From positions 363-40,182 of the forward strand of contig MFKY01000023.1 of assembly GCA_001781175.1 (NCBI GenBank): 39,820 nt of DNA, in the 5' to 3' direction. The stretch is from Candidatus Kaiserbacteria bacterium RIFCSPHIGHO2_01_FULL_55_37 (GTDB lineage Bacteria; Patescibacteriota; Minisyncoccia; Phycocordibacterales; UBA2100). The notes beneath the pieces were generated by a model, which was not told where the DNA came from, did no database searches, and saw only the letters and a program-made list of their open reading frames with translations. Position numbers and translations under genes: made by a program. Positions within the stretch are counted from its first letter, which is position 1. Every line of letters starts with the position of its first letter. Shown piece by piece: positions 1 through 39,820 of this stretch.

Positions 1-1752
1 GTTGGAACAGCGCGCGTCGCGCGTGCTCACCACATCGTACCGTTCGACACCGGAGAGAAGCTTGCAGGCGCTCACCTCGCTGCCGGGCTTTACCCAGAGC
101 GGGGCGTTTCCTGTCGCAGTGACGGTGAACGTATTGCTCACACCATCGTAGATTTCCGCGTGGATGACGAGGCGATAGGTGCCGGGCGGAAGGTCAAACG
201 GGATATACAGTAGATTGTCGGTGTTGGCGAAAAGCCCCGCGCCGGACGTGATGGCGCCTGTCGTGAGGTTCTCGAAATTCACCGCACCAAAGCCGCTACT
301 GAAGCGCACGGGTATGGTATCCGAACCCTTCGCGTAGCTTTGCCCCGCGGCCGGACTCGAGAATGTGACGGTGCTGTACGAGGAGCTGCCAGCTATCGTC
401 CCCGGCGAACAATTTTGATAGTAGTAGCTGCCGGAGAGAGCGCCATTGGTGCAGGTGCGCTGCTGTGAGACGCAAGTGCTTCCCGCCGGCACATTGCTCG
501 TCGAGTACGCGGTGATGCTCGTACCGTTCGCTATCGTGGTGTTCCATGGCGTCCTGCATGAACCCGCGACAGCACCGGAACTTACCTGTACGGGAACAGT
601 CGTTGAATACGAGCCGGCGTCACCCGCGGGAGCGCGGAGCATCGTGACACGGACCACCGGCGCTCCTCCGGTGAGGAAGCTCGCCGGTACGACAGCATAG
701 ATGGGACCGCCGCCGACCGTGAGCATTCCGAGTGAAACTTTGGTCGACCCGCTTTCGAGCGTGACGTTTGCGGGAGAGCCGGTGAGCCCGTTAGCCGTAG
801 CTGAAACGGTCACGGACCCATTCGGAGCGAGCACCTGATTGGATGTAGGGGAGACTATCTGGATGAAGGGTACCGGGGCGCCCTGTGCGCCCGCACTCGA
901 GCAGCGCACCTGCTGAATGACCCCGCCGACAGGCAATGTTTCCACACGATCGTCAACGATCATCGCAGCCGGGTCGGTCATCCAGCGAACCGCCGGGTCC
1001 ACACAGCGCGTACCCTTGATGGGGTCGTTGCATCTCGCGTCGCGGGATTGGAGGACATCATACCGTTCGGTATTAGCGTAGTACTTGCAGACCCTCCATG
1101 CTTGTTGCGGATGCACCCAATACGTCCCATCTGCGTTCGTGTTTGTCGCTGTATTTGTAGTCTGTGTTTGCGTTTGTGTTTGCAACTGCGTCTGATTCTG
1201 TGTTTGGGTTTGGGTTTGGGTTTGGGTTTGCGTGTTTGCGGTGTTGGTATTTGTATTGGCGTTTGTAGTGGTGTTGTCATTTGCAGTTGTACCCATTCCC
1301 GAGGTCGCACCGGCATTAGCGCCACATACGGCGGCTATTTTCGCACGCGTGAGCGAGCCGACGATACCGAAAGCGGGGAGGTTGAATTGCTTCTGGAAAC
1401 GGATGACGGTGGCTTCGGTGTTTTTCCAGAAGTAGCCGGTCACGAGACCTGATTCGGGCAGGTTGTAGTAGTCGGCGAGGAATGTCTGCAGTTCAATAAC
1501 CTGTCCGCCGTTTGCAGCGTCCCGTGCGCGGAGACGCATGTCGTTGGTGAGGTTGGGGCAGGATGCGGTGCTCGCTGATGCCGAGGACTCATCGAGAGTG
1601 GGAGTAGTCCCCGATTGCGCGAGTATCGCATTGATCTGCGCCGTAAGTGCTGCTAACTGCGCCTGCAACTCTCCGAGCGTGGCCGCCGAGGCGAAAAGGG
1701 GGGATGCGAGCAAGAGGAAGCCGGCACTAGCGAAGGCGATTTTTTTAAGCAT
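1..1752 (-). CDS. Secreted modular cell-surface protein, C-terminus cut by window edge (signal peptide, coiled coil, PG_binding_1-like domain, T/Q/N-rich linker, Ig-like domains, 4-Cys module)
   Basis: The frame is open from ATG 1752..1750 down to base 1 (584 codons, no stop). It is absent from the ORF track because it runs off the edge. The N-terminus MLKKIAFASAGFLLLASPLFASA is near-identical to that of the next gene. GGQVIELQTFLADYYNLPESGLVTGYFWKNTEATVIRFQKQFNL fits the peptidoglycan-binding domain pattern. There are two copies of a WV[HK]P..C..ERYDV...RDARC motif (1..99 and 1025..1122). Confidence 0.8.
   Translation of the reverse strand, partial: MLKKIAFASAGFLLLASPLFASAATLGELQAQLAALTAQINAILAQSGTTPTLDESSASASTASCPNLTNDMRLRARDAANGGQVIELQTFLADYYNLPESGLVTGYFWKNTEATVIRFQKQFNLPAFGIVGSLTRAKIAAVCGANAGATSGMGTTANDNTTTNANTNTNTANTQTQTQTQTQTQNQTQLQTQTQTQTTNTATNTNADGTYWVHPQQAWRVCKYYANTERYDVLQSRDARCNDPIKGTRCVDPAVRWMTDPAAMIVDDRVETLPVGGVIQQVRCSSAGAQGAPVPFIQIVSPTSNQVLAPNGSVTVSATANGLTGSPANVTLESGSTKVSLGMLTVGGGPIYAVVPASFLTGGAPVVRVTMLRAPAGDAGSYSTTVPVQVSSGAVAGSCRTPWNTTIANGTSITAYSTSNVPAGSTCVSQQRTCTNGALSGSYYYQNCSPGTIAGSSSYSTVTFSSPAAGQSYAKGSDTIPVRFSSGFGAVNFENLTTGAITSGAGLFANTDNLLYIPFDLPPGTYRLVIHAEIYDGVSNTFTVTATGNAPLWVKPGSEVSACKLLSGVERYDVVSTRDARCSN
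1202..1231. repeat. In-frame hexanucleotide tandem repeat (GTTTGG x4 + GTTTGC) encoding (Thr-Gln)n
   Basis: Read directly from the sequence. It lies inside a longer T/Q/N-rich low-complexity linker (about 1130..1300) of the 1..1752 CDS. The unit length is a multiple of 3, so slippage would change linker length but not frame. Confidence 0.9.
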
Positions 1753-1758
1753 GGTTAA

Positions 1759-1790
1759 AGTATGAGGGCTGTGATAATGAATCCAGTATG
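1759..1790 (-). promoter_or_regulatory. Putative promoter region: CATACT 6 nt upstream of the ATG, plus a 20-nt element shared with the paralogous gene
   Basis: Minus-sense CATACT at 1759..1764 with a 6-nt spacer to ATG 1752. The block 1771..1790 (plus strand GTGATAATGAATCCAGTATG) is 20/20 identical to 5560..5579. Confidence 0.4.
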
Positions 1791-1861
1791 GCACATCCAT
1801 TCCACCGACGGAGGGTCGATGTGCATAGCGAATCTATAGCGCAGGGCGCGGGAATATATAT

Positions 1862-1890
1862 GAAGCGGCCGCGTACAACGCGGCCGCTTC
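1862..1890 (-). terminator. Intrinsic terminator-like hairpin after the 1911..5543 gene
   Basis: Perfect 12-bp GC-rich stem GAAGCGGCCGCG/CGCGGCCGCTTC with a 5-nt loop, 21 nt downstream of the stop. It is followed on the minus strand by AU-rich ATATATATT. Confidence 0.6.
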
Positions 1891-1910
1891 TTTGCGCCCC
1901 GCCCGAAGTG

Positions 1911-4900
1911 TTACTTCAGGGAATTCAAGATGGCGATAATCGCGTTGAGCGCGCTCGCGAGCTGTGAAAGCATTTGCGTGTTTGCCGACGCAATCGTGAG
2001 TCCTGTCGCACTCCGAAGTGTCGGCCCCTGCGTGCCTTGGAACTCCGCACTGTTGATGAAGTTTTGCAGTACCGAATCGCGGCTCGCACCACCTTGCAAT
2101 TGGCCGACCCAGTAGTTGGGGCCGGAATCCGGCGCGCGGAAGAGCACGCACTGATAGAGGCTGTTCACGTAGTCGGTATCCGATGTTCCTCTGGCGCGAT
2201 ACTCGGCGGAATCGTAAAAGTTCCGGTACGCCGTGAGTAGCGAGCCGACCGAGTTAGTTTGTCCTACCCAGTAGTTCAAGCCCGCCGTATCAGCCGCGCG
2301 GCCCAAGACACAAGAGTACATCGACGTCCAGAATGCGTTGACTGTCGAAGGAACGCTCGAGCCGCTCTGCACCGTGCACGATGCGTTCGTGTACGAGCCG
2401 GAGAGCGAACCGTTCTGGCAGGTGCGCGTCTGCGCGGCGCATGTCTGCCCCGCTGCGACGCTCGACGCCTGGTACGCAGTGACGGAAGAACCGCTCGCTA
2501 TCGTTTGCCCGTTGAAGGTGCATGATTGAGCGGCAGGCGTCGAGCAGGTGAAGCTCGAGCCGTATGTTTGCGAACTCACGTTTGACCAGGCGCTGTTGGG
2601 AGAGGTTGCGCTGTTGTGAACCCACCAACTGTAGATTGTGCCCGCTTGCACCGGATACGTAATTGAGTTCGTTGTGACGTTGTCTTGGTAGCACGACGTC
2701 GGACTTGCCCACGAGTAACCGGATGGGCAGGCCGACTGTGAAGTCTGCGCGGAAGCGGCAATGCGCGGGAATGAATATACAGCTCCCGGGCCGCGGGTCC
2801 AACTGAGTGTTACCGACGTGCCCCCGTTGCAGGCGGCGGAGAGGGCGGAAGGTTGAGGGGGTGTCAATTGGGGCATCTCGGGACCGATAGTGAACGGCTG
2901 ACTCATGGCGATGAGCGCGTTATTGACGGTCGCCAGCACTTTCAGATAGTAGGTCCCCGCCGGCGATACGCTCGGCATCGAAATACCGCCGCTTCCGCTG
3001 CCGGATGCGATAGGCGCTGAGGCGACGTTCGTCTCGGTATTGTTGTTCGTAAGGAATACTCCCTGCACTCCCGGGGGAAGATTCTGGTACGTGAACGTGA
3101 TGTTGGGCCGGGTCGTATTCGTAACGGTAATGGATGGCACGGGAGTCGGGGTTGACTGCCGGCAAATGAACGACTTTCTCGTGACGGAGCTCCAACCGCT
3201 CGCATTGAGCCCGTGCACCCACCACTCATACATAGTGTTCGGTGTGATGCTCACCGACACGGAGGTTCCGGTCAGACCGTCGTTCACGTACTCCGTCGGG
3301 GAGACACATCCGGCGTTGCCCAGACTGCTCATGAGCGGGCCGGTGCACGTGAGTGCCGGGTCGTCCACGCGGACAGGATACGAGGTGGCGTTCGGGACAC
3401 CTCCCCAGGAAAGCGTCGCGCGGGTACCATCGGGACTGCATAGTGCGTCCTTCATCGGTGGCTGGATCGGCATCTGCGAAACGGGTATCGGGGTCGTCCA
3501 ACATCGGTACCCATAGAGTGACTGATTCGAACATACATCAAGGGAGACGTTTACGGTCGCCGTACTGCCGTCTATGGGCAATTGGCCGCTTACCCTGCTG
3601 GGCGTAACAATGCCAAGAAGCCGTAGTGCAATGGTCCCTCCGGCATATGACGCAAGATTCGCTTGCATTGCAGCGGACAGCGTGTACGTCTTTGTCTCAC
3701 CGGCGCTTATCCACGCATCGGGTAGTGGCATTGAAAGCAAATGGTCGGCATCAAAGCCGGCCGGAGAAGAATTCGTGGAACCATTTTCGCTTGTGATGAC
3801 TACGTGATGAACAGCGCCGTCGGTACCGAGACCCGTTTGCTGAATCTTAACCCGCTGCAATTGTATCGAGGTACCCCCGGAATTTCTAAGTGTGAATTTC
3901 GTCAGCGGAACAATGGTGGCTTGCGGGGCGATAGTACTGGACGGCTGCGGCGTCAGCCCGATAACGAGACCGCTCGTGGGGGTCGGAAGTGCGACAAAGC
4001 TGAATGGCAGATCGGACTTGTCGTCGACATAGCCCGTGCCGTCAGCTTTCTGGCCGGTGACGTAGACTTTGAAGGTGTTGCCGAGTTCATTCACGGCTCC
4101 AAGCTCGGCCGTAGTGGGTGTCCAAGTAAATTGGTAAACATCGCCGCTTTGAGCTGCCGCGGTTGGCACTTGGTCTTTGGCTAACCATTTCATCCACTGA
4201 TCGCTTTTGTACAACGCAATCGATACTGATTTGATTCCCGATGCACGGTAATTTATTACTGAGGTCTGACCATTTAAGGTCAGCTGCTCCCCGCCATTTG
4301 GGCTGACGACCTGAAGTCTCGCCTGCGACGTACTCGGATTAATGATGATCTCGTCGTCGGCAAAGGTACCGCCTCTGGAGCAACGCAGTAGAATGAAGTT
4401 CTTGTACTCGGGGATGCTAGTGTATACGTATGCGTAGACACTCCGCGTACCCGAAGCAGGCACACCCGTGATGTAAGCGTACGGTGCATCCGGGCTTTCC
4501 TGCACACCGTGAATGTTGCATGTCGATCCGGCCAGTGACGACCAACTTATCGTGATTGGTTGGTTGTGCGTAAGGACCATCGGCCCATCCGAACCATTTA
4601 CTTTTAGATCCGCCGTGGGACGCGTCAGGAGCGTGAACGGGGCATCACTTCTGTCGGTGGCCCCTGTCACGCGATTGCTTGCGCGGACGTAGTACCGTCC
4701 CGGCTCAGCCCAGTTGTCGTATCCACCGATGTTGAAGTACGTGTGCAAAGACGCTTTCCCGGTATCCATGACTTGCCCGACGGTCGAGCCGTCGAGGCGC
4801 TCAAGAAACACATTGACATCCCTCGCGGGATTCACGTCAGGGTTGTAGCCGTATGGTGCCCACGTGACGGTATTGAGCTGGCCTATCTCCCACTGCTCAC

Positions 4901-5543
4901 CTCCGTTGGGTGCCGTGACGGTGATTCCGGCGTTAGGAGTTGTCGCAACGCACCGGGTCGGACGTTCACATCCGTTGGAGTCAGTGCCTCCGCCGGTTGG
5001 GTAGTACCCCGGCGCGCAAGACACGACGGGCATGAGCGGACATGTTGAGTTCGCGGGCATGCGCGGCGATACCGGCGTTGCGCACGCAAGTGCCAACGCC
5101 CCACGCGTCTTGGGGCCGGTGGCGCCGTATCCGGTACTGGACGGATTGCCGGAAGAAACGACGCCGTTGGCGGCTTGCCATGATCGGAGCGCTGCTTGCG
5201 TAAGGGAACCGAAGTAACCCGACGACGCATCGCTCGCGAGATACCCTCGCGCTACGAGAAAGCCCTGTAGTTCTTTCACATCAGGGCCCGATGAGCCGAT
5301 GGTGAGGAAGCGCGTTATCTGGGTACATCTGCCGGACGTGCTGCTTGGTGTCGGTATTGAGGGCACCGAAAGCGTGGTGGGCTGTTGTCCGGTTTGGCTG
5401 GCAAGCTGTGCCTGCAGTCGTGTGAGTTGCGCAAGGAGAGCCTGAACTTGCGCCTGGAGATCGTTCGTGCTTTGCGCCGACGCGAGGAGAGGCGAGGCGA
5501 GTAAGAGGAGGCCGGCACTAGCGAACGCGATCTTTTTGAACAT
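1911..5543 (-). CDS. Giant secreted surface protein (1210 aa): signal peptide, coiled coil, PG_binding_1-like domain, multiple Ig/FN3-like modules, two WWVH modules, 4-Cys module, C-terminal DUF4214-like repeats
   Basis: ORF-track 1911..5729 was trimmed to ATG 5543, which gives the signal peptide MFKKIAFASAGLLLLASPLLASA. Coiled coil: LQAQVQALLAQLTRLQAQLA. PG-binding-like segment: GPDVKELQGFLVARGYL..GYFGSLTQAALRSWQ. DUF4214-like segments: GLNYWVGQ... and GPNYWVGQLQGGASRDSVLQNFINSAEF. Confidence 0.85.
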   Translation of the reverse strand: MFKKIAFASAGLLLLASPLLASAQSTNDLQAQVQALLAQLTRLQAQLASQTGQQPTTLSVPSIPTPSSTSGRCTQITRFLTIGSSGPDVKELQGFLVARGYLASDASSGYFGSLTQAALRSWQAANGVVSSGNPSSTGYGATGPKTRGALALACATPVSPRMPANSTCPLMPVVSCAPGYYPTGGGTDSNGCERPTRCVATTPNAGITVTAPNGGEQWEIGQLNTVTWAPYGYNPDVNPARDVNVFLERLDGSTVGQVMDTGKASLHTYFNIGGYDNWAEPGRYYVRASNRVTGATDRSDAPFTLLTRPTADLKVNGSDGPMVLTHNQPITISWSSLAGSTCNIHGVQESPDAPYAYITGVPASGTRSVYAYVYTSIPEYKNFILLRCSRGGTFADDEIIINPSTSQARLQVVSPNGGEQLTLNGQTSVINYRASGIKSVSIALYKSDQWMKWLAKDQVPTAAAQSGDVYQFTWTPTTAELGAVNELGNTFKVYVTGQKADGTGYVDDKSDLPFSFVALPTPTSGLVIGLTPQPSSTIAPQATIVPLTKFTLRNSGGTSIQLQRVKIQQTGLGTDGAVHHVVITSENGSTNSSPAGFDADHLLSMPLPDAWISAGETKTYTLSAAMQANLASYAGGTIALRLLGIVTPSRVSGQLPIDGSTATVNVSLDVCSNQSLYGYRCWTTPIPVSQMPIQPPMKDALCSPDGTRATLSWGGVPNATSYPVRVDDPALTCTGPLMSSLGNAGCVSPTEYVNDGLTGTSVSVSITPNTMYEWWVHGLNASGWSSVTRKSFICRQSTPTPVPSITVTNTTRPNITFTYQNLPPGVQGVFLTNNNTETNVASAPIASGSGSGGISMPSVSPAGTYYLKVLATVNNALIAMSQPFTIGPEMPQLTPPQPSALSAACNGGTSVTLSWTRGPGAVYSFPRIAASAQTSQSACPSGYSWASPTSCYQDNVTTNSITYPVQAGTIYSWWVHNSATSPNSAWSNVSSQTYGSSFTCSTPAAQSCTFNGQTIASGSSVTAYQASSVAAGQTCAAQTRTCQNGSLSGSYTNASCTVQSGSSVPSTVNAFWTSMYSCVLGRAADTAGLNYWVGQTNSVGSLLTAYRNFYDSAEYRARGTSDTDYVNSLYQCVLFRAPDSGPNYWVGQLQGGASRDSVLQNFINSAEFQGTQGPTLRSATGLTIASANTQMLSQLASALNAIIAILNSLK

Positions 5544-5559
5544 ACTAAAAATGTTTGAG

Positions 5560-5579
5560 GTGATAATGAATCCAGTATG
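5560..5579 (-). promoter_or_regulatory. Conserved 20-nt upstream element (copy 2)
   Basis: Identical to 1771..1790. It lies 16 nt upstream of ATG 5543. The minus-sense sequence is CATACTGGATTCATTATCAC. Confidence 0.4.
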
Positions 5580-5772
5580 CCACCTACCCACTCCGGGGCG
5601 AGGGGGTAGTGTGTACAATAGAATGAAGGCATGGATGCTACGGAGCAGCTGGGTATTCTCGGGAGATGCGCGTAATGCTGATGTCATTGACAAATCAGGA
5701 AAAGTACACCAGAGTGCCCTTGGTTTCATTGGTGAGGTTGTTATTTTTGGTGCCCCACAGAAGGAGGGCGTG

Positions 5773-6003
5773 ATGGGATCGAAACGTCCCAGTAAGCGGC
5801 GTACTCTGCTGCGAAAAGTAAGTTACACCCGAGGAAAGACGCGCGGACATGCGTCGATACAGCGACTGCTGGCCGCGCGCGGCATCGGCAAAAAAATCCG
5901 TCGGTACGCGAAATGTCTGCCGTGTGAACTCGGGCCAGCCTTTGTTCGGGCCCGATTTCTGAAGTCTATCAAATTCCACTGGGTGATACCGAGCAGGATA
6001 TAA
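5773..6003 (+). CDS. Small, very basic hypothetical protein (76 aa)
   Basis: AAGGAGG sits 5 nt upstream of ATG 5773, and an intrinsic terminator lies 21 nt after the stop. The sequence begins MGSKRPSKRRTLLRK.... No family was recognised. Two minus-strand ORFs of similar size overlap it, so its coding status is uncertain. Confidence 0.4.
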   Translation: MGSKRPSKRRTLLRKVSYTRGKTRGHASIQRLLAARGIGKKIRRYAKCLPCELGPAFVRARFLKSIKFHWVIPSRI

Positions 6004-6023
6004 ACTGCAAGGTATTCGCCTAC

Positions 6024-6054
6024 CCGTCGGCTTCGTGTCGGCGGTTCTTTTTTA
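6024..6054 (+). terminator. Intrinsic terminator
   Basis: Stem CCGTCGGC/GTCGGCGG (8 bp including 2 G-U pairs), loop TTCGT, followed by TTCTTTTTTA. Confidence 0.55.
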
Positions 6055-6098
6055 TGGACCATCCGCCCGCGTTGTTCCGGCATTTTTCCCTTTTATAA

Positions 6099-6128
6099 CG
6101 AGGCGTCGCCCTTTGGGGCGACGCCTCG
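6099..6128. other. Strong GC-rich hairpin of unclear role
   Basis: Perfect 12-bp stem CGAGGCGTCGCC/GGCGACGCCTCG with a 6-nt loop. The T-rich tract lies 5' of the stem in plus sense, so it is not a canonical terminator in either orientation. Confidence 0.5.
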
Positions 6129-6491
6129 TGAGCGCTTTCGCTACAGACTACAGTCCTCTGAGCTGATCGACGAGTGTCTGCAGCGCGGTAAGCACGCTAG
6201 CGAGCTGCGAGAGCGTCTGCTTCCCGTCAACGTACTCGGTCCAGAGCTTCTTGCACACCGGTAACTTTCTCCTCGCTGGCTGGAATTGAGGGCTGCAATT
6301 CAAACACTTGTATCGCCGAATGTCGTGTCGTTTCCCGTTTTTCTTGCCTCGTTAGTCGTTGCATTCCGGGCATATTCTCCCGTTTTTTTAGAACGCATCA
6401 TGATTATTAAGACTTTTGGATTGTGGTTGATATCACGAGCTTTATTCTGTCGCGAGAGATTACTCTCGACACCGTAAAGGGAGCGCAATTT

Positions 6492-8978
6492 CTACCTCTC
6501 CCGGAACTCAGGCGAGATATTGACCGTCACATCTTCGGGAGTCGTAGGTGAGCCGTCGACACCGGTACAGGTGAGTGTAAATGTCGTTCTCTGAGTGATT
6601 GCCGCCGACGTTTGGCCGTCGGGGCCCGGCGTGCTCGTCCAATTGTTACCGGATGTACCTGCAATGGTCCACGCAGCGCCGTCGCTCGGCGTGACGGTGC
6701 AACTTGAGACATTCGCGACATCCCAATACAGCGTGGTCCTGTCACCCTCTAACACCAAAGAGGGCGTCGCAAACAAGTGACCTGTGAAAAGACCTGACCT
6801 ATTGAAAGTGGTCGGCGGATATTGGCAGACGGAAGAGCCGTTCGAGCAAAAGGACGGAGAGACGCAGGTGGGGCCGCTCGTCACCTCACACTGCGCATTG
6901 GTGTGCCGGACGGTCTGTGCGGAGCAAGTATACGTGTCCAGGCAGGAGCAGGATGCGTATTGGTATGCGGAGGAACCGGAGAGCGTCCCGTTCACGCAGC
7001 GGCGGGATTGGGATATTGATGAGCATACCGTTCCGGATGGTGCGGCCCGTTGTGAGTAGAATGTGTAGGAAGAGTTGTGCGGGACGGTCACGCCGTCGAG
7101 CGTACAGGAAGAAGGACCTCTCACCGAGCAGGAGGCGTATGCGTATGAGCCGGAGAGCGTGCCGTTGGTGCAGGTGCGTGTCTGCGAGAGGCAGGCCTGT
7201 CCGTACGGAACGGTGCTCGCTTCATATGCCGTGACGGACGAACCGTGACCGACGGTACTTCCGTTGAACGTGCAGTTCTGATAGACGGTCAGTGTGCCGC
7301 CCTGGGGAGAACACGAGTACGTGTTGCCGCTCGCGTCCCATACCGTGCCGTTGTAGCTGCCTGCGGTGTACACCGTAGGCGAGCGCGAGACGTTGGGGGT
7401 GACGTCGCCCACGGTCTGGATGTAGAAGCGGGACGCGTTCGCGGATGAGTACGTGAGAGTAGAGCCTGTGCCTCCGGAGATGATGCTTGTGGGTGAGAGG
7501 GTGACGGAGCAGGTGGGCGCGGAAGCCGTACACGTGAAGGTACGATAAGTATACGTACTGTACGTGTAGGTAGCGTAGGTATCGTAATTGTATGTGTATG
7601 AACCATACGGGGTTGGCCCCGCTACTCCGTGTACCCACCACGTGGTGGGCGCGCCCGGCGTTACCGTTATCGTTCTGCTGTTAGTTCCGATGGGAATATT
7701 GTCGTCAATGTAGTCGGTATAACCGGGAGAGCCTGTCCACCCTGTGGACGCCGAAGGGGTCCACCACTGCTGACGGCAGCCGCCGTTGTTGTTGGGGCCG
7801 CTCACACCGCCGCAGTTGACGGCGGTATCGTCGACGCGGAGCGCATAGCTTGTCGCGCCGGTAGACGGCCCCCACGAAATCGTGGCCTGCGTACCGTCGG
7901 CGGAACATGAGTAGTTGCCTGCGGAGGTGTTGGCCGGTTCCGTAGGTGGTGAACAGCTGAAGGGGTGCGCTGTCGTGGTACTCCACGCATAATTTACAGA
8001 GCCATCCGGACTCGCTAGCGAGTGCACCCACCACCGATATGACCTGCCCGGCACGATGGGAGCGGTATACGAGGTCGCAGTGATTGTTTGATTCTGATAT
8101 GGCGCCTGCCAATCGATTTCGAGTTCGTTTGGCGCATTGCAATACCACGAGTGGTAGTAGGGGGCGATGCTGCATCCGTCGGCGGTGGTGTCGTCGAGGC
8201 GCAACGGATACCCGACTAAGCTTGGAGTGTTGACCGCATTCCACGAGAACGTCACGCTTGTGCCGTCCGCGCTGCATGTATATGTTTGCCCGGTCGGCTC
8301 CGGCGGCGGAGGATACACCGTGAGCGTGGCGTTATGCCAGCCGTCGGTGCCGCCGCTTCCGTACGCTTCACAGGAATACGTGGTCGAGGAAGACGGCGCA
8401 ACATACGTGGAGCCTGATGTGCCGACGTATCCGATAGGACTTATGTATACCCAGGAGTTGGCATTTGAAGTCGACCAGCGCAGATAGGTGCCGGAACCGG
8501 GACTGGAGTTGACTGCATTCTTGTCCAACGTGAGGGAGCACGAGGCGGGCGGCGACGGAGGCGGCGGAGGGCCGCAGGAGAATGACTGCTGTGTGGCCGG
8601 ACTCCAGACTCCTCCGTTCTGCGCATGCACCCACCACGAGTACGAGGTACTCGGCGTAATGGAAAGTGCGATGCCGGAATACGCCGTTTCATACAGATAC
8701 TCGACTCCCTGATAGCATCCCCAATTGCCGGGACCGCTCACATTTCCGGCGCAATATCCGGGTCCGTCGACACGGATCGGATAGTTCGAGGCGCCCGATA
8801 CAGAACCCCACGAAAGCGTGACCTGCGTCCCCGCACTGTTACATGAAGGCGTATACATCGCCGGCTGTTGGAGCGCCGAAGCTTGGAGCGGAAAGAGTGC
8901 GGCAAACAGAACGAAAAATCCGGGCACGAAAACGATACGGATAGCCTGACGAAACCGTGTGGTACTGCTGGAAGTCAT
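6492..8978 (-). CDS. Giant secreted surface protein (828 aa): three WWVH modules, Ig-like modules, two 4-Cys modules, shared C-terminal Ig-like domain
   Basis: ORF-track 6492..9110 was trimmed to ATG 8978, giving the signal/anchor MTSSSTTRFRQAIRIVFVPGFFVLFAALFPLQASA. The longer form would overlap the upstream CDS. The start is 5 nt after the upstream stop. Confidence 0.85.
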   Translation of the reverse strand: MTSSSTTRFRQAIRIVFVPGFFVLFAALFPLQASALQQPAMYTPSCNSAGTQVTLSWGSVSGASNYPIRVDGPGYCAGNVSGPGNWGCYQGVEYLYETAYSGIALSITPSTSYSWWVHAQNGGVWSPATQQSFSCGPPPPPSPPASCSLTLDKNAVNSSPGSGTYLRWSTSNANSWVYISPIGYVGTSGSTYVAPSSSTTYSCEAYGSGGTDGWHNATLTVYPPPPEPTGQTYTCSADGTSVTFSWNAVNTPSLVGYPLRLDDTTADGCSIAPYYHSWYCNAPNELEIDWQAPYQNQTITATSYTAPIVPGRSYRWWVHSLASPDGSVNYAWSTTTAHPFSCSPPTEPANTSAGNYSCSADGTQATISWGPSTGATSYALRVDDTAVNCGGVSGPNNNGGCRQQWWTPSASTGWTGSPGYTDYIDDNIPIGTNSRTITVTPGAPTTWWVHGVAGPTPYGSYTYNYDTYATYTYSTYTYRTFTCTASAPTCSVTLSPTSIISGGTGSTLTYSSANASRFYIQTVGDVTPNVSRSPTVYTAGSYNGTVWDASGNTYSCSPQGGTLTVYQNCTFNGSTVGHGSSVTAYEASTVPYGQACLSQTRTCTNGTLSGSYAYASCSVRGPSSCTLDGVTVPHNSSYTFYSQRAAPSGTVCSSISQSRRCVNGTLSGSSAYQYASCSCLDTYTCSAQTVRHTNAQCEVTSGPTCVSPSFCSNGSSVCQYPPTTFNRSGLFTGHLFATPSLVLEGDRTTLYWDVANVSSCTVTPSDGAAWTIAGTSGNNWTSTPGPDGQTSAAITQRTTFTLTCTGVDGSPTTPEDVTVNISPEFRER

Positions 8979-8982
8979 GTGT

Positions 8983-9492
8983 TTATTGCACGCGTACGAT
9001 GCCGGTCCTGTCTTTATGCAAATTGTCCGCGTAGCTCCACGCGCCCGCGACGTCAAAAGTGAATTCCCAGAATTCATGCGGCTCGAGCGTCGCGCATGAA
9101 TCAAACGCACTCTGTCCGCACGGCTCCTGTTGTCCAGTCGGATATATGCTCCCCGGAGCCGTGCCGGTAGCTACGGACGCGACCCAGAGCAGATTTTGCG
9201 ACGAATTGTTGGTGAACCGTATCGCCTCCCCCTTTTTGATAGTGACGGTGTCCGGTTCGAACCCGCGGTCGGTGTAGGAGACAAGCGCCGCGAATCCATG
9301 ACTCTTGGCGAGAACCGATTTCATTCTGTCGGTGAGTGGAGGAATATTCCCGGTGTCTAACGCCGCATTTGGGGCATCCGCAGCAGTGGGCGCAGGTGAT
9401 TTTGTATTTGCAAGAAAGTAAACACTTGATGCAAGGATAATAAACGCCAGGACGGCAATCGCGAGTTTCTGTGGACTCATCTCCTCTAGCAT
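8983..9492 (-). CDS. Membrane-anchored/secreted cupredoxin-like domain protein (169 aa)
   Basis: N-terminal hydrophobic segment KLAIAVLAFIILASSVYFLA. The C-terminal beta-rich domain GFEPDTVTIKKGEAIRFTNNSS... resembles cupredoxin-like folds, but no obvious His/Cys/His/Met copper ligand set is present. ATG 9480 is an alternative start. Confidence 0.7.
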   Translation of the reverse strand: MLEEMSPQKLAIAVLAFIILASSVYFLANTKSPAPTAADAPNAALDTGNIPPLTDRMKSVLAKSHGFAALVSYTDRGFEPDTVTIKKGEAIRFTNNSSQNLLWVASVATGTAPGSIYPTGQQEPCGQSAFDSCATLEPHEFWEFTFDVAGAWSYADNLHKDRTGIVRVQ

Positions 9493-9500
9493 CGCAGTGC

Positions 9501-9506
9501 ATTGTA
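9501..9506 (-). promoter_or_regulatory. -10-like TACAAT, 8 nt upstream of ATG 9492
   Basis: Read directly from the sequence. No SD lies between the hexamer and the ATG. Confidence 0.4.
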
Positions 9507-9571
9507 CATCGTATCAGTGGACAAATACTCACACGCCCAAACGTCTGTGCAAAAGGTCAACGTACTTCCTC

Positions 9572-11443
9572 TTATTTTTCCTCAAACACCGGCACGATGT
9601 TGACGACGGTACTTTCACGCAGGTGTGTGTTGTCCGTCTTCAGACAATCAAGCGTGTAGGTGGTGCGGGAGAGAATGTTGCTTGTCGCTTGCGTGCCGCT
9701 CTTCCCGGACCAGCCTGTCGTGTCGACGACGTCTCCTTTCACGGTGCAGCTCGTGACGTTGGAAACGTTCCAGTGCAGGGTCGTAGGGTTGTTCTTGCGG
9801 ATGAGCGAGGGAGCGGCCTGCAAGTGTCCGGAGAATGAGCCGACTGGATTGAAGATTGGTGTGGGGTCGATGCATTGGGGGTTTCCTGCCTGACAATACC
9901 GGGGACTCAGGCAGGCGGGAGTAAAGTCGGTGATGGTGGTAGCGCAGGCGGAACTCACTTCTGTCTTTCTGATGGTGGCATTACCGGCTCCCGTGCAGGA
10001 ATAAACGATGGAGGCGGGACAGGAGTAGGTAACGGGTATGGAGGCTGTCGCGGCCGGCGCGGTCGTGCCGCTGCATGTAATGGTGTACGTGGTCGCGCGG
10101 ATGGGCGTGACTTGTGCGGTGACTGCTGCCGGATTGCCGACGGCTTTCGCCCCGTTCCAGTCGCTCGCAGAGGGAGAGGCTGATGCGGTGCAAGAGCTTG
10201 CGTTGGAGGAGGACCACGTGAGGGTGATGGGAGAGTTGCCTTGTGTGTAGCTGTAGGACGAAGTGGTGAAGAGGACGGTGGGAGCGTTCGGGCTCATGTT
10301 GACGGTGTACGAAGCCCAACCGGAAGTAGCTTCGTTTGAGTCCTGCGCGAGTGCTTTAAATGTTTGTGTGTTGGAGGAGTTCCAGGAGTGTGAGGTTGAT
10401 GACGTGGTACCGCTTGGGACGTATCCGAGTGCGGGAACGTATTCGTCGATACTTCCGTTGTTGTCCCAGTCGATGGCGTACCGGAGCGTGTCGGAGTCTG
10501 GGTCGGTCGAACGGAAAGTATATGTGTAGCTTGTCTTTGTGATGCCGCTCGTGGGGCCGGTGATGGTCGGGGCGGCCGGAGGTAACTGGGCGGCCACCGA
10601 GCAGGAGCCGTAGATGTAACTTCCCGAAAGCGTGCCGCTGTTGCACGTGCGATTTTCTGAGACACATGACGAGCCGTATGGAACTGAAGAGGTTTGATAC
10701 GCGGTGACGCTTGCGCCGTGCGCGACAGTGGAACCGTTGAAGGTGCATGAGGCGGCGTCGGCCCAGGTGAGGGTGACTCGACCTGCCGCGCCGGCGCCAC
10801 CGGGTCCGGCCGCCGACGGGGCGGCTCCGCCGCTTCCAACTGTCACGGTCACGGAAGAACCTGGTGTCAGCGCGCCCGCCGCATAGGTTTTCTTGCTGTA
10901 TGCCCCGGCACCGCCGCCCGCTGCTCCTCGGCAGTACCACAAACCTTGCCCAGGCTGATACTGTGCCCCGAGTCCGCCACCGCCACCGCCACCCGGAGCA
11001 GAACCGGGATTCGAAGGAACAGCGGCGGAAATGCCGGCACCACCGGCACCTCCATTGGGTGAAGCTCCGCCGGCGCCGCTAGGTGCATAGGGACAGAAGT
11101 CGGCCCTCCCATTGCTGCCTGCTCCGCCGCTCGTATTGGTGTCGCCGCCCGACGCTATGCCGCCTACGCCGCCGGTAAGGCCGCCTGAACCGGTGCCTGC
11201 GGCGGGACCGATGCCGCCACCGGCGACCACGCCGAAGAAAGATGACTGTGTTCCGGAATTCCCCGCAATGCTGGTGACGTAGCCGTTCGACCCGCCTCCC
11301 GAAGCTCCCCCGCCCCACACCTCGACGGTCAAAGTGCCGTATGCGGGCACTATAAATGTCCCGGAGGATGTAAACGTTTGCGAGCCCGCCAACGCAACCT
11401 GCGGAAGGAAAACGAGAACGCCGATGAGAAGTACGCGCTTCAT
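9572..11443 (-). CDS. Secreted glycine-rich-domain protein (623 aa) fused to a 4-Cys module, a PKD/Ig-like domain and the shared C-terminal domain
   Basis: Trimmed to ATG 11443, giving the signal peptide MKRVLLIGVLVFLPQVALA. The start overlaps the upstream stop as ATGA. TFTSSGTFIVPAYGTLTVEVWGGGASGGG... followed by long Gly runs matches the glycine-rich domain type seen in tail-fibre-like proteins. DPDSDTLRYAIDWDNNG is PKD-like. Confidence 0.85.
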   Translation of the reverse strand: MKRVLLIGVLVFLPQVALAGSQTFTSSGTFIVPAYGTLTVEVWGGGASGGGSNGYVTSIAGNSGTQSSFFGVVAGGGIGPAAGTGSGGLTGGVGGIASGGDTNTSGGAGSNGRADFCPYAPSGAGGASPNGGAGGAGISAAVPSNPGSAPGGGGGGGLGAQYQPGQGLWYCRGAAGGGAGAYSKKTYAAGALTPGSSVTVTVGSGGAAPSAAGPGGAGAAGRVTLTWADAASCTFNGSTVAHGASVTAYQTSSVPYGSSCVSENRTCNSGTLSGSYIYGSCSVAAQLPPAAPTITGPTSGITKTSYTYTFRSTDPDSDTLRYAIDWDNNGSIDEYVPALGYVPSGTTSSTSHSWNSSNTQTFKALAQDSNEATSGWASYTVNMSPNAPTVLFTTSSYSYTQGNSPITLTWSSSNASSCTASASPSASDWNGAKAVGNPAAVTAQVTPIRATTYTITCSGTTAPAATASIPVTYSCPASIVYSCTGAGNATIRKTEVSSACATTITDFTPACLSPRYCQAGNPQCIDPTPIFNPVGSFSGHLQAAPSLIRKNNPTTLHWNVSNVTSCTVKGDVVDTTGWSGKSGTQATSNILSRTTYTLDCLKTDNTHLRESTVVNIVPVFEEK

Positions 11444-12378
11444 GTGCGGCGCTGTTTGACGACTTCCCAGACTACTCCGATTGCGATGATGAGTGCGATG
11501 ACCGATATGAGAAGCGTTGTATTTCCGGGACTGCTCTCCGGCAACGTGTCGTGCGGAATGCAGTTCGTCCATGCGAATGCGCCGTCCTCGCGCGCGAGCA
11601 ATATGTCGAAGTACGAGGTAACGTGTTCGTTGATGAGTTGCCCCTCAAGGTAGTAAGAACCGAGCGTGAGCGCGGGCAGATTGTATTGGATTTTTGCCGA
11701 CTGCTCGGGATGCAGGCCAACGGACTGCTCCTGTGTATCGACTGGTGAATCGGAAAATGTCGCGTCCGGAGCATAGAGACGCCAGACGAGCGTGCCTATA
11801 TACGGGCCGCTTATGTCGTTGCTCGCTACCGCGACTGCAGTAACGTTGCCTGCTTTGGCAACCCGCGCTACCGTGTCGGGCGAATAGACGCTGCCGTTCA
11901 CTGCGATGGAACTCACGCTCGCGGGCACAGCACCGCCACCGGAAACGGTCACGGTGCGTGAAGCGGTGGGATATACATGCGCAAATGCCTCGGCACGCGA
12001 ACCGCCCTTCGGGACGAAAGTCACCGTGACCGCGTACTCCCCGGAATTAATGTCCAAAGGAACTTTCCATACGAAACCGACTTTTCCGGTAGTGTCCGGA
12101 AAAACGGACACGGGCTGCGGTACTAAGAAACGGCTCACTATTGTGCCGGTATCTCTCTGCAAGACCTCAACGGCAAGTGTCGCGTCCGAGATAAGTTCCG
12201 TGCCCGAATTGTGCATTTCCGCGAAGAATCCTAGGGATGCGCTCGGAACCGTCGACGAGAGCTCGGATGTTACCGCGAGTGAAACGGGGAGCGGCGCCGG
12301 ACAGCCGGCTGCCTGCGCGCTCGCGACGATAGGGGAAAAGATGAGGACGGAAAAAATGGAGAGGACGAGCCTTGTCAT
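11440..12378 (-). CDS. Signal-peptide protein with two Ig/CARDB-like regions and a C-terminal TM anchor (312 aa), hypothetical
   Basis: Trimmed to ATG 12378 (MTRLVLSIFSVLIFSPIVASA) because 12379..12399 lies in the fusA terminator. The C-terminus is LLISVIALIIAIGVVW followed by KQRRT. Confidence 0.75.
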   Translation of the reverse strand: MTRLVLSIFSVLIFSPIVASAQAAGCPAPLPVSLAVTSELSSTVPSASLGFFAEMHNSGTELISDATLAVEVLQRDTGTIVSRFLVPQPVSVFPDTTGKVGFVWKVPLDINSGEYAVTVTFVPKGGSRAEAFAHVYPTASRTVTVSGGGAVPASVSSIAVNGSVYSPDTVARVAKAGNVTAVAVASNDISGPYIGTLVWRLYAPDATFSDSPVDTQEQSVGLHPEQSAKIQYNLPALTLGSYYLEGQLINEHVTSYFDILLAREDGAFAWTNCIPHDTLPESSPGNTTLLISVIALIIAIGVVWEVVKQRRT

Positions 12379-12384
12379 TTCGAC

Positions 12385-12390
12385 AGTATA
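12385..12390 (-). promoter_or_regulatory. -10-like TATACT, 6 nt upstream of ATG 12378
   Basis: Read directly from the sequence. It sits immediately downstream of the fusA terminator hairpin, and no SD is present. Confidence 0.5.
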
Positions 12391-12392
12391 CC

Positions 12393-12429
12393 AACCCAAA
12401 AGCGCGGCTTGATGCCGCGCTTTTGGGTT
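12393..12429 (-). terminator. Intrinsic terminator after fusA
   Basis: Perfect 16-bp stem AACCCAAAAGCGCGGC/GCCGCGCTTTTGGGTT with a 5-nt loop, 14 nt downstream of the fusA stop. The minus-sense 3' arm ends in UUUUGGGUU. Confidence 0.75.
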
Positions 12430-12442
12430 CTGTACATCAACG

Positions 12443-14584
12443 CTACTTTCTTGAAGCGATGACTGCGTCTGCCGCGGTCTTTGGGACGATTGCGTAGTGA
12501 CTGAATTCGAGGTTCGGGACGCCGCGGCCTTCGGTGAGCGAGCGGAGTTGTGTGGTGAAGCCGAAGAGTTCGGAGAGCGGGACCTTCGCGGTGATGATAC
12601 GCGCCTGTCCGCGCTCGCCCATCGCTTCTATGGCGCCGCGTTTGCTGTTTATCATGCCCGTCACGTCGCCCATGAATTTCTCGGGGACGACGACTTCCAA
12701 TTTCATGATAGGTTCGAGCAACACGGGCTTCGCTTTTTGCATCGCTTCCTGCATGGCATTGATGGCGGCGAGCTTGAAGGCGATTTCGGAAGAGTCCACG
12801 TCGTGGTAGGAGCCATCGTAGAGCTCGACGGAAATATCGACGACCGGGAATCCCGCCTGGATGCCGCGTTCCATCGCCTCGATGAGTCCTTTCTTCACCG
12901 GCTGGATGTACTCCTGCGGGATGACGCCTCCCTTGATGTTGTTGACGAACTCGAAGTGGTCATCGCGTTCGACGTTGTTCTTCACTTTCTTCTCCGGATC
13001 TACTGGCTCCATCGGCTTGATGCGGATTTTCACGTGACCGTACTGACCGCGACCGCCCGTCTGTTTGATGTGTTTGTATTCGACGTCCGACGTGCCTTGA
13101 ATGGTCTCGCGGTACGCGACTTGCGGCTTGCCGGTCGTCGCCTGCACGCCGAATTCACGCTTCATGCGGTCAACGATAATTTCAAGGTGGAGCTCACCCA
13201 TGCCGGAAACGATAGTTTCCATCGTTTCAGGGTCGGATTTGATGCGGAATGTCGGGTCTTCGTCGGAAAGCTTCGAAAGTGCCATGCCCATTTTCTCCTG
13301 GTCGGCTTTCGTGTTGGGCTCGATGCGCATTGAAACGACCGGCTCGGGGAACACGATGGATTCAAGTGCGATAGGGTGCGCAACGTCACAGAGTGTGTGT
13401 CCGATTTTCACTTCTTTCATGCCGACGGCCGCGGCGATTTCTCCCGCATAGACGGTTTTCACATCTTCACGCTTATCAGCCTGCAATCGTACGATGCGTC
13501 CCACGCGTTCTTTCTTGTTGTTGGCGGAATTGTATACCGTGTCCCCTGCAGTGAAGGTGCCCGAATACACGCGGAAGAACGAGAGCTGTCCGACGAACGG
13601 GTCGGTCTGTATTTTGAAGACGAGTGCCGCGAACGGCGCTTCGTCGGATGCGGGACGTGTTTCTTCCGCACCCGTATCCGTATTGATGCCTTTTGATTCC
13701 GGCATGTCCTTCGGCGACGGAAGGTAATCCACGACCGCATCGAGTACGAGCTGCACGCCTTTATTCTTGAGCGAGCTTCCCGTGAGGACGGGGAAGATTT
13801 GGTTGGCGATAACGCCCTTACGCAGCGTCTTCTTGAGGACGTCGTGTGGGATTTCTTTGCCGTCGAGGAAATCCGCCATCACCGCGTCGTCATTCTCGAC
13901 GATGCGCTCCACGAGTTCGTGACGATATTTCTTGGCCTCGTCCATCATGTCTGCGGGAATATCGTACGCGATGACATTCTTTCCCATCTCCCCTTCGAAT
14001 TTGTATGCCTTCATGCTAAGCAAATCGATGATTCCCTCGAATTTTTCCTCAAGCCCGATGGGGATCTGGAATCGCACCGCCTTGTTGGAAAGCCGGTCGA
14101 GAATGCTTGCGTATGATTTTTCAAACGACGCGCCCGTACGGTCGAGTTTGTTGATATAGCAGATGCGCGGCACATTCGCCTCTTCGGCGTAGCGCCAGTT
14201 GGTCTCGGACTGCGGTTCCACTCCGGCGACGCCGTCGAATACGACTACCGCGCCGTCGAGCACACGCATCGAGCGCTTCACTTCGGAAGTAAAGTCGATG
14301 TGTCCGGGAGTGTCGATGATATTGAAACGTACTTTCGCCGAGAGGTCGGCACCCATGTACGAAGGATTCCAGAAACACGTGATGGCGGCGGCGGTGATGG
14401 TAATGCCGCGCTCGCGCTCCTGCTCCATCCAGTCGGTGACGGTATTGCCCTCGTGCACTTCGCCGATTTTGTGCGACTCGCCCGTGTAATACAAAATGCG
14501 TTCCGATGTAGTCGTCTTGCCCGCATCCACATGCGCGACGATTCCGAAGTTTCTTACTTTCTCTAGAGGATAATCACGAGCCAT
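12443..14584 (-). CDS. fusA: Translation elongation factor G
   Basis: 713 aa with AHVDAGKTTT (G1), DTPGHIDF (G3) and full EF-G domain order through the C-terminus. Confidence 0.98.
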   Translation of the reverse strand: MARDYPLEKVRNFGIVAHVDAGKTTTSERILYYTGESHKIGEVHEGNTVTDWMEQERERGITITAAAITCFWNPSYMGADLSAKVRFNIIDTPGHIDFTSEVKRSMRVLDGAVVVFDGVAGVEPQSETNWRYAEEANVPRICYINKLDRTGASFEKSYASILDRLSNKAVRFQIPIGLEEKFEGIIDLLSMKAYKFEGEMGKNVIAYDIPADMMDEAKKYRHELVERIVENDDAVMADFLDGKEIPHDVLKKTLRKGVIANQIFPVLTGSSLKNKGVQLVLDAVVDYLPSPKDMPESKGINTDTGAEETRPASDEAPFAALVFKIQTDPFVGQLSFFRVYSGTFTAGDTVYNSANNKKERVGRIVRLQADKREDVKTVYAGEIAAAVGMKEVKIGHTLCDVAHPIALESIVFPEPVVSMRIEPNTKADQEKMGMALSKLSDEDPTFRIKSDPETMETIVSGMGELHLEIIVDRMKREFGVQATTGKPQVAYRETIQGTSDVEYKHIKQTGGRGQYGHVKIRIKPMEPVDPEKKVKNNVERDDHFEFVNNIKGGVIPQEYIQPVKKGLIEAMERGIQAGFPVVDISVELYDGSYHDVDSSEIAFKLAAINAMQEAMQKAKPVLLEPIMKLEVVVPEKFMGDVTGMINSKRGAIEAMGERGQARIITAKVPLSELFGFTTQLRSLTEGRGVPNLEFSHYAIVPKTAADAVIASRK

Positions 14585-14660
14585 ATGATTTTGCTACATT
14601 ACCAAGTTTCGAATCTGCTGATTCGCATGCCGCGTACCGTCCTTATGACGCGGCTCCAGT

Positions 14661-14684
14661 AAAATGAAAACGCCCGAAGGCGTC
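14661..14684 (-). terminator. Weak terminator-like hairpin upstream of fusA
   Basis: Minus-sense GACGCC-UUCG-GGCGUU (6 bp including one G-U) followed by UUCAUUUU. It lies between the 75-aa ORF and fusA. Confidence 0.35.
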
Positions 14685-14758
14685 CCAGTAATGTAACGGA
14701 AAATAAGTAAAAAAGCAACGTCACCGCCGTTCACAGGAAATCGTTTTATCCGTTTCCC

Positions 14759-14986
14759 TTAATTCCGAACCGCCAATCCCCAAATGAATGTGACGAGCCC
14801 TACGAGATTTGCGAGTGTTGAGACGGGCACTACAAAGAATGCTACAAAGCTCGTCAAGGGACCCGGGCCCGGTGGCGCGCCACCGGAAAGAAAGAAGGCT
14901 GCCAAAGGCACAAGACCGAGAATCAAAACCAGCGTATAAGAGGCGGCTGAGATAAAGAAAAGCTTTTGAGCACTATATGTATTCAT
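14759..14986 (-). CDS. Small hypothetical membrane protein (75 aa)
   Basis: 2-3 hydrophobic helices and a PPGPGP turn. ATG 14986 is used, with GTG 15004 as an alternative. No family was recognised. Confidence 0.45.
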   Translation of the reverse strand: MNTYSAQKLFFISAASYTLVLILGLVPLAAFFLSGGAPPGPGPLTSFVAFFVVPVSTLANLVGLVTFIWGLAVRN

Positions 14987-15037
14987 ACCAATAGCGTACC
15001 ACACGGGGTGTACTGCTGTCTTTGGTATGTGGAAAAC

Positions 15038-15079
15038 CTACCACGCCAAGTGGGCAAACGCCTTGTTGGCTTCCTCCAT
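15038..15079 (-). pseudogene. Relic copy C of the rpsG 3' end (encodes MEEANKAFAHLAW-stop)
   Basis: CTACCACGCCAAGTGGGCAAACGCCTTGTTGGCTTCCTCCAT matches 16763..16804 at 35/42 positions. It begins exactly at a stop codon. Confidence 0.8.
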
Positions 15080-15114
15080 GCACTACGTTGTTTTTTGAAT
15101 AGAGGGGACATTGG

Positions 15115-15120
15115 TAGTAT
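15115..15120 (+). promoter_or_regulatory. -10-like TAGTAT, 9 nt upstream of ATG 15130
   Basis: Read directly from the sequence. No SD is present. Confidence 0.4.
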
Positions 15121-15129
15121 TGTTTCCAC

Positions 15130-16179
15130 ATGCTCCGTTATTCCGGCGTGATGATACTTGCGTGTCTTGTGCTAGCCGCGGTCGCTTTCTATGAATATCG
15201 CGCCGTGCAGACCCCGCCCTATATGCACGGTGACAAAATCAAGATACTCGAAGCCATACAGTATTGGAAAGACCGTATTTCCGTAGCGGGGCCCGAACGT
15301 GCGCACGACGAGATGGCGCGACAGGGCGAGAACATGGCCGCCTCGCGTCATATACTTGCCCATACATTCGGCGAGGCGCTCTATGCCGTTGGGGGGCTCA
15401 CGGACATTTCTTATTGCGGCGCAGGAGAATATCTTTTTGGCTGCTACCACCAATTTATCGGACTCGCGACGGCACAATATGGTTCTTCCGTGATGAGAAA
15501 GCTCAAGGACGGATGCGAGAATGTAAATTCGCCCCTTAATTGCTCGCACGGCATTGGTCATGGACTGATTTCGACGTACGGGTATTCGATGAAGGGGGTA
15601 CAGAAATCACTTGCGGAGTGTCATTCATTCTATGAGCAACAGATGCAACGCGGCATATGTGCGGATGGTATGTTCATGGAATACAATCTGCAGGAGATTA
15701 CGACTCTGGACCAAAATCGTATCCCCAGGACATTCAGTAGTGAGCATGCACTCGAGCCGTGTTTCTCTATCGGATCAGAATTTAAGGACGAATGTATCTA
15801 TGAGCTTCCGCTCTGGTGGTACGCGGCACTTTCTGCGAGCAGCACGGATGTGCACCTGACGTTTGGCACGATGGGAGACTATTGCCGTAAGATTTCCGAC
15901 ACGCACGGTCAAAACATTTGTTTTATCGGAATTGGTTTTCCTGCCGCCCAGTCTCTTCATTTCGACGTGGAAAAAATCGCAGACGCTTGCCGCGCTACGA
16001 GCAGAACTCCGAAAGACTATATGCTTTGCGCTTCCGGCGCGGCCGAGCGATACGTCGAGAACAGCGTCGCGCATGAAAATATCTGCGGAAGACTAGGACT
16101 TACGGGGAACGAAAAAACGTATTGTGAAAAATTTATAGTGTCGTCAAGGCAAAAGGGGTACGCATTAGAAACGCCGTGA
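15130..16179 (+). CDS. Membrane-anchored Cys/His-rich hypothetical protein (349 aa)
   Basis: N-terminal TM segment VMILACLVLAAVAFY, 15 Cys, and His motifs AHTFGEALY and CSHGIGHGL. It is the only plus-strand gene in this block. No family was recognised. Confidence 0.75.
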   Translation: MLRYSGVMILACLVLAAVAFYEYRAVQTPPYMHGDKIKILEAIQYWKDRISVAGPERAHDEMARQGENMAASRHILAHTFGEALYAVGGLTDISYCGAGEYLFGCYHQFIGLATAQYGSSVMRKLKDGCENVNSPLNCSHGIGHGLISTYGYSMKGVQKSLAECHSFYEQQMQRGICADGMFMEYNLQEITTLDQNRIPRTFSSEHALEPCFSIGSEFKDECIYELPLWWYAALSASSTDVHLTFGTMGDYCRKISDTHGQNICFIGIGFPAAQSLHFDVEKIADACRATSRTPKDYMLCASGAAERYVENSVAHENICGRLGLTGNEKTYCEKFIVSSRQKGYALETP

Positions 16180-16207
16180 GAAAACCGGCGTACTGTCTCA
16201 GTTTGCT

Positions 16208-16249
16208 TTACCACGCGAAGTGGGCGAAGGCCTTGTTGGCTTCGGTCAC
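16208..16249 (-). pseudogene. Relic copy B of the rpsG 3' end (encodes VTEANKAFAHFAW-stop)
   Basis: TTACCACGCGAAGTGGGCGAAGGCCTTGTTGGCTTCGGTCAC matches 16763..16804 at 38/42 positions, and the first 30 nt are identical. It overlaps the NTase stop codon by 4 nt. Confidence 0.85.
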
Positions 16250-16755
16250 ACTAGCCGGACGGCCGAGCGTGCTGTACGTTCCAAAAAGACCCGTGTTTCT
16301 TCGTGATTGCAGATGACATCGGCGAGTGAGCACAGGACGGATGTGTTTGGTATTTTTTCTGTGCGCCAGGTCTCGGGAAAAAGGAAAATATCGAGCATCA
16401 TACCGGACTTGTATTCTGTGGCGAGCTTCTCGATGTCAACGCCGAGCAATTCGGACGCTCGTGCGATTCTGCGATGTTTTCTCCCATGAATACTCATGGT
16501 GTCGAGCCATGCGAGATATGTTTTTATGAAACGTCTAAGGGGCAGCCAGCGTGTGCCCATGCGGACACGCAACTCGTGTCCCATGTCTGTCCACCACTGC
16601 CGCGAAATGTCTTCGTCGACGATAAGGACGAGGTCGGCGTCATTCCCCGAGCCGTCACGTAGCACACTACCGAACAACTCAACGTGGTGTATCGACGGAG
16701 TGGCCGCTGTCAACTTTTGAGCAATTTGTTGCGCATCTTCAAGCGTGACGCGCAT
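16246..16755 (-). CDS. Minimal nucleotidyltransferase (Pol-beta fold, MNT-like) domain protein (169 aa)
   Basis: ORF-track 16246..16884 was trimmed to ATG 16755, because the upstream part overlaps rpsG out of frame. HHVELFGSVLRDGSGNDADLVLIVDED carries the GS...DxD signature. The start is 7 nt after the rpsG stop. Confidence 0.8.
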   Translation of the reverse strand: MRVTLEDAQQIAQKLTAATPSIHHVELFGSVLRDGSGNDADLVLIVDEDISRQWWTDMGHELRVRMGTRWLPLRRFIKTYLAWLDTMSIHGRKHRRIARASELLGVDIEKLATEYKSGMMLDIFLFPETWRTEKIPNTSVLCSLADVICNHEETRVFLERTARSAVRLV

Positions 16756-16762
16756 ACGGGAG

Positions 16763-17224
16763 TTACCACGCGAAGTGGGCGAAGGCCTTGTTCGCTTCTG
16801 CCATCCTATGAGTGGTCTCTTTTTTGGTGACCGCGCTTCCCTCTCCTTTGTGTGCGGCGAGGATTTCGGCGAGCAGAGATTCATGCATCGGCTTACCTTT
16901 CGTACCCTCGGCGGCTTCCACTATCCAGCGCATGCCGAGCGCCATTCTGCGGGCAGGGTTCACCTCGCGGGGCACCTGATAATTGGCACCACCCACGCGG
17001 CGTGAGCGCACTTCCACCGCCGGAGACGCCTTTTCGAGCGCATCTTCAAGGACGGTGACCGGGTCACCCTCTTTCTTCAATTCCTCCATCACCTTGTAGA
17101 CGATTTTGCGGGCGGTGTCTTTCTTGCCGCGTTCCATCACGTAATTGATGAGCTTCGCAACCTTAAAGGAACCGTACACTTCGTCCGGCTGAGGCTGTTT
17201 TCTATTTTTTGTAGGGCGTCGCAT
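16763..17224 (-). CDS. rpsG: 30S ribosomal protein S7
   Basis: 153 aa. VEVRSRRVGGANYQVP and the C-terminus HRMAEANKAFAHFAW are classical S7 sequences. Confidence 0.98.
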   Translation of the reverse strand: MRRPTKNRKQPQPDEVYGSFKVAKLINYVMERGKKDTARKIVYKVMEELKKEGDPVTVLEDALEKASPAVEVRSRRVGGANYQVPREVNPARRMALGMRWIVEAAEGTKGKPMHESLLAEILAAHKGEGSAVTKKETTHRMAEANKAFAHFAW

Positions 17225-17227
17225 ATA

Positions 17228-17644
17228 TTATTTGGCTGCTTTTGGTCTCTTGGCACCGTAGTTCGAACGGCCGCGGCGGCGCTTCTCGACGCCTGTCGCA
17301 TCCAATTTGCCGCGTACTATCGTGTAGCGCACACCGATGTCCTTCACACGTCCACCGCGGATGAGAACGACGGAGTGTTCTTGTAGGGTGTGGCCCTCTC
17401 CCGGAATGTACGCGGTGACTTCCATGCCGTTGGTGAGGCGTACGCGGGCGATTTTACGGATAGCGGAGTTCGGTTTGCGGGGGGTCTTCGTCGTGACACG
17501 GGTGCAGACGCCGCGCTTGAAGGGCGCCGCATAGAAAGAAGGGCGGTTCTGGAGCGTGTTGAAACCGCGCGAAAGCGCGATGGTCTTCGTGCGCCAGGTC
17601 TTTTTGGCCCGGCCTTTGCGTGTAAGTTGATTTATGGTCGACAT
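17228..17644 (-). CDS. rpsL: 30S ribosomal protein S12
   Basis: 138 aa. [35 protein letters not shown] are classical S12 sequences. The stop is 3 nt before the rpsG start. Confidence 0.98.
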
Positions 17645-17815
17645 GACAATTAAAAATCCCCGAAGGGAGTTCGAGGAGTGTACCCCATGAGATAAAAAAG
17701 TCCAGTTTTCGAATAGAGCTCTAGGCGTCTTCTTATGTATTTAGCCCCTAAAGCAAGACTGAATAGCTTATCTCACGAGGTGTACTACGCGACCCCTCCC
17801 CTTGCAAGCAAAAGA

Positions 17816-18361
17816 CTACTTTTCTTTGGGCTGTTCATCTACAGGACGGTCGTCGATGACGTAGCTATCCGAGTAAGAGTCACGGTATTCACCGGTCTGG
17901 ACGACAAAATCACCGTCAAGCAACCCTCGAGCAAGAAACAACTGCTTGGCCCCATCAGGATATTTGTACGTGAAAGTGAGCTCTCTGCCAAAGGAAGTCA
18001 CGAGGGCCGAGACCGCTTCGGGCTTGGCGGTTTGGTCGACTTCATACTCCCCTCTAAGTTCGCCGTTCATTCCGAAAATCTTCACGGAACCGGTGAGTTT
18101 ATCGAACGAGATCTGTGATTGATTCTTCTCGAAGATGTCCAAAACACCCTTCTGCACAAACACATCAGGGCTGACAAACTCTCCATCGACCCGTTCCTCG
18201 ATATCCTTAACAAAAGGAATCTCCTGGAGAGTCCTAGGCTGTGTAACGGGTTGACGAACAGCGTCTTTCGCTGCATCTCCAAGCGCCACGGCCAGTGAGG
18301 CCGCGCCGACGTTTCTCATAAAATCCCGACGACCTTGCCGGAATGGATCCTGGTCAATCAT
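17816..18361 (-). CDS. Hypothetical exported protein with twin-arginine (Tat)-type signal peptide (181 aa)
   Basis: MIDQDPFRQGRRDFMRNVGAASLAVALGDAA contains an RRxF motif followed by a hydrophobic region. The mature part matches no family I recognise. Confidence 0.7.
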   Translation of the reverse strand: MIDQDPFRQGRRDFMRNVGAASLAVALGDAAKDAVRQPVTQPRTLQEIPFVKDIEERVDGEFVSPDVFVQKGVLDIFEKNQSQISFDKLTGSVKIFGMNGELRGEYEVDQTAKPEAVSALVTSFGRELTFTYKYPDGAKQLFLARGLLDGDFVVQTGEYRDSYSDSYVIDDRPVDEQPKEK

Positions 18362-18367
18362 GCATCA

Positions 18368-18373
18368 ATACTA
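18368..18373 (-). promoter_or_regulatory. -10-like TAGTAT, 6 nt upstream of ATG 18361
   Basis: Read directly from the sequence. No SD is present. Confidence 0.5.
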
Positions 18374-18405
18374 CAGGACCGTATACGGGGGACAAACCAG
18401 CTTGT

Positions 18406-19029
18406 TCACACCCCCGCAATTGCCTGCGCAATTGAATAGATGAAGGTGCTGAATGCCCCTCCGAGCAAGAACACTATTAGTAGAACGATGCCTATACCCA
18501 TGAACGGGTTCATCTCCATACGCCCCCGCCACTGCTCGTAGCCACTAGACAAAGACCGGGGCAAAAGTGCCGCGAGTACCTTGGAGCCGTCGAGTGGTGG
18601 CACGGGGATGAGGTTGAAGAAGCAGAGCATGACGTTGACGACGACGATGAGAAACACAATGTCGTTTCCCGTAGAGAGAAGCCCGGAGCGGATGATGAGG
18701 CCGCCGATGATGGCGATCACGAGATTGGATGCGGGGCCGGCTCCGGCAACGATAGCCTCAGAGAATCGGCCAGGCCGGAGATTGTACGGATTGTAGGGCA
18801 CCGGCTTCGCCCAGCCAAAGAAGAAAGGCGACTGTGAAAGTGCCAGCAGGATTGGTAGAATGATAGAGCCGAACATGTCGAGGTGCGGAATGGGGTTGAG
18901 CGTAAGGCGCCCGGCATAGCGTGCAGTCGGGTCGCCGAGTTTGTCGGCAGCGACACCGTGCATCACCTCGTGGATGACGGCGGAGAACATGATGATGGCG
19001 ACGAGGAAAAGTGTGTCCATGATTTGCAT
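18406..19029 (-). CDS. Site-2 protease family (peptidase M50) membrane metalloprotease
   Basis: HEVMHG (HExxH) and the NLIPVPPLDGSKV motif. The start is set at ATG 19029 (MQIMDTLF...); 19062 is possible. Confidence 0.85.
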   Translation of the reverse strand: MQIMDTLFLVAIIMFSAVIHEVMHGVAADKLGDPTARYAGRLTLNPIPHLDMFGSIILPILLALSQSPFFFGWAKPVPYNPYNLRPGRFSEAIVAGAGPASNLVIAIIGGLIIRSGLLSTGNDIVFLIVVVNVMLCFFNLIPVPPLDGSKVLAALLPRSLSSGYEQWRGRMEMNPFMGIGIVLLIVFLLGGAFSTFIYSIAQAIAGV

Positions 19030-19062
19030 ATATGCTCCGCCATGGTACCATGCGCGCCACAT

Positions 19063-19305
19063 ATGGCTCGAGTTTGTGACATAACGGGTAAGAAATCGCA
19101 GATGGGCGGCGGGTATTCTAACCGCGTCCGCGCGACCAAATTCAACCCGACGGGCAAACGCCGCCGCCAGGTCAACCTCCAGACGAAGACACTTTTCATC
19201 CCAGAACTCGGCAAGAAAATCACGGTCCGCGTCTCGGCCAAAGGCCTGAAGACCATGCAGAAGCGTGGAGCATTTTTGACCCTCAAGAAAGCAGGTCTCG
19301 TGTAG
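19063..19305 (+). CDS. rpmB: 50S ribosomal protein L28
   Basis: MARVCDITGKK...RVSAKGLKTMQKRG. Trimmed from ORF-track 18883..19305 to ATG 19063. Confidence 0.92.
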   Translation: MARVCDITGKKSQMGGGYSNRVRATKFNPTGKRRRQVNLQTKTLFIPELGKKITVRVSAKGLKTMQKRGAFLTLKKAGLV

Positions 19306-19362
19306 AAGAAGGCCGGTACGACTCGCGTGCCAGCCTCCTTGTCTAGTCTTCCGCCCACATCG

Positions 19363-19773
19363 CTACTTTGGGGGCGGCTTCTTTTTCTTTTTCGTCTTCT
19401 TTGTCACCTTCTCGACAGGAGCAGTGACAGTTGTCGCGCGCTCCGGTCCTTCCGAAAAGAACCGGAGGACAACAACGAAACCTGCCGCGGTCGTAGTAAG
19501 GGCAAGCGGGTTGGCGTAGATTGCAACATAGACGCCAACAAAGCCGAGCCCGCATCCGACTGCGATGAGTAGTGCGTTAACCCATGTGTACCGCCAGCCA
19601 TATCGGAACCAGCCGCACACACCGAGAATGACGACGGCGAGTGCGAACAGGTCGATGACAAGACTGATCGCAAAACCGACCAGTATCGCAACGACAAGTA
19701 CGATAAAGGTCTGCTGCACTGCCCACCACCGCCAATTCTTGTCCAGGCGCGAAGAGAAGAACAGATCTGACAT
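19363..19773 (-). CDS. Hypothetical membrane protein with Lys-rich tail (136 aa)
   Basis: 3-4 hydrophobic helices and the C-terminus KKTKKKKKPPPK. GGGGGA lies 7 nt upstream of the ATG. The gene follows the MBL gene after a 44-nt gap. Confidence 0.6.
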   Translation of the reverse strand: MSDLFFSSRLDKNWRWWAVQQTFIVLVVAILVGFAISLVIDLFALAVVILGVCGWFRYGWRYTWVNALLIAVGCGLGFVGVYVAIYANPLALTTTAAGFVVVLRFFSEGPERATTVTAPVEKVTKKTKKKKKPPPK

Positions 19774-19817
19774 GGCATTCCCCCTGCTGTCTTATGATTT
19801 CATTCTCCGAAGCTATA

Positions 19818-20672
19818 CTACTCACGGACTACGGTTTGTCCATCCGACACAAATGTAACCGTGCCGTCTTTGCAGGTATCAAATGCCGGGATGCCGAATT
19901 GCGCGAAGCGCTCCACGGTCTCTTGCGCGGGGTGGCCGTACTTATTGTCACACCCGCGCGAAAACACCGCATACTCAGGGGCGACGTATCCGAGGAAGAG
20001 GGGCGACGAGGAGGTCTTCGAGCCGTGGTGTCCGGCTTTCAGTACATTTGATTTGAGCGTCGAGGTGCCGAGCGCCACAAGATAATTTTCAATCGAACGC
20101 GGAGCGTCGCATGAGAGCATGAACGCGGTCGCGCCGTAGACGAGCCTCGCGACGACGCAGCCGTCGTTGGTGTCTACGTGCGGCACGGACCTGTCGGGAG
20201 AGAGTATTTGTAGGTACGCCCCTCCGCCTAGGTCAACAATTTGTCCGCGTATAGCGACAACTTCCTGTGCATGCTCATCCGCCATCATGCGGTTAAACGC
20301 GGCAAACGTTTTCGTATCCCCTTCGACGCTCGAGTGAATGACGGTGTCCACTTTATATCGTGCGAGTACGTCGACGAGTCCGCCGATGTGGTCGGCATCC
20401 GGATGTGTCGGGATTACGACGTCTATTGAACGGTCGTACCAAGGCATCACGCGTGAAAGTTCGCGCAGCACGCTGGTACTGGGCCCGCCGTCGATGAGTA
20501 CCTGCCTCCCGCTCGGCGCTTGAATGAAGATAGAATCGCCCTGGCCGATGTTGAGAAATGAGACGGTGAGGGAGCCGCGGTGGTCTTCTCGCATTGCCAC
20601 GTACCAGATGCAAATCGCGGCAAGGAGAAGTACAACTATCGCCACTCCTTTTATCTGCACGCTTTTTTGCAT
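19818..20672 (-). CDS. ComEC/Rec2-type metallo-beta-lactamase domain protein, free-standing with N-terminal TM (284 aa)
   Basis: LNIGQGDSIFIQ, HPDADHIGG, KAGHHGS and KYGHP are the motif set of the C-terminal MBL domain of ComEC. Confidence 0.9.
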   Translation of the reverse strand: MQKSVQIKGVAIVVLLLAAICIWYVAMREDHRGSLTVSFLNIGQGDSIFIQAPSGRQVLIDGGPSTSVLRELSRVMPWYDRSIDVVIPTHPDADHIGGLVDVLARYKVDTVIHSSVEGDTKTFAAFNRMMADEHAQEVVAIRGQIVDLGGGAYLQILSPDRSVPHVDTNDGCVVARLVYGATAFMLSCDAPRSIENYLVALGTSTLKSNVLKAGHHGSKTSSSPLFLGYVAPEYAVFSRGCDNKYGHPAQETVERFAQFGIPAFDTCKDGTVTFVSDGQTVVRE

Positions 20673-20678
20673 TGCATC

Positions 20679-20684
20679 ATTCTA
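20679..20684 (-). promoter_or_regulatory. -10-like TAGAAT, 6 nt upstream of ATG 20672
   Basis: Read directly from the sequence. No SD is present. Confidence 0.5.
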
Positions 20685-20741
20685 CCTTCACATGGGTAAG
20701 TGGTATTATTGTGTTGCTACTAGTAGTTAATTTCTATACCT

Positions 20742-21329
20742 ATGTACGAATCAAAAAAGTTTACTCTCCCCTCTCTCGGCGGCATCTCGGATGAGTCGGT
20801 CAAACAACACATCGGCCTCTACGAAGGCTACGTGAAAAATTTCAATGCGATTTCCACGAAATTAGTCGAGTACGCAAAGGAGGGCACCGAGAAGAACGCG
20901 CTTGCGCTCGGCGAACTGGTCCGTCGCAAATCGTTCGAATTCGACGGCATGCGCTTGCACGAATTGTATTTCGAGCAATTCGAGAACGGCGCAAAGGCAC
21001 TTGATGAAAATTCCGCCCTCGGGAAAGCGTTCGCGACGGAGTACCACGGATATTTCGTCGAATACATGAAGGCTATCGGCAGCATGCGCGGTCCGGGCTG
21101 GGCAATCCTTTACTGGGACCCCGTCGGTAAGCAATTTCAGACCGGCTTTGCCAGCGAGCAGCACCAGGGGCATTTCGTCACTCTCCCCGTCCTCCTCGCG
21201 CTCGACGTGTGGGAACACGCATTTCTCCTCGACTACGGCGCCGCGGGCAAAGGCAAATACATGGACGCATTTTTCAAAAATTTGAATTGGGGTGTCATAG
21301 AGAAGCGGTCCGACGAGGCGCAAAAATAG
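20742..21329 (+). CDS. Fe/Mn-family superoxide dismutase (divergent N-terminal half)
   Basis: VKQH, MRLHELYFEQF and LDVWEHAFLLDY place the His/His/Asp/His ligand pattern in the expected order. 195 aa. Confidence 0.88.
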   Translation: MYESKKFTLPSLGGISDESVKQHIGLYEGYVKNFNAISTKLVEYAKEGTEKNALALGELVRRKSFEFDGMRLHELYFEQFENGAKALDENSALGKAFATEYHGYFVEYMKAIGSMRGPGWAILYWDPVGKQFQTGFASEQHQGHFVTLPVLLALDVWEHAFLLDYGAAGKGKYMDAFFKNLNWGVIEKRSDEAQK

Positions 21330-21362
21330 ACTCCCGGGCAGATTTGTGCCATGTTTCCCGGA

Positions 21363-21381
21363 TACCACGTGCGACGTGGTA
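21363..21381. repeat. Perfect inverted repeat TACCACGT-GCG-ACGTGGTA
   Basis: Read directly from the sequence. It lies between the sod stop (21329) and ATG 21405. Confidence 0.8.
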
Positions 21382-21404
21382 CATGCAAAACGTGAGGTTG
21401 AACA

Positions 21405-21752
21405 ATGTCTGTGCGGAAAGAAAACGATGTGGTCTCATTCCCGCTTCTCGAGTTCGAGGACGGAATGCCTTCCCTGATTCTCGCGGGTGGCCGAAAAGGT
21501 CCCACGAGCGATACGCTCTTGCAGGGCCAGGCAACGCAGCTCCTCATCTTCAAAGTGCGTCGCAACCATGAGAAAAATATCGACGCACTGCGCCAACAGG
21601 CGAAGGCGTTGCGGGCCAACGGCGAGCAAAAGGTCGACATGTTGACCACCGAGACGGAAGAGATGGTCAACGCGGCAATCAAGAAACTCGAGTCCGAACA
21701 GGTCTGCGGCGACGCATCGCCCAATGTTAAAGAAAAGCGGAAACGGGCCTGA
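21405..21752 (+). CDS. Hypothetical charged/helical protein (115 aa)
   Basis: GAGG lies 8 nt upstream and an intrinsic terminator 26 nt downstream. The competing minus-strand ORFs (21233..21772 and 21435..21776) look like frame noise. Confidence 0.5.
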   Translation: MSVRKENDVVSFPLLEFEDGMPSLILAGGRKGPTSDTLLQGQATQLLIFKVRRNHEKNIDALRQQAKALRANGEQKVDMLTTETEEMVNAAIKKLESEQVCGDASPNVKEKRKRA

Positions 21753-21777
21753 ACCCTGAATATCCGCTGCACTCATC

Positions 21778-21806
21778 GGGCCGGCGGCAACGCCGGCTCT
21801 TGTTTG
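21778..21806 (+). terminator. Intrinsic terminator
   Basis: Stem GCCGGCG/CGCCGGC (extendable to 9 bp), loop GCAA, followed by TCTTGTTTGTGTG. Confidence 0.6.
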
Positions 21807-21814
21807 TGTGTGTG

Positions 21815-21969
21815 GAGAAGCCCGCTTGCCCGGTTAGTAGGGACTGGCGAATAATTGCGCCCGCAACGAAGAAAGTTTATGAGAGAAAGTGGAGGAAGTG
21901 AGAAATAACGGTAATCTACTACTCTGTGCTTCGCGCGTCGCCAGTCCACACTGCCGGGCTTGCGTTCTC
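21815..21969. ncRNA. Candidate structured RNA or MITE-like inverted-repeat element (about 155 nt extended hairpin)
   Basis: Co-linear helices: GAGAA(21815)/TTCTC(21969), GCCCGG(21828)/CCGGGC(21954), GGACTGGCG(21841)/CGCCAGTCC(21939), then GCGC, CGAAG/CTTCG, AGAG/CTCT and AGTGGA/TCTACT towards a purine-rich apex. No class was recognised. Confidence 0.3.
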
Positions 21970-22015
21970 ACCCAGCATGGTATCCTTAATACATTAGGAT
22001 AATCATATATACATT

Positions 22016-22441
22016 ATGAACGTAGATAGGGCGATTTTGGTAGGGTTTTTAGGCAATTATTTGATAATTACAGTCGTCGCATCCTTTGTGGCGATTATTC
22101 CGGCATCTACCGGCGGAGGGATGCTGACTCCCCAGTACATTTCCTTCGTCGTCCTCGCGGCGCTTCTTGTCGGTCTTCTCACCTGGTGGTACGGCGCGCG
22201 TGACCTCAAAAATGGCGCTTATTTTGGTGCCATTGGATTTGCCGTGACCATCGTGACCGCATTTATAACGGGCGTCGCGTCGGTGTTTGCGCAGACGGGT
22301 TCGTTCTCAGCGATAGCTGGCGTGCTCCCTAATTTCTTGCCCTTCCTCATGAAATGGTCAACTCTCGTGTCGGCGGCCTATTGGATACTTCCCGCAGCGG
22401 CCCTGGGTTGGTACATGCAAAAGAAGTCGTCCTCGGTATAA
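22016..22441 (+). CDS. Hypothetical 4-TM membrane protein (141 aa)
   Basis: Hydrophobic throughout, with a terminator downstream. No family was recognised. Confidence 0.7.
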   Translation: MNVDRAILVGFLGNYLIITVVASFVAIIPASTGGGMLTPQYISFVVLAALLVGLLTWWYGARDLKNGAYFGAIGFAVTIVTAFITGVASVFAQTGSFSAIAGVLPNFLPFLMKWSTLVSAAYWILPAAALGWYMQKKSSSV

Positions 22442-22457
22442 TTGTTGTCCGATACAG

Positions 22458-23924
22458 CTAAAAGGCGCGGCCGTCGGCCGCTCCTTTTTTCGTGTACCAC
22501 AACCCGCCGAACATGAGGGCGTATGCCCCGAACATCCACCATGCGCTGAATGATGCGACCGATACCGAGGCAAACGGGAGAGCCGCAAAGAACTGCGCGA
22601 CGCCGATGATGTATGCGAGCAATGCGTACGCAGGAAACGCAATAAACGTCCCGAGCGAGCCGAACAATATCCCCGCCATCGCGGAGATGACGGAGAGTCC
22701 CATTGCCCACGGCACCACAACGAGCGCAAGAAGATTCGCCGGCAGTGCGACGAGTGAGAGAAGCCCATTTTGATACAACAGAAGCGGCAGTACCGTCATT
22801 TGCGTACCGAGTGTCGAGGCGGCAATCTCGCGCAGTGCGAATTTCTCCGGTATCCAATAAAGCCACCGCGCGAATACGGGAGAGAAAAGAACGAGCCCGA
22901 GCGTCGCGAGTACCGATAATTGGAATCCCGGGTCAAACGCGAAAATATACGGGTTCCAAAGCACCATCACGAGTACGACGACGCTAAGCGCACGAAGTGC
23001 CAGATACATACGCCCCGTCATGCGCGCGATGAGCGGGAGGAGTGCCATCGCGCCGGCACGCGTCGCACTCGGTGCCATGCCTGTCATGAGCACGATGAAC
23101 ACGACGATGAGCACACTCGCCGATAGTTGTGCGAGGCGCGACATTCCCGCAAGCAATTTTCCGGCCAAGTTCATCACGATTGTTATGTTGTATCCGGAAA
23201 GCACGATGATGTGCACGAGCCCGACGGCAATGAAAATGTCCGAGTACTCCTTTCCCACTCCGCGTTTGTCCCCCACCGTAATGCCGCCGGCAAGTCCCGA
23301 CTCCGGCTCCGGCAAAACCGCCTGTAACCCTTCCAGATATTTTTGTTTCGTCCAAATCGCCGCCGTCCGCAGAGGGTTTTTGTATCCTTCCGCAATTTTT
23401 TCCGCTTGTGCGAAAGAGAGCGTATACAAAATCCTGTCTTTGGCGAGGAACATCGGATAGTTGAATTGTCTGCCAAGCGTCGTTTCGAAACTTTCCGGCA
23501 GTCCGAGTTTCCCCTTGACCCGGACAACGTCCCCGTAATGCACTTCCGTATGCGGCGGCACTACGGCGAGCACGCTGATATCACCGACGCGTATGCGCAG
23601 CCGCACATTGCCCTCGCGAACATCGGGTTCGTCAACGACGAGACCGTCAACGGTCACCGTCTCCCCAAGATGCGAGGTGAGTTCCGGAGTACCATCCAGC
23701 ACCGCAAAATCCATACGGACAATCCCTGCCACACATGCGGCGAGTGCGACCGAGATAATCATCAACTGCTTCCATTTTGGTCTTTCGAAGTATGCAAAAG
23801 CGAGCGCGGTGAGAGAAAGTAAAAATAAAAAAGCCGCGAAAGGCCATGGCACGGAAAAGAACGAGCGCGCGAGAACCCCCGCCAAGAATCCTCCGACTAT
23901 CGCAGAGAGAACTCCCGGCGCCAT
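22458..23924 (-). CDS. comEC: ComEC/Rec2 DNA-uptake channel protein, lacking the MBL domain (488 aa)
   Basis: Polytopic protein. The N-terminal OB/DUF4131-like region (GETVTVDGLVVDEPDVREGNVRLRIRV) is followed by the competence membrane domain. The start is 3 nt after the rnhA stop. Confidence 0.88.
   Translation of the reverse strand: MAPGVLSAIVGGFLAGVLARSFFSVPWPFAAFLFLLSLTALAFAYFERPKWKQLMIISVALAACVAGIVRMDFAVLDGTPELTSHLGETVTVDGLVVDEPDVREGNVRLRIRVGDISVLAVVPPHTEVHYGDVVRVKGKLGLPESFETTLGRQFNYPMFLAKDRILYTLSFAQAEKIAEGYKNPLRTAAIWTKQKYLEGLQAVLPEPESGLAGGITVGDKRGVGKEYSDIFIAVGLVHIIVLSGYNITIVMNLAGKLLAGMSRLAQLSASVLIVVFIVLMTGMAPSATRAGAMALLPLIARMTGRMYLALRALSVVVLVMVLWNPYIFAFDPGFQLSVLATLGLVLFSPVFARWLYWIPEKFALREIAASTLGTQMTVLPLLLYQNGLLSLVALPANLLALVVVPWAMGLSVISAMAGILFGSLGTFIAFPAYALLAYIIGVAQFFAALPFASVSVASFSAWWMFGAYALMFGGLWYTKKGAADGRAF
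22460..22490 (+). terminator. Intrinsic terminator (lies inside the 3' end of the convergent comEC CDS)
   Basis: AAAAGGCGCGGCC-GTC-GGCCGCTCCTTTTTT: a 9-bp stem with one mismatch, followed by T6. Confidence 0.6.
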
Positions 23925-23927
23925 GGA

Positions 23928-24332
23928 CTACGTCGCCGCATCTATCGCTTCATTGACGAGCGCGTCCGCTTCGGCATTTTCCTCACGCGGGATGTGCACA
24001 AAATGATATTTCGGGAAATCCGCGAGAAGCGCATGCACTTTAGCGACCTGCGGCTTGAGTGTCGGCTCTTTAATCTTCCAATTCCCCAATATTTGTTCGA
24101 CGACGAGCTTGCTGTCCATGCGTACTTCTATTTCCCGCCCCGCGAGCCCGCGAGCCTTTGCAGCGTGCAACGCGAGCGCCACGGCTTCGTACTCCGCCCA
24201 ATTGTTGGTCTGACTCCCGAGATATTTTCTCAGCTCGACCCTCTTTTTGCCGTCAATAACGACAACGCCTGCTCCGGCGGGCCCGGGATTGTTTCTGGCT
24301 CCTCCGTCCGTATAAATCACTATTTTCTGCAT
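23928..24332 (-). CDS. rnhA: Ribonuclease HI
   Basis: IYTDGGARNNPGPAGAGVV, EYEA and HIPREENAEADALVNEA give the RNase H catalytic motif order. 134 aa. Confidence 0.92.
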   Translation of the reverse strand: MQKIVIYTDGGARNNPGPAGAGVVVIDGKKRVELRKYLGSQTNNWAEYEAVALALHAAKARGLAGREIEVRMDSKLVVEQILGNWKIKEPTLKPQVAKVHALLADFPKYHFVHIPREENAEADALVNEAIDAAT

Positions 24333-24355
24333 AGTTTGTTGTCCCCGTCGGCCTG

Positions 24356-24390
24356 CCCCGTAGTCAACGCGCAGCGTTGTACTACCGGGG
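24356..24390 (-). other. Imperfect 15-bp hairpin between recJ and rnhA
   Basis: CCCCGTAGTCAACGC-GCA-GCGTTGTACTACCGGGG with one bulge and no U-tract. Confidence 0.3.
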
Positions 24391-24425
24391 TGTAGATGAT
24401 TACTTTCCGGGACATGAAGTCCGTA

Positions 24426-26114
24426 TTATACCGATATGGGCAGGATATCCACAATGCGCAAGGCGAGGCCACCGCGGTATGAATCGCGCTCTATCGTTGC
24501 GAGCAGACTCGCGAATTGTCCCGGCTCCGGCTCAAATGAGAAATCTTGAGGCGACTTGAAAAAATCGAACGCGCGCGCGGAATTCCCGCTCGTGCGGCAT
24601 TCGAGCATGACCTCGACGTGATTGTTCTCCTTCCCGAAACGTTTCACCCCTGTGATGGTCGTGTTGCTCAGAAGGAAGACCGGCTTCGGATTTCCGACAC
24701 CGAAAGGCGCGAGCTTCGAAACTTCTCTGAAGAGCGCCGACGAGATATCAGAAAGGGCGAGAGACACGTCGTGTTCAAGTGCGACTCTATCCGCACGAGG
24801 CGGTAACTTTTCTGCGGCACGCGTGAGTACCTCCGGCAATTGATGCACCTGCTCGTGTGAAACGGTAAAGCCGCCTGACGCAGCATGCCCTCCGCATTCC
24901 TCGAAAACGTCCCCTGCGTTCTCAAAAAGCTCGGCGAGAGACACGTCGCCATCCGAACGGCACGAGCCTTTCAGTTTCCCGTTCGCGTCCCGTCCCCACA
25001 GACACACGATGCCGCCTCTGTCCGACATCAAAGAGTTAGCCGCGAGACCCAGAAGCGCCGGCTTCCATTCGGGATTTCCCAAGACGACGACGCGGTCGTT
25101 CTCTTTGTATCGCTCTTTCACGTGGGTCCGCGCTTGTTTTACCAGACTCGCGACCACTCCCTTTCTCTTCGTGTTCAGTTTCTCGAGTTGCGCAGCCAGG
25201 CTTTCGGCTTCGGCAACATCGCGTGTAACGAGAAGCCGCAGCGCCAAGTCCGGCTCATCCATCCGCGAAGCCGCGTTCACGCGAGGTGCGATAGAAAATC
25301 CGATGTCACTTTCAGAAAGTTCATTCTGTCTCAGACGAAGCTTGTTGCAGAGCGCCTGAATACCGGGCCGCGGTGATTTGCGCAGTACCTGTAGACCCCA
25401 ATGGGTGAGTGCGCGATTTTCTCCTATAAGCGGCACCATATCGGCGACGGTCGCGATGGCGACCATATCGAGCAGCCACTTTTCCCAACCTTCCGGGATA
25501 TCGTGTTTCCCGGCAAGAGTGACTGCTGCGCCCTTTCGAAGCTCGCCTGTCGGCGAGCGAAGTAGGGCCTGCGCAAGCTTGAAAGCGACCGCAGCCCCGC
25601 ACAAATGCGGGAATGGGTATGGTGCGATTTTCGGATTCAACACTGCAACCGCATCGGGAAGTTCTCCCGAAATTTCATGGTGGTCGGTCACGATGACGTC
25701 AACGCCTTTTTCTTTGGCGTACGCAACCGCGTCAATCGCAGTCGTACCGACGTCCACCGTGATGATGAGTTTCACACCGCGCGCGGCGAGTGCCTCTATC
25801 GCTTCAGCGTGAAATCCGTATCCCTCCCTGTCGCGATGCGGCAGATACACCTCGAAATTTTCATACCCGATTTTATTGAAAAGGTCGGAAAGCAGCGCGG
25901 CACCCGGGATACCATCGCAATCAAAATCCGCATACACCGCAATGCGCTCGTTCTTTTCTATCGCCGACGACAATCGCGCCACGGCAACATCCATCCCGTG
26001 CAATAAGAACGGGTCGTGCGTGTGTAGTTCATAATCGGGATTGAGAAAAGCCGAGACTTCGGCAGCGTCGGATATTCCCCGTTTTGCAAGAAGCCTTACC
26101 ACGAGGTCGTGCAT
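24426..26114 (-). CDS. recJ: Single-stranded-DNA-specific exonuclease RecJ
   Basis: DHH-family motifs YADFDCDGI, VTDHHE and GGHAASGGF. 562 aa. Confidence 0.95.
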   Translation of the reverse strand: MHDLVVRLLAKRGISDAAEVSAFLNPDYELHTHDPFLLHGMDVAVARLSSAIEKNERIAVYADFDCDGIPGAALLSDLFNKIGYENFEVYLPHRDREGYGFHAEAIEALAARGVKLIITVDVGTTAIDAVAYAKEKGVDVIVTDHHEISGELPDAVAVLNPKIAPYPFPHLCGAAVAFKLAQALLRSPTGELRKGAAVTLAGKHDIPEGWEKWLLDMVAIATVADMVPLIGENRALTHWGLQVLRKSPRPGIQALCNKLRLRQNELSESDIGFSIAPRVNAASRMDEPDLALRLLVTRDVAEAESLAAQLEKLNTKRKGVVASLVKQARTHVKERYKENDRVVVLGNPEWKPALLGLAANSLMSDRGGIVCLWGRDANGKLKGSCRSDGDVSLAELFENAGDVFEECGGHAASGGFTVSHEQVHQLPEVLTRAAEKLPPRADRVALEHDVSLALSDISSALFREVSKLAPFGVGNPKPVFLLSNTTITGVKRFGKENNHVEVMLECRTSGNSARAFDFFKSPQDFSFEPEPGQFASLLATIERDSYRGGLALRIVDILPISV

Positions 26115-26122
26115 GATGTCTT

Positions 26123-26132
26123 ATTGTATACT
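26123..26132. promoter_or_regulatory. Overlapping divergent -10 boxes (recJ TACAAT on minus, HIT TATACT on plus)
   Basis: ATTGTATACT: minus-sense TACAAT at 26123..26128 is 8 nt from ATG 26114, and plus-sense TATACT at 26127..26132 is 6 nt from ATG 26139. Confidence 0.45.
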
Positions 26133-26138
26133 GGATAC

Positions 26139-26558
26139 ATGAATGCTGCTGATTGCCTGTTTTGTAAAATAGTTGTACGGGAAATTCCCGCGCAAATCGT
26201 CTATGAAGACGACAACGTATTGGCATTCCTCGACATCAACCCTATTAACCCCGGTCATACCCTCGTTATACCGAAGAAGCACTCTAAGGACATCTTCGAG
26301 ATAGATTACGCGGAATGGACTGCCGTCATGCGCGCCGCGCGTGTCATTGCCCACGCGCTAGAGACTGCACTCAAGACCGACGGTATCAACCTCGGCATGA
26401 ACAACCGCGCAGGTGCCGGCCAGGTGGTTTTCCACGCCCACGTGCATGTGATACCGCGATTCGAAGGCGATCCGCACAAGCTCTGGCGCGGCAAGCCGTA
26501 CGCCGAGGGAGAATTCGCAGCAACAGGAGACAAAATTCGCGCAGCGCTCAATAAATAA
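26139..26558 (+). CDS. HIT-family nucleotide hydrolase/transferase
   Basis: HAHVHVIPR histidine triad. The start is set to ATG 26139 (MNAADCLFCKI...). Confidence 0.9.
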   Translation: MNAADCLFCKIVVREIPAQIVYEDDNVLAFLDINPINPGHTLVIPKKHSKDIFEIDYAEWTAVMRAARVIAHALETALKTDGINLGMNNRAGAGQVVFHAHVHVIPRFEGDPHKLWRGKPYAEGEFAATGDKIRAALNK

Positions 26559-26593
26559 ATCATTGCGGGGCCTACCCGAGCCTTCTCGTTCGG

Positions 26594-26629
26594 ATTCCAA
26601 TACTTAATTTTTACATTAAGTATTGGAAT
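26594..26629. repeat. AT-rich perfect 15-bp inverted repeat (possible bidirectional terminator or binding site)
   Basis: ATTCCAATACTTAAT-TTTTAC-ATTAAGTATTGGAAT, between the convergent HIT and pgk genes. No 3' U-tract is present. Confidence 0.7.
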
Positions 26630-26643
26630 TGGGCATCAAAGGA

Positions 26644-27777
26644 TTAGCTGAGGGCGGCGATGCCGGGGAGGGTTCCCTTCAATAGGTACTCAAGCATCGC
26701 TCCGCCGCCGGTCGAGAGGAAGCCGAGGTCTTTTTGTGATACGCCGGTCGCTTCTATTGCGGCGATGGTGTCGCCGCCGCCGATGACTTTCTTCCCTTCG
26801 TTCTTTGAAATGAGCTCCGCAACTGCCTGCGTGTAGTGGATATAGCCGCTCTCATACATGCCGGTGGGGCCTGCCCAAAGGATGAATTTGGCGGCGGCGA
26901 TATGCGGAGCGAGCATTGCGACCGTGTCGGGACCTATATCTACTACCTTATCGTCGGGCTGCACGTCCTGCGGTTTTTTGACGTGTGCTTGTCCGTCAGG
27001 CGTCTCCGTCGTCACGTCGAGCGGCGCAAGGAAATGCGGGTTCGAAAGGATGTCCTCGCCGGGTAGTTCTTTGGAAATGAGTGAACGGCCAACCGGAAGT
27101 CCTCGCGCCTTGAAAACATCATTCGCAAGCGCGCCGGTAATGAATACGTGGTCGTACTTTTCGAGCAACAATTTAATGAGCGGCGCTTTCGTCTCGAATT
27201 TCGCCCCGCCGAGAATGGCAAGCGAGGGGTGTTCGGGTGCGCGGGCGGCATCAATCTCGTTTACTTCGTTCCGCATCAGTAGTCCCGCGTACGAAGGAAG
27301 GAATTTCGGAACACCAATCATCGTCGCGCTTCCGCGATGTGCGCTGGGGAAAGCATCATTCACATATATGTCGGCGAGCGTGGAAAGTTCTTTCGCATAA
27401 GAATCATCCCCCGCTATTTCACGTGGGTCACGTTGTAAATTTTCAATCATTATCATCTCTCCATCTTTCATAGCACCGACGGCTTGATGCGCCACAATGC
27501 CCGTGAGGTCGGGGACGAAAACTACAGGAACATATTTCCTAAGCGCTTCTGCAACAGGTGCAATTGAAATCTTATCTTTCGGTTTATGTCCAACTTTTGA
27601 TGCAATTATCGTTCGCGCGCCGCTCTTGGAAAGAAACCCGACCGTCGGGAGCGAACGTTCGAGCCGGAAGACGTCCGATACGTTGCCGTCGTCATCCACA
27701 GGCAAATCCATTCCGGTGCGCAACAAAACACGCTTTCCTTTTAATTCACTCGCGGGAATTTCGTCGATGCATTTCAT
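26644..27777 (-). CDS. pgk: Phosphoglycerate kinase
   Basis: 377 aa with RVLLRTGMDLPV, AILGGAKFETK and FLSTGGGAMLEYL motifs. Confidence 0.96.
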   Translation of the reverse strand: MKCIDEIPASELKGKRVLLRTGMDLPVDDDGNVSDVFRLERSLPTVGFLSKSGARTIIASKVGHKPKDKISIAPVAEALRKYVPVVFVPDLTGIVAHQAVGAMKDGEMIMIENLQRDPREIAGDDSYAKELSTLADIYVNDAFPSAHRGSATMIGVPKFLPSYAGLLMRNEVNEIDAARAPEHPSLAILGGAKFETKAPLIKLLLEKYDHVFITGALANDVFKARGLPVGRSLISKELPGEDILSNPHFLAPLDVTTETPDGQAHVKKPQDVQPDDKVVDIGPDTVAMLAPHIAAAKFILWAGPTGMYESGYIHYTQAVAELISKNEGKKVIGGGDTIAAIEATGVSQKDLGFLSTGGGAMLEYLLKGTLPGIAALS

Positions 27778-27782
27778 ACCGC

Positions 27783-28562
27783 CTAGGATAGCGAACTGAT
27801 AAGGGCTGCAAACCGGAACGCGTCGATACTCACATGCCCGACGATGAAACCCTGCGCCCCGCTTTCTTGGAGCATCGGGAGTGCGTTCGATTCTGTCGTG
27901 GCGCCTCCGTACAATATTTTGACATTCATGCCCGCTTCGTAGCCTTTTCCGCCGGAGGTGGATCCTCCTCCGGAGGACATGCCGACGAGGGTCTTGCGGA
28001 TAAAAATCGTCATCTCGTGCATATCGCGCGGGCTCATGGTCTTCTCGCCGCCAATCGCCCAGACAGGTTCGTAGGCGACGAGAACTTTTGTGACCTTGCT
28101 CGGCTCGACATCCGCAAACGCCGCACGCAGCTGCTCTTTTACGAAAGAAAAATGCTCGCCGTTCTGCGAGCGCTCGCGTTCGCCGACGCAGAGAATCGGT
28201 GTCATGCCGCAGACGAGGGCGGCGGCCACTACCTTTCCCGCAGCTTCGTTCGTCTCCCCTTTTGCCCGTTGCTCCGAATGACCAACGATGACGTACTGCG
28301 CTCCCGCATCTTTTGCTTGCAGCAAAGAAATATCTCCCGTGTACGCGCCGCTTCCCTCCGCGCTTGCCTGTTGTAGCGCGAATGCAACTCTCTTTCCCTT
28401 GTACCGCGCACGCAAGTCGCGCAAAAAGATTGCGGGCGGCGCCACGATGAGCGTCACATTCTTCGCGGACTCCGCGGCCTTCCTCGTCGCATCAAAAAGC
28501 TTCTTCGCCTCGCGCATGGTCGGCGGATTCATCTTCCAATTGGCGACGACGATGGATTTCAT
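27783..28562 (-). CDS. tpiA: Triosephosphate isomerase
   Basis: VANWKMN, VGHSEQR and AYEPVWAIGG motifs. 259 aa. The stop is 5 nt before the pgk start. Confidence 0.96.
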   Translation of the reverse strand: MKSIVVANWKMNPPTMREAKKLFDATRKAAESAKNVTLIVAPPAIFLRDLRARYKGKRVAFALQQASAEGSGAYTGDISLLQAKDAGAQYVIVGHSEQRAKGETNEAAGKVVAAALVCGMTPILCVGERERSQNGEHFSFVKEQLRAAFADVEPSKVTKVLVAYEPVWAIGGEKTMSPRDMHEMTIFIRKTLVGMSSGGGSTSGGKGYEAGMNVKILYGGATTESNALPMLQESGAQGFIVGHVSIDAFRFAALISSLS

Positions 28563-28568
28563 TGACGG

Positions 28569-28577
28569 ATTGTATCA
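28569..28577 (-). promoter_or_regulatory. Extended -10 (TGATACAAT), 6 nt upstream of the tpiA ATG
   Basis: Read directly from the sequence. No SD is present. Confidence 0.5.
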
Positions 28578-28746
28578 CCTCTAAATCCTCAAGCGAGTGC
28601 GGCGGCGCATCTTAGAACCTCCCGGAGGCGAAGAGCCGAGGATTAAGGGTTTTTCAGCAGATGATTCAGCAGAATCACATCGCGTAATTGTCCTTAAAAC
28701 GCGATGCCGCCCGGGTTCTGAGATGCACTGCCGTCGAGCGCCCCCG

Positions 28747-30273
28747 CTATTGCTCCCGCCAGAGGACGAAACCGTAGTCGGTCGACGCGGAGGGCGTGAA
28801 CGGAGGCGGGTTGGTCGCCTGCAGTTGGTCATATGCATCTATACGAGTCTGAAATCCGGAGCATGTGGTGCTGCCGCATATCCAACTCGTCCCTGTTCGG
28901 GCGTTAGAGACGACCGTACCAACGGTAGTGAGTTGCGAGCGAAGGACGTAAGAGGCCCACGCAGACCCGACCCGCTGACTGGAGGAGTATGAAGAGCTAT
29001 TCGTATAAAAGTTGCGTCCGTAGCGCCCGCTGTGAGCGGAGAAAATGCCGTGAATTTCCATGGTGTCGGGGACGTTCAGCGGGATGAGAACGTTGCGCTC
29101 CGCCATGACGGTGAGGCCCGACGTGCCGTCATTCGCCGCGTAGGTAATGTTGTTCGGCAGATACACATCGATGGTTGTGCCGGTGTCGGAGGGGGTAGCG
29201 GCGACGACCGTGACCTTCCCTTTTACGACACCTTCTATCCATACTCTGTCCTCGAGAAAAATGAGGCTGCACGAGGAGGGAATCGTGTAATTCCCCAGCA
29301 ATGTTTCACCCGCTATTATGCTGTATTCTGTTGCTCCAGTCGTCCAGCCAGTTTGCGAGTTGTAGCTTGGGATACCGGTGGTGGAGGTCACACGGCGGAC
29401 ATCGAACGTGCCGTTGGATTTAAAAATGAGGTGGTAACCGCGGCTATCTACCACACCGGTGGAAGATGCAAAATACAGGCCGCCGCCCGTTTGCGCATAG
29501 GTCTTCAGGTTCGCGAGGTTCGTCGCAATACCCGCAAAGTCAATAGAAGCGGCCGATGAGTGCCATAGCGCCGAGCCGCTCCCGGAGCCCACAACACCCG
29601 GCGCGCTACTTTGCGTCGGAGAACAGCCGTAACTACTGTTGCAGACCCATGTCGTCTTTGCGCTCGAGACGTCGGAATTATTCGTCCCGTCCATACGAAT
29701 GCCGCCGTTGGAAAAATATTGACCCGTAATCGCACGGTCGGACCCCGCCCACACGTTACTGTTCAATAAATACGAGTACGCGGCGACCGACTGGCGCATA
29801 TAGCGTGCAAGGAGCGTGCGTGTGAACACCAAATTGGTATTCGAAGTCCCTTGCGAGGTGATATCTATCGACTGGATGATGCCGCACTGTGAGTTGCCGG
29901 CAACGGAGAGTGCGGCTGAGCCCAACTCGCCTCCCTCGGGATCGCTCACGGTATACGTATAAGGCCCGGATTGGCCGGTACCGTTCGTCAGGTTGTTCGG
30001 GTTGTGCGCGAGAAACCAGCGGTAATATTCCAGCCCCGCTTCGGCGATAGTGAGCGCCTGTTCCCGCCCGTAGAGAGCACGCCCGTACTTCGCCTGCTGG
30101 AATGCGTAGCTCGTGATAGTCCCCATGATGAGGAGAAAAATGCCCATAAATGCGATGACGAGCATCGTCGTTACCCCTCGCTGCGCTCGCCAGGAGACAG
30201 GAGGAAAGACACAAGAGGCAGGACGAATTTCATCGTCTTTCGCATGCCTCATTCCTCTTAGTTCGTGGTTCAT
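28747..30273 (-). CDS. PilX-like pilus minor component (508 aa)
   Basis: The N-terminal hydrophobic segment QRGVTTMLVIAFMGIFLLIMG followed by ALTIAEAGLEYY is PilX_N-like. The gene is adjacent to the two prepilin-like genes. Confidence 0.65.
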   Translation of the reverse strand: MNHELRGMRHAKDDEIRPASCVFPPVSWRAQRGVTTMLVIAFMGIFLLIMGTITSYAFQQAKYGRALYGREQALTIAEAGLEYYRWFLAHNPNNLTNGTGQSGPYTYTVSDPEGGELGSAALSVAGNSQCGIIQSIDITSQGTSNTNLVFTRTLLARYMRQSVAAYSYLLNSNVWAGSDRAITGQYFSNGGIRMDGTNNSDVSSAKTTWVCNSSYGCSPTQSSAPGVVGSGSGSALWHSSAASIDFAGIATNLANLKTYAQTGGGLYFASSTGVVDSRGYHLIFKSNGTFDVRRVTSTTGIPSYNSQTGWTTGATEYSIIAGETLLGNYTIPSSCSLIFLEDRVWIEGVVKGKVTVVAATPSDTGTTIDVYLPNNITYAANDGTSGLTVMAERNVLIPLNVPDTMEIHGIFSAHSGRYGRNFYTNSSSYSSSQRVGSAWASYVLRSQLTTVGTVVSNARTGTSWICGSTTCSGFQTRIDAYDQLQATNPPPFTPSASTDYGFVLWREQ

Positions 30274-30275
30274 AG

Positions 30276-30875
30276 TTAGTGCCCGATTAAGTTCCGCATC
30301 GCAGCGGAGGAACGCAGTGAAAGCGGCGTCGGTGAGCGGACGGGGTCGACATCAACGAGCAGCGTCGCGGAGATGTACCGCACATCTCCGATTTTCGCAT
30401 AATCGCTCACGAGCGTGCCATTCTTATCGTAGTAGGAAAAAAGCGACGTCCCCAGAATCACATTCCTCACATTGTCGGAGACGGTTGAGGTCGCTTCGGC
30501 TCCCGTATACACGAAAGGATCTCCGGAGGGCTCAACGGTGCCCCGAACGAGCGAAGTCCCCGAGAGGTAGTAGTGCACCAATTCGATGCCTGAGTCACCG
30601 TCTATCTCAGCGTAGAATTTCAGCTCGTTATTGCCGAGAGAAACGACCGGGTACGCGCCGTTGCTCGCATAGGAAGCCTCGCGTATCGTCCGGATCATGA
30701 GGTCAATCCCGCGTTGTGCGGAAGCGGTCGCGGCTCCTTGTTGGACAGAATAGTTACTCGTTCGGTAGAAATACAGGACTGACGAGGTGAGCGCGAGCAT
30801 CGCCGAAGTAAAGACCGCGACCCATACGACGGCTTCAAGAAGGCCCATCCCCCTTCCGTGTGAAGTGCGTTCCAT
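30276..30875 (-). CDS. Prepilin-type minor pilin (PilW/GspJ-like, 199 aa)
   Basis: GRG|MGLLEAVVWVAVF has Gly at -1 and Glu at +5, followed by a hydrophobic helix. Confidence 0.75.
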   Translation of the reverse strand: MERTSHGRGMGLLEAVVWVAVFTSAMLALTSSVLYFYRTSNYSVQQGAATASAQRGIDLMIRTIREASYASNGAYPVVSLGNNELKFYAEIDGDSGIELVHYYLSGTSLVRGTVEPSGDPFVYTGAEATSTVSDNVRNVILGTSLFSYYDKNGTLVSDYAKIGDVRYISATLLVDVDPVRSPTPLSLRSSAAMRNLIGH

Positions 30876-30876
30876 A

Positions 30877-32706
30877 CTAGTTGAGCACTACGGAGAACCG
30901 TGTTGTGCCGGTGACATCTACACCGTCCGCAGAGTACGTTTGATATCCGGTCGAAGAAGCGGTAACCGAATAATTACCGTTTGTGAGACCGTCGAAGAAC
31001 GCCTGTCCGCATGCGTCGGTTGTTACGGTAGCGTCGTATGACCCGCCTTTCGTGACACGTACCGTCCCTCCCGCAATCGTCACACCGGAACTATTCTTCA
31101 CATCCACGAGAAGAGAATTGGTCGTTTGTGCGGCAAGAAAGAGCTGAATGGAGCGCGACGTGTTCGGCGCGAGCACGACCGGCTGCGGTGCGCACGACGA
31201 TGCAATATCATATCCGGTTGAAACCGCGACAGAGAGCGTATATGCATCCCACTCGAGATTCGAGATCGTCAGGGCCCCCGAAGAATTCGTCGTGAGCAGT
31301 TGATCGTATTTGTAGACGGTTCCGCCCGGCCCCGAACCGATTACTTTTGCCCCCCGCATAGTGAACGGAATTGTTATTCCCTGTCCGCTTTCATACGTCA
31401 GGCTCCATTCCTCGATAGAGGGTGACGGGGCATTGGGATTTTGCGCGACGAGATACGCATACAAGACCAGGCTCGGGTACGTGTCCGCGGGTACACCGCG
31501 TAAGTCCATAGACGTGCCGGACGAAAAACCGGCACTGTTGCCCGGGAGGACCGCGTCAGGGATGAGCGTGAGGCCGCCACCCGTCGGGTAGTAGACGTGG
31601 TAGGTGATGCTCGTCTCGGAAGGCTGTGTATCGTTCCAAGAAAAAGTCCCCCAGCGCGAAAGTGCGACGGGGGTAATTGTCTGCGAATAGAGATTGGCGG
31701 GTGTGGTCCACGGCTGGATACCCTCAAAGCGCGCGCGGTTGCCGCTCACTTCTATGTGGTCCGTCGAAGCGACTATTTTACTCTCGTCCGCAAAAGAGTC
31801 TGACCAGGAGTTCGTCGTGCGTGAGTACGTGCTGACGGCGAGGGAAGAAACCGCATCTATCGCGAAGGTCCCCGTGGTCGTTTGATTATGCGAAACTGTC
31901 AGATGCCCCGGGTCCGGGTCCGTGTTTTGCGCCGTGACACCGTATGTCTGCGCGGTAGAATAGCCGCTCTTCGTTGTCACAATCTGATAGCCGGAAGCCG
32001 CCGGCGCGCCGATGAAAGAAGCCGTCCCGCTCGCATTGGTGAATGTATTAATGGAAATCGCAGGCGTAGTCGATGGGTTAACTATGGAAACCGATGCTCC
32101 GGCGAGCGGTTGAGAACTCGCGTCCACGGCATTAATCGTGAGCGTGCCGCACGGTGGCGTACACGCTATCTCCATGCCTGAAGGCGGTTCGTACCGGGAG
32201 ACAAGTATGATGTGCCGGTCGCCGGTGCGCGAAGTCCACAAGACATCCACTTTCGCGACTTTGTAATCGCTCGTAATGCCGTTCACATCCGCAGCTCCCG
32301 TGCCGTCTTTCGGGTCGTCAGCGTATTCGACGATGGTGCGGCGCGTGAACGGAATGCCGTTGAGAGTGACCGGTTCGGATTGCGCTATCGCGCCCGGCGG
32401 AATGCCGCCGGAGGTGCCGATTGCGGCATAGGTGAGACTCCGGATGTATTCCATGCGCTCATTGGCGAGTGCGATAGCGCTCCCGCGCGCCTTATTGTTC
32501 GTCACGACATCCACCGCCAGCTTAAACGCCGCGGCAATGCCCAGGAAAATCACGAGCATGAGCGCCGTACCTACGACGGTGTCAATGAGCGTGACGCCTC
32601 TCGATCTCGTAGCCCGTAAAGGACTGCGATTTGTCGCCGCGCTTTGCGCGGACAAATCGGGAGCTTGTAGCTTGTAACTTGTAGAAAGATTTATTTTCAT
32701 TTGCAT
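30877..32706 (-). CDS. Very large prepilin-like minor pilin (PilV-like N-terminus) carrying CarboxypepD_reg-like beta-sandwich domains (609 aa)
   Basis: SRG|VTLIDTVVGTALMLVIFLGIAAAF has Asp at +5. GTLTINAVDASSQPLAGASVSIV..SGYQIVTTKSGY and GGTVRVTKGG..NGNYSVTASSTGY are CarboxypepD_reg-like. The start is uncertain: ATG 32706, or TTG 32655 giving a 20-aa leader. Confidence 0.75.
   Translation of the reverse strand: MQMKINLSTSYKLQAPDLSAQSAATNRSPLRATRSRGVTLIDTVVGTALMLVIFLGIAAAFKLAVDVVTNNKARGSAIALANERMEYIRSLTYAAIGTSGGIPPGAIAQSEPVTLNGIPFTRRTIVEYADDPKDGTGAADVNGITSDYKVAKVDVLWTSRTGDRHIILVSRYEPPSGMEIACTPPCGTLTINAVDASSQPLAGASVSIVNPSTTPAISINTFTNASGTASFIGAPAASGYQIVTTKSGYSTAQTYGVTAQNTDPDPGHLTVSHNQTTTGTFAIDAVSSLAVSTYSRTTNSWSDSFADESKIVASTDHIEVSGNRARFEGIQPWTTPANLYSQTITPVALSRWGTFSWNDTQPSETSITYHVYYPTGGGLTLIPDAVLPGNSAGFSSGTSMDLRGVPADTYPSLVLYAYLVAQNPNAPSPSIEEWSLTYESGQGITIPFTMRGAKVIGSGPGGTVYKYDQLLTTNSSGALTISNLEWDAYTLSVAVSTGYDIASSCAPQPVVLAPNTSRSIQLFLAAQTTNSLLVDVKNSSGVTIAGGTVRVTKGGSYDATVTTDACGQAFFDGLTNGNYSVTASSTGYQTYSADGVDVTGTTRFSVVLN
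32664..32684. repeat. Tandem heptamers CTTGTAG-CTTGTAA-CTTGTAG
   Basis: Read directly from the sequence. They lie in the first 15 codons of the long form of the PilV-like ORF, or in the 5' UTR if the TTG start is used. Confidence 0.8.
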
Positions 32707-32724
32707 TTCCCTGTCAGCTGCAAG

Positions 32725-32748
32725 CTAGCAGCTAGTCCCTAGCAGCTA
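32725..32748. repeat. Direct repeat CTAGCAGCTA x2 separated by GTCC
   Basis: Read directly from the sequence. They occupy the 44-nt gap between the pilC stop and the PilV-like start. Confidence 0.8.
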
Positions 32749-32750
32749 AT

Positions 32751-33968
32751 TTAGATATTTTGCGATAGAGAGTAGATGGGGGTTATCATCGCGACCGCGA
32801 AGAACCCGACCGCTCCTCCGATGATGAGCATAAGGAACGGCTCGATGATGGTCGACATATCCTTGGTTTTGCGGTCCACTTCATCCTCATAAAATACCGC
32901 CAGACGCTTCAGCATTTCGGCGACCTGGCCGGTCTCCTCACCGACCGCCATCATTTCCCCGACGAATGCCGGATACAGGTCTTCGCGACGAACGAACGCC
33001 GCCGCGAGCGATTGTCCCCCGCTCACACCCAAAGACGCGTCTTTGACGACCGCGCGGAAATAGGAATTTTGTACGACCTCACCCACGATATCGAGCGAGG
33101 TGATGACGTCAACACCCGACGAGAGGAGCGATGCGAGCGTGCGCGATGTGCGTGCGGCATTCACTTCGCGCACCATCGGTCCGATGAGCGGTAAACGCAG
33201 GAAGAAAAAATCCAATCCGCGTTTTCCCCATGTGGTACGTGCCGCGACATAGATAAGCGCACCGATGCCGGCGATACCGCCAAGCGCCACAAATGTGTAC
33301 TCCACGAGAAAATTGCTCACACTGATGACGAATTGCGTCGACGCCGGAAGCTCCGCTTTCATTTCCGCGAACGTCTGCGCGAGTGTCGGCACGACCTCTA
33401 TCATCATGAGTATGCCGATGCCGAATATGGCGAAGAGGATGACGCACGGATAGATGAGTGCACCGCGGATTTTTTTCTTGAGAGAGTACATCCGTTCCAT
33501 CTGGTCCGATATCACCTGGAGCGACGCGGCAAGGTCTCCTCCCTCTTCGCCCGCGCGCACCATCGCCACAAATAATTTTGAGAATACGCGCGGATATTTT
33601 GCGAGTGAGTCGTGCAGGGTATCCCCGCGCCGGACGTCCGAGGATATCTGCGATATGACCGACGACATTTTCAGGTTTTTTGTCTGTCGCTCTATTACAG
33701 CCAGCGCCCGCGCAAGCGCTAATCCGGCACCGAGCATCGCGCCCAAATTGCGTGCGAGTAGTATTTTCTCGTACTCGGTGATGCGCGAGAACATCGCATT
33801 CCAATAATCCATCGAGAGCCACCCGTTTCCTCCCGTCTCTTCCAGAGAAATAATCCTTCCGCCCTCCTGGCGGACGATTCCGTAGAGCTCGAACCGGTCG
33901 GCCGCTGCTGCTACGCCTTTGTAGACTTCTCCGTCACTCTTTTCAGCGGTGTAGATAAACTTCGCCAT
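32751..33968 (-). CDS. pilC: Type IV pilus assembly platform protein PilC (GspF family)
   Basis: 405 aa with two T2SSF repeats and 3 TM segments. LARNLGAMLGAGLAL... and EMMAVGEETGQVAEML are family-typical sequences. Confidence 0.95.
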   Translation of the reverse strand: MAKFIYTAEKSDGEVYKGVAAAADRFELYGIVRQEGGRIISLEETGGNGWLSMDYWNAMFSRITEYEKILLARNLGAMLGAGLALARALAVIERQTKNLKMSSVISQISSDVRRGDTLHDSLAKYPRVFSKLFVAMVRAGEEGGDLAASLQVISDQMERMYSLKKKIRGALIYPCVILFAIFGIGILMMIEVVPTLAQTFAEMKAELPASTQFVISVSNFLVEYTFVALGGIAGIGALIYVAARTTWGKRGLDFFFLRLPLIGPMVREVNAARTSRTLASLLSSGVDVITSLDIVGEVVQNSYFRAVVKDASLGVSGGQSLAAAFVRREDLYPAFVGEMMAVGEETGQVAEMLKRLAVFYEDEVDRKTKDMSTIIEPFLMLIIGGAVGFFAVAMITPIYSLSQNI

Positions 33969-33975
33969 TCATATA

Positions 33976-33981
33976 AGTATA
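33976..33981 (-). promoter_or_regulatory. -10-like TATACT, 7 nt upstream of the pilC ATG
   Basis: Read directly from the sequence. No SD is present. It follows the terminator at 34137..34161. Confidence 0.45.
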
Positions 33982-34136
33982 CCCCGTGAGATAAACACTG
34001 TATCGGTTTTATGCACTTTTTTCTCGCAACATGAAAAGGTGGAGCGAAGTTTTCGAACGAATTTTTATCTCATGGGGTATAACGTGCAATCACACCGGCT
34101 TCGCGCGGAAAATATAAAAACGTATACAAACAGCGA

Positions 34137-34161
34137 GGGCGCGGCAGGTGATGCCGCGCCC
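34137..34161 (-). terminator. Intrinsic terminator after the 34186..34569 gene
   Basis: Perfect 10-bp stem GGGCGCGGCA/TGCCGCGCCC with a 5-nt loop. The minus-sense tail is CUCGCUGUUUGUAUACGUUUUUAU. Confidence 0.65.
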
Positions 34162-34185
34162 CGGGTATATTTGAGGTCCCTTAAC

Positions 34186-34569
34186 TCAGTTGCCACCCAC
34201 GCCGGGTTCCGATTCCGATCCCGGAAAGACGACGGGCGCAGCGCAAATGAACGTGAAGACCGCGGATATGCTGCCAAGAATGATCTGCACCCAGCCGTTA
34301 GTGAACCAGGTTGGGATCAGGCCCCTCAGCGCCGGGCCGGCGTCCCAGCAGATAATCATGAGGACCGTGATTGTTGCCCAGATCAACGTTTCCTTCCATG
34401 CGCACTCTAGAGATTCGGCAAGGAACACCAGCGAGGCGATTAGGGCCGAGAGGAAGATGTTGCGAGCCCACCAGGTAACGACGGCCGGGCCATCCATAAG
34501 ATAACCGACCAGCAACGCAACTAGGGCGATTGCCAGTAGAAAGAGCGCCAAGAATCTGAAGCCTTGCAT
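34186..34569 (-). CDS. Hypothetical 4-TM membrane protein (127 aa)
   Basis: GGAGG lies 6 nt upstream of the ATG and a terminator lies downstream. The protein is hydrophobic. No family was recognised. Confidence 0.6.
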   Translation of the reverse strand: MQGFRFLALFLLAIALVALLVGYLMDGPAVVTWWARNIFLSALIASLVFLAESLECAWKETLIWATITVLMIICWDAGPALRGLIPTWFTNGWVQIILGSISAVFTFICAAPVVFPGSESEPGVGGN

Positions 34570-34707
34570 TGTCTACCTCCGCCTTTAATTCTTTGACCAG
34601 CCACCACGAGTCGCAGGACTCGTTGACCAATCGGATTGAAACACGGGTAGTCGATTGTGTCGACCTTACCCTTCTCGGTGATGACGCGTAGCGCTTGTTT
34701 CTCGGTA

Positions 34708-35895
34708 TTACGCAACTCCACTTGGCACCTGCGGTTCTGTCGGAGTTTTTCCGAATCCGCTTCGCGCGGTGAGCGCGAAGAGAGCAACGATGACGAGCGC
34801 CGCAAATCCGATACCTGCCCACGGAATCCACGCGTATTTTTCGGTAAGCCGGCTTTCTTCTTTGTCGCATATGTCACCAACGCCGTCGCTGTCGGCATCT
34901 GCCTGGTTGACGTTGGGATTGTCCGGACAATTGTCGCGGACATTCGGTATACCATCGCGGTCAAAATCTTCGCACACGTCCCCGAGCCCGTTGCCGTCAA
35001 TATCCGCCTGGTCGGCATTCGCCGTAGAAACGCAGTTGTCGCGCGTGTCCGGTATGCCGTCGGAATCCGAGTCGGCGGGTATGTAGCCCGGATTCGACTT
35101 GGAAACGGACGCGGCGACCCGGCGCACGTTTCTGCTGTCCGCGAGATTGCCGGATTCTCCGGAGGGGACGACTACGCTTCTGTCGGCATTGAAGTAGATG
35201 CGGTACGAGTGGTCCGGCTGGGCAAGAAAACGCAGCGAGCGGCTTCCGACCGGTACATTGTCTTCCGCCAACTGCAATTCGCGGATGCGCAGCGGTTGCA
35301 CGTGCGTGAGCTCGATTACCCAGCTCCGCGCCCTCGTCTGGGGAAAGCGAAACGCCGTCGAATCGAGAGTGCGTTCAGAGACGACGACTTTTTCCGGTCC
35401 ACTTGAGTCGGATGCGCGTATTGCGATGGTTACAGGTAATGCGACATTGTCCGCGAGCGCGATAGTCAGGGCCGATGAGGTGACCGGCACTGCCGCAGTG
35501 AGTGTGATGACCGTCCGTATCGCCGTATTTCCGGGAACTTCGAACGACGCGTAAGAGACGGGGTCATTATCGGCGAGGGCGGCAACGTTTGCAGTCGTAT
35601 CGTTGCTGACGGCCGTAAAAGTCGCGGACTTGTTCGTTTGTAAAAAATAGGAAGGCTCGAAACGGTTCGTTCCGGTGTCCTGTACGGCGAATTCGTAACT
35701 TTCCAAAAAATCTCTGTCCAGCGGCACCTCTACTACCGTCGGCACAACTATGCGTATCAGTGTCTTTGGTACATCCTTGAGTTGCCGGTAAGCACTGACT
35801 ACGTTCTCTTGCGCATAGACCACCGACACGGCGGCGAAAAAAAGTGCGGCAGCTACGATGACCCACAACCGGAGACGGGATGTCGCGTTATACAT
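34708..35895 (-). CDS. Signal-peptide protein with beta-rich N-domain, thrombospondin type-3 (Ca-binding) repeats and C-terminal TM anchor (395 aa); possibly DUF3999-like
   Basis: Trimmed to ATG 35895 (MYNATSRLRLWVIVAAALFFAAVSVVYA). DSDGIPDTRDNC..DQADIDGNGLGDVCEDFDRDGIPNVRDNCPDNPNVNQADADSDGVGDICD are TSP3 repeats. The start overlaps the upstream stop by 8 nt. Confidence 0.85.
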   Translation of the reverse strand: MYNATSRLRLWVIVAAALFFAAVSVVYAQENVVSAYRQLKDVPKTLIRIVVPTVVEVPLDRDFLESYEFAVQDTGTNRFEPSYFLQTNKSATFTAVSNDTTANVAALADNDPVSYASFEVPGNTAIRTVITLTAAVPVTSSALTIALADNVALPVTIAIRASDSSGPEKVVVSERTLDSTAFRFPQTRARSWVIELTHVQPLRIRELQLAEDNVPVGSRSLRFLAQPDHSYRIYFNADRSVVVPSGESGNLADSRNVRRVAASVSKSNPGYIPADSDSDGIPDTRDNCVSTANADQADIDGNGLGDVCEDFDRDGIPNVRDNCPDNPNVNQADADSDGVGDICDKEESRLTEKYAWIPWAGIGFAALVIVALFALTARSGFGKTPTEPQVPSGVA

Positions 35896-37642
35896 TGTGT
35901 TCAGGGACGACCGCCGGTTGCTTGCGCACGCGTCCAAGGAAAGCCGTGCTCATCAGGAGCGCGCCGACGAGGAAAAAAGTAATAATGCGGCCGGTAATTT
36001 CCATCTGCCAAACGTCCACGATAAGCAAACGCGCTACCACGAACACGAGTAGCGTACCTCCGTATACCCGCAGGCCTTTGCGTGAGTGCGTTGCTCCTTC
36101 AATGTACGCCCAGATGCCGACTACGGTGTAAATAATGAGCGAGATCATCACGGCCATATCCGGATTTTGCGGCAATATGCTGTGCAGCGAGAGCCATATC
36201 ATGATGAAGGCATAACCGGACCCGGCGATGAGTATCGCATTGTTCGCACTGATGACCTCTTGTGAACCGGAGAGATGAGCCGACTTCCAGAATGCGCCGC
36301 CCAGCCCGAATAAAGTGAGCGTGAGTATTAATAGTACGAAGAAATGTTGATTCAATAGCGCAACCTGCCATTCGCTCGAGAGGATGCTCGGTATCGAAAG
36401 CATGGCGGGGCCGATGAGCAGCAGCATCGAGCGCTGCGCGGCCGCGACGTCGCGTGTGATGCCGAAGAGCACCGCGGCAACCGCAGCGGCTTCGAGCGTG
36501 TAAGCTATCGTGAGTACGGCACCATCCAGCTCGACTGCGGTTGCAGCCGCGATGTAGCCGACGCCTATTGCCGCGTACAGGTAGAGTGACTCCCGCTGTC
36601 CGCTCACACGGAACACCAGGAACGCTCCGACGACGAATGCCGCGGCCCATGCGGCCATGATAAGACTTTGGAATTCTGTCGGTGCGGCGAGGTATATCCA
36701 CGCAAGTAAGAAAATCGCGTTGCCCGCCGCCGTGACGAGGTCCGGCACGGCATCACTGCCCTTCAGACGCAGGAGTCCGGCCGTGTTTGTGATGTAGAAA
36801 ACGGCTCCGAATGCGTAGGCAAAGAGCAGCAGCGTCGCCCTGTCCGCACTTTCAAGTCCGACGAGGACGGGAAGGCTGTAGAGCGCGACTAGAACGAGCG
36901 CGGTGGTGGTCACCTCACGGTAGCCTTTCCATATCACTATCCATACCGCACCCAATACGACGATGAGCAAGTACCAGAAGAGGCCGATGTAGTCGGATGT
37001 CGGCGAATGAGCAAGTATAGGCGCGAGACCTGCAAGCGCGACGCTCGCAATAGCAAGTTGTTTGCGGTTGTACACACCGCTCGCGAGTGCCACGAACACC
37101 GACGTGACGAACATGAGGCCGAGTGCACTCGCCGGAGTAAAGAAATCATAGAAACTGCGCGCCGCGTAGGTCGTGAGCAATATCACGGTCGCGCCGAGGA
37201 CGACGAAAACGCTGCCCTGCGCGACATAGGCGCGCATTCGCCACCATCCGAGCGCCAAGATGAGAGCGCCGAGTCCGAGTCCGAGCGAGATGCGGCCCGC
37301 AGGTCCTATCCAGTTATTGAGGAACGCATATGTCGCAAGCCATCCGAATCCGATGAGAAGCAGCATCGCGCCGAGCTTGAGCAACCAGTTCTCCTTCATC
37401 CATTCTATAAAACGGCCGTCACCGGCAGGGGCTGGTGCCGCGGTAGGTACCGGCTGTGCCTGAACTCCCTGCGCTGTCGCCGCCTGCACCTGAGACGCGG
37501 GCATTGCGGTACTTGCAGAAGCGGACGCAGCCGGCACAACCGGCCTCTCTTTTATCTTTTTTTCGAGCTCAATGACGCGGCCGCGCAAGTTAAAAACCGC
37601 AATGAGGAGCGCGAGGACAATGAGTGTTTCCAGAAACCCCAT
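35888..37642 (-). CDS. DUF2339-like polytopic membrane protein (584 aa)
   Basis: Start set at ATG 37642 (MGFLETLIVLALLIAVF). An N-terminal helix and an acidic/basic linker are followed by about 14 TM helices, with RFIEWMKENWLLKLGAMLLLIGFGW typical of DUF2339. Confidence 0.8.
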   Translation of the reverse strand: MGFLETLIVLALLIAVFNLRGRVIELEKKIKERPVVPAASASASTAMPASQVQAATAQGVQAQPVPTAAPAPAGDGRFIEWMKENWLLKLGAMLLLIGFGWLATYAFLNNWIGPAGRISLGLGLGALILALGWWRMRAYVAQGSVFVVLGATVILLTTYAARSFYDFFTPASALGLMFVTSVFVALASGVYNRKQLAIASVALAGLAPILAHSPTSDYIGLFWYLLIVVLGAVWIVIWKGYREVTTTALVLVALYSLPVLVGLESADRATLLLFAYAFGAVFYITNTAGLLRLKGSDAVPDLVTAAGNAIFLLAWIYLAAPTEFQSLIMAAWAAAFVVGAFLVFRVSGQRESLYLYAAIGVGYIAAATAVELDGAVLTIAYTLEAAAVAAVLFGITRDVAAAQRSMLLLIGPAMLSIPSILSSEWQVALLNQHFFVLLILTLTLFGLGGAFWKSAHLSGSQEVISANNAILIAGSGYAFIMIWLSLHSILPQNPDMAVMISLIIYTVVGIWAYIEGATHSRKGLRVYGGTLLVFVVARLLIVDVWQMEITGRIITFFLVGALLMSTAFLGRVRKQPAVVPEHNV

Positions 37643-37707
37643 ATCTGTGCCTGCAGTATGCCACGCATACATGAAGACGCCATACGGCCCTGTTGACGAG
37701 ATTTCCC

Positions 37708-39447
37708 CTACTCCGTGATGACGCGGAGCACTTCTTCTATCGTCGTGATGCCCTGCACCGACTTGAAAAAGCCGTCTTCGCTCATCGTGAGCATGCCCTC
37801 ACTTCGCGCCTGTTTTTCGATAGCGTCTCCCGTTTCATTTTTCATGATGAGTTCTTTGATAGTAGAGGTCACGGGCAACACCTCGTAGATGCCCACGCGT
37901 CCGGAATAGCCGGAGGGCGTTTTGCCGTTTTCTTTCGGCTTGAAAAAAGGAATATTCTTCCACGTGGCGTCGGGAGGAACGGCTTTCTCTTCCTTAAGCG
38001 CTTTCAAGACGACACCCGGATCTATGACGTGTTCAAGTTGTGCCTGTTCGTCCCGCGAAAGTTCGTATTTTTCTTTGTCGGGAGAAAGTTTGCGCACGAG
38101 CCGTTGACCGATAATGACGCGCAGCGTGGAAACGAGCAGGAACGGCTCGATGCCCATGTCCAAAAGCCGCGCGACGGCGCCGGCGGCGGAATTCGTGTGC
38201 AACGTCGAGAGGACGAGGTGACCTGTGAGCGCGGCGTTCACCGCGAGCGAGGCGGTTTCTTTGTCGCGGATTTCGCCCACCATAACGATATCCGGGTCCT
38301 GACGCACGAGGGAACGAAGACCGTTGGCGAACGTGAATCCTATCTCGGGCCGCACCTGCGTCTGATTGACGCGCGCCATCTGATATTCGATAGGGTCTTC
38401 GATGGTCGAGATATTTACATCGGGCGTATTTACGATGTCGAGCAATGTGTAGAGCGTCGTCGATTTTCCGGCGCCGGTCGGCCCGGTCGTGAGAATCATG
38501 CCGGTCGTCTTGCGCATCGCCTCGTGCATGCGTTCAAGCCCGGTTCCGTGGAATCCGATAGATTCGAGCGTGAACCCCGAAATGGAATCGCGTAAAAGGC
38601 GCATGACGATTTTCTCGCCGTAGTAGGTCGGCAAAATGGAAACGCGGAACGATATTTTCTCTCCTCCGCTTTCCGCGCCGAACCGTCCGTCTTGCGGCAA
38701 GCGGTGTTCGTCGAGACGCATATTTGCGAGCACTTTGATGCGCGCGGTGATGGCCGCGGCGGCGTTCTTCGGAAGCTCCATCGCATCGTGCAAGATGCCG
38801 TCGATGCGGTACCGGATAAGGAGTGTTTGTTCGAGCGGCTCGATGTGGATGTCCGAAGCATTTTGCGCATTCGCGTGCCGTATCAAAGTATCGACGATGC
38901 GTACCGTGGGCGTACCTTCCGCTATCTCTTTGAGATTTTCTTCTTTCCCCGCCCCGGCGGCCTTTTCGAGTGCGGCCGTTTCGCGCCCGATGACATCTCC
39001 GAGGTTGTCTTTGAGGCCCTGTTGGTACTGCTTGAGCGCGGCCTTGATGGATGCCACGTCGGTCAGACGCGGCAGGATCTTGAGGTGGGTCTTCTTCTTG
39101 ATAAAATCTATCGCCGCGAGGTCGTCGGTATCGAGCATTGCCACCTCGAGCTCTTCGCCGCGATTGTTGTAAGCGATGATGTTGTTGCGGCGCGCGACCG
39201 GTTCGGGAATGAGGGACAGCACGTCAAGATTGATGGCGGTCCCTATAAGCGACACAAAGGGAATGCCGAGGATGTACGCGTACGTGCGGCGCAGCTCGTC
39301 CTCGCCTATCGCGCTGCGCGCTTTCAAAATATCGCCGACAGGCTGCCCCGATCTTTTTGCCTCCGCCTCCGCCGCGTCAAAATCCTTCGCCGAGACAAGC
39401 CCCGCATCGGCGAGGAATGATTTGAGATGTGTGTCCGAGATGTACAT
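37708..39447 (-). CDS. pilB: Type IV pilus assembly ATPase PilB (GspE family)
   Basis: 579 aa with an N-terminal T2SSE_N-like domain, Walker A GPTGAGKSTT, and Asp/His boxes. Confidence 0.96.
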   Translation of the reverse strand: MYISDTHLKSFLADAGLVSAKDFDAAEAEAKRSGQPVGDILKARSAIGEDELRRTYAYILGIPFVSLIGTAINLDVLSLIPEPVARRNNIIAYNNRGEELEVAMLDTDDLAAIDFIKKKTHLKILPRLTDVASIKAALKQYQQGLKDNLGDVIGRETAALEKAAGAGKEENLKEIAEGTPTVRIVDTLIRHANAQNASDIHIEPLEQTLLIRYRIDGILHDAMELPKNAAAAITARIKVLANMRLDEHRLPQDGRFGAESGGEKISFRVSILPTYYGEKIVMRLLRDSISGFTLESIGFHGTGLERMHEAMRKTTGMILTTGPTGAGKSTTLYTLLDIVNTPDVNISTIEDPIEYQMARVNQTQVRPEIGFTFANGLRSLVRQDPDIVMVGEIRDKETASLAVNAALTGHLVLSTLHTNSAAGAVARLLDMGIEPFLLVSTLRVIIGQRLVRKLSPDKEKYELSRDEQAQLEHVIDPGVVLKALKEEKAVPPDATWKNIPFFKPKENGKTPSGYSGRVGIYEVLPVTSTIKELIMKNETGDAIEKQARSEGMLTMSEDGFFKSVQGITTIEEVLRVITE

Positions 39448-39456
39448 ATCTCTAAT

Positions 39457-39462
39457 AGTATA
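39457..39462 (-). promoter_or_regulatory. -10-like TATACT, 9 nt upstream of the pilB ATG
   Basis: Read directly from the sequence. No SD is present. Confidence 0.45.
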
Positions 39463-39523
39463 TCAGCGCTTTAGTGCAGATTCCTTGGAAAAAGGCTGTT
39501 TTCTGTGAACGGGCGAGCTACCC

Positions 39524-39552
39524 TTGACATGAGGCAAGAAATATTATAGAAA
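39524..39552 (+). promoter_or_regulatory. Sigma70-like promoter (TTGACA, then TATAGA at 15 nt or TAGAAA at 17 nt)
   Basis: Consensus -35 TTGACA at 39524..39529. An AGGAGA SD at 39569..39574 precedes ATG 39580. Confidence 0.45.
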
Positions 39553-39579
39553 AGTGCGGGGGATGATAGGAGAACTAAG

Positions 39580-39820
39580 ATGAAAGAACTCTTACTATCC
39601 ATGGGCATTAAGTTGCCCGAACAATCTATCCCACATTTCCATGTCCCGGAAGGGGTGTGGATTCTCGCGGCTGCCGTCGTTCTCGGAGCGGTTGCATGGG
39701 CGGCGATACACCATCGCCTCCGCACCCGCTTCGTCGGAACACACCTCCGCCGCCTGCTGAAAAGCGGTGTGGTAACGGCAATTCATTGGGATGGCGACAC
39801 AAAGACGTTGTTTGTCGTCG
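39580..39820 (+). CDS. Hypothetical membrane protein, 5' part only (runs off window)
   Basis: ATG preceded by AGGAGA. 80 open codons reach the window end: MKELLLSMGIKLPEQSIPHFHVPEGVWILAAAVVLGAVAWAAI.... It is not in the ORF track because no stop falls in the window. Confidence 0.55.
   Translation, partial: MKELLLSMGIKLPEQSIPHFHVPEGVWILAAAVVLGAVAWAAIHHRLRTRFVGTHLRRLLKSGVVTAIHWDGDTKTLFVV

Follow-up and report, generated by a model that had tools for sequence, protein, structure and literature searches.

Orphan rpsG ends between rpsG and fusA in a Kaiserbacteria genome: probable scars of recombination at a permissive hotspot

Bacteria of the CPR (Patescibacteria) combine very small genomes with an inability to grow in culture on their own, so that evidence on their acquisition of genes is only indirect. 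A 39.8-kb stretch of DNA from Candidatus Kaiserbacteria bacterium RIFCSPHIGHO2_01_FULL_55_37 (39,820 nucleotides, hereafter "the window") contains a str operon, normally among the most conserved operons of bacteria, that is split between rpsG and fusA, and the 3' end of rpsG occurs there three times. How did additional ends of a ribosomal protein gene come to lie downstream of the intact one? A previous interpretation made without database searches (the sequence-only reading) had proposed serial, site-specific insertion of small cassettes into the rpsG end. The features of the locus are listed below in the direction of transcription of the operon.

17228..17644, minus strand: rpsL (ribosomal protein S12), first gene of the str operon, 138-aa ORF, Pfam PF00164 for the identical gene of contig L001
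16763..17224, minus strand: rpsG (ribosomal protein S7), intact and functional, Pfam Ribosomal_S7 E = 1.2e-50
16763..16808, minus strand: copy A, the live rpsG 3' end, ...HRMAEANKAFAHFAW and stop
16246..16755, minus strand: putative minimal (MNT-like) nucleotidyltransferase ("NTase"), 169-aa ORF starting 7 nt past the rpsG stop
16245..16249, no strand: 5-nt direct repeat GTCAC (GTGAC on the gene strand), rpsG-proximal edge of a 1,525-bp block whose edges were set by comparison with genome L196
16208..16253, minus strand: copy B, a relic rpsG tail with a core of ~37 nt (16208-16244), adjoining the 169-aa ORF at its stop codon
15130..16179, plus strand: Cys/His-rich, membrane-anchored, all-alpha protein of 349 aa, on the strand opposite to rpsG
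15038..15095, minus strand: copy C, an older relic rpsG tail, MEEANKAFAHLAW and stop, 58 nt, 76% identity to copy A
14759..15004, minus strand: predicted membrane protein of 81 aa, ORF, final gene of the inserted block, also called as a gene in independent contigs
14720..14724, no strand: second copy of GTCAC, fusA-proximal edge of the 1,525-bp block
14667..14705, minus strand: conserved TTTCCGTTACATTACTG motif with a terminator-like hairpin upstream of fusA, from a terminator scan and alignment
12443..14584, minus strand: fusA (EF-G), 713-aa ORF, EF-G Pfam domains for the identical gene in an independent contig

The product of the intact rpsG is 85-93% identical to S7 of Kaiserbacteria/Paceibacterota MAGs. 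Between its stop and fusA we measured 2,178 nt, in agreement with the ~2.2 kb given before. Likewise, the three copies were found on one strand where they had been placed (16763-16808, 16208-16253 and 15038-15095), with no fourth in the window, with the identities claimed (A/B 38/42, A/C 35/42, B/C 34/42), and each terminated by a stop codon (TAA, TAA and TAG). Three of the four differences between B and C in the 36-nt core are indeed synonymous or stop-to-stop. The similarity had been thought to end at 42 nt, but the A/B match runs over 46 nt at 89% identity and the A/C match over 58 nt at 76%. The final 30 nt of copy B are the same as in copy A, and the 16 nt upstream carry 5-6 mismatches. 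Both B and C still have an open EANKAFAH(F/L)AW-stop frame, which in copy B begins with a GTG overlapping the NTase stop (GTGA) and in copy C with an ATG. Copies A and C differ by six synonymous and five non-synonymous codon changes (P about 0.01).

The triple copy cannot be attributed to assembly, since nine independent assemblies (L001-L009), from differing samples and pipelines, agree over 2.7 kb with 0-1 mismatch. Short contigs ending near rpsG (L010, L013) continue into the same NTase sequence. A dispersed repeat was rejected as well: the degenerate EANKAFAH(F/L)AW pattern has exactly three matches in the 39.8 kb, where 100 shuffles gave an expectation of 0. No other gene-end duplications were found in the window, and the repeats had no Rfam match. 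The stability of the small imperfect hairpin pointed out in the repeat is no better than that of shuffled sequence (z = -0.28, -1.63 and +0.24). The copies are spaced 555 and 1170 nt apart, each distance being divisible by 3; we regard this as coincidence, since the corresponding distances in L179 and L186 are not.

Two genes lie between the copies. The 169-aa ORF carries a GS-x9-D-x-D motif and has a weak match to Pfam Polbeta (E = 0.056); its AF2 model (pLDDT 87) gave MNT antitoxins as the best PDB fold matches, again weakly (prob 0.97, E 0.016), and it may thus be a minimal nucleotidyltransferase. The sequence-only reading considered this gene the youngest cassette. Against this, NTase homologues occupy the rpsG-fusA interval of L196, L199 and L200 at 80, 69 and 52% identity, following the divergence of their hosts, and the window differs from its sister genome L196 by the 1,525-bp block, which enters after the NTase stop. 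The NTase gene is evidently an old resident of the interval in relatives and, in the window, probably older than that block. For the Cys/His protein no Pfam match and no specific PDB match were obtained; its family alignment has 30 invariant columns, including 12 Cys and 5 His, and its AF2 model (pLDDT 91) is a helical solenoid. Homologues are found at the same place and in the same orientation in L179 (58% identity) and L182 (62%). Further homologues at 40-42% identity lie elsewhere in related genomes (L198, L203). The Pfam search with the 81-aa protein gave no significant match. As for a phage or plasmid vehicle, none was found: no viral contig carried the rpsG-tail pattern, the NTase gene or the Cys/His gene.

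The locus was compared with that of 13 lineages whose S7 is 85-100% identical. Their rpsG-fusA gap ranges from 0.7 to 4.2 kb and holds about 12 different gene sets, with cargo including HicB/HicA, a RelE-like pair, NTase, a PaaX-like gene, Cu-oxidase, FabA, PEMT and UDG. Relic rpsG ends occur in five lineages, and a sixth (L196) has a relic fusA start instead; in 7/13 lineages cargo is present and an rpsG relic absent. More distant loci served as a control, taken from S7 searches of genome and metagenome contigs (relatives at most 63% identical), the MAEANKAF peptide pattern being universal. None of 143 such rpsG loci had a genuine relic, and fusA lay within 400 nt of rpsG in 115/132. The rpsG-fusA interval of this family is thus a hotspot. 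A literature search for an rpsG/fusA insertion hotspot in Patescibacteria returned nothing relevant.

The relics vary in length and state of preservation. L179 has one of 33 nt at 100% and one of 68-69 nt at 87%; that of L182 is about 68 nt, about 64% identical and decayed; L186-L194 have 95 nt at 87% with a 32-nt insert, and 41 nt at 73%; and L199 has 27 nt. Non-synonymous changes and frame disruption mark decay in L179 copy 3, L182 and L186 copy 2, the copy with the 32-nt insert. L186 copies 1 and 3, on the other hand, differ by 10 synonymous and only one non-synonymous codon change (P = 4e-7). The proposal that the copies were once ends of functional rpsG genes is thereby borne out for some relics, because their divergence is almost wholly synonymous. 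Cargo is patchy even between close relatives, as seen for L181 and L182 and for the window and L196. For the Cys/His gene, L181 provides an empty site: its rpsG stop is succeeded by the same terminator and PEMT upstream region that come after the relic in L182. The check suggested earlier, for empty sites and different cargo in relatives, turned up both, and relics recur beside different cargo. The view that they are scars of insertion at the rpsG end, not a dispersed repeat or an artefact, is upheld.

Comparison with L196 also delimited a single event. The 1,525-bp block, comprising copy B, the Cys/His gene, copy C and the 81-aa gene, lies directly past the NTase stop codon and has the 5-nt repeat GTGAC at both edges. 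Excising 14720-16244 in silico gives stop-CG-TTGC, whose 2-nt spacing equals that of stop-TC-TTGC in L196. The indel probably represents an insertion in the window lineage, with a deletion in the L196 lineage as the alternative. In L196 the order is rpsG, NTase and terminator, the same TTTCCGTTACATTACTG motif and hairpin standing directly after the NTase gene, followed by a 36-nt relic fusA start that encodes MARDYPLEKVRN and lies ~65 nt upstream of the real fusA start. This relic has the window-type N-terminus, whereas the own fusA of L196 begins MSRDY. It is, by all appearances, the scar of an illegitimate join from the other flanking core gene. The incoming DNA evidently came from a diverged relative, as indicated by the synonymous-biased L186 copy 3 and window copy C and by the window-type fusA relic in L196.

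On balance, we regard the orphan tails as probable scars of transformation-type homologous and illegitimate recombination at a permissive hotspot. The main competing explanation is that small cassettes enter the rpsG 3' end site-specifically through a tyrosine or serine recombinase acting in trans, integron-like or CIME-like, with the gene end regenerated and the old end displaced outwards each time. Every relic extends to the stop codon, as in islands that target a gene 3' end, and in all three triple-copy loci (window, L179, L186) identity to the live end drops with distance from rpsG, which agrees with serial entry at that end. So does the toxin-antitoxin and small accessory cargo, which is integron-like, the resemblance of L181 to a precise empty site, and the identity of L179 copies 1 and 2 over 33/33 nt. 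The window and L199 each have a relic that begins right at the stop codon of the NTase gene and agrees with the rpsG of its own genome at diagnostic synonymous sites. This abutment resembles a cassette ("gene + site"); otherwise it would have to stem from gene conversion, or from one ancestral event common to both with an 11-nt deletion afterwards. The junctions relative to the rpsG stop, however, fall at seven positions (-27, -33, about -37, -42, about -58, -68 and -95), and therefore have no common crossover core; what they share is the trivial gene end. A constant boundary is absent, the -68 edge of the Cys/His cassette being common only to L179 and L182. These are close relatives, and we attribute the shared junction to common descent, because their Cys/His, PEMT and UDG genes are 84, 79 and 88% identical; a fixed cassette end would be the alternative. 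The sequence-only reading had seen no recombinase in the window, and a Pfam search of the ORFs of the 39.8 kb agreed; precomputed Pfam lists covering the 13 related intervals and their flanks contained none either. Further, the repeat lacks significant structure, a site in rpsG cannot yield the fusA 5' relic of L196, the 1,525-bp block sits past the NTase stop and not in rpsG with a 5-nt repeat as its edges, seven lineages have cargo but no rpsG relic, and viral contigs lack the tail pattern and both cargo genes. Site-specific insertion as it had been put forward hence appears unlikely. Junctions proved to be site-specific would mean a new type of gene-capture system. Decidedly unlikely, too, is that the orphan tails are working recombination sites in a system of mobile cassettes peculiar to this CPR family, in which single-gene units ("gene + rpsG tail") would leave as circles and re-enter the live rpsG end with an undiscovered trans-acting recombinase, or RecA on ~30 nt of perfect homology, as catalyst. 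If true, a ribosomal protein gene would anchor a platform for gene capture that resembles an integron, with the str operon promoter driving it.

Two other readings were weighed. Local duplication or rearrangement within one genome (slippage or unequal crossing-over), with cargo from the same genome and no horizontal input, could account for L179 copies 1 and 2, whose identity includes a lineage-specific AAA codon, and the Cys/His homologues elsewhere in L198 and L203 would offer a source of cargo. Yet the synonymous bias seen in L186 copy 3 and in copy C of the window implies that these evolved in different lineages as ends of working genes, close relatives differ in cargo, and the fusA relic in L196 is of foreign sequence; we consider local duplication very improbable. 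Retention of the tails for a function, as an RNA-processing, terminator or translation-coupling signal or as a 13-aa peptide, would make them more than neutral scars and would fit the open frames of window copies B and C and their GTG (overlapping the NTase stop) and ATG starts. It is at odds with the decay of L179 copy 3, L182 and L186 copy 2, with the lack of significant structure or an Rfam match, and with the many relic-free lineages, and strikes us as extremely improbable.

Under recombination of the transformation type, the rpsG-fusA junction of the Kaiserbacteria-like family would have turned into a hotspot where genes can come and go, permissive because fusA has its own expression. Foreign DNA of diverged relatives would probably be imported via the competence machinery. 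Genes for ComEC, RecJ and proteins resembling PilB and PilC lie in the window; RecA is not among the genes of the 39.8 kb. Patescibacteria have been reported to be naturally competent (PMC12455944). General recombination would then act through homologous pairing in the conserved rpsG tail (or fusA) at one end of the incoming DNA, the opposite end being joined illegitimately or by microhomology; alternatively, a circularised fragment with a short rpsG tail might enter by a single crossover. Solely products with rpsG intact would survive, and insertion within the last rpsG codons would therefore leave an orphan tail of arbitrary length. Copy C of the window would date from the entry of the Cys/His gene into an rpsG end, probably in a different lineage; the 1,525-bp piece, made up of that gene, copy C, the 81-aa gene and a foreign rpsG tail (copy B), would subsequently have been inserted just past the NTase stop through the 5-nt microhomology GTGAC. 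Microhomology was not evident at the L179 copy 2 junction, and mismatch profiles of rpsG and fusA between relatives gave no clear import tract.

Homology-facilitated illegitimate recombination is reportedly the process described by de Vries and Wackernagel in 2002. It combines one homologous end with one illegitimate end at 3-10-bp microhomology, and a single crossover with a truncated homologous fragment produces gene-end duplications of variable length (PMC3240628). The rpsG locus resembles such events in having one conserved anchor and one arbitrary, event-specific junction, as observed in the variable rpsG junctions and the fusA 5' relic of L196, with GTGAC in the window as a candidate for the microhomology (0-10 bp), in its variable gene-end duplications that need no dedicated recombinase, and probably in having a competence apparatus. 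It differs in that the anchors go down to 27-37 nt, that one locus was hit repeatedly family-wide, and that the events are read from sequence only. Counting against the explanation that we favour, the classical process usually deletes recipient DNA and does not duplicate it (PMC3240628).

The arrangement also recalls the horizontal-transfer hotspots flanked by conserved core genes that Oliveira et al. reportedly described in 2017. Many unrelated accessory sets lie between two core genes in both, with toxin-antitoxin and small accessory genes enriched, and the about 12 gene sets in 13 lineages stand against the canonical adjacency in 115 of the 132 distant loci. The difference is that the rpsG-fusA hotspot sits in the normally invariant str operon and that its junction scars are legible. 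The foreign rpsG tails, the orphan fusA start and the block bounded by a putative microhomology form a readable record of repeated gene import. It could therefore serve as a natural marker from which to measure how often recombination occurs in lineages that are not in cultivation, who the donors are and what rules the junctions obey. A split str operon, as the locus also shows, can act as a platform for expressing accessory genes and toxin-antitoxin genes.

Integrative elements that enter the 3' end of a housekeeping gene and regenerate it include tRNA/tmRNA islands and phage 21/e14 in icd. The sequence-only reading knew of no ribosomal protein gene used in this manner, but rplL, rpsI and rpmG are such targets in streptococci, where ICEs insert at their 3' ends with direct repeats of 12-54 bp (PMC4701971). 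ICE, IME and prophage islands share with the rpsG locus an intact target gene, an orphan copy past the insert and tandem arrays built by serial events. Unlike these islands, it has no integrase in the intervals examined, its inserts are of 0.5-1.5 kb with 1-3 genes, repeat length and junction vary per event (27-95 nt), and one scar is a fusA 5' end.

Integrons, finally, are characterized by an IntI-type tyrosine recombinase, an adjacent attI and a Pc promoter, with promoterless, co-oriented cassettes, and CALINs are attC clusters without an integrase, attC sites being imperfect palindromes of 57-141 nt that adopt a folded structure when single-stranded. Like these arrays, the rpsG locus has small, mostly single-gene units between repeated sites, toxin-antitoxin and nucleotidyltransferase cargo, and younger units that tend to lie nearer the entry. 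IntI, attI and Pc were not found there (no recombinase Pfam match in the window or the 13 related loci), and an attC-like hairpin was rejected, as the repeats fold as ssDNA no better than shuffles. The repeat is a coding gene end of 27-95 nt with varying boundaries, and not a structured attC. In contrast to co-oriented cassettes, the units occur in both orientations: the opposite strand carries the Cys/His gene in the window, L179 and L182, and the PaaX-like gene in L186.

The window carries the str operon on its minus strand, with three further ORFs between rpsG and fusA:

17228-17644, minus strand: rpsL, first in the str operon order
16763-17224, minus strand: rpsG, second in the order
16246-16755, minus strand: 169-aa ORF (NTase), starting 7 nt past the rpsG stop
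15130-16179, plus strand: 349-aa Cys/His-rich ORF, opposite to the str operon strand
14759-15004, minus strand: 81-aa membrane ORF, between the Cys/His gene and fusA
12443-14584, minus strand: fusA, end of the listed order

The last codons of rpsG are present three times on one strand, at 16763 (copy A, the live end), 16208 (orphan copy B) and 15038 (orphan copy C). Searched with a degenerate motif of the peptide they encode, the window gave exactly three matches, with none expected from shuffled sequences, and no other gene-end duplications were found in the whole 39.8 kb. Recomputation reproduced the identities given for these ends in the sequence-only reading. The similarity extends beyond the 42 nt described there, to 46 nt between copies A and B and to 58 nt between A and C, and the small imperfect hairpin noted in the repeat folds no better than shuffles. 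Eighteen contigs, obtained from several samples with several assemblers, encode an identical S7 protein, and the nine long enough for comparison showed 0-1 mismatch across 2.7 kb. The triple arrangement is therefore real and fixed in this population, and not an assembly artefact.

An 18-nt inverted repeat (15027-15044 / 15114-15131, 78% complementary, core ATGTGGAAA / TTTCCACAT) flanks copy C on both sides and extends into the Cys/His start codon. Folding of the 121-nt region is somewhat more stable than that of shuffles (z about -1.6 to -1.8), and the repeat could be a regulatory hairpin of the Cys/His gene or be related to the junction. Direct repeats at 1684-1759 / 5475-5550 (80%) and 2370-2493 / 7122-7245 (72% identity) are unrelated to the rpsG copies; they stem from large secreted or surface paralogues encoded downstream of fusA, whose signal-peptide regions (MLKKIAFASAGFLLLAS...) and internal domains resemble one another.

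The window S7 is 85-93% identical to S7 of Candidatus Kaiserbacteria, Paceibacterota and Parcubacteria MAGs. Two large S7 scans yielded distant relatives only, and these loci were taken as controls: a second S7 C-terminus was found in none of 160 and a genuine DNA-level rpsG relic in none of 143, and fusA started <400 nt from the rpsG stop in 115 of 132. A close set was formed from contigs that encode a near relative of S7 or a homologue of a cargo protein. All 13 lineages in this set had a gap of 0.7-4.2 kb between rpsG and fusA, filled with about a dozen distinct gene sets, and cargo already differed among four contigs with identical S7 protein (L179-L182). The arrangement is genuine and recurs within this Kaiserbacteria-like family. 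Gaps of 0.8-3 kb with no detectable relic were also seen in more distant Paceibacterota or CPR-like loci (L015, L019, L095, L097, L099, L102, L108, L111); splitting of the str operon may be wider in the phylum than the relic-bearing family.

Cargo of the rpsG-fusA interval in related contigs, and relic rpsG tails with length, percentage match and position
L174: lipoprotein-like ORF and RelE-like pair
L175: five other genes
L179: 237-aa ORF, Cys/His gene, 85-aa ORF, PEMT, UDG; relic 1, 33 nt, 100%, behind the 237-aa gene; relic 2, 68-69 nt, 87%, behind the Cys/His gene
L180: Cu-oxidase, PEMT, UDG
L181: PEMT, UDG, others
L182: Cys/His gene, PEMT, UDG; relic, about 68 nt, about 64% (decayed), behind the Cys/His gene
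L183-L185: UDG, with or without DoxD
L186-L194: HicB/HicA, PaaX-like gene, 126-aa ORF, DUF5662; relic 1, 95 nt, 87%, split by a 32-nt insert, behind HicBA; relic 2, 41 nt, 73%, behind the PaaX-like gene
L196: NTase alone
L199: NTase and 202-aa ORF; relic, 27 nt, immediately past the NTase stop
L200: 159-aa ORF, FAD-binding protein, NTase, 125-aa ORF

The terminator and PEMT upstream region 3' of the L182 relic are those found 3' of the live rpsG stop in L181, so that L181 is an empty site with respect to the Cys/His gene. The earlier proposal of insertion at the rpsG end, with the end regenerated, holds for the family. The L199 relic is followed by a terminator resembling those 3' of rpsG in relic-free lineages. 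In each triple-copy locus, the rpsG-proximal relic is more similar to the live end. In the two outer relics, codon changes relative to the live end were 10 synonymous and 1 non-synonymous for L186 copy 3 (P = 4e-7), and 6 and 5 for window copy C (P about 0.01). This synonymous bias indicates that both diverged as functional rpsG ends in different lineages, and implies that DNA was exchanged between diverged relatives, rather than duplicated in place and then decayed. The decay of L179 copy 3 and of the L182 relic is of the ordinary neutral kind. No difference separates L179 copy 2 from its own live end, a lineage-specific AAA codon included, so some events involved short homology that matched perfectly. 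The insert in the 95-nt relic (L186:4039-4070, from a GWB1_52_6-like Kaiserbacteria lineage) reads CTGTGCCCGTCCGCAGCCTTGGCGGAGGAGGG.

NTase homologues occupy the interval of L196, L199 and L200 with 80, 69 and 52% identity, tracking host divergence, and the junction between rpsG stop and NTase start (TAACTCC...ATG) is conserved. Accordingly, the NTase is an old resident, and the polarity proposed for this window from the sequence, with the NTase as the youngest arrival, does not hold. L196 is a sister of the window organism (fusA 96.9%, S7 98% identical). Past its NTase stop it reads TC-TTGC...TTTCCGTTACATTACTG and then a terminator; the matching stretch in the window starts at 14718, beyond the 81-aa gene. 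The extra block in the window (1,525 bp, 14720-16244) takes in copy B, then the Cys/His gene, then copy C and finally the 81-aa gene. Its edges are marked by direct repeats of 5 nt (GTGAC on the gene strand; 16245-16249 and 14720-14724). In silico excision gives stop-CG-TTGC, with the same spacing as in L196. Together with a window-type fusA relic in L196, this alignment implies that NTase, terminator and fusA would once have been adjacent in a window-type genome.

Alternatively, the L196 lineage could have lost the block by deletion between the GTGAC repeats. A two-step insertion is the simplest history of the window interval. The Cys/His gene would have entered an rpsG end and left copy C, probably in another lineage where it lay directly past rpsG, as in L182. 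Later, a chromosomal piece of that donor, from about -37 of its rpsG (nt from the stop) to just beyond the 81-aa gene, would have been inserted past the NTase stop through illegitimate recombination at a microhomology. Copy B would then be a foreign rpsG tail and not a displaced resident end. The TTTCCGTTACATTACTG motif and a terminator-like hairpin lie upstream of fusA at 14667-14705 in the window and about 6530-6570 in L196, with compensatory changes in the hairpin (GGGACGCC-TTCG-GGCGTTTT in the window, GAGACGCGC-ACA-GCGCGTTTTT in L196); the leader of about 85 nt before the window fusA may contain an independent fusA promoter.

It was proposed from the sequence that the insertions were site-specific. 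We consider it unlikely that small cassettes enter the rpsG end through a trans-acting site-specific system. The junctions are scattered (-27, -33, about -37, -42, about -58, -68 and -95), and the only common boundary, -68 in L179 and L182, fits one inherited event, since these are close relatives (Cys/His 84%, PEMT 79%, UDG 88% identical). No recombinase domain was found in the window, as already noted from its sequence, or in the related intervals or flanks, and neither the rpsG-tail pattern nor the cargo genes occurred in any viral contig. The explanation is retained at this level because the relics in the window and L199 start exactly at the NTase stop, and each matches its own genome's rpsG at two diagnostic synonymous sites. 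Together these need independent events with the same cassette end, gene conversion, or an ancestral event followed by loss of 11 nt; the first option would favour a cassette of the form "gene + site". A gene-capture platform anchored in rpsG and still in operation, the furthest-reaching version, appears quite improbable.

The relic in L196 is made of a fusA start, and no rpsG relic is present in its interval, which runs rpsG-NTase-terminator. A 36-nt orphan fusA 5' end (L196:6578-6613; GCA_016217925.1, JACRFK010000004.1), ATGGCACGGGATTACCCACTCGAAAAAGTCCGCAAC, precedes the real fusA start by about 65 nt and encodes MARDYPLEKVRN, the window-type N-terminus, whereas the real L196 fusA begins MSRDY. 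This relic mirrors the rpsG relics but derives from the other flanking gene, and an rpsG site cannot produce it. Import of an rpsG-NTase-fusA' fragment, joined illegitimately at its far end, can.

The relic pattern matches documented outcomes of general recombination of incoming DNA. In homology-facilitated illegitimate recombination, one end joins by homology and the other illegitimately, at a microhomology of 3-10 bp, and single crossover of a re-circularised molecule with a truncated homologous fragment has yielded gene-end duplications of variable length (PMC3240628). Between lineages with rpsG only about 80% identical overall, the last 36 nt differ at 1-3 positions, and this unusual nucleotide-level conservation makes the tail usable as a recombination anchor. 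The window encodes ComEC (22458-23924), RecJ (24426-26114) and the type IV pilus PilC-like (T2SSF, 32751-33968) and PilB-like (T2SSE, 37708-39447) proteins, parts expected for DNA uptake and processing; Patescibacteria have been reported as competent (PMC12455944). Selection for intact S7 would ensure that every surviving insertion within rpsG brings a replacement tail. The terminator and conserved motif upstream of fusA, and the wide gap tolerated in 13/13 lineages, lead us to infer independent expression of fusA; this would account for the tolerance of insertions here but not outside the family. A number of cargo genes begin 6-45 nt past the rpsG stop and so probably ride on str operon transcription. 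The locus is best filed as a core-gene-flanked transfer hotspot with recombination scars that mimic att sites. Targeting of a ribosomal protein gene, for which the sequence-only reading knew no example, has a precedent in streptococcal ICEs (PMC4701971).

The 169-aa protein has a GS...D-x-D nucleotidyltransferase motif, a sub-threshold Pfam Polbeta match and a confident structural model, with MNT antitoxins as best, weak, fold matches. Toxin-antitoxin modules form part of the cargo at this hotspot in relatives: a HicB-like partner with HicA (L186:3458-3966; Pfam HicA, E = 9e-13), and a 74-aa plus 86-aa pair (L174:8127-8608) with sub-threshold YafQ/HigB (RelE-like) matches. The 349-aa protein is membrane-anchored by an N-terminal transmembrane helix and confidently predicted as an all-alpha solenoid, with no relative in Pfam or PDB. 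Its family is small (19 clusters), and 12 Cys and 5 His are invariant in the alignment. Distant homologues (40-42% identity; L198:6001-7074 and L203:6001-7062) are located in unrelated clusters of 350-400-aa unknown genes, and the L203 cluster adjoins AMP-binding and arylsulfotransferase genes.
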